Part shown: one piece after another, positions 1 through 64,000 of the stretch
How the letters are laid out: every line of letters begins with the position of its first letter
Position numbering within the stretch: position 1 is the stretch's first letter
Assembly: GCA_001724245.1 (NCBI GenBank)
Contig: MEDX01000004.1
Location: 1 to 64,000 of the forward strand
DNA: 64,000 nt
Reading direction: 5' to 3'
Origin: Fonticula-like sp. SCN 57-25
Taxonomy: Eukaryota
The notes under the pieces: generated by a model
The model's input: the letters and a program-made list of their open reading frames with translations, nothing else
The model's database searches: none
What the model was told of the DNA's origin: nothing
Translations under genes and position numbers: made by a program

Positions 1-285
1 CATCTTGATTGGATGCCTTCTTCAAGATGACAACATATGAGGGATTTTCAGGTGCGATTTTGGGGGCGTTTTTCCCTTTCTAGTTGAGGGGCACCCATAA
101 GTAAAACAAGTAATTATATGGTATAATTATACTATATTTCTTGCAAGGAAACTATCTTGCACATATGCCTCGATAGATGATACAATCAATCCTAAATTAC
201 AAACTAAACCCACGTGGCCACGACAATGACACAAATATACCCCATCCACGTGGCCACACCACCATCATCTTTCCTTCTTCTTCCC

Positions 286-2959
286 CTACCACTTGTATGA
301 CTCTATCTCCCCATTCCACGTGGCCGCAAGTATCGTCGGCTCATGCGGGTGCCACGCCACATCCCTCACCACCACGTGGCCCCTCTCCCCCCCCCTCCCC
401 CTCCCCCTACCCCCCTCTTCCCTACTCAACTCAGTCACGTGATCACCAGTCAGCACATCCCACACGTGCACAATTCCATTCCCACTTCCACTATAAATAT
501 ACCTTTGCCCGGTCGATTCTATTGGTGAAAATTTGGCGCGAATGAGTGTTCTGTGGACAGAGTGGCCAGAGTATTGCATGACGGCGAGGTCGGTGGAGCG
601 GCCTGGGTGAGAGTGGGAGGAGCGAAGGGGGGCGCGACTAGAAGGGGAGTGAGTGAGTGAAGGGAGTAGGGTAGAGTAAAGTAGAATGACAATGGTTCAA
701 AAGTGACATGAAATGGCATAAAATGATATAAAATGACACTAAATGGAAGTAATTGATACAAATTGACATAAAATGACACAAATTGACACTGATTCAAAAA
801 TGACACAAAATGACCCAAAATGACACAAAATGACATAAAGTGACACAAAATGGTTCAAATTGACAATGACCCAAAATGACCCAAAATGACCCAAAATGAC
901 ACTTTTGGCACATTAAACACCATATTATACTCTTCCTCTTTCCTTCTATTTCCTTCTATTTCCTTCTATTTCCTTCCACTCTTACCGATAGTCTGCGTAT
1001 CTGCTGCCGCCGCCCTGTGCCTGCAATGTCGGACTTCCCATATTGCGCAAGTCCCATAGGCGGATTGTGTGGTCTTTTGCGTTTGATATAAAGTAACGGC
1101 CGTCGCCTTTGGGGTCAATGTAGGTGATGCCCTCCACGTGGCCGGAGAAGGCGCCGACTGGGTAGTAGCGCTCGCCGCGGGATAAAGCTCGGCGGTCCCA
1201 TAACTGAAGGGGGTTAGAAGGGGAAAGGGAGGAAAAGGGGGGAAAAGAAAGGAAAAAGTGACAAAATGATACTAAAATGATACTAAAATGACATAAAAAT
1301 GGTACAAAAATGATATAAAATGATACTGAAATGGCCATAAAAGTACTTAAAATGATCAACAATGACGACAAAATATTCATCAAAATGATTATAAAAATAC
1401 ACAAAATGACTCTAGAAATGACCATAAAAATACTCAAAATGAACCAAAATGAACCAAAAATACATCAAAACACTGCACAATAGAACATAAAATATATCTA
1501 ATAAACTAAAATGTGCGTACTTTACATAGACGGTCGTCACTTCCAGACAAGATGAGATTCGAACTCGCGTCAGCAAATGCCACTGCGTTGACGTCATCCT
1601 GATGCGCGGGAAAATGAATTCGTTCCCTTCTTGTTATATCTATCAACCAATTAGAACAAGATACACATGGCCACGTGGACATGAAGGTAAAGGCAACAAT
1701 GTTGATTACGTGGACAATAATGAAGGTAATGTAACACAATTAAGTATATCCATAGGCAATCTACCTGCAAACTACCCTTAAAAGTGATAAAAAGAGCACA
1801 ATTACGTCATAACACAATACCTACTGTCATTTTCCCGCCCACTATTTCTGATTACGTGTCATACCAAAGATATAAATAGAATGATCGGATGCGCCGCCAA
1901 TGATTTCTGCGCTGTCGTGGGAAAAGCGCACGGAAAAGAGGCAGAATTGCTGCGTTTCGGGGGCAAAGTCGAGCTCCACGTGGACGCGGTTTGAGGCATA
2001 TGCTGACAATAGATGGACATAGTTTGACCACGTGGAGTAAATGACAAACCTATTCAAAGTGAGTTTGCAGTTTGCGATGGCATGAGATCATCATCCAACA
2101 TAAACCACCATAGTGAACCACGACATAAACCATAAAATTCAGCATCATATATAAAATAAACACACTTTACATCATTACACACTCAAATACAACCGAAAAT
2201 CATCAATATTTCTATACATATTTAAATATGATTCACAAAAAAGGCGTACTGTTGGTCAGGGCTGTAGTCCGTGTCGACGATTGACCAGCCGACATCGTCG
2301 ACCTTGATCTCGTTGATCATTTCAAAGTTGTCGAGCGCATCGTACAGCCGAATGGTGCCGTCCTGCCCGGCGCCCATGTACATCTCACCGGTTGGGGAAA
2401 AGCTCCCGCAAAAGACAGTGTGATCAAACGTGTCCATGACGCCGGCGTACTTGCGCGGCACGAGCGACGACGACATGCGCATGCGATCCCGCCGCGTGCG
2501 GCTGTACCCAAACTCGCGCGACACTAGAGAGGGGAGCGGCGCGCGAGGGCGCTCAACATAGCCCGTGCCGACAAGCGACGCTGATGAGGTGGGCAGCGGG
2601 GATCGCGGGGCGTCATCGGCATCACCCGACATGGGCGACGACGGCATTGAGGTAGACAGATCAGAAGAGGGAATAGGAATATCACAGCGACTTGATAGTT
2701 CAGTAACAATGTCGTTTTGCGCTATGCGCGACTTCCAGAAGCGCCGCTCTTCCTCATCGTTCGCCGCGTTCGGTTCCTCGCCCCGCCGGCGGCGCTACAG
2801 GTATGTGTCAGCATGCGGTCAGGGGGGGATGCTTGGACGCACGGGAACGCCCGAGGCAAGGCCCGCTTGCATTAAAAGTATCTGGAAAAGCGCCGCGTTG
2901 CCGCCCTGGTCCAGGTACTCTTCCATGTCGTCGTCCTCCATCTCAAACCACGGATCCAT
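286..2959 (-). CDS. DCAF11: DDB1-CUL4-associated WD40 protein, WDR23/DCAF11 (LEC14B) family; about 7 exons
   Basis: Spliced pieces VGWSIVDTDYSPD, FCLFSVRFSHD, AHQDDVNAVAFAD, LWDRR..GHVEGITYIDPKGDGRYFISNAKDHTIRLWDLR, YSGHSVHRTLIRAKFSP..TGQRYIYSGS, VRDVAWHP. ATG at 2959 (MDPWFEME), stop at 286. Confidence 0.9.
700..905. repeat. Degenerate 10-11 nt tandem repeat (AAAATGACAC/AAAATGACCC) inside a DCAF11 intron
   Basis: Many adjacent aaaatgacac/aaaatgaccc units. Similar units occur at ~1260-1470, and as the reverse complement at ~3890-3990 and ~4610-4790. Confidence 0.85.
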
Positions 2960-3008
2960 CTTGGCGACGAGGGCCAAGCAGCTAAAGCAGCTGATGACAA
3001 TCAACACA

Positions 3009-3030
3009 GTGACGTCACATGTGACGTCAC
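3009..3030. promoter_or_regulatory. Perfect 22-bp palindrome: two CRE sites (TGACGTCA) around an E-box, in a divergent promoter
   Basis: GTGACGTCACATGTGACGTCAC equals its own reverse complement. It lies between the ATG at 2959 (-) and the ATG at 3226 (+). Confidence 0.65.
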
Positions 3031-3225
3031 AAAACGGTTCTTTGGCCTCTGGAGCGCGCGCGTTTCACTTTAAAGCGCCTATTTTTTATGTACATGTGCG
3101 CCTCTACTTCCCCGACAATACGGCGTGTTTATATTTTGTCCTGCGCCGCCACTTTTCCCGCTCGCCTTACCTCATCTTTCCAACCCGATTTTCCCGCCAC
3201 CATAAAATTTTGATTACATCAACCT

Positions 3226-5188
3226 ATGTCAGATCACATGCCGCACGTTCGGGCACTGATGTGGTCGGCGGCGGTCGCTAGAGAAGCGAGCATCCTACGG
3301 CATGGCGGCAACGTGCGCATCCCCCCGCCGCTCATTTGTTTTGTTTCTCACACATAATGCAGGTTTTTGGCTGCAGCGTCTCGCCCGATGGCCGCTTTGT
3401 TGCTTCCGGGAGCGCGGACAAGGTTGTGTGCATCACTGATGTCGCCAGCCGGCGGCTCTTGCACAGCGTCCAGACAAGCAGCCCAGTGCGTGGCCATCCC
3501 TTGTCGCTCTTTTTTTGCCGTTTCTGACGCAGCGCTGCGCTGCAGGTGGTCGCTGTAGGGTGGTCGCGCGGCGGAACGGTGCTGCTGTGCGGCACGCAGC
3601 GCGGCGAGCTCATCCAGGTGACGCATCTCACCGGCCAATGGAGGACAGTCGTGCTGTACAAGAGCCCAGGATTCGTGCGCCCATTGGCTTGCATTTCTTT
3701 TTTGCTGCTTTTCTGACTGCGATCGGCAGCTGAGCGGGATGGCGTGCAGCGATCAGGGCGATGTCGCCGTGGTCAGTAAAACGGTCGTGACGATCCTCAA
3801 CCAGGCAAGCAAGACGGTCCACCTGCAAATGGAGCAGGAAACTGTACGTTATATTAGATAGTAAATTGATGTATTTTTGGTTTAAATTGGTTCATTTTTG
3901 GTATTTGTTTGTTTGAGTTGGTTCATTTTTGGTCATTTTTGGTCTTTTTTGGACGTTTTTGGTCCAATTTCCCTCATTTTTCATTCATTTTTCATCCATT
4001 TTTCGCCCATTTTCTTTCTTTTCCTTCACTTTCTGACCCCCCTCAGCCTCACCGCCTCGCCTTTTCCCCCGACGGCACGCTCCTCGCCGTCGGCTGCTTC
4101 TCCGGCAGCATCTACCTCTTTGCGCACGCCGCCGACCGCCACTGGTCCGAGGCGTCCGCCTGCAAGCACCATTCCAAATTGGTACACACGATCATTCCCA
4201 TAAATAGTATCACATTTCTGACACTTTTTACCCCTTTTTTCCTTTCCTTTTCCTCTTTCAGATCACTTCACTTGAATTTAGTCCTTCTGGCTATCAACTT
4301 CTCGCGACGTCGTCCGACTTTACTTCGACAGTGTGGGCGCGGTCGGGCGGCGGTTGGGCCGCGTCGCCGCAAGCAGTGCTTAAGGGGCACTCGAGAGGTG
4401 TGCGCGGCGGTGTTTTTGTGGGTGAGCAGTTGGTGGCCACGGGGGCGGATGACGCGACGTTGAGGGTGTGGGGGGTGGTGAATGGGGGTGAAATTGCAAG
4501 AGTCGACTTGGCGGAAGTGGTACGAGAATAATGAATTTTTGTGAAGAGAAGTATTGGTTTTGTGTGTTTGAATGGTTTGTTTTCATCAACGAGTATCAAT
4601 TTTTGGTTATTTTTTGGTCATGACGGTCATTTTTTGACCCCATTTTGGTTTTATTTTGATGCCATTTTGACTCCATTGTGGTTATATTTTGGTACCATTT
4701 TGACCCCATTTTGACCATTTTGACCCTATTTTGATCATTTTGATACCATTTTGACACCATTTTGACTTCATTTTGACCCCATTGCGGTCACTTTCCTTTC
4801 ATTTTAACCCCACTTTAACCCACTTTTAACCCACTTTTTCCTTTTTCAGCCACTTTCCCTTTCGTTCCACCTTGCCACGTGCCTGCTCGCCGTCGGCGCC
4901 ATGGGCGGCATCCTCGGCCTTCTCCGCTTTTCCCTTTCACCGCCGCCTTCCCCGCCACTTTCACCGCCTTTTGCAGATGATGACGTCACTGAAATTGAAA
5001 CTGGACTTGCCCTTTCGGGAATTTCAGCCAATCAGAAGGCGCCGTTTCAGCTGCAGGACGGCCGCGTGGTGCTGCTCAGGCGGAGCATTGCAAAGTATGA
5101 GGCGGCCATTGCGGATATGCAGGCAAAGCGTGCGTGTGATTGGTGGGAGGGTGTTGGTCACGTGATAATGCTGACCACGTGGGTTTAG
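3226..5188 (+). CDS. WD40-repeat protein, about 7 exons, family unassigned
   Basis: Spliced HGGN|VFGCSVSPDGRFVASGSADKVV, LAFSPDGTLLAVG, ITSLEFSPSG, LKGHSRGVRGG..ATGADDATLRVW. GT-AG junctions keep the frame. Confidence 0.75.
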
Positions 5189-5650
5189 TGAAGAAGGCAA
5201 AGGAGGAGCTAAAAGCGTTGGAGGGGGCGTAGGAGAAGAGTGCACAGTGGTATTATCATCCTTGTTACGTGTATTATTGAGAATTATCGACGATTGATAT
5301 AGGTTTTGCGAGTGTTATTTAATAGACACTTTGAAATGAAACTAAGAAAAAGATATGGAATAGGGATATTTATATACACATATGAACATACGGTGAGTGG
5401 TCATAGGTGATCATTTTAGTATCACGAACTTGTGGAAACGTACAAGTTATATGAGGCATGATGCCTTTATACAACGTATTAGCAAGGTCATATACAGTTA
5501 TACATAAGAATAGTGACGCTTTATTGCACTATTACGGCCTCTTTTGCCTTTGACGTTCTTCTTATAGCCGTATTTTCATGGCCAATTGCTCCATCATCAA
5601 GGATGACGTAATCATATTGCAGTTTGCTGGCAGGGGAGCGTTCTCGAGAC

Positions 5651-7624
5651 ATGGCGGGGTCGCTGCCGCTCGTTTCTCGCCGCACCGGCGACTGGCAGGT
5701 TATTCTGTGCGCTTGTTGCCTCTCTTGTGCGCTTTCCTTCTTCTAACGAACGACTTGTAGGAATGATCCCGATCAGAGGCAAATTGTCGAGCACAGCGAA
5801 TCGCTATCGCAGCTTGTCGTCCGCCGCGGCTCGATCGATCCCGCAGTGCGTCATGAGCTGATCGCCTCGCGCGGCCGCCCCGCCCCACCCGCGCCTCACC
5901 GTGCCACCTCCGAGTCCGACACGTGTCCCATGTGCGGCCACCGATCGACCTCGTCATCGGCATCCCTCTCGCCGTCATCATCATCGGCATCGACAGCTTC
6001 GGCATCAGCGGCATCTTCTTCGCCGCCCGCCTCGCGCACCTTTATTGACCGCAACTACTTTCGTCTTCTTGGCTCCTCCTCGCTGGGCCCTTCCTCCGCC
6101 CCACCTTCCCCTCCCGCAGCCGATCCGGACGCCCTCCCATCCTCCCTCTTCAATGAAGGCTACTATGCCCGCTTCTTCCACGAGGACCGCCGCCTCGGCC
6201 GCGGGCAGCGCGGCACCGTCTTCCTCTGCCGCCACGTCATGCAAGGCGTCCCTCTCGGCGCGTACGCCGTCAAAAAAGTCCCCGTCGGCGACAACGCATC
6301 CTGGCTTGTCCGCATGCTGCAGGAGGTCCGCACGCTCGAGGGCCTCCACCACCGCAACGTTGTCGACTACAAGCACGCGTGGCTCGAGTACCACCACCCC
6401 GCCTCGTTCGGCCCGACAGTCCCGTGCCTTTTCATCCTCATGGAGTTCGCCAACGCGGGCTCGGCCGAAGACCTCGTGCTCGCCGGCGGCGGCTTTCTCA
6501 GCGAGCGCGCCGTCCTCAATCTTGCCCGCGACGTCGCGCACGGCCTCGCGTACCTGCACGAGCACGGCATCATCCACCGCGACGTCAAGCCAAGCAACGT
6601 ACTTTTGTGCATCGACGCGCGCGGCGCTTCTTCTTCTACTTTTGCCGCCGCGAGCGCCGCCGACGCCGACGCCGGTCGACTCCGCGCCGTCCTGAGCGAC
6701 TTTGGCGAGGCCGAGCTCGTCGCCTCCATGGCCGCCGCCGGCCAAAATCGGAGGCGCACCGGCGCCACGGGCACGCTCGACTATGTCGCGCCGGAACTCC
6801 TCGTCACAGACGCGCAGGGCTGCTACAGGCATGCGCCCAATGCTGCCACGGACGTGTGGGCGCTTGGCATGGTGGTGTACTTTGCGTGCTTTGGGCGGCT
6901 GCCGTACGCAAATGTTGATGACGTGGACGTGCTGGCGGAGGAAATTCTCAGCGCGCAGTGGCGGCCGCTCGCGCTGTGGACTGGCGAGGCGGCGGAAAGG
7001 AGGGAGGCGGCGGGTGGGGGGAGGGTTAGTGGCGCGTTAAGGGCGGCGGTCGAGGAAATGCTGCACGTGGGCGCGGCGCAGAGGCCAAGGGCAAGTGACA
7101 TTGCAGCGACGCTTGACGACATTTTGCGTGGTAAAAGACAAGAAAAAAACGACGAAATCAACACAATTAGTACTATTGGTACAATTGATACTATTAGGAA
7201 TATCGACACAATTACAATCAACAACAACAACAACGACAATTTCATTAGCAATATCAGGAATACTATTGATACTATCAAGTTTAAAGGGGCGTTGAAGCAG
7301 GTACTTGTGCTGCTCGCCGCTGTGCCGCTGCTCGTCGGGTGCGAGCACGCCGCGCTCGCCGCCCACGTGCTCGCCGTCATTGCCGCGTGTGCGCTCATTG
7401 CCGGCGCGCTCAGGGTCGACTCGCTCCAGAAAGCAGCAGCCACGTGGATGGTGATGGTGATCGCGGCACAGTGGGAGGGGGAGGGTGTGTGCGCCGTGGG
7501 GGGGGAGCCGAGCGTCGCGTGGTTCGCGGCCGTTGCGGCGGTGGTTATGGTGGCGAGGCTCGCGCTGGACGCGCCAGAGGCGCTGTTTGGCGGGAGTTTG
7601 ACGCGGACGAGGCGAGATCGGTGA
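5651..7624 (+). CDS. IKS1: Ser/Thr protein kinase, IKS1 family, with hydrophobic (probable TM) C-terminus; one 5' intron (~5707-5760)
   Basis: LGRGQRGTVF, YAVKKVPVG..WL, YKHAWLE..FGPTVPCLFILMEFAN, HRDVKPSN, SDFGE, GTLDYVAPE. Confidence 0.85.
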
Positions 7625-7891
7625 TCACTGTTGTAGATGTCTACAGAATGATCCTCAGGTAAAACTGGCGGGAAATGCAGGATTTGGCGGGAAACGCATC
7701 TGCGGAGAAGTGAATAGCAAAGTGTATTGTTTAGAATACTTTTGTATTATTAAAAGCATATATTATGAGTTGCGTTCCCGGCGGATAAAAGTGTCGTGTG
7801 ACGAATATAAACAAGTATTCCCTGCTTTCAAAACTGTACAAAACATCTTTCCCCTGCACATCCGACAGCATTGTCACAGCCCTGTTCAATC

Positions 7892-8632
7892 ATGAGTGTG
7901 GTGATCGTGACGGGCGGATCCCGCGGGATCGGCCTCGCCGTGGTGGAGTGCCTGCTCGCCCACGGCGCGTCGGTTGTCTGCGTCAGCCGCACAGCCCCCC
8001 CTCTCACCCACCCGCATCTCCTTTCCCTCACTGAGGACCTCAGCGCGGGCGATCTTCGCTCTGTCTGCTCGCGCATTGTCGATGCGACCCTGTCACGGTT
8101 TGGCCGCATCACCGCCGTCGTCAACAATGCCGGCGCGCTCGGCAACGTCGCGCGCTTCGAGGACGTGAGCGCCGCCGAGTACCACAAGAACTGGGTTGTC
8201 AACTTTGCGGCGCCGGTCGAGCTCGTGCGCGCCGCGCTTGACGAGCTGCGCGTGTCGCGGGGTCGCGTGATCAACGTGTCATCGGGTGCCGCCGTCAAGG
8301 GTTACCCGGGCTGGAGCGCGTACTGCGCCAGCAAGGCGGCGCTCAAGATGTGGACAGAGAGCCTCGCCGCGGAGGAGAGGGCCATCGTCGCGATCAACTT
8401 TAGGCCGGGCGTCGTCGACACCGAGATGCAGAAGCAGATCAGGGAGACGGGTGCGCGCGGCATGGGCAGCGACACGCACGCGCGCTTCGTCGGCCTTCAC
8501 GAGAACAAGCAGCTGCTGCCGCCGTCGACGCCCGGCAACAAGATTGCGTACTTGTGCCTTCACGGGACGAGCGAGCAAAGCGGCGAGTTTATCGACGTCA
8601 GCGACGAAAACATCCCGCTGACATTCAAGTGA
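7892..8632 (+). CDS. Short-chain dehydrogenase/reductase (sepiapterin/benzil reductase-like), intronless
   Basis: TGGSRGIG, NNAG, NVSSGAA, YCASK catalytic motif, PGVVDTEMQ. Confidence 0.9.
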   Translation: MSVVIVTGGSRGIGLAVVECLLAHGASVVCVSRTAPPLTHPHLLSLTEDLSAGDLRSVCSRIVDATLSRFGRITAVVNNAGALGNVARFEDVSAAEYHKNWVVNFAAPVELVRAALDELRVSRGRVINVSSGAAVKGYPGWSAYCASKAALKMWTESLAAEERAIVAINFRPGVVDTEMQKQIRETGARGMGSDTHARFVGLHENKQLLPPSTPGNKIAYLCLHGTSEQSGEFIDVSDENIPLTFK

Positions 8633-9617
8633 GAGTCTTATTGCTAATTGAACATTACCAGTATGCGTTCGTTACGGTATTATTATGGTATTGTTCACGG
8701 TATCATTCTGGTATGAATACAGTTCTAGTATTGTTGTACATGTCAATCTTGCACTAGCATAAGAAGGTAGAAAAGAACATATAAACGAGGGCAGTATCAG
8801 AAACAGTGCACATCCAAATATATAATTATGTTTTTATTTACCGCATTTCATTGCCAATTTGCGCCAAAATATCGCAAAAAGCTTCATGACTCAATGCAAC
8901 TTCCGCGAGATTTACAGTCTGATATGATATAATCGAAGAAGTATATGAGCCTGCCCTACTGGAATCCACTATATATGTTCAATGCATAATGTGTTTTCCT
9001 ATCTCTCTTCATCCTAGCTTCACTTTCCAAAACAATTTTTTCCTATTCAAATTTTTGGATTTTCAACATTCTACCTGCCAAGTTAAAAATGAACCATACT
9101 CTGTTTGAATCATTATTCACAACATGCAATCGGCACTTTTTGGTAGGATATATTTTAACCCAAAAACTACATAAATAACCATGTAGGTCTACTTATTCTC
9201 TACATATTACCTCTTTGGACTATTGCTCTATCTCTTCATTTGAGAAAGATATTCGTCGCATTCCTAAAAATCAAGAGAAATTCAACCCGTCAATCTGTCA
9301 AGGGATCAGCATACCTCCAAATCCCTGCTCCCCAACACAAGTCCATAATTCATATTGTTTATAATATATTCCTAGTGCCATTGACACTTTAAATGTTGCG
9401 CTTAATTGGCGGCAATTTCCGCTTTCCATTTTTTCCAGCGCCGTTCAACGCCCGTCAGACAGAAATCACTGCCCCTCAAGAATCACACGGTTGTCAACTT
9501 TTCACCCCTCCTGTCACTTTGGGTCGTCCGTTTGACAGGCGTCTACTTTGACAAGGGGCGAACTGTAGCCCGTTCCCGAGCCTCCCACTCTCTGACTTGT
9601 ATTCATTCCGCGGCGTT

Positions 9618-10632
9618 ATGTTGGGCTCTGCTTCCGTTCGTAACTTGCTGGCGGCGATTCTCATCATTGGCGCTTTTACGGTCGTCCTGAATCAGCGCCG
9701 CACCGTCGATGATGTCGTGGCGCGGCTCGCCAACACGCAGAACGAGCTTTCTGACGTGTATGACAGCTACAAGGTGCGCCTTTTGCCTTCTTTCATGTTT
9801 GTGTTTCCTTTTCGTTTTGTCTTGGTCTGCGCCTCTGTTGCTTTTTTGCATCTTTTGCGAAAGCCACGTCTGCCGCGCGTTTGCCGCACTTTGCCATGAT
9901 TTTGCCGTGTTTTCGCCGCGTCTTTACCTCATTTTGCTCACATTTTCCTTTCCTTTCTTCTTTCTCTCTTTACAGGGTGAGCAAAAGCGCACGAATGATC
10001 TGCGCTCCCAGCTTGACTCTCTGACCTTCAAGGCCGAAAAGGATCTGACATCGTGCCGCGATGAGCGCGATCGCACCAAGAACGAGCTCGCTCTCCGCTC
10101 CGCGCAGCTCAAGCAGCAGTTTGACGAGAACGCGTCCGAAGTCTCTTCCCGCGAGCAGGCGACGCGCGAGATGTACGAGCAGCAGGCGCGCTCCGCCCGC
10201 GAGTCCTTTGAAACCGACATCGACCACCTTCGCGCGCAGCTCGCCCTCGAGCGCGACACGAGCGCCGCGCAATTGGCCACGCTCGAGGCCGAAGTCGCGT
10301 CGCTCAAGGAACAGCTCGAGAAAAAGTCGTCGTCGTCGGCGCCGGCCAAGCAGTCGTCAGGCGACAGCAGCACTGGTACCAGTTCCAAGAACTCGACCAC
10401 CACTGCCAATACTTCCAATGCTTCCAATACGACTACTACGACTGGCAAGGCGGCGGCCGTGCCGACAAAGCTGCCCATTGAGGCCGCGGCGGGCGACAAG
10501 GCGACGACCGCCAAGCAGAGCACGTCGGCGACCGGCGGCGACAAGTCGGTCACCGAGGGCGAGGCTGCCAAAAAGGAGGAGAATCGCGGCGAGGAAAAGG
10601 ACCCGCTCGTGAATGGTCACGTGGACGAGTGA
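9618..10632 (+). CDS. Signal-anchor (type II membrane) coiled-coil protein with S/T-rich tail; intron ~9774-9976
   Basis: N-terminal hydrophobic LLAAILIIGAFTVVL. AAG|GTGCGC..TACAG|GGT junction joins a long E/Q/R/L heptad region. Confidence 0.7.
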
Positions 10633-11154
10633 GCCGTATGGGAAGTGCGTGGTGTTCGCCACGTGGATATATCAGTGTAAGACCAGGGTCGTTGCAGCCC
10701 GAGGGGGCGTTTTTTCTTTGCCCATGATGATGTGCATTGTAGTAGGCATTCAATATCATATTCGATTTAATAGGAAATATGTGATGTTAATACGAGAGTA
10801 TGCGCATTCATTGGCTGTATTGCTATACGCAGAGGAAGCAATGCTTGCAGCATGTGATGAAAGTAGAAGCAATCCTACTATCGATAATGGTCTCACAGTT
10901 CTCGTCTTTAAATACAAACCCGCAACATGGTTGGTTATGTTGTTACCACTTCGTCTGTATTGTGTTCTCTTTCAGTCCATTGTCTATTATGCTCTCGCAG
11001 TCAATTTACACAAGTAATAAAATAAGCAATGTTTTCCCGCAGTTCTCTGATGGCCATCACGATCTCGGTGATAATGATCACCGAGATCACGTGACACCGT
11101 GACTTTTCTTGCCTCGTCGACGAAAGGAAAGGGATCCCCACAACAACAGCAGCC

Positions 11155-11594
11155 ATGTCGGTCAAGGTCGCCGGTTTCCAGAGCTCGGACGTGTTCCAGC
11201 AGATCAAGGATGGCATTGATGGCCTCTCCGCTGCCAGCAAGAAGGAGAACGTCAAGAAGGTGAACGGCGTCTTCCAGTTTGACGTTGCCGGCAAGGACGG
11301 CAAGGTCCAGTCGTGGCAGCTCGACCTCAAGAGCGAGAACGGCACGCTCGTCACCGGCGCCCCCGGCAAGGCCGACATCACCATCATTGTCAGCGATGAG
11401 AACTTCCTCAAGCTCGCCAACGGCCAGCTCAACGGTGCGACATCCCCTTTTGCCCATTGAACGGCAGATGCTAACCACGATCCATTGCAGGCCAGAAGGC
11501 GTTCATGTCGGGTGCCATCAAGGTCAAGGGCAAGATGATGCTCGCCACCAAGCTCGACGTTGTCCTCAAGTCGACCCAGAAGGCCAAGCTCTAA
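11155..11594 (+). CDS. Sterol carrier protein 2 (SCP2) domain protein, peroxisomal
   Basis: NGVFQFD..WQLDLK..ADITIIVSDENFLKLANGQLNG|QKAFMSGAIKVKG. C-terminal -AKL is a PTS1. One intron, ~11434-11490. Confidence 0.92.
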
Positions 11595-12157
11595 GTCAGC
11601 GATGCTCGCTCGTTGTACTCGGATCTGACATAAACAGGTCTCTTTTCCCTCTTTCTGACATGCGTGGTCCTCTTGCGGAAAAGTGAAACCAATGGCGCGG
11701 CTGAAAGTGAACGCAGCCGCCACACAGTCACGTTTACTTTGCTGCACTGTGCACTATCATCGCCAACCATTATTTTACACTGTGCATCATCAGCCTTATG
11801 GCCTGCTCTTCAGGGGTACCGATGCTTCCCTGTGGGCCAACCATCACCATCATCCTTCCGTAGCCCACACACAGTACACACCGCCACACGAACACACCAT
11901 TGTCACACTGTATTTCTCTCTTTGCAATGGTGTCCAAACTACCGACACGATCAGGGCGCGACGGTCTGGGGCCCCACCTTCAGTTTGCAGTTTGCACACA
12001 GGGCCTCAGCAGGGCCTTTTCTTCGTTTTACCATGCAATACACAAATGTGTCTTTGCTTCATATTCCCATGAATAAATGATTATTTTCTTCATATTACCA
12101 ATAATGAACGCGTCTTCATATTAGATACACAAAAGCGCCACTTTCTTCCCCTTCCCT

Positions 12158-13494
12158 TTACTCGCTCTCCTCGCCTTCGCTGTCGTGCGTGGCCATCCTC
12201 TTGTTCTTCTTGGACACCCTGTTTGCGCTCCTGTCGACGTCGGCGAGCAGGTCGGCCGCGTCCTGGACGTCGCCGAGCGGGCGCTTCTTGAGGCCCTTGA
12301 GCTTGCGCACCTGCATCGTGGCATAGTCCTGGTGCTGCATGTGAAGGCGGCCGTACTCGCCGGCAGAGTCGGCCGACATGTTCTTGACCTTCTTCGGCTT
12401 GAGCGTGCGGTTGACGCGCATGGCGGCCTTGAGCATGTCGGGGGAGGCGTCCTTGACGCGGCGAAGCTGGAAGGCGGGTGAGCAAGGAAAAGTAATGTGT
12501 AATGAACAAAAATGTATAAAATGCATAGATAAAACATCACGAATACAAAGAAAATGTCATTTTCTTCATGAACAAGCCAATAAAACAACACAATAAATGA
12601 CAATCCAAATAAACTCTTCTTCATTCACTGCCAAAAGCGCACCTCAAAGTCGGCCGACGGGCCGATCTCCTCGAGCTCCACCCTCGGGATGCGCGATCCC
12701 GACTTTTTCAACACGAGCCTGTACACGCGCATGTATATCCGCTTGCCCTCGTCGTCCGCCGTGACGCAGATGACGTGGTTGAGCGCGGTGAGATCGAGAT
12801 CCTTGACGTCGGCGCCGCGGTAAAAGTCGAGGAAGAGGCTCTTGACCTGCTGCATGTCGGACCGCTGCTCAAACGCCTGGCCAGAAAAGATGAACGCGTG
12901 CTTGGCGCCAAGGCTGATCTTGGGGCCCTCAAAGTCCTCAATCGGCTTGTAGCCGACAAGGCCGAGCTCAAGCATCTCCATCATCTGATTGTCAAAGAAG
13001 CGGCCAAGGACGAGATTATTCGGGCGCTTCTTGCTGTCGGAAACGAGGCAGAAAAGAGAGCTAAGAAAAGAGTGTGAGTAAAGAAGCAAAATGACCGTAA
13101 AATAACAATGTCGTACGCATCGTTCTTCTTGGAGAGGAACTCGAGGGGAGTCGCATCGTCAAAGGGGACAATCTTGTTGCGGCGAGAAAACAAAACAGCG
13201 TCGGGCTTCTTCAGCGCGTACTGTGCAACAGTGACGGTAAGTAACAACAGTAGCTGGTGCAAAGGGCGCGGCGGCCATGAGTCCCGTACCAGATCGCGCA
13301 ACACCATGAGCATCCCCTCTGAGCTGGTCGATGTCCGAAGAAACATGGCCTTCTTGGTATTCTCCACCACCTTGGGCGCACGCTTGTCAAGCTCGCGCTT
13401 GACGCGGGCCGACCTCGGCTTCCTATAAACGCCGCAAAACGCATTAGAACCCACTTTACCATAGATTTAGAGGCACGCACAGCGTCCGGATCAT
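12158..13494 (-). CDS. RPF2: Ribosome biogenesis Brix-domain protein RPF2
   Basis: MIRTL|KPRSARVKRELDKRAPKVVENTK, SKKRPNNLVLGRFFD, PRVELEEIGPSADF. Four introns. Confidence 0.95.
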
Positions 13495-13641
13495 GGCGTC
13501 TCGGTCACAGTGCAACGCGTGGCCTCGATGTCAACTGGAGGGGCAGCGTATCCACATGGCCGCACTTGACGGGCACTTATCCACGTGGGTTACATGTGAA
13601 AGCGTTTGTTCCTCCACCTTTCGTGCACACGGGCTTTTGAG

Positions 13642-15233
13642 ATGGCGCTTGTTGCTTCGGTCCGTAGCGGCGCCGTGCTTCGCGCGTCGTCCGCGCGCTC
13701 GCTCGCTGTCGCGGTCAACACGCCCGGCAAGGACCGGTACGCATAATCATATTACTTTTTTGGCAATTTTTTTCACTTACCGAATTGTTTCGCAGCAATG
13801 GTCTTCCGAACGTCGTGCTTGTCGATGCCGTCCGCACTCCTTTCCAGCTCTCTGGCACTGGCTACAAGACGCTCCTCTCCTACGACCTCCAGAAGCAGGC
13901 CCTCAGCGGTCTCCTTAAGCGCACTGGCGTCGAGTGCGTCCCCCGTCCTTGCATTGTCGTTTTCCTGACCTTTCCTTTCCCCGCAGTGCGTCTACGATCG
14001 ACCGCGTGATCTGCGGCACTGTGATCCAGGAGGTGCGCACGAGCAACATTGCCCGTGAGGCCGCCCTCGGCGCCGGCATCCCGCGCAGCGTCCCGGCCAA
14101 CACGGTCACCCTTGCGTGCATCTCGTCCAACGTCGTACGTGCTTGTCCTTCCCCTTGCCTCTGATCGCTGATCGTCCCGTGCAGGCCATCTCGTCCGGCG
14201 TTGATCTGATCCGCTCCAAGCAGGCCGACATCATTGTCGCCGGCGGTGTTGAGACCATGTCTGATGTCCCGATTCGCTTCTCGCGGGCGATCCGCTCGCG
14301 CATGCTCGCCTCGCAGAAGCTCAAGTCGCCCCTTCAGTACCTCGGCCTCCTGTCGGGCCTCTCGCTCAAGGATCTCGCGCCCGAGCTCCCCGCCATCGCC
14401 GAGTTCTCCACGAACGAGGTCATGGGCGCCTCTGCTGACCGCCTCGCCGCCATGTTCAACGTGTCGCGCCGCGACCAGGATCTGTTTGCCGTTCGCAGCC
14501 ACCAGAACGCCGCCAAGGCCGCCAAGGCCGGCCTCTTCACCGACATTGTGCCCGTCCGCGTGCCCAAGCTCGTCGAGACCGATAACGGCGTCCGCGGCGA
14601 CTCGAACGTCGAGAAGCTCAGCACGCTCCGCCCGGCGTTCATCAAGCCCCACGGCACCGTCACCGCCGGTAACGCCTCGTTCCTCACTGACGGCGCGTCG
14701 GCTGCCCTCATCATGTCCGAGGAGCGCGGTACGCGGTAAAGAAAACCCCATTTATGATGACTAATTGCTTTTGCTTGATAGCGCTCCAGCTCGGCTACAA
14801 GCCGCTCGCGTACCTGCGCGACTACACGTACGTTGCCCAGGACCCCAAGGACGAGCTCCTCCTCGGCCCCGCGTACGGCATCAGCAAGATCATCGACCGC
14901 TCGGGCCTCAAGCTCTCTGACTTTGGCGTTGTTGAGCTGCACGAGGCCTTTGCCGGCCAGGTGCTCGCCAACCTGAACGCGCTCGACTCGGACTCGTTCG
15001 CCCAGAAGAACCTCGGCAAGACCAGCAAGGTCGGCGCTCCGTCCATGGACGTCATCAACAACTGGGGCGGCTCGCTCTCGGTTGGCCACCCCTTCGGCGC
15101 CACCGGTGTCCGCCTCGTCGCTTTCTGCGCCAACCGCCTCAGGCACGAGAACAAGCAGTTCGCCCTCTTGGCCGCCTGCGCTGCCGGCGGTCAGGCCCAC
15201 GCTATGGTCGTCGAGCGCTACCCCGGAGCTTAG
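13642..15233 (+). CDS. HADHB: Mitochondrial trifunctional enzyme beta subunit (3-ketoacyl-CoA thiolase)
   Basis: Arg/Ala/Ser presequence; [62 protein letters not shown]. Confidence 0.95.
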
Positions 15234-15666
15234 ACCGTGTATCTGCAATCCATTTAAAAGAATATCAATCAAAACACAATACAAAGCTATTCTTCATTCA
15301 CTGTTCATTATTGAGGGTTAATTGCCGCCGTGCACATGAAAGTATTAGCCGCGCATTGTGTATGCTGAAGGAGTTGTCCCTTTGTTTCATTTGGTTTCAT
15401 TTTCTTTAAATCCTTGCATTTGCCATTGTATTCTCGCTGTATTGGCTGCCTTTTTTTCTGTGCAGAAAGCTGCTTTTCTCGAGTTCCTTTCATAGTCACG
15501 GCTTTCCCCGCCTTTCCCCGCCTTTCCCGAGGCCCCACCATGCTCTTGTTTATGTTCGGATTCCATGTTCCGTGTGGATCGCGATCGTCGATCCGGATCC
15601 ATCCTCGTGAAAAGGTCGACTTTGAGCGCTGCTGCTGGAGTGATCCCTCCCTTCTTTCCCCGCGCC

Positions 15667-18123
15667 ATGTTGAGTGCAGCTGCTCGCCGCGGCGTCGGCC
15701 TCCGGGCCGCCACCCCCATGGCCTACCGCTCGTTGGCCTCGCTGGCACCCACGCCGGTGGGTTCCCACATCAAGGTCGAGATCAAGGACGATGTCGGTAT
15801 CATCCGCGTCGATATGGCCGACTCGCGCATGAACGTGCTCTCGCGCGCCCTCATGACCGAGTTCGTTTCGGCCCTCGACAAGCTCGATGCCGCCTCGGTC
15901 AAGGCCGCCGTTATCACGTCCGGTAAGCCTGACTTCATCGCCGGCGCTGACATCAACATGCTCGCCGCCGCCAAGACGTCGCAGGAGCTCGTTGAGGTGC
16001 GCCCACCGCCGCCGGCTCTGCCGCTTGAAACGAAAGAAAATCCCCGATCTGACCACGCGCGACCCGTTCCTTTTCCTTTCCTTTCACTCTTTTAGCTCTC
16101 GACCGCTGGCCAGCAGGTCATGGATCGCCTTGCCAACAGCAAGTACCCGACCGTTGCCGCCATTAATGGCACGTGCGCCGGTGGAGGCCTCGAGGTCGCC
16201 CTTGCGTGCACTGCCCGTGTTGCTTCTTCCTCGAAGCGCACTGCCATGTCGCTCCCCGAGGTGATGCTCGGCCTCCTGCCCGGTGCCGGTGGCACTCAGC
16301 GCCTCCCCGCGCTCCTCGGCCTCCGCGCCTCGCTCGACATTGCCCTGACCGGCAAGTCGATCCGCCCCGACAAGGCCCGCAAGCTCAAGCTTGTTGATGT
16401 TGTTGCCGACCCGAACGCGCTTGAGGATGCTGCCATCCTTGTGGCCCGCCAGCTCGCCGACAAGAAGATCTCGTTCAAGCGCGAGCGCAGCCTCGTTGAC
16501 AAGATCCTCGAGCACAACTCGTACACCCGCAACTTTGTCTACAACCAGGCCAAGGCGACCATCGCCAAGCAGACCAACGGCAACTACCCCGCGCCGCCGG
16601 CCATCCTTGAGGCTATCAAGACCGGCCTTGAGAAGGGCCGCACCGCTGGCCTCGCCAAGGAGGCTGAGGGCTTTGGCGCCCTTGGCATGACGCCCGAGAG
16701 CAAGGCTCTCGTCTCGCTCTTCTTTGGCAAGACCGCCCTCAAGAAGAACCGCTTTGGCAAGCCGTCGCGCAAGAGCGAGACGGTCGCCGTCATTGGCGCT
16801 GGCCTCATGGGCGCCGGTATCGCCCAGGTGAGCGCTGAGAAGGCTGGCATGAACGTCATCCTCAAGGACCGCGACAACGCCGGCCTCGCGCGCGGTGAGC
16901 AGCAGATCTTTAAGAACCTTGACACCAAGGTCAAGCGCAAGTCGATGAGCGCCCTCGAGCGCGACGTGATTATGTCGCGCGTGACTGGCATCACCAACAC
17001 GGACTCGTTCGGCGACAACTACCTTCGCAAGGCCGACATGGTCATCGAGGCCGTCTTTGAGGACATTGGCGTCAAGCACAAGGTCATCCAGGAGCTCGAG
17101 CGCCTCGTGCCCGAGCACTGCGTGATCGCGTCCAACACGTCGGCGCTCCCGATCGCCGACATCGCCGCCGGCTCCAAGCGCCCCGAGAACGTGGTCGGCA
17201 TGCACTACTTCTCGCCCGTCGACAAGATGGAGCTGCTCGAGGTCATCACGACCAGCAAGACGAGCAAGGAGGCTTCGGCCGCCGCCGTCGAGGTCGGTAT
17301 CCGCCAGGGCAAGGTCGTCATCGTCGTCAAGGATGGGCCCGGCTTCTACACCACCCGCATCCTCTCGCCCTTCATGGTCGAGGCCGGCGGTCTCCTCCAG
17401 GAGGGCCACGGCATCGCCGATGTGGACAAGGCCATGCGCAAGTTTGGCTTCCCCGTCGGCCCCGTCACGCTCTTTGACGAGGTCGGTATCGATGTCGGCA
17501 ACCACATCCAGCCCACCCTCAACAAGGCCTTTGGCGTGCGCATGTCGGGCGCCAACAGCGACATGATGGTCGAGATGGTCAACCGCAAGTGGGCCGGCCG
17601 CAAGACCGGCAAGGGCTTCTTTGTCTATGAGGGCAAGAAGAAGTCCATCAACCCCGAGATCGAGGAGCTCCTGAAAAAGTACCAGGGCGCCCCGACCAAG
17701 CTCAGCGTTGAGGAGCTCCAGAACCGCGTTGCCTACCGCATGATCAACGAGGCGCTCTACTGCCTCCAGGACGGCACGCTCGAGAACCCCACCGATGGTG
17801 ACCTCGGCGCTGTCTTTGGGTACGCATATTCATTTGTTTGTTTGCTGCTATGTTGCTGACTGGCACGCCTTGTAAACAGCCTCGGCTTCCCGCCGTTCCA
17901 CGGTGGACCTTTCCGCTTCGTAGACACGCTCGGCGCGCAGAAGGTGCTCGACACCCTCAACCAGCTGCGGTACGCCCCTGACTCCCACCCACAAACATTC
18001 GCGGAAATTTGGGCACTCACCATTGTTTGTTTTAATCTCGCCAGCTCGACCTATGGCGACCGCTTTACGCCGGCGCAAATTCTTGTCGATTACGCGAAGG
18101 GCAACAAGCGCTTCCACTCGTAA
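15667..18123 (+). CDS. HADHA: Mitochondrial trifunctional enzyme alpha subunit (enoyl-CoA hydratase / 3-hydroxyacyl-CoA dehydrogenase)
   Basis: Presequence; [67 protein letters not shown]. Three introns. Confidence 0.95.
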
Positions 18124-18624
18124 ATTCCGAAGAATGCGCTAAAACGTGTCTAATGTTGCTGAAAATAAACTCTCTCATCCACTAGGCGCTTATGTGCCAT
18201 GTATAGTGATCGATTTGGTCGCTGCTACCTGCCTAAAATGGAATACCGTTCGAAAATGGAAGGTCGGGCAAATGCGATCCAGCTTTTGTCCGAATATCCA
18301 CATGGCCGTAAAGCAGCAACTTTCCTTTTTCGGAAGCTTTGGAGGCGCAGGGCTTGCCCGCCGGAAGGATACATTACGCGAGAAACTCGCCGCGTGAGGC
18401 AACAAAAAGTGGGGCGTTGGACGCTGGCCGTCAGTTCCACTTGTTTCTCTCCCCACCCGAGGCCCGACGAGCGCGCGAGCAGGCTCCTTTCCTTTCTCTC
18501 GTCGTAGTGTTTTCTCGCCTCGTGCTGGTCGCGAATCAGGTTTCCAGGTAGCCGACGCCGACGGCTCTGTTTATTGAAATACATTGTTTTGGCAAGCCAT
18601 CCGGGGCGTCTCTCTCTCCTTGAC

Positions 18625-20377
18625 ATGCTTGCTAGTGGTCGCCACCTGTCCCTCCTCGAAGATTGCAACAGCTTGACGCCGCCTCTTCTCCCTAATACCT
18701 TTGATTGCAACGACTTTTTCCAGATCGATCCCCTGGGCTACTATAGCGGGTCTGATCTTTCGTCTACTATCTGCCTCGTCGACTCTGCAGAGCCAATCGT
18801 GGCCGAGTTCTTTGGTGACGTTGATCCAATGGATACGCATCAGCCGACTCTCTTCTTTGGCCTCGAGTACCGACCGAACGACTATGGCCAGAATCAGCTG
18901 TATGTTGTGAGCTGGTCGGCCTCTGCCAAGCTCGCGCTTGGCGTTGACAGCGCAACGCAATGGACCGCCCGGCAACAGTGCCTGGCGCTCGAGAGCCTCG
19001 TCCCGCCGGAGCAGTACCGCGCGCTTCTCATGGTCATCGCCGAGATCGACGAGTCTGTCGGTGGGTCGTCGCCGATCATCGACCACTACCTTGTCGGCGC
19101 CGCCGGTACCTACATCCCCGTGCGCGCCCGCTTTGTTGCGCAGCCATGCAACTGGCCGCCATTTGTCCTTGCGTGCGAGACTGTGTCTCCGCATCTTTTG
19201 GTACGCGCTTTTCTTTTCGCTTGCCCTGGCGCTGTACTGACGTACGACTTAGGTTGGCGCCACCGCCCTGCAGCAGGCCTGCGTTGCGGATCTCCACGCA
19301 AATGTGTGCCAGGTTGCTACGGACCTGAACGGGCGATTTGTGTGGGTCTCGCCGACGTGCTCGGCCGTCTTCCACATTCACCCGCTCGACCTCATCGGCC
19401 AGTCGTCGGTCGAGTTTATGACCAATATTGAGCAGCTCGGCTTCCAGCTCCACATCAGGAGAAGTGCGCCTTTTCTTGCCTCTTGGCACCGCTTTTTACT
19501 GACTACAGTGCCCTTTTCAGCGCCCCTGCCCGAGATGAACCGCATCCTGCACCGCATCACCGTGCTTCCGCCGTCATCGTGGGGCGTCGCCGCGCCTGTC
19601 GACCAGGCGCCCTTCGCCGAGTCGCCCGTGCGCTTCGCCGACTCGACGCTGATGAACTCTCTCGGCGGCAAGCTCGCGGACCTGCTTCGCCAGACGTATC
19701 CCTCGTCCTTTGGAGAGGAGCCGCTGTCGTCCGCGATCATGGCGTCTGTGCACCCCGTCCCCGTCGCGCGCGCCTCGCAAAAGTCGTCGTCGCGCAACGC
19801 GTCGCCGCACCAGTCGCCGCAGCCGTTCCCCTCGCCGCCGACCGTCGCGCAACCAAACGTCCCGTCGGCGAGCAACCTCGCGATGCGTCGCATCTGGAGC
19901 GCGCCGCAGCCGCTCATCACGCCCGGCGACTCTGACGCGGAGGCGAGCCCCAAGATGATTGCCGGCGCGTCGCTGACGCCAAAGAGCGCGCGTAGCACGG
20001 ATAACTCGCCCGACCTTTTGATGCGGGAGACGATGGACGCGCAGGGCTGGCGCTGGGCGCAGAGCAGCCCCACTGGCAACCCCGCGTCGCCCAAGCAGCG
20101 CTCCGTGTACCGCCCGTCCAAGCGCACCGACAAGATGTGCGAGTTTTGCGGCCGCCGCGAGTCGCCAGAGTGGAGGCGCGGGCCGAGCGGGCCAAACAGT
20201 CTGTGCAACGCGTGCGGCATTCGGCACGCCAAGTTGAGGCGCAGCGCCAACAAGTCGACTTCGACGCCGCCGCTCACGCCGCAGCAGAACCTCACAGGTT
20301 CGCTTTCATCATCGCCGGTTACCGCGCCGGCGGCCTCTGTTTCGCAGCCTGTCGTCGAGGCGGCGCCCATTGAATGA
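18625..20377 (+). CDS. PAS-domain GATA zinc-finger transcription factor (White collar-2-like architecture)
   Basis: PAS-like [35 protein letters not shown] after intron 19201-19252; CEFC-X18-CNAC finger ([10 protein letters not shown]). Confidence 0.8.
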
Positions 20378-20703
20378 GGCGCACTCGATGGCATGGCACT
20401 TGAATTATCACTAAAACTACCTTTGTAATTCGCATTCATGTTGATTAGTTGTTTGCTGTTTTGTTTGTTTTGCGCCTGGTTTTGCGTATTACATGCCTTT
20501 ATACATTATTCGTTAATGCAAGTACCCATTTCTGCCAACCGAAACAGAACCGAAATGCCTAGTTCCATTGAGTAGAGTAGCCCAAATAATGCTTTGCAAC
20601 GTAAATCAGTTTGCAATTTAGTTTGCAACGAACCGACGCTGACCCCCCAAGAGATCCCCTTCAGGGCACAGAGACGACCGCCGCTCGGCGCTATTCCGGC
20701 ACC

Positions 20704-21664
20704 ATGCGGTTATCGGGGCTGCTTATAAAGCGCCCGACGATGCGGGAGCTCAACCTTGTGCTCCTGCCGATCCTCTTTGTTCTTCTGATTGTCTACCTCT
20801 TAATTGCCATTTCGTACCAGGAAGGCAACCCGTTCATAAACAACGTCTTTACGTTTGACCGCGAGGACTCGAGCGCGCCATGGTTCTCGGTAGTGTACGT
20901 CGCCCGCTTTCCTTTCCATTTTTGTGACCCTTTTCTTTTGCGCGCGAGCTCACCCTTTTCTGCAGAATCGCCGTGACAATTGTTCAGATGGGGCTTGTTG
21001 TCTCGGGGTTCTACGGCGCAATCAAGCGCCGCCTGGAATACTTCAAGCCCGTGCGTTAGTTTCCTTTCCTTTTATTGTGCTAACATTTCCTTTTGCTTTT
21101 CAGTATGTCGGCGGTCTAATCGGCATCATGACCGTATCGTTCATTCTCGTTGCTCAGCTCATGATCTTTCAGCAGACGGAGACCATCTACGTAGGGGAAG
21201 ATCCGACGTTCTACTGCCTCGGCAACGGGACGATCCTCATCCACCCCCACAACACGACCGACCTCCTGACGCCACAAGAGTACTGGGTCGACAACCCCGA
21301 CCTGCACGACATCATCACGTACGAGGAGTACACGCAGGATCTAATCGATCTCTGCTCGTCGACACGCGTCGTCCACCTGCTGCTGCTCGGCATCATCGGC
21401 TTTGTGCTCCCCATCGCAGGATGCGTACGCAGAAATTTTTGTGCCGTCTGTGGGTGCTGACAGCGGGTGAATAGTGCCCGTGCTTTGGCGCCGGCTTGCG
21501 CTACGCCATGCTCCTCTCGGTCGAGCAGAAGGGTACGACCGGCGGCGAGTTGTGCTTGGTACTCACGCCGTCGCGATGTAGAAATTTCAATTGAGATTAC
21601 GACGGCGCCGTTTGGCGGAAACGAGCCGTCAGAGCGCATTCCCACCACGCCGAAAAAGGCATAG
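20704..21664 (+). CDS. Four-TM protein with tetraspanin/LAPTM-like topology; 4 introns
   Basis: Manual splice gives TM1 LVLLPILFVLLIVYLLIAI, TM2 ..MGLVVSGFYGAIKRR, TM3 YVGGLIGIMTVSFILV, a loop with two Cys plus NGT/NTT, and TM4 followed by GCCPC. Confidence 0.65.
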
Positions 21665-21892
21665 TTTTCCGTCGGCATTGTTTCCTGTACATATTTTGTC
21701 AAGTTTGTATTATACGTTGCATGCATGTAGCATATTTCTTGTCGATTGTAGCACATTATAGCAATAAACAATTCTCAAGTGAAGCGCCACTTTCATGCTC
21801 AAAATGTCTTATTTATTAATGCAGGGTAGTAGTAATACATCGTTTCTCAAGTGATTCTCATGTGAATGCTACATGGCCTTTCAATCCGGCCT

Positions 21893-23548
21893 TCACGTCA
21901 GCGGCTGCAAATCGAGCAATGTGTCGGCTTCTTCCTTTGACGTTTCAAATGGCAACGCCGTGCTGGACAGCGACCCAAAGTCGGTCGCGCTTGCGCTCTC
22001 AATGTCCGGCACGACGAACCCAATCTGCTGCTTGACCTCTGTCGCCTGCCTCCCCACCGTGAGCGTCCGCCTCTCGAGCAGGGACGGCGCCGCGTCGGCC
22101 TTGGCGAGCGGCTCGGGCGCGTCGTCGCCGTCGGCGCTGTCGATCCCAAGCGATGACTCGCGCTTGAGCGGCGGCACACTCTCCCGCGCGAAAGCGTCGC
22201 CCTGCGGGGGCACGACCTGCTGCTGTGAGAGCTGCATGTGGAACGACGAGAGCTCGCTCTGCAACTGCCGAAACCCGCTGAGGTCGAATGGCGACGCGTC
22301 CTCATCAAGCCGCGTCGGCGCGTCGGCGGGTGCTTCCGGTGGCGCCTGGGTCATGACGCTCTCGAGCAGCTCGTCCGTGTTCTTGCTCATCATGGCGATG
22401 AAGTCGCTGAGCGCCGACGACTTTGGGTGCGAGCCGGCGGCGGCAATCTCATTATGAAACTGCAGCGCCGAGTTGGAGCGCACGCGGCCGGCGGGCGTCA
22501 TGACGGGGATCGGTCGCGTGGCCTGCGGCGGCGTGGCGGGGGCGGCCACCGCGGCCGGCGACGGTGACGACGAGAGCGGCTCCAGCGACGCGAGGCTGTC
22601 GGGCGAGCGGCCCAAGACGTCGGCCTCGGACGCAGCGTGCGCCCAGATAGGACCGCGCGGCTGCTCGGCGCGCGGAGGCGAAACGGCGGCGGCGCTGTCG
22701 GCTGGCGCGTCGAGCGGGCGAAGAGAGCCGGAGCGCGGGCGTGCAGCGGAGGCGCCATGCGGGCGGCCGACCTCGTACGAGCACGTCGTGCGGTGCTTTA
22801 CCGTCAGCTTGAACGTGCCACGAGGCGTCTCGACTTGGCCCGGAAAGGGCGCCTCGGTCGTGCTGTCAATGTGCCAGCCCTGCACGGGCGAGTGCAGCGG
22901 CTGAACGTCCCCGGCGGGATCCTCATCGGGCGAGCGGATCGCGTATTCTATCCGAAGGCCGGGCACGGAGGGGAGGTCAGCCGACGACGCGCGCGAAAGC
23001 TTGTTGAGTTGCTTTAAGAGGCGAAAAGCAGGGAGAGTGCGGAGGTGCGTGTACAGGCCGCGGAAGAAGATGACGCCGTTGCTGTACATGTGGGACGGCG
23101 TCACAATGCGATTCACAGGTTCGCCAAGCACTAGCTCCCAGCTTTCCAGCAGAATAAACCGCTTTTCTAACGTGAAATTCGAATCCAGATGTAGCTTGGT
23201 GAGCGTCCCATTCACATTGCTCGACAGGAAAAGCGTCGCCTCGCTCTTTCGGAGCGCGTCAGACAGACTGTCCAAATCAAGCAGAATGTCAATTATTAAA
23301 GGGCTCCCGAATCGCGTCAGCTTCAGCCACTGTGACACCTGCTCTGCTACTTCTGGGGACTCGGGCGTCGCTAGCTCAAACTAGGAGGCGACACACGCGG
23401 TCAGCACAGTCGCGCAAACATCACAAGGCCGTCGTACACTGCCGCTGCTCTCCTTGGCCGAGGCCAGCGAAGGGGAGACGCGCGCATTGATGATTAGTTG
23501 GGCTACTTTGGAATAGAAATTCCAATAAAAACTCTCCTGCTTGTCCAT
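21893..23548 (-). CDS. ATG13: Autophagy protein ATG13 (HORMA domain plus disordered tail)
   Basis: NFYSKVAQLIINAR, ILLESWEL, YSNGVIFFRGLYTHLRTLPAFRL, VETPRGTFKLTVKHR. One intron, ~23382-23437. Confidence 0.85.
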
Positions 23549-23684
23549 GGTCTTTCCTCCCGTCCTTCCGAGGGAGAGAGAGCGCGCACTGGTCTCCCAA
23601 TCACTCCCCTGCACTCGGTCGACGCACTGTGTTGTCGCTTGCGTCACTTGTCAGATATAAAGGCACATAATTTGGAGCGAACTT

Positions 23685-23758
23685 CGCCGCGTGGCCAAAT
23701 TGGATAAGGCGCCTGACTACGGATCAGGAGATTCTGCGTTCGAGTCGCAGCGTGGTCG
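23685..23758 (+). tRNA. tRNA-Arg(ACG), copy 1, with G1>C variant
   Basis: Cloverleaf, anticodon arm CCTGA-CTACGGA-TCAGG, T arm CTGCG-TTCGAGT-CGCAG, downstream oligo-T. Confidence 0.9.
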
Positions 23759-24116
23759 CCATTTTTTTTGTCTTTTGGCGGTGGACGCGTTTTAGTGGCT
23801 TCTCTAGGTAGGCCGTGTGGCGTTGGTTCTAGGTGTTTGCAAAGTATATGGCATGCTCTCAGGCGACCGAATTGTTAGCTTTATGCATTCGGATTTCTGT
23901 GGACAGACTCTTGATCCGGAAAACAGATCCAGTTTGGTTTGCTGAAAGAAACAAAGGAAATATTGGTTGCACCTGTACAATTCTTGAAGAGACACCATAG
24001 TGCGGTCACCAAAGGCATTGCAAACAGTTTGTAGGCACTCTAGTACGCTACCCTTGCTTCGTTGCCGTGAACGAAATTATTCAAATTGACTTTTTTGTCT
24101 GTGCAACTCAGTCGAC

Positions 24117-24190
24117 GGCCGCGTGGCCAAATTGGATAAGGCGCCTGACTACGGATCAGGAGATTCTGCGTTCGAGTCGCAGCGTGGTCG
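24117..24190 (+). tRNA. tRNA-Arg(ACG), copy 2
   Basis: 74-nt GGCCGCGTGG..CGTGGTCG followed by a T-run Pol III terminator. Confidence 0.95.
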
Positions 24191-24407
24191 ATATTTTTTT
24201 GCCCTTTTGGAGTTGACGAGGGTGAGTCAATTGCGTTTGTTCACAACAGTTCCGGCAGGATGTTTGCTTCTACAAGGTGCTTCTTGCCTGAAACGCGACT
24301 TTTGCATCCGAAAGTCGCCGTTCAACAGGTTTTTCGCCAGTTTTCGTAAAGAACCGCTTGAGATTGTAGTATTCATAACGTCTTTTTCCACATGCCTCTA
24401 CATCGAC

Positions 24408-24481
24408 GGCCGCGTGGCCAAATTGGATAAGGCGCCTGACTACGGATCAGGAGATTCTGCGTTCGAGTCGCAGCGTGGTCG
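24408..24481 (+). tRNA. tRNA-Arg(ACG), copy 3
   Basis: Identical to copy 2; T-run follows. Confidence 0.95.
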
Positions 24482-24506
24482 ATTATTTTTTTGTTGCCGT
24501 TACTTT

Positions 24507-24518
24507 TTTGGCGCGAAA
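24507..24518. promoter_or_regulatory. Overlapping bidirectional E2F-type site
   Basis: TTTGGCGCGAAA about 43 bp upstream of the ATG at 24561. Confidence 0.5.
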
Positions 24519-24560
24519 TTCGAACAATTGCCAAAGTTGACAGGTCGCCGTTCGCCGGGA

Positions 24561-25691
24561 ATGCCACCCCGCAAGATCCCTCGTTCGGCTGCTGCCACAA
24601 CTCTTTTGGCCGCAGCAAAGAAGCCAAACCGCCCGCGAGCAAGCACCGTTGCATCTCGCGCCGTTTCATCCAAATCCCAGACGACGAAGCCCAAGGCCGC
24701 TGTTTCTAAGCCGACAAAGAGCAAACGATTGACATCGAGCAAGCCTCTTCCTGTGAAGCCTCGTGTAGCCAAAGCCAAGTCTGCCGCCGCAAAGAGCGCT
24801 GTTTTGAAGCGCCAGGCGGCCAAGCCGACAAAGCCGGTCAAGCCCAGCAGCAATGCGGCGGGTCCCAAGGCGGCAGCTAAATTGACGGTTGCCAAGAAGC
24901 CGGCAGCGTCATCAACAAGGTCCTCTGCTCGCGCGCCAGCCAAGCCGCTTGTCGCGACGACTTTGAAGGCAGGAACATCCAAGGCAAAGCCGGTGGCGGT
25001 TAAGACGCCGACGCGCTCACCAAAGACCTCCAAGACGGGCACTGCAGACAAGAATTCTGGGCGAGGCGTGTCGGTTCGGCGCACGTCTGCGACGCCGGTC
25101 AAGGTCGTCAAGCCTCGCGCACCCGCACGTGAGAGCCCTGCTGCAAAGAAGACGCCGGCGCGTGGCAGCCCTGCTGTCAAGAAGGCGGCTGTGCGCGAGA
25201 GCCCTGCTGTGAAGAAGACGGCTACTCGTGACAGTCCTGCTGTGAAGAAGATGGTTGCGCGCGAGAGTCCTGCTGCAAAGAAGGCTGTTTCAACGCCTGT
25301 CAGAAAAGCGCCGCTGGAGCGGAAACCCGCTGCCGAAAAGCCGCAGGTGGGCCGCCCGGCGTCGAGGAGGAATCCCGCACCGAGCACACCGGTGGACAAG
25401 AAACCTCTCGCCAGGAAGCCCGCGGCAAAGGAGCCGACCGCCAGCCAGGAGCGTGCCACCAAGAAGCCCGCGGGCAAGAAAGCGGCTGCCAAGCCCTCTG
25501 CACCAGTTGCAGCTGTAGCTAACCCCGCTCAGGCCACTGCCGCTGCGGCCCCCGCGGTAATGGCTCCGCCCGCAGCAGCTCCTGCCCCTGAGCCGGTGCT
25601 TGAGGAGAGCCTTGAGCTTCCCGATTTGGCGCCTCTTCGAACGCCCGTCCGCAGCGCTGCTGCACCTTCCTATTACCGTTGGCGTGCATAG
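24561..25691 (+). CDS. Highly basic Lys/Ala/Pro-rich protein resembling a histone H1 tail, with five 11-aa RESPAxKK repeats
   Basis: Open frame from MPPRKIP; 33-nt periodic repeat at ~25120-25290; no recognisable globular domain. Confidence 0.65.
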   Translation: MPPRKIPRSAAATTLLAAAKKPNRPRASTVASRAVSSKSQTTKPKAAVSKPTKSKRLTSSKPLPVKPRVAKAKSAAAKSAVLKRQAAKPTKPVKPSSNAAGPKAAAKLTVAKKPAASSTRSSARAPAKPLVATTLKAGTSKAKPVAVKTPTRSPKTSKTGTADKNSGRGVSVRRTSATPVKVVKPRAPARESPAAKKTPARGSPAVKKAAVRESPAVKKTATRDSPAVKKMVARESPAAKKAVSTPVRKAPLERKPAAEKPQVGRPASRRNPAPSTPVDKKPLARKPAAKEPTASQERATKKPAGKKAAAKPSAPVAAVANPAQATAAAAPAVMAPPAAAPAPEPVLEESLELPDLAPLRTPVRSAAAPSYYRWRA

Positions 25692-26076
25692 TTTTTTCTT
25701 TATTTTCGCTGTTGTTCATTGTCACAATACACTTTACGCTGTTTTCATGGCTTTTCGCGCACTTTTCCTCAATCAATCGCGGTGTCATCGCTTTTGTGAT
25801 TGATAGGAAGGGACCTTGTGGGATTGACGATCGTGATTCATCAGGGTCCCTTTTCGATCGACATATGAAAAGGCGCGACTATAAAAGGCAGCGAGGCCAG
25901 TTCTTTCCTGTCGTCTGCCCGAGTGCTGACGAACGGAACGGGCGGAGAGCCTGTGAGGTTTCGGCAGTCTCGACGCGAGGCCAGGGGTTGCGCGCGCGTG
26001 TTATAGTGAGCTCGCGCTCGCGTCCTTCTGGCTTTTTCGTTCTTTTTTCTTTTGTTTCTGCGTCTAGTACGTTAAG

Positions 26077-29000
26077 ATGAAGGACTTTCCGTTCTCGACC
26101 GCGCCGATCCGCGGCGTGCGCGCGGTTCAATTCGGAATCTTGTCACCGGAGGAAATTCAAAAGATGGCTGTCTTGGAGGTGATCCACCCCGAGTCCTTTG
26201 ACATGGGAAGCAATGTTCCTAAGCGCGATGGTCTGGCGGACCCGCGCATGGGCACAACGGAGCGTGATCGCCTCTGCGCGACGTGCAACGGCTCGTACAT
26301 TGACTGCCCCGGGCACTTTGGCTACATCAAGCTCGCCAAGCCGGTGTACCACATTGGTTTTGTTGACAAGGTCTACAAGGTACTGCACAGCGTGTGCCAC
26401 AAGTGCTCGCGCCTACTCGTGCCGGATCGCAGCTCGACTGCTTTCAAGGAGGTGATGTCGATCAAGGATGGTAAATTGCGCGCCAAGCAGCTGGCTGCTC
26501 GTAATCTGATCCGCAACGACGAGTGCGTGAAGAGCGAGACGGGCATTGGCGGCTGCGGCTCCAAGCAGCCCAAGCTTCGCCGCAAAAATTACCAGATTAC
26601 GGCGCACTATTCGAGCAAGGCCGACGAGGAGGGCACGACTGTGCGCGAGGAGAGCCTCACGGCGGACAAGGCGTACGCGATCCTGCACGGCATCTCGGAC
26701 GAGGACTGCTACGCTCTCGGCTATGACCCGAAGCAGTCGCGGCCCGAGTGGATGATCATCCGCAACATGCCCGTCTGCCCGCCGCAGGTGCGCCCGAGCA
26801 TCATGCACGACTCGTCGCGCCCCAGCCAGGACGACTTGACGTACAGCTTGGGCCTCATTATCAAGGACAACATGAACCTCAAGCGCAGCGAGGCCGAGGG
26901 CCACGCGGGCCACATCGTCCAGAAGAACTACCAAATGCTGCAGTACCGCATCACGGTCTACTTTGACAACGAGGTGCCCGGCGTCCCGGTGAGCGCGCAA
27001 AAGTCTGGTCGCTCGCTCAAGTCGATCCGCCAGCGCCTAAAGGGCAAGGAAGGCCGCATTCGAGGCAACTTGATGGGTAAGCGTGTCGACTTTTCGGCGC
27101 GTACGGTTATTGGCCCCGACCCGAGCTTGTCGCTCGACCAGGTCGGCGTCCCTCGGTCGATTGCCGCCAACCTGACGTTCCCCGAGATTGTGACCGCGTT
27201 CAACATGGACCGCCTTCAGGGCCTCGTCGAGAACGGCTCGACGTACCCCGGTGTCCGCTATGTCATCCGCGACGACGGCGAGCGCATCGACCTGCGCTTT
27301 GCAAAGTCGCGCGACATTCACCTGCAGCCGGGCTACATTGTGGAGCGCCACATCATCGACGACGATCTCGTGCTTTTCAACCGCCAGCCGTCGCTGCACA
27401 AAATGTCCATGATGGGTCACCGCATCAAGGTCATGCCGTACTCGACCTTCCGCCTGAACCTGTCGGTGACGACGCCCTACAACGCCGATTTCGACGGTGA
27501 CGAAATGAATTTGCACGTGCCGCAGACGATCGAGGCGCGCACCGAGCTGTTGCAGCTTGCCATGGTCCCCACGCAGATTATCAGTCCGCAAGCCAACAAG
27601 CCCGTCATGGGTATTGTGCAGGACTCGCTGAACGGCATCAACAAGTTTACGCGCCGCGACTGCTTCCTGGACCGCAGCATGGTCATGCAGCTGCTCATGT
27701 GGCTGCCCGACTGGAACGGCATCCTCCCCGTCCCGGCCATTCTCAAGCCCAAGCCGCTGTGGACTGGCAAGCAGATCTTTTCCATGCTCATCCCGAGCGA
27801 CATTAACGTGCTGCGCCACCACGCGGCCCACAATGACGCCGAGAACACGAGCCCCTACCGCGACATTACGCCGGGTGACACGCGCGTGCTCATTGAGAAC
27901 GGCCTCCTGCTGACCGGCATGGTGTGCAAGAAGACTATTGGTTCGGCACAGGGCGGTCTCATCCACGTCATCTGCATCGAAAAGCAGCAGAACCCGCGCA
28001 TCGCCGCCGACTTTTTCACTCAAGTTCAGTACATTGTCAACAACTGGCTCCTGATCAACGGCTTTTCCGTCGGTATCGGCGACGGTATTGCCAGCATCGG
28101 CACCATGCAGCGCATCCAGGAGATCATGGACCGCAACAAGGTCAAGGTGCGCGACCTCGTCCAGCAGGCGCGCCTCGGCAACCTCGATGCGGAGAAGGGT
28201 ATGACCCTGCGCGAGTCGTTTGAGAGCGCCGTGAACACGATTCTGTCTGCCACGCGCGAGGAGGCCGGCAAGCTGGCCGCCATGTCGCTCAAGCAGGACA
28301 ACAACTTTAAGCAGATGGTGTACGCCGGCTCCAAGGGTTCGACTATCAATATTTCCCAGATCGCTGCGTGCGTCGGTCAGCAGAACGTCGAAGGCAAGCG
28401 CATTCCTTTTGGCTTCCGCGACCGCACGCTCCCGCACTTTATGAAGGACGACTTTGGCCCCGAGTCTCGCGGCTTTGTCAGTAACAGTTACCTTACCGGT
28501 CTGCTCCCGCAAGAGTTCTTCTTCCACGCCATGGGTGGTCGCGAGGGTCTTATCGATACCGCCGTGAAGACGTCCGAGACGGGTTACATCCAGCGTCGTC
28601 TCGTCAAGGGCATGGAAGACGTGATTGTGCGCTACGACGGCACGGTCCGCAACTCGGTCGGCGAGGTGGTCCAGTTCCTCTACGGCGAGGACGGCCTCAA
28701 CGGCGGCTTTATCGAGCAGCAAAAGGTGGAGCTCATGTCGCTCAACAATGCACGCTTTGAGCGCCGCTACCGCATCGACATGGACCCGACCAAGCCGACG
28801 TACCTCTTTTCGGACCGCTCGACGGTCGTCACGCCGTCGGTCATCAAGCTCGTCTCGGCCAACTTTGCCGAGGTGCAGCGCGCGGTCGAGGCCGAGTTTG
28901 CCCAGATCGTCGAGGACCGCCGCGTGCTCCGCGAGGAGATTTACCTCAAGCTGCGCGGTGACGTTGCGTACCTGCCCGTCAACCTCGACCGCCTCATCTG

Positions 29001-31386
29001 GACCGCGCAGACGATGCACCGCCTCGACAAGCGCCGCCCGTCCAACCTCTACCCGCTCAACATTATCAAGAGCGTGCAGCAGCTGCTGGAGCGCGTCGTG
29101 GTCGTGCCCGGCACGGACGCCATGTCGGTCACCGCGAACGAGGATGCCACGCTTTTCTTCAAGATTCACGTGCGCGCCAGTCTCTCGGTGAAGCGCGTCC
29201 TGGAAGAGTTCCGCCTGGACGACCGCGCTTTTGCTTGGGTGGTCGCGCAGATTGAGAGCCGCTTTATCCAGTCGCTGTGCTACCCCGGCGAGACGGTCGG
29301 CACCATTGCCGCTCAGTCGATCGGTGAGCCCGCCACGCAGATGACGCTCAACACCTTCCACAGCGCCGGTATCGGTGCCAAGAACGTGACGCTCGGTGTG
29401 CCTCGTCTCAAGGAGTTGATCAACGTGGCAAAGACCATCAAGACGCCCTCGCTGACCGTGTACCTCAAGCCCGAGTTTGCGCAGGATCTCAACCGCGCCA
29501 AGAGCGTGCAGGCTTCGATTGAGCACGCGACGCTGCGCAAGGTGACGGCAATGAGCGAGATTTACTTTGACCCGGACCCGTTTAACACGGTGATCGAGGA
29601 GGACCAGTACTTTGTGCAGACCTTTATGGAGTTTGAGCACTCTGACCTGGACCGCGAGTCGGTGTCGCCGTGGATGCTGCGCCTTACGCTCGACCGCAAG
29701 ATGATGCTCGACAAGTCGCTTACAATGCACGACATTGCCAAGCGCCTCAAGGAAGAGTATGGCAGTGCGGTGCTTTGCGTCTTCAACGACGACAACGCCA
29801 AGGACCTTGTGTTCCGCATCCGCCTGGTCGGCGACGTCGGGGGCAAGGACGACGACATGGACGAGTCTGGCGATGTCAAGCTGCGCCAGATGGAGTCCGC
29901 TATGCTCAGCGGCCTGACGCTGCAGGGCGTGCAGGGCATCCAGCGTGTCAAGATTGACAGCGACGCGCCGTGGCGCTTTGATGAAGTTTCTGGCGGTCTT
30001 GTGAACGACAAGGAGCGCTTCAAGGAGAACTTTTTGCGCACATCGGGCACCAACTACCGCACGGTGCTCTGCCACGAGAGCGTCGACCACGCTCGTACCA
30101 TCTCCAACAGCGTCACCGAGACGCTCGAGGTGCTCGGCATTGAGGCGGCGCGCCTCGCCCTTCTGCGCGAGATCAAGGTGGTTATTGAGTTTGACGGTAA
30201 CTATGTCAACTACCGCCACTTGGCGCTGCTCTGCGACGTCATGACGTACAAGGGCATCCTCATGTCGATCACGCGCCACGGCATCAACCGCAACTCGACC
30301 GGCCCGCTCATGCGCTGCTCGTTTGAGGAGACGGTCGAGATCCTGCTCGAGGCCGCCGCCTTTGCCGAGACGGACCAGATGAAGGGCGTGTCGGAGAACA
30401 TCATGCTCGGCCAGCTGGCGCCGCTCGGAACGGGTCAGTTTGACCTTCTCCTCGACGACGGCGCGGTCGAGCACGCCATGGCCATCGACCTCTCTGCCGG
30501 AATGCACCACCAGATGGACATGAACTATTACGCAGAGGGAGGAATGACGCCGCGCAAGTTTGACGCGTTCTCGCCAGTGTACAGTCAGCACTCGCCCGTG
30601 CGCAAGAACCTCAGCTTCTCGCCCGCGTACGTCGGCTCGGCAACGCCGCGCGTCGGCAACTTGTCGCCGTCGTATTCGCCTACGAGCCCGTCATACTCGC
30701 CTACGAGCCCGTCGTACTCGCCCACGAGCCCGTCTTATTCGCCGACGTCGCCTTCGTACTCGCCGACGTCGCCGTCATATTCACCGACGTCACCCTCGTA
30801 CTCGCCGACGTCGCCGTCGTACTCGCCGACGTCGCCTTCCTATTCACCGACGTCGCCGGCCTACTCGCCGACAAGCCCGTCGTACTCGCCGACGAGCCCG
30901 TCATATTCGCCCACGAGCCCTTCGTACTCGCCGACGTCACCTTCGTACTCTCCTACGAGCCCGTCGTACTCGCCGACAAGTCCGTCGTACTCGCCGACGT
31001 CGCCTTCGTACTCCCCTACAAGCCCGTCGTACTCGCCGACGAGCCCGTCCTATTCACCGACGTCGCCTTCGTACTCGCCGACGTCGCCCTCGTACTCACC
31101 CACGAGCCCGTCGTACTCGCCGACGTCACCTTCGTACTCGCCGACGAGCCCGTCCTATTCGCCGACGAGCCCGACGTACTCGCCGACATCGCCGACGTAC
31201 TCGCCTACGAGCCCGACATACTCGCCGACGAGCCCGACGTACTCGCCGACGTCCCCGACATACTCGCCGACGTCCCCGACGTACTCGCCGACGTCGCCTT
31301 CGTACTCACCGGCGGCGTCCGGATACACCGCGCATTCCCCTTCTTACGCCCCTGATCCGGCCAAGAAGAACCAGAAGCGCACCTGA
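26077..31386 (+). CDS. RPB1: RNA polymerase II largest subunit, intronless
   Basis: CPGHFG, GKRVDFSAR, YNADFDGDEMN, QMTLNTFH, and a YSPTSPS CTD. Confidence 0.99.
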   Translation: MKDFPFSTAPIRGVRAVQFGILSPEEIQKMAVLEVIHPESFDMGSNVPKRDGLADPRMGTTERDRLCATCNGSYIDCPGHFGYIKLAKPVYHIGFVDKVYKVLHSVCHKCSRLLVPDRSSTAFKEVMSIKDGKLRAKQLAARNLIRNDECVKSETGIGGCGSKQPKLRRKNYQITAHYSSKADEEGTTVREESLTADKAYAILHGISDEDCYALGYDPKQSRPEWMIIRNMPVCPPQVRPSIMHDSSRPSQDDLTYSLGLIIKDNMNLKRSEAEGHAGHIVQKNYQMLQYRITVYFDNEVPGVPVSAQKSGRSLKSIRQRLKGKEGRIRGNLMGKRVDFSARTVIGPDPSLSLDQVGVPRSIAANLTFPEIVTAFNMDRLQGLVENGSTYPGVRYVIRDDGERIDLRFAKSRDIHLQPGYIVERHIIDDDLVLFNRQPSLHKMSMMGHRIKVMPYSTFRLNLSVTTPYNADFDGDEMNLHVPQTIEARTELLQLAMVPTQIISPQANKPVMGIVQDSLNGINKFTRRDCFLDRSMVMQLLMWLPDWNGILPVPAILKPKPLWTGKQIFSMLIPSDINVLRHHAAHNDAENTSPYRDITPGDTRVLIENGLLLTGMVCKKTIGSAQGGLIHVICIEKQQNPRIAADFFTQVQYIVNNWLLINGFSVGIGDGIASIGTMQRIQEIMDRNKVKVRDLVQQARLGNLDAEKGMTLRESFESAVNTILSATREEAGKLAAMSLKQDNNFKQMVYAGSKGSTINISQIAACVGQQNVEGKRIPFGFRDRTLPHFMKDDFGPESRGFVSNSYLTGLLPQEFFFHAMGGREGLIDTAVKTSETGYIQRRLVKGMEDVIVRYDGTVRNSVGEVVQFLYGEDGLNGGFIEQQKVELMSLNNARFERRYRIDMDPTKPTYLFSDRSTVVTPSVIKLVSANFAEVQRAVEAEFAQIVEDRRVLREEIYLKLRGDVAYLPVNLDRLIWTAQTMHRLDKRRPSNLYPLNIIKSVQQLLERVVVVPGTDAMSVTANEDATLFFKIHVRASLSVKRVLEEFRLDDRAFAWVVAQIESRFIQSLCYPGETVGTIAAQSIGEPATQMTLNTFHSAGIGAKNVTLGVPRLKELINVAKTIKTPSLTVYLKPEFAQDLNRAKSVQASIEHATLRKVTAMSEIYFDPDPFNTVIEEDQYFVQTFMEFEHSDLDRESVSPWMLRLTLDRKMMLDKSLTMHDIAKRLKEEYGSAVLCVFNDDNAKDLVFRIRLVGDVGGKDDDMDESGDVKLRQMESAMLSGLTLQGVQGIQRVKIDSDAPWRFDEVSGGLVNDKERFKENFLRTSGTNYRTVLCHESVDHARTISNSVTETLEVLGIEAARLALLREIKVVIEFDGNYVNYRHLALLCDVMTYKGILMSITRHGINRNSTGPLMRCSFEETVEILLEAAAFAETDQMKGVSENIMLGQLAPLGTGQFDLLLDDGAVEHAMAIDLSAGMHHQMDMNYYAEGGMTPRKFDAFSPVYSQHSPVRKNLSFSPAYVGSATPRVGNLSPSYSPTSPSYSPTSPSYSPTSPSYSPTSPSYSPTSPSYSPTSPSYSPTSPSYSPTSPSYSPTSPAYSPTSPSYSPTSPSYSPTSPSYSPTSPSYSPTSPSYSPTSPSYSPTSPSYSPTSPSYSPTSPSYSPTSPSYSPTSPSYSPTSPSYSPTSPSYSPTSPSYSPTSPTYSPTSPTYSPTSPTYSPTSPTYSPTSPTYSPTSPTYSPTSPSYSPAASGYTAHSPSYAPDPAKKNQKRT
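30673..31302 (+). repeat. RPB1 CTD, 30 tandem heptads (21-nt period)
   Basis: 630 nt = 30 heptads: 23 YSPTSPS, 1 YSPTSPA and 6 consecutive distal YSPTSPT. Confidence 0.95.
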
Positions 31387-31712
31387 GCCGCTATGGGCTA
31401 GGAATCAAAAGCAAAAAAAGCAAGCCGCAGGCCAACAGATTACCCTGTAGTTGTATACTATCATTTCCTTTTCATAATTTTGAAAAACAACAATAACAAA
31501 GCAATGTATGTACGTCTCTTCTTTCCGCTTCTTTCAGACAGTTTTCGTAGGAGGCTAAGGCGTCATCTTACGGTTCTTTGCGAATTCACGACCAATTGCT
31601 GAAATGATGAGTCATCATTGCGATTTCCGTGGTTGTGATTGGACGGCGGGCCGTTTTGGCGGGCTTGGTTTGGCGTCATTGTCGCGTTGCGGGTAGGTTG
31701 AAAGAGTAGGCG

Positions 31713-33504
31713 ATGACGGTGTCGGCGGCAGCCATAGGGCTGGACGCGCAGTATGCGCGGCTAGTTGAAGCGTCGGGCGGGGTACCTGAAGCGGCGCTTG
31801 CTGTGGATGATCGCCTTGCTCATGTCCGGAACGGCACGGCGGATGTCCGGGATGTGCTTCACATAGAGTGGGAGAGCCCAGAGGTCGCGTCGCATGTTAT
31901 TGCGCGCGCGGCGCTCGCGACTCTCCGCCTTCTTCAAACTGAGCTGATTGAGACCGCAGCTCCCCTTCATGAGGACATTGTCTATTGGAATCGTGTTCGG
32001 AGCGCCGATCTCCGCGTTATCATTGCGAGCATCTCTGAGGCCCCCTTTCGGTACGCGCGTGCTGCGCGGCAGGCTGTGCGGGATCGCACGTATCGGCCGA
32101 TCTTGCCGCTTTGGCCCGGTCTGGCACATGCACGGCAGTCGTTTTCCGAGCACGTACAGGCGATCAAGCGCGTGCGCGAAGTTCATGCCGACGCGATCGG
32201 CGCACTGTCTGCCGTCGCGCTTCCCGTCTCCGATGACGTAGACCTGTCCAAGGTGGCGAGCATCCTCGCGCTGGTTTCCATTGCCATGATTGAGTACGCC
32301 GAGTCGTTTGAGTGGACGCGCGCTGTGAGCGAGACGGGCGAGGAGGCGCGCGTGCGCATGCTGGAAGCCGCAGCCGCGGGCATGTCGTCGACGGCGGCGC
32401 ATGACGCTACGGTGGCGCAGCTGCTCGCTGTGCTCGAGCGCGTCGACGAGCACCGCTGGCTGATCCGCCGCCAGCGCCTTTACGGTCACCTTACCCCGCG
32501 GCGCCTCCAGCGCTTTTGGCTGGTGGGCGTCATTGGCGGCGTCGCAGCCTACAACTCGGCATCGTTTATCTTTGGGCGGCGCATGGATATTCTGGACATG
32601 CTCATGAGCGCCTCGGATACGGTGGCGAGCTTTCTCAATCAGTGGGTGTACGAGCCGCTGCAGAACGTGTTTGCGACGATGCGGTACCGGGAGGAGAGCC
32701 TCGCGACGATGCGACGCGACTCGCTGCGCGCCGACCTCGAGTCGCTTGAGCGCATGGTCAAGGACTACGTGCGCGATACGGCCCCGCTCGCCGACGAAAA
32801 CGCCACAATGTACGCGGCCGTAAAGGGCGACCTTTCCATTATCAACAACCAGTACGAGGCGAACCTCCGCACGCCCTTTCGCTCAGTCCTCTTTGGCGAC
32901 ATGGCGCGCGTCATGCTCATCCAAATTCAAAAGACAAAGGTACGTTTTTGCCGTGTATAGTTTTTTTTTTCTGACTGACCGCCCTCTTTCCTGCCTTTGC
33001 CTTCTTCTATAGGTGGACATTGAGACGGCCATGGCGTCGCTGGACCGCCTGCTCAAGGCGAACGAGCTAAACTTTGCGCTGCTTGCAGTGGGACCCGCCA
33101 TTCTGCTCGTCGGCGCCGCTGCGCTGGGCGTGCGCCGGATTGTTCGCGCGCAGTCGGGGACGCTGCTGCGGCAGGTGCACGAGAGGCTCCGCGGGACGCT
33201 GCGCGCCGTCGAGCGGCACCTCAACGGCGTCGACCCGGCCGCGCCCGAGTTCCCCGTGCGCTACCAGGGCTTCCTCGTCATGGAGGTGCGCGCCGGCGGC
33301 GGTTTCTGTTAACCCGCTCACGAATTTATCATTTTTTGACAGATGATTCTGCTGCGCACCAATGCCAATTTGCTGCCGCCCATCCAGCGCGACACTTTTC
33401 TCGACGACCTGCATGACCTTGAGCAGGCCGCCTTTTCGGTCGCCCAGCGCCTCAATACCGTCACAAGAATGCACCGGACCTACGCCTTTCTCAAGCCCGA
33501 GTAA
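31713..33504 (+). CDS. NCA2: Nuclear control of ATPase 2 / DGS1 family mitochondrial membrane protein
   Basis: RLQRFWL, FLNQWVYEPL..TMR, SLERMVKDY, RVMLIQIQKTK|VDIETAMASLDRLLKANELNFALLA. Two introns. Confidence 0.85.
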
Positions 33505-33952
33505 TATTATTTTGTATCATTATTTCATGTACCACGCAATCCATATCAATGACCAGCGAAGTGCTTCCTTTGACTGCGACGCAGAGCGGCGTGGATCATT
33601 CTACTTTGTACTTTGCTCCATGTTGGCTGAAATGGCCGCGGCCCGGCACTTGATGACCATGAACGCTTCTACACATTTCCTTGGAATAATCACGGTGTTC
33701 GGGTTCATGATCATGGAGCGCGGCGGGTGCGCGACCATTTTTTAATTAAAATCTTTGTAATCCCCGAACAAATCGAACAAAACCCGATCGGCTCATTAAT
33801 CCCGAGTTGACGTATCGATCGCTCCTTTTTAGGAAAGCGTCTGATTCATGGAGGGGAGTGATTGGCTGGCCGATAGTTGTTCAGGTGATTGTAGCACTCG
33901 TCGTGCTCTCTTTCTTCTTGAGCAGACCGAAAGCCCGCACGCGGTCATCACG

Positions 33953-35268
33953 ATGGAGGGAGTTACGCCTACAATGTATCCCTTTGGGATGTCGTGCAAG
34001 GAGTTTACCGGAGCGAACGAGGGCGTTTCCTTCTCGCAGTTCTATTTCATCTCTACAGCCTGCAAGTCTGATCACTTTGTCCTGAGCATCACATGGGCTT
34101 TCATCATTGTTGACTTGATCGCGGTGCGCAGCCATTTTTTGTCCACTCGATCTCATGGCGCGGCCACTGACTCTTTTCGTCATGCAGCTTGTCTTTACAT
34201 TAGCGATGTTTCTCCATACCGTAGTCGGGGCCAACAGGATTACGGTTCCTGGGCGCATCTCCTTGTACTCTTCCCTCGCTTTGGCCTGTACGTCCTTTGC
34301 CTTTCCTTTAATATAGCTAACGCCTGCCCCCTAGCGCGTGTCGTCGGTTTGCTCCTCACGCTGTATGCGGTCGCGTCGCCGATTCGGATGTTCTTCATGA
34401 CGCTTCCCCTTATTTTCACCTTTGTGTCAGGAAGCGTCCTCGAGTTCAACTGGCTCAAGGTGATGGCGCGCACTGACTGGAGCCGTATTGTGGGCCCGGG
34501 TGTGAAGCGGGATATGTTCAAAACGTCTATGATTCTTTGCTGCGTTGTCTTCTCCGTCGTTCTTACCGGAGCCTGGGCGATTGCTCCTCCGATTCTTCGC
34601 GCGCTGGGCTACTCCGCCCACGACATCAACATTTCAGTGTGGGTCGGGTTTGTTTGGATCGCTCTCTCGGTTTGGATCTTCCTTTGCCTTACCGTCATGT
34701 CGATTCGCAAGCTCGTTGGCGGGCTCTCGGGTATGGTTCATCACGCGGAAACTAGCGGCACCGGTGAGGTGCCGGACGCGGTCCTCTCGTTGCTGAAAAA
34801 GGTACGCAGGCGGCTTTTCTTTGTGTTGTTTTACCTCAAATTACATGTGCTCACATGTGTGTCCCGCAGATCAAGCTTGGCGGCTGGATGCTTGGAGCGG
34901 TTCTCGTCGTTGCTGGCTTGTCCATGACGGCGCTGGTCGTTAACGTTGTTCTCCAGGACTTTGACGCCGAGAATACGCTACTGTGGATTTACTTTGGCAT
35001 GGTGATGGCCGAGATTCTGGGGAATGTTGCTTTTGTCTACATGGGCGTTCGCCGCCGCGCTCAGTTTATCAGCACGTCGACGGGCGGCTCGACCGACATC
35101 AAGAGCAAAACGGCGCCGGGCAGCAAGAAGGGAACGCATACCGGCATCTCAAAGAACAACACCGAGCTGTCGGAGCTCGCGACGATGGACGACTACCTTA
35201 CAAAGACGAAGGAGATGCAGACCGAGTGGAATGACATGACCAACAACGCCTTTGCCTCGCCGGTGTAA
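33953..35268 (+). CDS. 7TM GPCR-like orphan protein, paralogue 1; 4 exons
   Basis: Seven hydrophobic segments after splicing three GT-AG introns; clear homology to copies 2-5. Confidence 0.8.
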
Positions 35269-35972
35269 GGAGCGGCGTGATCGTCCGTCTCGCTTCTGCA
35301 TTTCGCAATTTTGAACATATCGAATTTTATTTATACGCCAGCGTCCAGCGCAATGCCTTTCTCGACCATCTTAAGACCTCGAGCAAGCCGCCTTTTGAGT
35401 GCCGCGGCGCTTATCTTTCGCCACAAACATTCACCCGACCTACGTCTTTTCAAGCTAAATTTTGGTATTTTGTTGTATCAGTACCACATCACATTGATCT
35501 ATTACGAATGATGAATGAGCGCTGCCCTTTTGACGTAACGCGAATGCGGTATGAAATATAGACTTTTGCATCCACTCTCCCAATATGAAGGAAACTTTTC
35601 GAGCATACACAGATGATACGCGCAAAGGCGATGACCGCCGCCGGCCCTTTTTGACCACGTGGCATCGTAGTGCGTTCGGCTGGCTGCGTGATTTGCCCAA
35701 GGCTTCTGCGCGCGTACCGTGGAGGCAGGGGGAATCGAGGGGCGACCGCCCCGACCTGTGACCACCAAGGCGACCACCGACGGCGTCCCATACGAATCCA
35801 GGGTGGATTCGAACGTGGGGCAATCGGAGCTCCATTCCGTTTGGTCGCAATCTGTCGTTTTCTATTTAAAGACAATTTCTTGGGCGGTGATTGGATGCTC
35901 ACCGGGAACGCAATCGTTACGAGGCGTGCCACGCCGGGGAAAGAGACGAGCGAAAGACCGCAACCGCTGGCG

Positions 35973-37297
35973 ATGGGCGAGCCCACGCCGACGTTGTATC
36001 CCTATGGGATGCCCTGTAAGGAGTTTACAGGAGCAAACGAGGGCGTCTCCTTTACGCAGTTCTATTTCATCTCTTCAACCTGCGAGCCCGACGTGTTCAT
36101 CTTGGGCATCACCTGGGCGTTTATTTGCTTTGCCTCTCTCGGGGTGCGCAACAATTCTCCGTCCGTCCTGAACGCGCGCAGAGACTGACTTGTTTTGTCA
36201 TGTAGTTTCTCTACACATTCGCAATGCTCGTCCATACAATGGTCGCGTCCAAGAAGATGACGGTGCCGGCGCGGGTCGCATTGTACGCGTCCGTCAGTCT
36301 GTCCTGTGCGCGATTCACACTTTCTTCTTTCCTCACCTTCTCTTACGGCCAACTAACGGACGCCATTTAGCGCGTGTTCTTGGTTTGCTCCTCACGCTGT
36401 ACGCGGTCGCGACGCCGATCCGGATGTACTTTATGGCAACTCCTATGATTTTCTTGATTGTGTCTGGAAGCGTGCTCGAGTTCAACTGGCTCAAGGTGAT
36501 GTCGCGCAAGGACTGGAGCCGCGTCGATGGTACTAGGGGTCTCCAGATGGACTGGTTCAAGATATCTATTTTCACTTTTTGTCTTGGCTTTTGCGTTGGT
36601 CTTCTCGGCGCCTGGGCGATAGCTGTGCCAATTCTTCGCGAGTCGGGCGCCTCCGTGCGCACCATCAACATTGCAGTCTGGGCCGGCTTTGTGTGGCTTA
36701 CTGTGTGGTTGTGGATCTTCCTTGGTCTTTCCATTATTTCGCTTCGCAAGCTCAGCGACGGGCTGTCGGATTTGGTCCATCGCGCGGAAACGAGCGGGAC
36801 TGGCGACGCGCCGGACGCCATCGTCTCATTGCTGCGCAAGGTACGCAGGCGGTTTTTCTCTATGTTGTTTTGCTTGTGCTCATTTATGTGTTGCACAGCT
36901 TAAGATTGGCGGCTGGCTACTTTTCATCATGGTTACCATTTCTTCATTGTCCCTGACTGGAATGGTCGTCGTTGTTGCTATGAAAGACTTCAACGCCGAT
37001 TATACGTTGTTGTGGATTTACTTTGGCTTGATCTTTGGAGAGATTCCGGCAAATGTTGCCTTCGTCTACATGGGCGTTCGCCGCCGCGCTCAGTTTACCA
37101 GCACGAGCTCGAGCGGCTCGACCGACGCCAAGAGCAAGACGGCGCCGGGCAGCACAAAGGGGACGCATACGGGCATCTCAAAGAACAATACCGAGCTGTC
37201 GGAGCTCGCGACGATGGACGACTACCTCTCAAAGGCAAAGGAGATTCAGTCAGAGTGGAACGAGATGACCAACCAAGCTTCTGTCCCGCCGGCGTGA
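35973..37297 (+). CDS. 7TM GPCR-like orphan protein, paralogue 2
   Basis: MGEPTPTLYPYGMPCKEFTG..LEFNWLKVM..ELATMDDYL; same three introns. Confidence 0.8.
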
Positions 37298-38006
37298 GCA
37301 GCAACTCCATCGTTTCGCTACATTCTCATGATTTGCAGTAATTTTCAAACCTCCTTTTTGTCTTTGACGCCTGCGTCGCTTGTTTTTCTTCAGCGACGGT
37401 CATGACCTTAAGCTAGAAACGTTTCAGCTGCGCAGCGTCTCAATGTCGCCATATAACGCACCGGACCTACTTTTTTGAATCTAATTTTTGGTATTTTGTT
37501 GTATCAGTACCACTTCACAGTATCTATGGCAAAGATGAGTGAAGTGCTACTCTTTAAAGCAACGCGAATGCGGTATGGCATATGATATGAATATATATTT
37601 TATCGACTCTATGGAACCGATAGTACCAGCTCGTGGCCCACCACTTTGTGGCACTGGCCGCTGCCTGGCCGCTGCCGGCGTTCCTTTGACCACCTGGCGA
37701 TGTAATGCGTTTGGTTTACCGCTTGGTTAGCCCACAGCTTCTGCGCGCTTACCGGGGGGCTAGGGAAATCGAGTGGCGACCATCGGGTGGCGACCACCGA
37801 ACGTCGACCACCCCAGGACCACCTTTTCAATCGAGGGCTGGGACAATCGGCGCTCCTCGCGATCAGACGGTGTTCTTTTATTAGAAAGTGATAGGGCTGT
37901 GATTGGACGATGTACTAGGGAACGCGATCGTATTGGTCGCTCGCGACCGATGCCGCACGGCCGCGGCGGCCACGCACAAGAGTGAAAGACTGCTGGCCGC
38001 CTGGCG

Positions 38007-39338
38007 ATGGGCGACCTTACGCCGACGTTGTATCCCTTTGGGATGCCCTGTAAGGAGTTTACAGGAGCAAACGAGGGCGTTTCGTTCACGCAGTTCTACT
38101 TCATCTCTTCAACCTGCAAAAGCGACACGCTCCTCCTGGGCGTCGCCTGGGCGTTCATTTGCTTCGCCTTACTCGGGGTGCGCAACGATTCTCCGTACGC
38201 TCTTTTGGCGCGGTGTCTAATTTTTGTGTCTCATAGTTGCTCTACACATGCGCAATGCTCATCCATACTATGGTCGCGTCCAAGAGGATGACGGTGCCGG
38301 CGCGGGTCGCCTTGTACGCGTCCATCAGTTTGGCCTGTGCGCATTTTACCTCCGCCACTTTCTTTTTGCTGTTCGCTAACGGTGGCCCCTAGCGCGTGTT
38401 ATCGGTTTACTCCTTACGCTTTATTCGGTCGGGACGCGGATTCGGATGTACTTTATGTCGGCTCCTCTTATTTTCATGGTCATAGCCGGAAGCGTCCTCG
38501 AGTTCAACTGGCTCAAGGTGATGTCGCGCACCGACTGGAGCCGCGTCGAAGGCACCAGGCGCCTTTCGTGGGACTGGTACAAGACGACTCTTATGTTTTT
38601 TTGTTTTGGCTTTTCCACTGGTCTCATCGGCGCCTGGGCGATTGCGGTGCCAGTTCTCCGCGAGACGGGCGCCTCCGCCCGCAGCATCAACATTTCAGTC
38701 TGGGTCGGGTTTGTTTGGCTCACCGTATGGTTGTGGATCTTCCTTGGTCTTTCCATTGTTTCGCTTCGCAAGCTTGCTGACGGGCTTTCGGGTATGGTCC
38801 ATCACGCGCAAACTAGCGGCACCGGTGAAGTGCCTGACGCGGTCGTCGCACTGCTGCGTAAGGTACGCGATGGCGGGAGCGCCTTTCCCGTATGCCATTG
38901 TCGTTTTGCCTGTGCTCACATTCATGTCTTGCGCAGATTAAGATTGGCGGCTGGGTGCTTTTCATCATAGTTACCTTTGCTTCCTTGTCCCTGACTGGAA
39001 TGGTTCTTGTTGTTGCTGTCAGAGACTTCAAAGCCGAGAATACCTTGATGTGGATTTACTTTGGCATGGTGATGGTTGAGATTGCGGCAAACATTGCTTT
39101 TGTCTACATGGGTGTTCGCCGCCGCTCCCAGTTTATCAGCACGCAGTCGTACGGCTCGACTGACGCCAAGAGCAAAACGGCGCCGGGCAGCAAAAAGGGG
39201 ACGCAGTCGGGCAACGTGACAAAGAACAATACTGAGTTGTCGGAGCTCGCGACGATGGACGACTACCTCTCAAAGGCAAAGGAGATACAGTCAGAGTGGA
39301 ACGAGATGACCAACAAAGCTTTTGTCCCATCGGCGTGA
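38007..39338 (+). CDS. 7TM GPCR-like orphan protein, paralogue 3
   Basis: Same motifs and intron positions; frame intact. Confidence 0.8.
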
Positions 39339-40040
39339 GCAGCGCCTCCTTCGTTTCCCTACCTTCTCCCACTTTCGAATTTTTGTGCACACATTTTCCT
39401 TCCACACGTCTGCGCCGATACGTTTTTCAGCGACCTTCAAGACCTCGAGCAAGAAACCTTTCTATTGCGCAGAGTCTCACTATCGCCATAAAACGCACCG
39501 GGCCGACTTTTTTGAATCTAAATTTTCGTATTTTTATGTATCAGTACCACTTCACGGTATCTCAAGCAATGATGAATGAAGCGCTGCTTTTTGTTGGCAA
39601 CGCGAATGCGGTATGGCATACGATAGTTTTGAATACATTTTTCATCAGCTCTTTTATCCATGGATATGATAGTACCAGTACATACCAGCCCGCGGCTCAC
39701 CACTTTATGGCAATGGCCGCTGCCGGCATTCCTTTGACCACGTGGCGGGCGCCATTCATTCAGCTTTTTTACAGCTTTGGTTGCCCATGGCTTCTGCGCG
39801 TGTCCATAGAGGCAGGGGAAATCGAGCGCCGACCAGAGAGGTGACCACCTCTGCCCCCCCCCGAACGTCGACCACCTTGGAATGGCAGATTGATTGAAAA
39901 TGGCGCAATCGGAGCTCCTTCCGTTTCGTCGCGATCTGACTTTTTCCTTTATTTAGAATATTTCCAAGGCGGTGATTGGTGCTCGTTAAATTGCCATCGG
40001 GAACGCGATCGTGATGTTGGTCGTTTCCCATTATCGCTCG

Positions 40041-40070
40041 GCTGCAAAGAGCTGCAAAGAGCTGCAAAGA
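40041..40070 (+). repeat. (GCTGCAAAGA)x3 just upstream of paralogue 4
   Basis: Three exact 10-nt units. Confidence 0.9.
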
Positions 40071-40080
40071 CCTCAGGGCG

Positions 40081-41391
40081 ATGGGGGAACCTACGCCGAC
40101 GATGTATCCCTTTGGGATGGCCTGCAAGGAGTTTTCTGGGGTTATCAACGGTACTTCCTTCACGCAGTTCTACTTCGTCTCTGCTGGCTGCAAGCCTGAC
40201 CAGATCATCTTGATTGTCTCCTGGGCATTCACTACCATAGCCTTGATGGGGGTGCGCAACGATTCTCCATACGCCCTGAACGCGCGCATAAACTGACTTG
40301 CTTTGTCATGTAGTTTGTCTACACATTTTCAATGCTCATCCACACTTTGGTCGCGTCCAAGAGGATGACGGTGCCGGCGCGGGTCGCCTTGTACGCGTCC
40401 ATCAGTTTGGCCTGTGCGCTTTTACCTCCACCGCTGTCTTTTTGCTCCTGGCTAATAGTGCACCACAGCGCGTGTTATTGGTTTGCTCCTCACGCTGTAC
40501 GCGGTCGCAACGCCGATCCGGATGTACTTTATGACGGCTCCTATTGTTTTCATGATCGTATCTGGAAGCGTCCTCGAGTTCAACTGGCTCAAGGTCATGT
40601 CGCGCACTGACTGGAGCCGCGTCGAGGGCACCAGGCGTCTCCAGTGGGACTGGTACAAGACGACTCTGATCTTTTTTTGCATTGCCTTTTGCACTGGTCT
40701 CCTAGGCGCTTGGGCGATTGCGGTGCCGATTCTCCGTGAGATGGGCGCCCCCGCCCGCAGCCTCAATATTACAGTTTGGGCCGGGTTTGCTTGGCTCGCT
40801 GTGTGGTTCTGGATTTTCCTTGGCCTTTCCGTTGTTTCACTTCGCAAGCTTAGCATCGGGCTGTCGAATATGGTTCATCACGCGGAAACCAGCGGCACCG
40901 GTGAAGCGCCTGACGCGGTCGTTTCATTGCTGCGCAAGGTACGCAGGCAGCTCTCTTTGTGCCGTTTTGCCTCTGCTCAATCTTGCGGCTCATAGATTAA
41001 AATCGGCGGCTGGGTGCTCTTCATTATAGTTTCCATTGTTGCCTTGTCTCTGACCGGAATGGTCATTGTTGTCGCTCTCAGCGACTTTGACACTGAGAAT
41101 ACGATGCTGTGGATTTACTTTGGCTTGGTGGTGGGTGAGATGCTGGCGAATATTGCCTTTGTCTACATGGGCGTTCGCCGCCGCTCCCAGTTTACCAGCA
41201 CGCATTCGCGAGGCTCGACCGATATTAAGAGTAAGACGGCGCCGGGCAGCAACAGCAAGAATGAAACGCAGACTGGCGTTTCTAAGGACAACACGGAGCT
41301 GTCGGAGCTTGCGACGATGGACGACTACCTTACCAAGACTAAGGAGATGCAGACGGAATGGAATACAATGACCAGAAATGCCTTTGTCTAG
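40081..41391 (+). CDS. 7TM GPCR-like orphan protein, paralogue 4
   Basis: Same motifs and intron positions; frame intact. Confidence 0.8.
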
Positions 41392-42267
41392 CAGCGACGC
41401 CATCATTCTCTTTGCTTCAGCGCCACGTTAATATGCCCATATCATTGCTTTACCTTGCTCTGATTTTGCCTGCGCTTAGCGCTGTTTATTTCATGTCGAG
41501 GTTCAAGGTCTCGAGCTGGCCGTCTTTTTGCGCTACGCCTTTAATCGTCTCGCAAGCAGGGCTTGTACTTTTTCTTTTTCTAATACTTTTTGTATCGGTT
41601 GTTCTAAATGTAAGATAAATGTCTATTTCGAGTGATCACACGTAACGAGGCTATGGCATTTTTTCTATAGCTCTCCGCCCGTATGTAACAATTATGGGCG
41701 ACCGCGACACTATGAGCGTGACTATGGTGGCAGCACGGCATCTCACGACAGCACCGCACCTCATGACCACACAGCATTGCTACCAAATTCAAAGAGTACA
41801 TTTTTCTCTCTTTCGGCATTGTGCGGAGCGCAGTCAAGCAAAGAGTCCAAATATCTTTTAAACGATTGCTGTTTGATGGGTCTCGAAGGGCGGTTCGGGC
41901 GGGGCCGGCCGGCGCTGCTGCCGCCAACAGGAATTGCGTAGTGTGTAAGCTTAGCTGCTTCGCAACATACAGCGCTCATTAAAATTTACAATAGACGTTT
42001 CGTTATCCACGCCCTTGCCCGTCGGGGGCACTGGCCTCCTCAGAAACGATTGACACGGGCCATGCGCGCCGTCATTATTGCACCGCTGATCCGCGGCGGG
42101 GAAATGAGAATCACGCAGACCAAGTGGTGCCACTCACTGCTATGTACGGGAACGCTTCCTTGATGCGGGTGTTCTGGGCGCGGACAAATACGAGCCCGGC
42201 GGCCTTTTCAACAGGTTTCCATTTCGCAGGCCGGCGGGCCCGCGGGCAGCAGCCAGCAGGCTGGAGA

Positions 42268-42316
42268 GCTGGAATCAGGCTGGAATCAGGCAAGAATCAG
42301 GAAAGAATCAGGCTGG
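42268..42316 (+). repeat. Short 11-nt tandem repeat (xxxGAATCAGG)x4
   Basis: gctggaatcaggctggaatcaggcaagaatcaggaaagaatcagg. Confidence 0.8.
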
Positions 42317-42859
42317 GACTGTCAAAATCGCATGCGATTACGCATGCAGGGCATAGATGAGCGTAGAACTCCCTTAGCCCCAGGTTTTTGCCAACAGCTT
42401 TGTCGAATGAATAATATGCAAAACTCTTCGTACTGTAAAGCATGATACGGTATGGGTATCTTTGATACTGCGCGAAGTTTTCAGCGACGCTAGGCCAGAG
42501 GGCGGTGCAAGAGGGGGTGAATAGGGGGCTAAGGGGGGCGTTCAAAATCTTGCGTGGTCGTTCGGAGTGTTCGGAAGCTGGTTCGAGAAGCACGGAAAAT
42601 TACGGCGGTTGAGTCGCGACCTGCTAAATTTCTCCGTATAGACAACCTCGATTGAATAAGTGGTAATCGGAGCCCTTTATCACCGATTTGTATTTGCCAA
42701 ACCGAACGGATTTTTCCTTTTTTGGAAAATAGCATACCACGATAAGGTTGTGATTGGCTGTCACTTATCAGGGTTCGTAGTTTTTTCACAAAGTGTGACC
42801 TTGGCACTGTCAGTTTGACACGTCTCCCTTACCCCGTCCCCCGAGGATCTCCGAGCGCG

Positions 42860-44156
42860 ATGGACGAGCCTACGCCTACGATGTATCCCTTTGGGATGTC
42901 CTGCAAGGAGTTTACTGGCGAAAACGGCGGCGTTTCCTTTTCGCAGTTCTATTTCATCTCCACAGGCTGCAAGGAAGACTCGTTCGTTTTGAGCATCACT
43001 TGGGCGTTCATTATCATTGCCTTGGTCGGGGTGCGCGGCAATTCTCTGTCTGATGCCGCGGTGGCTGACTTTCTTCGTCGCATAGCTTGTCTTTACATTA
43101 GCGATGCTCTTCCATACGCTGGTTACGACCAAGCGGATGGCGGTGCCGGCGCGCGTCGCCACCTACGCTTCCGTCAGTTTGGCCTGTGCGTGCTTTACCT
43201 TTCCTTTTATAGAGCTAATGCCTGCATTTTAGCGCGTGTTGTCGGCCTACTCCTTACGCTGTATGCGGTCGCGACACCAATTCGAATGTACTTTATGACC
43301 GCTCCTCTTATTTTCATGATCGTGGCGGGATGCGTTCTCGAGTTCAACTGGCTCAAGGTAATGTCGCGGACGGACTGGAGCCGTGTCGAGGGCACCAAGC
43401 GTCTTCAGTGGAACTGGTACAAGACGGGTCTCATCGCTTTCTGCGTTGTATTCTCCGTCGGACTCATGGCAACCTGGGCGATCGCCGCGCCAGTTCTCCG
43501 TGCGATGGGCGCCTCCCCCCGCACCATCAACATTGCAGTTTGGGCAGGGTTTGTGTGGTTCACCATATGGATATGGGTCTTCTTTGCTCTTTCCGTCGTT
43601 TCGCTTCGCAAGCTTAGCCGCCGGCTTTCGGAAATGGTTCATCGTGCGGAAACGAGCGGCACGGGTGAGGCGCCAGACGCGGTCGTCACTTTGCTGCAGA
43701 AGGTATACAGCTGCTCTCATTATGTTGTTTTGTCTGTGCTCATTATGTGTTGCACAGCTCAAGGTTGGCGGCTGGGTGCTCGGCGTTTTTATCTTTATTG
43801 CTGCGTTGTCAATGTCAGGATTGGTCGCTTCCCTAGCAGTGCACGACTTCAACACCCACAATACGTTGATGTGGATTTACTTTGGCATGGTGTTGGGCGA
43901 GATTGCGGCCAATGTTGCTTTTGTCTACATGGGCGTTCGCCGCCGTTCCCAGTTCACCAGTACGCAGTCGCGCGGCTCGACCGACATCAAGAGCAAGACG
44001 GCGCCGGGCAGCAAAATGGGAACGCAGACAGGCATCTCAAAGAACAACACGGAGCTGTCGGAGCTTGCGACGATGGACGACTACCTTACCAAGACGAAAG
44101 AGATGCAGTCCGAGTGGAATGAGGTGACCAATAACGCCTTTGTCCCGCCGGTATGA
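42860..44156 (+). CDS. 7TM GPCR-like orphan protein, paralogue 5
   Basis: MDEPTPTMYPFGMSCKEFTG..; same three introns. Confidence 0.8.
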
Positions 44157-44537
44157 GCAGCGCCATCGCCCCGCTTCTTGGTAGATGCAGGCATCCCTAG
44201 AGCATTCTCGTTGTTCTTTTACGTGGTCAATTTTCATGTATAAACAAGCACACGAGTTTTGATAAAAAAAAATTAACAATGAAACAAATAGAGTAGTATA
44301 ATATATCGCAAAAAACTTTTTCTTTCGTGCTTGTGACCGACTTGACATGTTGACCACCAGCTCGGCCGATTTAGCCCCCGAATCCACCCCCGAATCTGAT
44401 CAGTTTTCCGCTCTTTCCTCCTCGTCAGTGTTAACAACAGGGCGCAGCTGCCTTTGGTACGGCCGCCGCCGCCTGGGTGCCTTTCGCTCACGCCTGCCCC
44501 CCTCGTTGTAGCTGCCGGTGTTATCACGAACGCGGCT

Positions 44538-47500
44538 ATGGAGGAAACTGCTGTGAGCTCGCGCGTGCTCACAAAGTTTGAGACGAAATCGTCCCGCGTC
44601 AAGGGCCTTTCGTTCCATCCCAAGCGCCCGTGGATCCTTGCCAGTCTGCACACTGGTACCATCCAGCTGTGGGATTACCGTGTGGCCGTTTTGCTGGATC
44701 GCTTTGACGAGCATGAGGGTGCGTTTGGGCCTTGGGCCGAGGTCGGCGAAGCTGATGTTGCTGTTCTTTTTGCCTTGTAGGCCCCGTTCGTGCCGTTTCG
44801 TTCCACAACTCGCAGCCGCTCTTTGTTTCGGGTGGCGACGATAGCAAGGTGAAGATCTGGAACTACAAGCAGCGCAAGTGCTTGTTTACGCTTTCCAACC
44901 ACCAGGACTATATCCGCACGGCGTACTTTCACCACGAGTATCCCTGGATTGTGACCGCCTGCGATGATCAGACGATCCGCATCTGGAACTGGCAGTCGCG
45001 CACGTCCATTGCGCGTCTGTCGGGCCACACCCACTACACCATGTGCGCTCAGTTCCACCCGAAGGAAGACCTTCTTGTTTCGGCTTCGCTCGACGGAACC
45101 GTGCGCGTCTGGGATATTTCTGGACTTCGCAAGCGCGCGGCCATGCCCGGCCCGTCGTCCTTTGACGAAAACAAGAACCAGGCGGCGCAGACCGACCTCT
45201 TTGGAAACTCTGACGCCATTGTCAAGTTTGTGCTCGAGGGCCACGACCGCGGCGTTAACTGGGCGAGCTTCCACCCCACCCTGCCGCTCATCGCGTCGGC
45301 CTCGGACGATCGCCAAGTTAAGCTGTGGCGCATGAACGAGACCAAGGCGTGGGAGGTCGACCACTGCCGCGGCCACTTTAACAATGTCTGCTGCGTTATT
45401 TTCCACCCGCGCCAGGAGCTCATCCTGTCCAACTCTGAGGACCGCACGATGCGCGTGTGGGACATGTCCAAGCGCAACTGCCTGATGACGGTCCGCCGCG
45501 AGCACGACCGCTTCTGGATGCTGGCCGCCCACCCCGAGCAGAACCTCTTTGCCGCCGGCCACGACACGGGTCTCCTCGTCTTCAAGCTAGAGCGCGAGCG
45601 CCCGCCGTTCGCCGTCTACCAGGACACGGTCTACTACGTCAAGGACAAGTACCTGCGCTGCCTGGACCTGCCGACGGGCCGCGATACCATCCTCGCGACC
45701 ATCCGCCGTCAGGTGGCCCTCGGCGTCCAGCCGCGCGCCGTCCTCTTCAACCCGGCCGAGAACGCGCTGCTCGTCTACTGGCGCAGCGAGGGCGGCTCGT
45801 ACGAGCTCTTCCAGCTGCCGCGCAATGCGACGCCCGAGAACGTGCCCGAGTCCAAGCGCGGCGTCGGCCTCGGCGCCGTCTTTGTGGCCCGCAACCGCAT
45901 CGCCGTGCTCGACAAGGGGAAGCAGCTTCTCGTTAAGAACCTCAAGAACGAGCTCACCAAGCAGTTCAAGGTCCCCAACAATGTGGACGGCATCTTCCCC
46001 GCGGCGGCCGGCAGCGTTCTGCTCCGCAGCAACGACTCGGTCTCGCTCTTTGACCTCCAGCGCAAGGAGGTGGTCGGCGAGCTCACCACGCCGTCTATCA
46101 AGTATGTTTCGTGGTCGCAGGACGGCTCGATGGTCGCGCTCCTTTCGCGCCACACGCTCATCATCGCCAACAAGCGCCTCGAGCAGCTTTGCTCCATCCA
46201 CGAGACCATCCACATCAAGAGCGGCGTGTGGGACGACGAGGGCATCTTTATCTTTACCACGCTCAATCACCTCAAGTACGCGCTGCCCAACGGCGACGTC
46301 GGCATCATCCGCACCATCGAGCAGCCGCTGTACGTCACGCGCGCCAAGGGCGTCACCGTGCACTGCCTCGACCGCGACGGCAAGCCGCGCATGCTGAGCA
46401 TCCTCAACACCGAGTACAAGTTCAAGCAGGCGCTCATCGAGCGCAAGTACGACCGCGTCCTTACCATCATTCGCGAGTCGAACCTGGTCGGCCAGTCCAT
46501 CATCGCCTACCTCACCCAGAAGGGTTACGCCGAAATTGCGCTCCACTTTGTTCGCGACGAAAAGACGCGCTTCAACCTGGCCCTCGAGTGCGGCAACCTG
46601 CAGGTGGCCGTGGAAATGGCCACCGCCATCGACAAGGAAGAGTTCTGGAATGTGCTGGCGGACGCCGCCCTGAAGCTCGGCAACATCCAGGTCGTCGAAA
46701 TGGCGCTGCGCCGCGTGCGCAACTTTGAGCGCCTCGCGTTCCTCTACCTCGTCACGGGCAACGTGGCCAAGCTCGAAAAGATGCTAGAGGTCGCGATGAC
46801 GCGCAAGGATGTGCAGGCCGTCGCGCACACGTCCATGTTCCTCGGCGACTATGACACGCTCGTGAGCCTGCTGCGCAGCGTCGGCCAGAACACGCTTGCG
46901 TATGTTCTCGCCGCGTCTCACGGCCTCGGCGAGGTTGCCGAGGCGATCCTGCCGACGCTCGGTCTCGAGGAGGCGCCGGCCGTCCCCGAGGGCACGCTGT
47001 TGATGCCGCCGTCGGTGATTCTTCCGCACGCCGAGCTCAACTGGCCGCAGCTCAATGTATCCCGGTCTGTCTTCAGTGGCGCTTTGAGTGGGGGTGCTGC
47101 GATCGCTGCCGCACAGGAGCAGGCCGAGCAGCAGCAGCGCAAGATTGCTGTCGACGCCGGCGAGCACGACGTTGACCTGGACGACGAGAGCGGCGAGCCG
47201 TCCGGCTGGGGCGGTGACGACGACGAGGACTTTGACATGGCTGGCACGAGCGGCGCCAAGAGCGGCAAGGCTGCCGCGCTCAGCGACGAGGAGGACCTTG
47301 ACATGGCCGGCGGCGGGTGGGAGATTGAGGATGCCGACATTCACCTCGACCTCGAGGAAGCCGGCGGCGCCGTGGACAAGGAGGTGCTCGAGTCATACTA
47401 TGTGCCGCCGTCGCAGGGCGTCAGCTTTGCGGACGCGTGGGTGCGCTCGTCGTCGTCGCACATTGACCACATCGCGGCCGGTTCGTTCGAGTCTGCGATG

Positions 47501-48365
47501 CAGCTGCTGCACAACCAGCTGGGCATTGTCAACTTTGCGCCGCTCAAGGGCCACTTTATGGAGTCGTTCACCGGCTCGCGCGCCTTTTTGCCCGGCGTCG
47601 CGCAGGTGCCCGCGCTTGCGGTGCCGCTTACGCGCGGCAACCAGCCCATCGCGCCCGTCACGCTGGTGACGCTCAACGCGCAGCTCGCCGCTGCGTACCG
47701 CCTCGTCACGGCGGGCAAGTTTGCCGAGGCAATCAACGCGTTCCGCGACATTCTGCACAGCACGCTCTTTGTGCGGCGCACGCGCAACGACGACGCGGAC
47801 ATTGACGAGATTGTGTCTATTGCGCGCGAGTACTTGCTCGGTCTCCTGGCCGAGACGGTTCGCAAGCAGCTGCCCAAGGAGGACGCCTCTCTGAATGTGC
47901 GCAAGGCCGAGCTGGCGGCGTACTTTGCGTGCTGCAAGATGCAGCCGATTCACACGGCCCTCGCCCTTTCGTCGGCCATGACGGCCGCGTACAAGGCGCG
48001 CAGCTATTCGGTCTCTTCCACCTTTGCCCGCCGCCTCCTGGACATGAACCCCAAGCCCGAAATGGCGACGCAAGCCAAGAAGGTGCAGGCCGTCTGCGAC
48101 AAGGCCGGCGCCGACGAGGCGCAGCTCAACCTGGACCTCCACAACCCTTTCACCGTGTGCGGCATCGACTTTGTGCCCCTCTACCGCAGCAGCAAGAGTG
48201 TCAGCTGGTACGCCCCGCATACCTCGCCTCACATTCCGATGTAAATTTACCAATGCGTCGTGTTCTACTTTTAGCCCAATGTGCCGCGCTGTCTTCCTCC
48301 CCTCTCATGACGGCATCGCGTGCCCCGTTTGCACGATTGCCCAGATCGGCCTGGAGCGCCGTTGA
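44538..48365 (+). CDS. COPA: Coatomer subunit alpha
   Basis: [46 protein letters not shown]-terminal CPxC..CPVC zinc knuckle. Two introns. Confidence 0.98.
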
Positions 48366-48593
48366 TTCGAACATTGTTTACCGAATAAAGCAATAGGAGC
48401 ACTCCGATCACATTTTGTGCACAACTTGGCGGCCCAGCCTTTTCCAAAAGCCATTCGCGATTGCGTACTACAGGTGGGGTAGCCCATATGGGCAACTTGG
48501 CAGGAATTCCAAAAGAGCTTCGCGCGTGCGTGGGAAAGGCCAGTGTTGCTTTTGCAGAGGCAACCCACGCGATCGCCCGTCTTTACGTGTGCC

Positions 48594-49866
48594 ATGTCTG
48601 GGGCCGAGCTTGCGTACAGCCCCGACTGCCCGGTGTTCACCGGCGGGCTCACGGCCAAGGGTTACTACACTGACATTTACTTGTTCGTGAACGATGGATG
48701 CGTGCCGTCCTTGGCGTTCTTCGCGGTGGGCGGGCTCAACTTTTGCTTGAACGTTGCGGTGGTGCGTAGCGCGGCTGGCAGCACCTCTTTTCGTGTTGCT
48801 GACTGGGGATGGCCTGCAGGCGATCTCCACTTTCATCATGTTCTGGCACCTGTTTAGCAGGACGAAGAAGGTCACGGCCGCCTCGCGCATCGTCCTCTTC
48901 GCGTTTATTGCTTCAATCAGTTGCGTTGCCCTTTTTTTTTGGACGTGTGCTGACCGCCGGCCAATGTTTTGTAGTGGTGGTCATTTCTTGCATTCTGTTT
49001 TTGATGGCGCCGCAGGCCGAGATTCGCCTCTTCATTTACGGGATGGCCATGTTCTTCACCATCGCCACCGGCGTCGCCAAGAACCTCACGTGGCTGCGCG
49101 TTGTCGGCTCGACCGCGCTCACTTCTAAGCGTTCGCGCCGCGGCTTCACCGCCAAGTATAAGGTCCTCCGCTGGAAGTCGCACGTTTTCCTCGGCATCTT
49201 TTTCGTCGGCCTCCAGGCGACCTGGACCTTTGCCCCGCTCTACCTCGCCGCCGGCAATGTTGTTGGGTACAACACTTCGATCGCCGCTGGCCACATCATC
49301 GTCGGCTTCTTTGCGCTGGCCATGTGTTTGTTCAGTCACTACTCGACCCGCATGTTTATGAAGTGCCTCGAGGAGGTGGTCAATGGGCCGGGCAGCAACA
49401 AGCCTGATGCGATCCCAAAGGTGCTGCATAAGGTACGCTTTTCTTTATGGGCTACTCTGCTTTTGAAGCTCACACGCGCGCGCGACAGGTGAAGAAGACC
49501 TTTTGGATCACCAGCATCGCGCTCTTCACCGGGTTCGTCGCCGCGACCGGTATTGGAATCTGGGTGCTGGTCTCGCCGGGCACGCTGACGCCGTACGCCG
49601 GTCTAACGTCGGTTACCTGGTCCTCTCTTGTCATCGCTGGCTGCGTTTTCACCTTCTCCTATGTGGTCGCCCGCAACCCCGACGACCACAAGACCATCAA
49701 CACGTCCAGCGAGGGCGATTCGTCGTCGACGCCGTCCAAGCTCAAGACGACAGTCAAGTCGACCAGTCACGAGCTCTCGTCCGTCAACGCCACGATCACG
49801 GAAACCGCCACGGACGAAATGGACGCATACCTCGAGGCCTCGCGGTCGTTCAAGGAGGAAGTTTAA
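48594..49866 (+). CDS. Diverged sixth member of the 7TM family
   Basis: N-terminal CPVFTG..GC, seven hydrophobic segments, PDAI..VLHK| intron, EMDAYL tail; three introns at equivalent positions and phases. Confidence 0.7.
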
Positions 49867-50806
49867 TGTCGAATTGCATCGATAATGCGCGAGCATACAT
49901 TTTTGGTTTCAAGTGCCTGTTAAGTGAACAAGTTTTTTGGCTTCTTATTCTTATCATTCCAGATTCAAACCCTTATTCTTATTTTTATGATTACAATAAG
50001 TTTTGTATTGCGATGTTCTGTAACGCATTAGTAGTACCCTGTCACTCCCACATTCGCAAATTAGCCACTATTCCAAGAGAAATAGACACGGTGGGGTGTC
50101 ATGGACATCAGGCATACTTAAAAATGTGACCAGGCATGTATGACAGTATGCTCAGACGTGCACTGTACTTTAACTTTGGCGCCGTTGACCTAGACTGTGG
50201 CAAGTGTTGCCGCGGTTGCTCGGCAGCTGCACGGCGGCGGCCTCCAATCGCGAGCCAATCACAATCGAGCACAAATTTGAACAATTTGTAAATTTGATTT
50301 TCAACCAATCAACAATCGAGGGGATCCAAACTTGAGTTTGCCGCTGGATTGAAGGACGCCCTCTCTCTCCCCTCACGTCCTACCTCTGCTTACGTGAAAG
50401 CAGTGCTTGGAAGGGTACGTCGGCTTGTCTGTGGCGGCGCTTGGGAGGGGATGTGCTGGGAAGGTGGGGATTTAACGATTTGACGGAGACTGCGGCCGAT
50501 GCTGGATTGTGGAGCGGCGTCAATCCGGCGGATGGATGCATCCAAGGGATGGTGGAGCCCTGCGCGAAGGGATCCTGGATGCCTAGTGGGCGCATCCTGA
50601 CGCGTTATGCGGAGGATTCGCGCTTACGAAGCGAACGGCTACCCGAAACGCTAGCGAAACTCTGCCTCTGGATGGCACTTGGTTGTGGTAGATGCAGTGT
50701 TGGTGTGTTGTGGATGGATGCCGCGCATCCGAGTGGTTTGCCCTCTCTCATCGTGTAATCCGCATCCAGACTCTGTTGTGCTCATTCTGCGCGCTCTCCC
50801 TCTTAG

Positions 50807-51471
50807 ATGGCTGATCAGGTGGATGCCGTGCCGGCTGCCTCGAACGAGGTGAAGCTTTTTGGCAAGTGGTCGTTCGACGATGTCGAGATCAAGGACATGT
50901 CCGTTGAGGATTACATTGCTGCCAAGTCCAAGCACGCCACCGTGCTCCCGCACACTGCTGGCCGCTACTCGTCGAAGCGCTTCCGCAAGGCCCAGTGCCC
51001 GATCGTTGAGCGCCTCACTGTCGCGCTCATGCGCAAGGGCCGTAACAACGGCAAGAAGCTCATGGCCGTCCGCATCATGAAGCACACCTTCGAGATCATC
51101 AGCTTGACGACCGACAAGAACCCCGTCCAGATCGTCGTTGATGCCGTGATCAACGCTGGTCCCCGCGAAGACTCTACCCGCATCGGTTCTGCCGGTACCG
51201 TCCGTCGCCAGGCCGTTGATGTGTCCCCTCTCCGCCGCGTCAACCAGGCTATCTGGCTCCTCACCACCGGTGCTCGCGAGTCGGCCTTCCGCAACGTGAA
51301 GACCATTGCTGAGTGCCTTGCTGATGAGCTCGTTAACGCTGCTAAGGTGCGCTCTTTTCTTTGTGATCGAATTTTTTGTACTAATGCGACGTGCGTCTTT
51401 AGGGCTCCTCGAACAGCTGGGCCATCAAGAAGAAGGACGAGCTCGAGCGTGTTGCCAAGTCCAACCGCTAA
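50807..51471 (+). CDS. RPS5: 40S ribosomal protein S5 (uS7)
   Basis: [63 protein letters not shown]. Confidence 0.99.
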
Positions 51472-51745
51472 TTACTTTGTACATGGGATAATGGTTACAG
51501 CCTTTGGATTTCGAATTCTCGCTTTTCATAGTCCAATGTGGGGGATGAGGGTGAAGGTTTACCTGATCCACCTATCCAATAGGGGTATTGGTGGGTTTCT
51601 TTGCACGGCGTGATAGTGGTAGAGTTTTAAGCGTAACAGCCGAATTTATTCTTTAATTTTTCCACGGAGCGTACAACATAAAGTAATGCAATATTGGAGC
51701 GTACAATGATTTCAAAAGTCTTCCATAGTCGAAAGAGGAGGGTGT

Positions 51746-53379
51746 TTATCCAAAGTTGAAGTGGAAATTCTGGAAAGGGCCGCGCCCTCCCTGCCCGCCG
51801 CCAAACATGTTGAAAATATTTTGATGGTGCTGGTGCTGCTGGTGGTGGTGCTGCTGCTGCCCACCCGACGGGTCATTGGGATCGGACCCCATGTCGTACT
51901 GCTTGCGCTTTTCGTCGTCCGAGAGGACCTCGTAAGCGAGGTTGATCTGGGCCATGCGCTTCTCAGCCTTTGGCCGGTCCTCGGGCGACTGCTTGTCGGG
52001 GTGCCACTCCTGGGCCAGCTTGCGATACGCGCGCTTGATGTCGGCCTTTGAGGCGGACTTTGGAACGCCGAGGGTCGCATAGTAGTCGTTCTTGTTGGCA
52101 TTCGTCATCGCCACCTCGGCGCGACGCTTGCCATCGGCGGCCTCCTTGTACCCGGGGTTAATCTCGGTCGCGCGGTTAAAGTCGCGCAGTGCTGCAATGG
52201 CGGCGAGGTTAGTATGCGCGACAGTCATAGAATGAAAGGAGGACGCACCCGACTCGTAGTCTTCGAGCAGCATGTGCGCCTCGGCGCGCTGGAACACGGC
52301 CTCTGCGTCGTCGGGCCTGCTGTCGACGAGCGCCGAGCACGCCTGCAGGGCGCTCTTGCCGTCGTGCGCCCCAATGTGCGCGCGGCACAGCGACATCATC
52401 AGGCTCGCGCGCTGCTCCTTGTATGCCGCGGGCACCTTGGGCAGCACCGTGTTGATGTGCGCGACAAGCTCATTGGACGCGCCCTTCTTGGCCAGCAGCG
52501 CCTCAGCGCGAGCGAGGCCTTTTTGAACCACGCGCGCCTCCTTGTGCATCGTCCGGCAGCCCTTGTACTCGGGGTCCAGCTTGAGGCACTTTTGCAAAAC
52601 ACTTTAGAAAAGGAAAAAGACACTGCGTTAGCGAGACGGCATGGCGGGCAAAGGAAAGCGTACTCGACGGCCTTGTCAGTCTCGCCGAGGGCGATGTGCG
52701 CCGCGGCGGCCTTGGGGTACACGTCGAGCGAGTTGGCGCTGAGCTGCATGACGCGAAGGAACTCGCCGAGAGCGAGGTCGCTCTTGCCTTCCAGCATTGC
52801 GCAGTCGCCAGAGACGACGCGCAGCGCGGCAAAGTGCGGCGCCAACCGGGTGGCGGCGTGGAGCTCGCCGGCATGTGCAGCGCACGATGCCTGGTCGTGC
52901 GCCGCTTGCACGGCCTTCCACAACGACTCTAGCTGCAAAAGGTCACGACCAAGCTGGGCGGCCTCGTCGTCGCCCGGCTTTTGCGCGAGCACCGCTTGCA
53001 CATCGTCGTTGCCTCGCTCGATATTGCCAAAGTAGAGATTGAGCTTGCCGCGCTGGAGACGCGCGGGGAGGAAGGCGTCGTTGAGGGACACAACAACGTC
53101 AAGGTCCTTGAGCGCGTGAAGCGGCTTGCTCAGCTGCGACTGCGCAATGGCGCGGTGAAAGTACGCCAGGTAATCCGTCGGGTCGGCCGCTAGCAAACAC
53201 GTCGTGTTAGCGCGCGCATCCCTACGAGAGGTAAAAACCGTACCAATAACAGAGTTTAAGCGCTCAACTGCCGCGGAAGCCTGGCCGCTAAACAGCAACG
53301 TCTTTGCTTCATCTAGCCCTGACGAGGCGCGCGCGCTCGCCACCGCCAGCAGCAGGACCACAAGCACGGCTCGCCGCAT
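51746..53379 (-). CDS. DNAJC3: ER TPR plus J-domain co-chaperone (P58IPK)
   Basis: Signal peptide, TPRs ([24 protein letters not shown]), J domain [28 protein letters not shown] terminus. Confidence 0.9.
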
Positions 53380-53548
53380 CCCTGCAGTCTATCTGTTGAC
53401 CGACCAATCGAGCCGCGCCACGTCGGGAAATCGAGGGAGGACGCCTGTGACAAGACTGTCACAACATATATTGCGACAGGCCTGTTGCAGGCCAACTCGT
53501 TTTTCTTTGTACACTCGTGTCCGAGGCACACAGGTCGGCATCGGAAGG

Positions 53549-53909
53549 ATGGGCAAGCCGGAGAAGCTCGTTATTGAGGACCTCACTGTGCGTGCCTTGA
53601 TGGTTTGGCGCATGCGTGAAAGCGCGTTCTCACATTTTTCATATTCGTTTTCTTTTTGGTCTGCAGGAGGATCCCAAGCCGATCATTGAGGCTCACTGCG
53701 CCGATACCCACTGCTCGACCCTCAAGCAGCTGCTCGAGGCGTGCACCGCGCGTGTCGAGATCAACCCGCGCTCGGGAGAGACGTGCACCCAGGAGCTTTT
53801 TGAGTTTGCTCACTGCGTGGACCACTGCGTACGCCTGCTTGTTTTGTATTGGGCTAGTTCTTACATTTCGCCGCAGGCCGCCCCCAAGCTCTTTGCCAAC
53901 CTCCGGTAA
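53549..53909 (+). CDS. UQCRH: Cytochrome bc1 complex hinge subunit (QCR6)
   Basis: EDPKPIIEAHC..C..CTARV..ETCTQELFEFAHCVDHC|AAPKLFANLR. Two introns. Confidence 0.92.
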
Positions 53910-54222
53910 TCCAGAGGACGCAGTCTATTCAAAATTTTAATGACGAAATGGTAATTGAAAGAGGTCGAGTTGCAGAATACATGTCGCTTTCCTGGCGAGG
54001 ACGGGCTCACACGCTTGTGTGATGCTTTTCGTTTTGTACCCCGTTTACTAAAGGAAATTGATATACCAAATTGAGATCATTGACGTATCAGTATGGGGTT
54101 ATATTAACCGCTGCAGCCGCTGCAGCGGGGCAGGCTGACATAATGGGAGGGGAGCGCGAACAATTCGCGACTACTAGGGTTGCACAGCAAATGAGACTCA
54201 AACAGAATACATTGCGCTCGCG

Positions 54223-54823
54223 CTAAAATAGTGCGCTGCGCTTCATTACGGCCAAAAACTCTTCCAGGTCAATAACACCGTCGCCGTTCTTGTCCGCCTC
54301 GTGCAGCATTAGTAAGAGGTCCTCGTGGCGCAGCTCTTCGCCGACCTCCTTGGCCACGCGCTCGAGGTTCTTGATCGAGATCTTGCCCACATTGTCGTGG
54401 TCAAACAGGTGGAAGGCCTTTGTCATTTCGTCCCGCGCATCGCGCTCAGACTATAGGAAAGAGAACGTTAGCTTTGCATAGGTGTGGCGGCGAGCGTGAA
54501 AGATGGCGCGAGCGCAGATTGAGATCGTACCAGTTTCGTCGTCATCAGCTGAACAAACTGATCAAAGTCAATGTACCCTAGCGATCATGTCAGTCGCGCC
54601 AAGAAATTTGAGAAATAATCCTCTCCGTACCGCTATTTGTCGTATCAACCGTCTTTACGAGCGACAGCAGCTCGTCCTCGGTCGGCGAGAATCCCAGTGC
54701 GCGCATGGCGATCCCCAGCTCGCCGGCTTCAATCCTCTCCTGCCCCTCCACATCAAAGAGGTCGAACGCGTCCCTGATCTCTTGCCGCTTTTCCGCGCTT
54801 AACGTCTTCTTGCTGCTCGACAT
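54223..54823 (-). CDS. Centrin-family EF-hand protein
   Basis: [67 protein letters not shown]. Confidence 0.88.
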
Positions 54824-55039
54824 ACCGCCGTCTTTCCCTTGATGGTTTCGCGCCAAGGCAGGAGTCGGGCGCCAACCCGATGCCGCTCTGAGCAAACAAT
54901 GACGGCGTCAACCAGTTTGCACGCCAGTTTGCACGATTTCGATAAAGGGGCTGAGCTAGAACGCAGGTTTGAGAGGTACTAGTCTGTATTATACATTAAT
55001 TGGAAAAAGGGCACCGGAAAAGACATGCACAATAATATT

Positions 55040-57247
55040 CTACTTGATGCGGTCTGCGAGGCCCGCGCGGTGTGCCGGCAGGATATGCCGAATGGACCAG
55101 TAGAGCCCACACGCGTTGCAGAGCGTCTTTTGCCCGTCCGGCCCGCGGCGAATACCCGGCGTGTCGTTTGGCCCAATGCCGCAGTGCACGCAGCGCCACT
55201 CGGCTGCAGCGGTAAAAGGGTTAGTATCGTTGCACATCGGTGATCGTGATCACGTACGGCTGAGCGTCGTATTGGCGCGCTTGTAGGCCCCGACGACCCT
55301 GCTCGCGCGGTTCTCAAAGTCACGGTAGTTTTGCCGCGGCCCAAACACAAACGGCTTTGCCTCCTTTCCATTGACCTGCGGCGTGTTTGGCACCTGCCTG
55401 CGGTAGTACGCGCGGTACCCGTCGTCGCCGCGGTCGACTCCGCCGGCCGCGCCATAGTCCTCGTCGTCGTCGGGCCCGAGCAGGTCGTCGAGCTCCTGCT
55501 CCGTGGCGCCGTCGGCGCCTCCGCCGTACCCCCCGCGGCCGCGGCGCTCGCGGAACATGCGCCCCGTGAACGAAATGTCGGACGCGAGGTCGCCGCCGCG
55601 CCGCCGCCGCCGCGCCAGACGCTCATTCTCGTCGAGCAGGCGGTCGCGCTCGTGCTCGTCAAGCACCTCAAGCACGGGCGACCAGTGCGCGGCCTCGGAC
55701 TCGGAGCGCACCGCATTCGACTCGGTCACGAAAATGTCGGGAAGCGGCTCACTCAGCGACCCACCGCCGCCCATCATCTAGCGGGCGGTGAGCACAGCAA
55801 TAGCAAAAAAACAAGGACGTACCGACAGGACGCGGCGCTTGCGGTGCGACACGACCTGCTCGTAGATGGCGTGCGAAATGTTGGGCACAAACTCGCCGCT
55901 GATGCCGAGGTCCGCAGCGAGGCCGCGCGCAAACTCATCGGGCGACAGCTCGCTGCGCGCGTCCCACAGAAAACGGTCCTTCAAGTGCAGCGAGCCGACG
56001 TGCATGTCAAGCTGGCGTGAAACGAAGTAAGAAAAAGCACACAAAAGAAGGATTCAACGTACCGTGATGTTGATGAGGTCGCCGACTTCGGGCGCGGGAA
56101 GAGCGTAGAGCGCGCGGAAGCCTTCGAGCTGCGTCTTGATGGCGTCCGAGACGGCCGACACGAGCGACTCGGGCACCTCGAGGTCCTCGCAGAGAAGCAC
56201 AGCAAACTGGTGAGGTGTGACGGCTTTCTCTGCACAACCACGTGAGAAAAGGGACAAATATATAGCAAATTACGAGGCGGACCATTCAAATTCCACATAA
56301 AACTGTCCGAAATGCGATAGCCCTGGTGCTCAATATCGAGCCTGATGGGCACTAGAGCCAGAGACTTTTCGGCGCTCTCGGATATCGAGGCGGGGTTCCT
56401 ATGACTCTGCGTCAGCGCGGTGGGCAAACCAAGACAAGGCGTACAGGTGAATGTGCTTGCCGCCCTTAAGCTTTGGGTTGTACGCAATCTTGCGCATCTC
56501 TACCTTTTCCTTGTCCTTGTCGCGGATCTCTTCGTCGTCAGAGTCAGAGTCGTCCGAGCTCTGGTTCCCGCGCCTGAAAGGGGTGTAAGCGGATCGCGCA
56601 GCAATCAAATAGGAGCGCACCCTCGGCGACGCGGGCGCGACGAGGCAGCGGGTGCAACTGGCTTGATAACGAGCGGGTTGGCGCCGCCGTACGCCTCGGC
56701 AGACAGCGTCTGGCGGGGGAGCGGGGTGCCGCCTGCATGCAGCGCATCAGCAAGAAAAATGGCAAACGAAAGGTACAAACCTCCAATTTGGGTCCGCAGA
56801 CGCATGCGCTTGAGGAGGGGTAAGTGGGTATCGTCAGGCGCCCACGAGGCACTGTGCAGCGACTGGCTGTACGACGGAAGCGGCTGCGAGGGAGCCATCA
56901 GCAAGTGAAACATTATGCAAGACCATGCGCACAGGCTGGGGCGGCGGGCCGAGCGAGGGCGCATCGGCTACCAACGACGACTCGGGTTCAATGTTTTTCT
57001 AAACAGAAATGTATTAGCGCATTTTGGCACAGTAAGGTCGGCGTGCATTTTCTTCAGCATTGTCCATCGTGACATCCTCGGATGGCTTTTCCGACGGAGT
57101 TTCGTCCCCGGCGGTAGCAACGCTCTGCTGTGCTTCAAGTAAGCAGGACATCATAATACAATGCTATCGTACCGTTTCCTCCACCGTGCTTGACTGCGGC
57201 GTCGCGACTCCTTCGGATTCTTCGTCCATCCTGTCGCTCTCCACCAT
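55040..57247 (-). CDS. SNF5/SFH1-family chromatin remodelling subunit with a C-terminal GATA-type finger; many short introns
   Basis: [73 protein letters not shown]20-CNAC. The 5' acidic exons trace back to the ATG at 57247. Confidence 0.85.
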
Positions 57248-57381
57248 GCTCGCCTCGGTTGAATTTGGCGCCAAAAGCGAAGGCGTCGACAAGGCCGTGT
57301 CACTTTGTATCTGATTAGATTTGAGCGCCTATTCGAGAGGGGTCCAAGTGGTCTTTTGACAACAGGCCCAGGAGAGTGTTG

Positions 57382-59020
57382 ATGGAGCCGTACGTGCTGT
57401 CGTTCTGGCTGCTTGCCGCGATCTGCGCAGTTCAAACGTTTTCATTACGGCATGTCATTTTCTCCTCGTCGTCGTCTTCGGAGCAGGCTCCTTCCCCCGC
57501 CTTTTACAAGTTCAGGCGAGTGTATCTCGTGGCGTTCCTCCTGGCGATGGGCGGCGACTGGCTGCAGGGGCCGTACGTGTACGCCCTCTATCAGCAGTAC
57601 GGCTTTACGCAGAGCGACATTGCTCTTCTCTTTGTCACCGGCTTTCTTTCGAGCGCGTTTTTCGGAACACTCTTCGGATCAGTGGCCGATACGCTGTGCG
57701 CCGCCCTCTCGTTTGTTGTTGTTGTTGACACATGGATTGTGCAGGGGTCGCCGCCGCCTCTCGGTCGCGTGCTGCCTTGTGTACGGCCTGTCGTGCCTGA
57801 CCAAGCTGTCCACTTCCTTTGGCGTGCTTTTGTTTGGCCGCCTGTTGGCGGGCATCGCGACCTCCCTACTTTTCTCGGTCTTTGAGTCGTGGTTTGTCTG
57901 CGAGCACTCGCAGCAGGGTCCGCCGATCTCTCGCCTCCCTCTTGCCGTTAGCAACACGCGCTTATGCTCTCAGTAGGCTTTAGTTCCAGTCTCCTGGCAC
58001 AGACCTTTGGCTTGCAGACGTGGGGAAATGGCGTCGTGTCGATCGTGTCGGGCATCGTGGCCAACTTTAGCGCCGACGCCTTTGGCCTGGTCGCGCCTTT
58101 TATGCTCGCCTTTGTTTGCTTTGCCCTCTGCGGCCTCGTCGTGTCGCTCACATGGGGCGAGAATTACGGCGAGGTGTCGTCAAAAGTGCGCTTTGTCTAT
58201 TTCGTTCGTAAAGCTCAACTACTTTGTCGCAGGAGTCGCCGCTCCAGTCCCTTCGCACTGGCTTCCAGTTGATGCTCAAGGGTGCGCTGCCATGTTTCCT
58301 TGCCACATTTACTGACATGCTGCTCTGCAGAGTGGCGCATTGCCGCGCTTGGCCTGACACAGTCCCTCTTTGAGAGCGCCATGTACTGCTTTGTCTTTAT
58401 CTGGACGCCCGCCCTTCAGCGCGGCCACGGTACGGCTCTTCCTCGTCCTTGGGAATCGGCCGCTAAATAAGTATACCCCTCAGGTGTTGAGCACGCGCTC
58501 CCCTTTGGCTGGATCTTTGCGTCGTTCATGGTGGCCGTCATGATTGGCTCGGTCCTCTTCCAGGCGGCCATCAGCCGTCGCGCACCCGAGCACATTGCGC
58601 GCGTGTGCTACGGCTTTGCCAGTCTGTGCCTCTTTGCGCCCATCTTTTCCGACAGCGCCATGTTTTCCTTCTTTTGCTTTGTCATGTTTGAGGTCTGCTG
58701 CGGCGTCCACTTTCCGCTCATCAGCACGCTGCGCTCGCGGCATATCCCCGAGCAGGCGCGCGCAAGTCTCATGAACATTTACCGCATTCCAATGAACGTC
58801 ATCGTCGCAACCGTGCTCGTCAATGTGCGCAGTGTAATTTAAATTCGCTTTGTGACTAATTATGGCGATTTTTTCTTTTTGTTTTTCCCCCATAAAGGTT
58901 GCCAGCATTCCGCTCGCTATTGTCTTTACGGTATGCGGCGCGCTGCTCATGCTGTGCGCGTTCCTTTCCTCGACGCTGCAGCCGCCGCCGGAGCCCGTCC
59001 GCACACTGAACGTTGTCTAA
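57382..59020 (+). CDS. MFSD5: MFS molybdate-anion transporter family protein
   Basis: YLVAFLLAMGGDWLQGPYVYALY, GRLLAGIATSLLFSVFESW, SLFESAMYCFVFIWTP, RASLMNIYRIPMN. Confidence 0.92.
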
Positions 59021-59743
59021 ATGCCCGTTGTATCATAGCCCGACAGAGGCGCAATTTTTGAATGCGTTCAAAGTTGTATAGCATACCTTTCTGGCTGAAA
59101 ATTTCGGTCGGGTATCAGTATAAATTACCAATTTCCATGCCTTTAAAACTATAAACAGCTGCAAATAAAGGCAAAGAATGCGCTACAAATACTACGTGTT
59201 GCGCCGCTTTTAGCTTTCCCGCTACCCATTCTTTTCCCCCCCGAACTTTCTCGCCGCGGCCACATTCACCGATGCATCGCTCATCTCATCGGAATGCGCC
59301 TGTGGATCGCCTGTCACAGGCCTGTTGAACGTGGAAGAAGCGACGTCTCCCCCCGCGAGCGCCCGTGCCGCCGCTCCCAGCAGTCTCCCATCTCTTGCCG
59401 CCGCGGCAGCGCTGCATTCCGTGCGTTCCTCCCCAACGAGTAGGGCGCCGCGTGAAAGGCCGCCCGTTTGATTAGCAGCCGCGAGTCGCTCTCGCATTCT
59501 GGGCGCCAAGGCCGCCCCCTCCCCATCAGCGAGCAGGTACGCGTGACCCTCTCACGAGACATGTTTCAGGGAAAGGGACAAGGGGATTTGGTATATCAAA
59601 GTCAATGTAGAGCGTCACTCGTGTCGTTTTGTCATCTGATTTCCGCGCGTCTTTGTTCTTCTCGCGCCACTTGCCGCTTACTGACACTGGGGCGATTTGC
59701 AAGCAGCTTTGCAGGCGGAGGCCGGCCGTGTTCTGCGACTGGC

Positions 59744-61081
59744 ATGATCCTGAACGCGATGCCCGCGCTCCGGCAGCCTTCTTCGCCGGGCGACGGGTCG
59801 TCGCTCCCTGTGCCTCAGCGCCGCTCCAGCGACGCCTCTTCGCCGACTTCCCCAGGCGGGTCGTCGGCCCGCGCGCATGCGGCCAATCTGCCGCCGCTCG
59901 TGATCCCGCACTCGCCGCACAAGACGCCGACCGCGTCGATCGTCATTGAAAGCCGCGCCGCGCCGGTGCTTGTCCTCCCGACGGCGCCTTCATTTTCTAG
60001 TTCTTCCTCATCGGGCTCGGCCCGCATGATTGGCTTTGCTGATGCCGATCGGACTGCGCCGATCTCGCCCGCGACGCCAAGTGTTTCTTCCTCGTCGCAG
60101 TCGTGCGACTCTTCGTCGATCTCCCTCGCCGAGCTTTCCACTCTTTTGCATTCGAGCTCGCCGAGCGATCTCGTGATCCTCGACATCCGCTCCTTTGTCA
60201 TGTTTTCGCGATGCCATCTCCACGGCGCGTACAACATCAACGTCTCGCGGATCCTTCTTCGGCGGCATCGCCGTCCTGGCGTCAAGGCCGCTCCCGTGGC
60301 CAACATTAGCGGAATGATTTCAACGGCGGAAGGCAAGGAGGCGTTTGCGCAGCGCGGCGGCCGGACCGTCGTGCTCGTCGGCGACCGCGAGTCACTTGCC
60401 GACGCTGACCGCCCGCTCGACTTTCTCGCCGAGCTTCTCGCGCTGGAAGGAATCGCCGCCGCCGTGCGGGTCGTCACCGTCCCCTTTGAGGACATTGAGC
60501 GCGCCCTCCCCGACCTGTGTGCTCTTCCTGACCTGCCGCCCAACACGCCGCCCGTGGCGGTGTCGCCCGGCCTCGCGGCTCAGTTCCCGCTACCGCACGG
60601 CCCTTCCGGCGGCCCGACGCGGGTCCTGCCGTGGCTATGGGTCGGCTCTGAACAGGACGCGCGTAACGTCGAGTGGCTCCGTGCGGCCAACGTCCAGTCG
60701 GTGCTCACCATCGCGCGCGAGTGCAACATCAGCCTTCCTGTCCCCGTCCGCGCGCACCTGCAGCTCGACACGCTCGACGTCGCCAACGACGAGTTTGTCG
60801 ACCACATTGAGCGCGCCGTCGCCTTTCTCGTGGCCGCGCACGCCGTCAATGACGTCACATTTGTGCATTGCCACGCTGGCATCTCGCGGTCGCCCACGGT
60901 CGTCGTCGCGTACCTCATCGTCCACGAGGGCTGGGCGCTCGAGCAGGCGCTCGCCTACCTGCAGAGCATCAGGCCGTGCGTATCGCCAAACTTTGGGTGG
61001 ATGTGCGTGCTCGACGATATCGCAAAAAGGCAGTCGCGATTGGAGCAGCCGCCCCTCTCGGCGCGGCAGAGCTCGTCGTAG
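59744..61081 (+). CDS. MAP kinase phosphatase (rhodanese/CH2 plus dual-specificity phosphatase domain); probable 5'-UTR intron ~59537-59714
   Basis: LVILDIRSF..HLHGAYNI..ILLRRHRR (KIM); PTRVLPWLWVGS; VHCHAGISRSPT; RPCVSPNFG. Confidence 0.9.
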   Translation: MILNAMPALRQPSSPGDGSSLPVPQRRSSDASSPTSPGGSSARAHAANLPPLVIPHSPHKTPTASIVIESRAAPVLVLPTAPSFSSSSSSGSARMIGFADADRTAPISPATPSVSSSSQSCDSSSISLAELSTLLHSSSPSDLVILDIRSFVMFSRCHLHGAYNINVSRILLRRHRRPGVKAAPVANISGMISTAEGKEAFAQRGGRTVVLVGDRESLADADRPLDFLAELLALEGIAAAVRVVTVPFEDIERALPDLCALPDLPPNTPPVAVSPGLAAQFPLPHGPSGGPTRVLPWLWVGSEQDARNVEWLRAANVQSVLTIARECNISLPVPVRAHLQLDTLDVANDEFVDHIERAVAFLVAAHAVNDVTFVHCHAGISRSPTVVVAYLIVHEGWALEQALAYLQSIRPCVSPNFGWMCVLDDIAKRQSRLEQPPLSARQSSS

Positions 61082-61496
61082 CCAAAACTGTCATTTTTCG
61101 TCATCATCGTCGTGTAGATCTGTGTTTTTAGGACAGTAGGGTCGCCTGGTAGCGCCGTCGCTGGTTTTGGCGGTGCGCCGGCCCGTTGTTGTTGTGTTGT
61201 TGTGCAATATGGATACGAGAGTGTCCCCGTGGGCGCCCCGCCTCTGATACGTTATTTGTGTTTTTGTGTTGCATCAGTTCGTGCGGTCAGGGTTCGTGTA
61301 AATAAACATCTCTGAGATCAAGCAAACACGTTGTGTGGCATTCATTATGGATGGCAAGGTAGAGAAAAAAAGTACAAATCCCATGCTGTATGGGTGGATG
61401 GGTAGCGCGAAAGCGAGGCAAAAGAGACCGATCTAATACAATAATAACGAGCGTCTAGAAAAGCGTCATAAAGGCATGTTTATTCGCGGTCGCGGT

Positions 61497-63110
61497 CTAA
61501 GGCGACGACGGCTCCGCGAGATCCTTTGACTTGTTGCGCTTCATCGTGCCCTTGTCAGCCTTTTCGTCATCATCCTCGTCCTTGTCGCGGTTGCTGCGGT
61601 TAAAGATGCGCATGATGGACGACCTGCGCTCGAGCCCCTTGTCCTCGTCCTCATCCTTCAAGCTGCGGCCCTTGAACGCCGCCGTGATGGACGCCTGCTG
61701 CACGGCGCCAATCTCATTGCCGTGGATGCCGAGCGAGTCCAGCCGCGAGCTGCCGACAACCTCGGCAATGGCGCGGCCGCCCTCAACGCCAATCTGGCAG
61801 TGCCTAGCACTAAAGTATCACATTAGCACCCAATTCTATGCATTTATCGCTGAAAAAAGCCAAGAAAAAGGGCGTACTCGACGTCGATGAGCGTCGTGGA
61901 CGTCTTGATGACGGTGGCGAGCGCGGCGGCGCCCTCGTCGCCGATGGGGTTGCCGTAGAGGACGATAGTGGTGAGCGACTTGTTGACGCGGAGCGCCTCG
62001 ACGAGGGCCGTCATGCCCTCGCTGGTCACCTTGTTGTTGGCGATAGCGAGCAGCTGGAGGTTGCTCGTCTTGAGGAGGGCGGCGAGCTTGGCGGCGCCCT
62101 CGTCGCCGGCGCCAACCTCCTGAAGGAAGAGCTTCTGGAGAGACTTGTTCGAGCCAATGGACTCGACGAGCGTCGACACGCCAGAGGCGCCAAGAGCATT
62201 GCGGCTCAAGCTTTAATAAACTGTTAGCAAACATGTGGGCGACCAATGGAATAGGCGCACTTGAGCGTGCGGAGGCGGCAGCCGGTCGATCCGAGAACCG
62301 GCGCGAGGAGCGCCATCGACTTTTCCGTGAGCTGGTTGGACGACACGCTGCACACGAGTCAGTTTACAAGTTGCGTAATATTGGGAAACATACGTGAGCG
62401 TCGTGAGGTTCGGGTGGCTGCGGACGGCGTTGGCGATCGGCTCAAAGGTCGCGTCGGTCAGGCCGATCGAGTGGAGGCTGGCGTGATCGGGATCGCGTTA
62501 GAATGGCATCACGCATAGGAGAGCGTGCGCACTTGAGCGTGCGGAGCGAGTCGCCGTTCGTGAGCACGGACGAGATGGCGGCGCCGGCCGACTCGTTGAG
62601 GGGAACGCGAGCAAGGCTGCACATGAAAGCGTTAGCAAGGCCGAAAGCACACGTGGGATGACGTACTCGAGTTCGTGGATGTGCTTGGCCTCCTTGAGCA
62701 TCTCGGCGATGGCATCGAGGCTGGCGGCGCTCAGCTGGCAGTACGAAGCGCTGCGATCACAGGTGAGCACAGAGACCGGCATCAGAGGGAATGCCGTACT
62801 CGATGCGGTTAAAGGTGCGCGCCGAGGCGAGGTACTCGCACACGTACGGCACATCCTCATCGGCCACGTCACGCAGACTGCACCACACGCGTCAGCTTTC
62901 ACATATAAACGTGTCATTTCAAAAAAGTTTCTTTCCGCACCGAATGATGGGGGCCGTCTTCTGCCACGGGAAGCAATTGTTCATGAGCTTGGTGAGAAAG
63001 TCGATGCGGGCATGCGCGCGCTCGAGCGACTTGCGGCGGTGGCGGTCGCGCTTCTCAAGGCTCTCAATGCGCTTAATCAGCGCCGCGATCTGCTCGTTGA
63101 CGTCGGCCAT
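61497..63110 (-). CDS. RI-like leucine-rich repeat protein with N-terminal coiled coil and charged C-tail; 8 exons
   Basis: 28-aa LRRs (LTTIVLYGNPIGDEGAAALA). Internal exons are 78, 84, 84, 84, 87 and 333 nt. Confidence 0.85.
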
Positions 63111-63200
63111 GGTGTCTCTCTTACAATCTCGTCCTACCCGCGTGACAATGCAGCTGTGCGGAGTGTGCGCGTCAATGGAATCGTGGATGCACCAAACAAA

Positions 63201-63210
63201 GTCACGTGAC
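63201..63210. promoter_or_regulatory. Palindromic GTCACGTGAC (CLEAR/E-box type) upstream of the LRR gene
   Basis: Exact 10-bp palindrome about 90 bp upstream of the ATG at 63110. Near-match ATCACGTGAC upstream of SCP2 at ~11086. Confidence 0.45.
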
Positions 63211-63700
63211 ATTCTATTTGGAAAGTTCGTCGCCATTCTAGGAAGGAAATCGACCAATCAGCGACGCGCAATTTTGCCAAGGAAACGCGCGGGGCCGACT
63301 TCCAGGCGGGGTCGCTCAGTTCTGGAATCATATCAAAGAAGGCTCGAAAGACGCGATTACGCACGATTGAGTGCTATTTTGATTCGTAAATATAGCGCGG
63401 GCGTGGGAATTAGTCACGCTTCGCTTCATGTAATACGCCGTAACAGCTGAAATAGGTCCAATGGGGCAATTATGGAGGCGGTTTTGGGGCAATTGAGAAT
63501 ACACACGTATCAATGAAGGTCCGCAGAGATTGATACCCGTCTGTACTACGATTGGCACGAAAATACACCGAGTATGCGATATATGAATGTGAGAATGTTG
63601 TTTTCACCCACTTTCCCGCGCGTTTTGCCGTGCATTTATCCTAAATCGTTTCCTCTATTAAAAAATTGGCACAACATACGCTGCTAATCTGCCGCAGCGG

Positions 63701-63852
63701 CTACGTGTCGAGGCAAGCGGACAGCGCGTGCATCGAGTACCCGCTGTCGACGGTGACGTCCGAAACTGCGCCGAGGAAGGCCGGCAACTTGGCGTTGGGG
63801 GCGAGGTGCGCCTCGAGCAGCACGAGGCCAGCGCAGGGCGACAAAAATACGT
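63701..63852 (-). CDS. Probable terminal exon of a gene continuing beyond the window
   Basis: GC-rich frame VFLSPCAGLVLLEAHLAPNAKLPAFLG..CLDT* after a GCTGAC..ATAG acceptor. Confidence 0.45.
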
Positions 63853-64000
63853 CTATTCAAGCCACGCATGTCAGCAGAAGAGCAGAACAAAGAGTAAAGC
63901 ACATAGGCACAAGCATAGCGAGATACATACAACATGGCATACACAAGACACATTCACCTACACATTCTTCCCCTTCTCCCTCTTCTTCCCATCCCATTCG

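Follow-up and report, generated by a model that had tools for sequence, protein, structure and literature searches.

The window analyzed here is a stretch of 64,000 nucleotides in which an earlier note had pointed to a tandem array of five intact genes for orphan seven-transmembrane (7TM) proteins, each with three equivalent introns and a product of about 380 amino acids. The question that this locus raises is whether these are working genes and, if so, what kind of 7TM protein they encode. The array occupies positions 33953 to 44156 of the + strand and is comprised of five direct-repeat units, U1 to U5, with a spacing of 2020 to 2076 nt and then of 2756 to 2779 nt; the spacer ahead of U5 is longer (1468 nt) and unrelated in sequence. 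Spliced models running from an ATG through three GT..AG introns to a stop agree with the earlier reading for all five units. On the + strand, these are U1 (33953 to 35268; 378 aa; exons 33953-34123, 34188-34287, 34335-34801, and 34870-35268), U2 (35973 to 37297; 379 aa; exons 35973-36143, 36206-36305, 36371-36840, and 36899-37297), U3 (38007 to 39338; 380 aa; exons 38007-38177, 38237-38336, 38393-38862, and 38937-39338), U4 (40081 to 41391; 378 aa; exons 40081-40251, 40314-40413, 40469-40938, and 40996-41391), and U5 (42860 to 44156; 379 aa; exons 42860-43030, 43086-43185, 43233-43702, and 43758-44156).

No frameshift or internal stop was found in the five spliced models, and splice sites and intron phases were intact in all 15 introns. 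The introns are short (47 to 74 nt) and have CTGAC-, CTAAC-, or CTAAT-like branch sites. Their lengths are free to vary and mostly are not multiples of three (from U1 to U5, 64, 62, 59, 62, and 55 nt for intron 1; 47, 65, 56, 55, and 47 nt for intron 2; 68, 58, 74, 57, and 55 nt for intron 3). The exons measure 171, 100, 467 to 470, and 396 to 402 nt, so that the frame is kept, and their indels are multiples of three only. Intron 3 of U4 (57 nt) is itself in frame and ends in TAG; a read-through of U4 exon 3, this intron, and exon 4, with the TAG replaced by X, was used as a query for searches and for one structure prediction. Contigs from four DNA runs were small, and no joints were observed in them at the predicted introns. 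One of these runs contained a joint from 34429 to 40564, inside a 32-nt stretch common to U1 and U4, which may be explained by collapsed copies in the assembly or by variation in copy number.

Further inspection of the flanks, which are only about 50% identical, revealed an inverted CCAAT-like box, GTGATTGG, in a promoter-proximal position ahead of all five tandem copies. It lies on the + strand at 33858 to 33865 (95 nt before the U1 ATG), 35887 to 35894 (86 nt before that of U2), 37899 to 37906 (108 nt, U3), 39972 to 39979 (109 nt, U4), and 42750 to 42757 (110 nt, U5). The window contains nine matches to this box against 1.9 expected, a number that none of 100 shuffles reached.

The array turned out not to be the whole of the family, although the five units that the note described stand. 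A tblastn search turned up a sixth, distant paralog (U6), with 27% identity across 169 aa (E 2.6e-7), which was then modeled at 48594 to 49866 of the + strand (367 aa; exons 48594-48761, 48820-48919, 48975-49432, and 49489-49866), 4.4 kb downstream of the five-copy array and past a coatomer-alpha gene. U6 is only 22 to 24% identical to U1 to U5, but its intron positions match theirs at all three sites and its exon 2 is exactly 100 nt. In all six proteins, the two N-terminal cysteines are present, TM3 has WL[KR]V at its end, loop 5 carries PDA[IV]..[LV]L.K.K, and the tail contains ATxxMDxYL. The N..Y at the end of TM7 and the RRR of U1 to U5 are missing from U6, in which TM7 reads TFSYVV. A search of every six-frame open reading frame (ORF) in the window with an HMM of the family yielded no seventh copy.

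Hydropathy analysis revealed seven hydrophobic segments in each of the six proteins. Lysine and arginine number 11 to 17 in loops 1, 3, and 5, compared with 2 to 8 in the N terminus and loops 2, 4, and 6, and this again is true of all six. The pattern fits the predicted topology put forward in the earlier note, namely, seven helices with the N terminus outside and the C terminus inside. The first hydrophobic stretch begins only near residue 40, in keeping with the absence of a signal peptide claimed before, and the conserved motifs listed there all were recovered in the alignment: Cys15 and Cys37 (CKEF[TS]G...C), LEFNWLKVM, VH[HR]A[EQ]TSGTG[ED][AV]PDA, and N[VI]AFVYMGVRRR. The tail (62 to 73 residues, with RRR at its inner start) is indeed rich in serine and threonine (26 to 31%). 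The loop between TM6 and TM7 is nine residues long in all six proteins. An internal duplication, suggested when MAFFT placed TM6 and TM7 on TM4 and TM5, was ruled out by shuffle tests of helix-hairpin similarity (z of at most 2.03 in 12 tests) and by hhalign (probability of at most 0.2% for all three pairs).

U1 to U5 are 64 to 77% identical in pairwise comparisons; U1 is the most divergent (64 to 69% identical to the other four), and U2 and U3 are sisters in the tree (support 99/98). Pairwise dN/dS is 0.28 to 0.42 at dS of 0.31 to 0.59, and the five genes are under purifying selection. Region by region, dN/dS was below 1 everywhere except in one outer loop of 13 codons between TM4 and TM5 (1.03). 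In the C-terminal tail, a normal dS (0.47) is combined with a low dN (0.115), which argues that selection, and not gene conversion, maintains the tail. The mean pairwise identity of the cytoplasmic parts is 0.76, against 0.66 for the helices and 0.69 for the outer parts, so that "nearly invariant," as the cytoplasmic parts had been called, is too strong. Variation also is not concentrated in TM4 to TM7 and the extracellular loops, as had been proposed: the well-conserved segments include TM2 (0.80), TM3 (0.77), and TM7 (0.76), and the most variable segments (0.52 to 0.59) are TM1, TM4, TM6, and the TM6-TM7 loop.

By sequence, the family is an orphan. The note had not recognized it, and in our searches it passed no Pfam cutoff and had no PDB relative and no named homolog. 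The Pfam queries were exons and unspliced ORFs (10 exon translations from U1 to U5, U1 exon 1, the unspliced U1 ORF [P0001], the U4 read-through, and three U6 exons). No family was found at its cutoff with the exon translations of U1 to U5, the read-through, or the U6 exons, the HMMER filters being such that very weak matches are hidden. Below threshold, 7tm_7 came up with 1 of the 10 exon translations (E 0.042; score of 13.6 bits, cutoff of 26.6), and other membrane families appeared as noise (Na_H_antiport_1, E 0.013; EBP, E 0.073). A sequence profile search of the PDB found no relative (best E 0.43). An exhaustive profile search with exon 3 against 1.84 billion representatives returned three matches, of which two were the window's own ORFs and the third was a weak fragment (P0003; E 7.8e-4, hhalign probability 77%) that has neither a Pfam family nor a name. 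In word-indexed searches, U4 exon 3 recovered, among longer proteins, 1 of 1,488 candidates, this being the window's own unspliced ORF; P0003 recovered none of 1,254 and U6 exon 3 none of 550. Among metagenome contigs, none of 229 pattern matches to exon 3 was confirmed, and 2 of 117 to exon 4 were, both from the same array in the same organism (one locus 99% identical to U2 exon 4, L002; the other identical to U4 over the 224 residues read, L001). None of 64 prokaryote genome contigs and none of 70 viral contigs was confirmed.

Structure prediction with AlphaFold2 and Foldseek, a check that the note had recommended, was carried out on parts of the protein, and only generic matches came of it. 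The models take in the exon 3-4 region, with TM1 and the start of TM2 lying outside, and are of low confidence (pLDDT 44.7 for the U4 read-through and 59.8 for exon 3 alone with seven rows). The exon 3 model has a helix broken at a TPIR turn between TM2 and TM3. With these low-confidence models, Foldseek gave no match at E of at most 0.001 and only generic helical matches, and the best VIA-align hits (Z 9.6) were generic helical bundles.

Class A receptors (7tm_1) are recognized by DRY at the end of TM3, NPxxY in TM7, CWxP in TM6, and a cysteine in the TM4-TM5 loop. The proteins described here resemble class A and fungal G-protein-coupled receptors (GPCRs) in their seven helices, predicted to run N-out and C-in, their long TM5-TM6 loop, and their Ser/Thr-rich tail. 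Unlike class A receptors, they lack DRY, NPxxY, CWxP, and the TM3-to-loop disulfide and, in the Pfam queries described above, match no GPCR family: TM3 ends in LEFNWLKVM, TM7 reads N[VI]AFVY in U1 to U5 and TFSYVV in U6, and CWxP in TM6 and a cysteine in the TM4-TM5 loop are absent from all six proteins. Microbial rhodopsins carry a retinal-binding lysine in TM7; these were rejected, as TM7 has no lysine or arginine in U1 to U5 and U6 has only an arginine, at the TM7 boundary (SYVVAR), and the exon queries from U1 to U5 and U6 did not match the Bac_rhodopsin family. Insect-type gustatory and odorant receptors (7tm_7) are seven-helix ion channels with the N terminus inside and a very short outer C terminus. 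They were rejected on the N-out charge bias, the inner tail of 62 to 73 residues, and the subthreshold Pfam score. PQ-loop and SWEET proteins were rejected because no internal 3+1+3 repeat was detected in the tests described above. The RSF ("Remi-sans-famille") proteins of choanoflagellates, as far as they are described in the available part of the source, possess, between TM6 and TM7, a short additional helix that bears NxLQxxMNxL (10.1101/2025.04.15.649019). They are similar to the present family in being lineage-restricted, 7TM-only orphans with absent or weak links to THH1/TOM1, but their extra helix is missing here, and RSF was rejected because the nine-residue loop lacks NxLQxxMNxL in all six proteins. 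The accessible part of a survey of fungi lists 17 GPCR classes and, in addition, 141,666 proteins with seven predicted helices that have no assignment and 1,969 unclassified clusters of such proteins (PMC12842992); these clusters likewise are lineage restricted and 7TM only.

A language-model search with exon 3 placed 8 of 30 neighbors in THH1_TOM1-3 (PF06454) clusters and 2 of 30 in GPR137_N (PF27607), with scores of 0.90 to 0.93. These neighbors are weak evidence because the recognition value of 2145 is under the tool's mark of 2300, and they suggest a resemblance to the THH1/TOM1/GPR137 group only weakly. No other lead to a known group emerged, and this group is one that the note had named for comparison. 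The proteins are like that group in being 7TM only, in their length (approximately 300 to 400 aa), in having no further domains, and in their noncytosolic N terminus (predicted here). They are unlike it in that neither Pfam family was matched at E up to 10 by the exon, ORF, read-through, or U6 exon queries, and in their five-fold tandem array, whereas the group usually is low copy. Receptors or transporters that face the environment more typically are expanded in this way, which disfavors this affinity. To our knowledge, neither the N-terminal cysteine pair nor the C-terminal ATxxMDxYL helix is a known feature of the group. The sources, in the parts available, report that the small GTPase ARL8 copurifies with TOM1 (PMC3234234) and that translocation of mTORC1 to lysosomes is under the control of GPR137 (10.1101/2025.04.15.649019). 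Members of the group operate on endomembranes, together with small GTPases or mTORC1 (10.1101/2025.04.15.649019; PMC3234234), which fits the conserved cytoplasmic face of the present proteins. The available part of a TOM1 family paper gives no residue motifs for comparison (PMC10576174).

What, then, are these genes? That some copies are untranscribed recent duplicates, or are decaying and by chance still open, is highly improbable. Two points favor it: the sequencing runs listed for this stretch include none of RNA, and the GC3 of U1 to U5 (0.70 to 0.72) is lower than that of U6 (0.83) or of RPB1 and coatomer alpha (0.84 to 0.86). Against it, all five remain open after the synonymous divergence given above at a low dN/dS, every splice site and phase is intact, exon indels come only in threes, and the GTGATTGG box precedes each copy. 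It also is improbable that these are not receptors but transporters, channels, or lipid-handling proteins with seven helices, comparable to those of the PQ-loop, SWEET, or OST-alpha/TMEM184 type. Tandem expansion is frequent in transporters, the best-conserved helices (TM2, TM3, and TM7) have polar or charged residues, including an arginine in TM2 and a glutamate in TM7 of U1 to U5, and the weak Na_H_antiport_1 and EBP noise leans the same way. Against this, no transporter family reached its Pfam cutoff, the PQ-loop/SWEET type of repeat is lacking, and the most conserved nonmembrane parts are the long cytoplasmic loop and the 70-residue tail, which suggests contacts with other proteins.

The proposal made in the note itself, that these are lineage-specific sensory G-protein-coupled chemoreceptors of the cell surface with a common coupling face and differing ligand pockets, we regard as unlikely as a whole. 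The predicted 7TM topology, long TM5-TM6 loop, Ser/Thr-rich tail, and tandem expansion all are in its favor, as are the stronger conservation of TM3 and TM7 in their inner than in their outer halves (0.88 versus 0.64 and 0.82 versus 0.67) and the TM4-TM5 outer loop, which has N-glycosylation sequons in three of the five tandem copies and in U6 and has the dN/dS of 1.03, over 13 codons only. Diversified pockets nevertheless are not what the remaining data indicate. Over all seven helices, outer and inner halves are conserved alike (0.66 versus 0.65; Mann-Whitney P = 0.77), dN/dS otherwise stays below 1, and variation among the helices peaks in TM1, TM4, and TM6. The class A hallmarks are absent, U6 has neither the N..Y nor the RRR with which TM7 ends in the other five proteins, and the best receptor-type Pfam score, that of 7tm_7, is below its cutoff.

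Judged from the sequences, the 7TM family made up of U1 to U6 is genuine, maintained by selection, restricted to its lineage, and receptor-like. The reading that we prefer, at a probability of about 0.5, is that of a clustered family of five tandem copies and an old paralog in a microbial eukaryote, encoding predicted GPCR-like 7TM receptors or scaffolds. Under this reading, the outer N terminus of 38 residues, with its two invariant cysteines, would form a small disulfide-stabilized cap. The protein would act via its cytoplasmic face, to which TM3 contributes its basic end (WL[KR]V), the long TM5-TM6 loop its distal part (PDA[IV]..L.K.K), and the tail a Ser/Thr-rich linker that runs into an acidic helix at the C terminus (ATxxMDxYL); we infer this because these features persist throughout the family, down to U6 at 23% identity. 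Such a face most likely would recruit a cytosolic partner, as THH1/TOM1/GPR137-type proteins engage small GTPases, a notion to which conservation alone leads. A bolder possibility, which we hold to be rather improbable, is that of an undescribed eukaryotic class of seven-helix receptors, confined to a poorly sampled lineage of microbial eukaryotes and with no relative detected among 1.84 billion protein clusters, which would have undergone a tandem sensory expansion and would signal through the loop-5 PDA..L.K.K and the acidic C-terminal helix instead of classical GPCR motifs.

The wider lesson is modest, as fungi and protists have many 7TM families that are still unclassified, and the apparent uniqueness of this one is largely due to an unsampled lineage, known from metagenome contigs alone. 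Should the proteins prove to be produced and to signal, however, the six paralogs, approximately 23% identical at their deepest split, would provide a set with which the partner of such orphan 7TM proteins may be traced, and a receptor-like family with cytoplasmic motifs of its own would be gained.

The part of the window from 34 to 44 kb had a GC content of 0.52 to 0.54, versus ~0.59 to 0.64 in its flanks, and its + strand was T-rich (AT skew, -0.16 to -0.20). Repeat finding revealed five direct copies in this region, with a spacing of 2,020 to 2,076 nt that rose to 2,756 to 2,779 nt preceding the last copy. The DNA was read and an exon-intron structure was then built by script, giving five tandem + strand genes: U1 (33953-35268), U2 (35973-37297), U3 (38007-39338), U4 (40081-41391), and U5 (42860-44156). 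The ATG of every unit fell exactly where an earlier note on this DNA had placed it, and all of the motifs quoted there were found in the U1-U5 alignment. Each unit comprises an ATG, three GT..AG introns (47 to 74 nt) with branch sites resembling CTGAC, CTAAC, or CTAAT, and a terminal stop, and the predicted proteins are 378, 379, 380, 378, and 379 aa long for U1 to U5, respectively. Exons 1 and 2 are 171 and 100 nt in all five genes; exon 3 is 467 nt in U1 and 470 nt in the other four, and exon 4 is 399 nt in U1, U2, and U5, 402 nt in U3, and 396 nt in U4. Introns 1 to 3 measure 64, 47, and 68 nt in U1; 62, 65, and 58 nt in U2; 59, 56, and 74 nt in U3; 62, 55, and 57 nt in U4; and 55, 47, and 55 nt in U5. 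Because the exon lengths keep the frame while the introns change in length, in most cases by numbers not divisible by three, the splice model is supported comparatively. Among sequencing runs, this DNA was found in metagenome-type DNA runs only and in no RNA run. No joint at any predicted intron was seen in contigs of four DNA runs, and related strains were seen at 85 to 99% likeness.

The spacer between U4 and U5 (41392-42859) is 1,468 nt long, twice the length of the other spacers, and lacks similarity to them. It contains small tandem repeats (e.g., 4.5 copies of the 11-nt unit GCTGGAATCAG at 42268-42316), and a search of this spacer for the remnant of a decayed unit found none. In one DNA run, a contig joins U1 (34429) to U4 (40564) across 6,134 nt, with the joint falling in a 32-nt stretch common to both copies (the region coding for LEFNWLKV). 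Either the assembly collapsed at a repeated 31-mer, or unequal crossing-over gave rise to a variant in copy number.

A tblastn search of the whole window with the U1-U5 models picked up a distantly similar region, 48980-49450, with 27% identity across 169 aa (E = 2.6e-7). The gene at this site, U6 (48594-49866, + strand), is located downstream of the coatomer-alpha gene, beyond the coordinates of the earlier note. U6 encodes 367 aa, has its three introns at the same positions as U1-U5, shares their exon 2 length of precisely 100 nt, and is 22 to 24% identical to the other five proteins. The six models together predict 18 splice junctions, those of U1 being 34123|34188, 34287|34335, and 34801|34870 and those of U6 48761|48820, 48919|48975, and 49432|49489. 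Scanning the open reading frames (ORFs) of the window in all six frames with a family HMM recovered U1-U6 and no further copy, and the tree of the six was (U6,(U1,U5,(U4,(U2,U3)))). Five features are kept in all six proteins: two N-terminal Cys residues, the IR turn linking TM2 to TM3, WL[KR]V where TM3 ends, PDA[IV]..[LV]L.K.K in the TM5-TM6 loop, and ATxxMDxYL in the tail. N..AFVY-MGVRRR, another motif previously reported, holds for U1-U5 and is absent from U6. The GC3 of U6 (0.83) matches that of the housekeeping genes RPB1 and coatomer alpha (0.84 to 0.86), unlike that of U1-U5 (0.70 to 0.72). Two short contigs from another metagenome (L001, 1-1627, and L002, 1-1652) bear this same array and come from the same organism, which is thus present in more than one sample. 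Across 224 residues, L001 matches U4 without a difference. L002 shares 99% identity with exon 4 of U2 and 93 to 100% with exon segments 1 to 3 of U3.

Pairwise protein identity among U1-U5 is 63.8 to 76.5%, and Nei-Gojobori dN/dS was 0.28 to 0.42 at a dS of 0.31 to 0.59 in all 10 pairs. Mean pairwise nucleotide identity falls from 0.79 in coding sequence to 0.60 to 0.73 in introns and 0.50 in the 300-nt flanks. Within these diverged flanks, the 8-mer GTGATTGG, which resembles an inverted CCAAT box, is found 86 to 110 nt upstream of the ATG in five of five units (33858, 35887, 37899, 39972, and 42750 on the + strand, preceding U1 to U5, respectively). The low dN/dS, the ranking of coding over intron over flank identity, and the kept upstream box argue for U1-U5 being working genes whose transcription is itself predicted. 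Further copies of GTGATTGG lie at 5136 and 31635 on the + strand and at 23597 and 50255 on the - strand, making 9 in the window versus 1.9 expected, a count reached in none of 100 shuffles. Since the copy at 31635 is just upstream of an NCA2-like ORF, the box may serve promoters of the host organism in general.

The window, judged from its sequence, is nuclear eukaryotic DNA; it encodes RPB1 with CTD repeats, a protein kinase, ATG13, NCA2, a GATA factor, coatomer alpha, a DnaJ/TPR protein, and an MFS_5 transporter. RPB1 (26068-31386) is a single open frame of 1,772 codons. Searched against PDB chains, it scored about 2,265 to 2,276 bits with RPB1 chains of 1,970 to 1,984 residues, which we take from their entry codes to be mammalian, versus 2,052, 2,028, and 1,953 bits with three others, presumably those of Schizosaccharomyces, Komagataella, and Saccharomyces, again from entry codes. 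These higher scores against the presumed mammalian chains argue against an ascomycete yeast, and the host probably lies outside the ascomycetes. In an open frame at 16096-17859, an enoyl-CoA hydratase domain is fused to a 3-hydroxyacyl-CoA dehydrogenase domain. This would be the layout of the type 1 multifunctional beta-oxidation enzyme of animals, plants, and bacteria, not that of the Fox2 type of higher fungi. The MFS_5 (molybdate-anion-transporter-like) gene at 57325-58842 has several exons and is unrelated to the 7TM genes; its tblastn matches to the 7TM models were weak and due to chance (E = 0.39 to 0.97).

Topology was assessed by hydropathy and the positive-inside rule. A 19-residue hydropathy scan revealed seven hydrophobic segments, and in all six proteins Lys and Arg residues number 11 to 17 in loops 1, 3, and 5 versus 2 to 8 in the N terminus and loops 2, 4, and 6. 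Together with the RRR that begins the tail in U1-U5, this bias places the N terminus outside and the C terminus inside, in agreement with the 7TM topology originally proposed. The TM2/TM3 region forms one 54-residue hydrophobic run. For folding, U4 exon 3, the in-frame 57-nt intron (with X at its terminal TAG), and exon 4 were joined as one chain, which AlphaFold2 modeled with a pLDDT of 44.7 (10-row alignment); exon 3 alone reached 59.8 (7 rows). The TM2/TM3 run is broken at a TPIR turn in the exon 3 model and unbroken in the poorer first model. With a low-confidence partial model, Foldseek returned no matches at E ≤ 0.001, and the best VIA-align Z score, 9.6, was to generic helical bundles and below the tool's mark for helical models. 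An internal repeat of TM4-5 versus TM6-7 was suspected and then rejected on testing.

The earlier note had further proposed a nearly invariant cytoplasmic coupling face combined with diversified ligand pockets. Mean pairwise identity and dN/dS were 0.76 and 0.29 for cytoplasmic parts, 0.66 and 0.37 for helices, and 0.69 and 0.40 for outer parts. Identity was highest (0.76 to 0.80) in TM2, the tiny TM2-TM3 turn, the tail, TM3, and TM7 and lowest (0.52 to 0.59) in TM1, TM4, TM6, and the TM6-TM7 loop, and dN/dS reached 1.03 only in the 13-codon TM4-TM5 loop. Over all helices, outer and inner halves did not differ (0.66 versus 0.65; P = 0.77). Given these values, the proposed pattern is at best faint.

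Pfam searches with 10 U1-U5 exon translations, U1 exon 1, the unspliced U1 ORF, the U4 exon 3-4 read-through, and the U6 exons gave no model at cutoff; the best rows were noise (Na_H_antiport_1, E = 0.013; Tetraspanin, E = 0.015; 7tm_7, E = 0.042). The best E value of a PDB profile search was 0.43. When an exon 3 profile was run exhaustively with HMMER against 1.84 billion cluster representatives, three proteins were found, two of them unspliced ORF calls of the same locus. The third, P0003, is an unnamed 165-aa fragment on a 1.6-kb contig (E = 7.8e-4; hhalign probability, 77%). Word-indexed searches with U4, U6, and this fragment found no full-length relative. Among 30 neighbors of exon 3 in a language-model atlas, 8 clusters carried THH1_TOM1-3 and 2 carried GPR137_N (scores, 0.90 to 0.93). 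The recognition value of 2,145 was below the tool's mark of 2,300, making the neighbors weak evidence, and the resemblance to THH1_TOM1-3 and GPR137 is the one, tentative, family lead.

That U1-U6 are a real, selected, lineage-restricted 7TM family with the N terminus outside and the C terminus inside is well supported. Our best guess at function is that the cytoplasmic face (the TM3 end, distal loop 5, a Ser/Thr linker, and an acidic C-terminal helix) would recruit a cytosolic partner, much as do TOM1, GPR137, and other 7TM proteins that are receptor-like or act as scaffolds; we propose this because those features are conserved down to 23% identity. According to one report, TOM1 copurifies with ARL8 (PMC3234234), and another describes mTORC1 translocation to lysosomes under GPR137 control (10.1101/2025.04.15.649019). 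Sensory G-protein coupling is a possible alternative without specific support, and a transporter role is less likely. A survey of 1,357 fungi reports 141,666 unclassified proteins with seven predicted helices in 1,969 clusters (PMC12842992), and several new families are named in a choanoflagellate survey (10.1101/2025.04.15.649019). Orphan 7TM families are common in general, and the database searches suggest that the U1-U6 family is an undescribed one.
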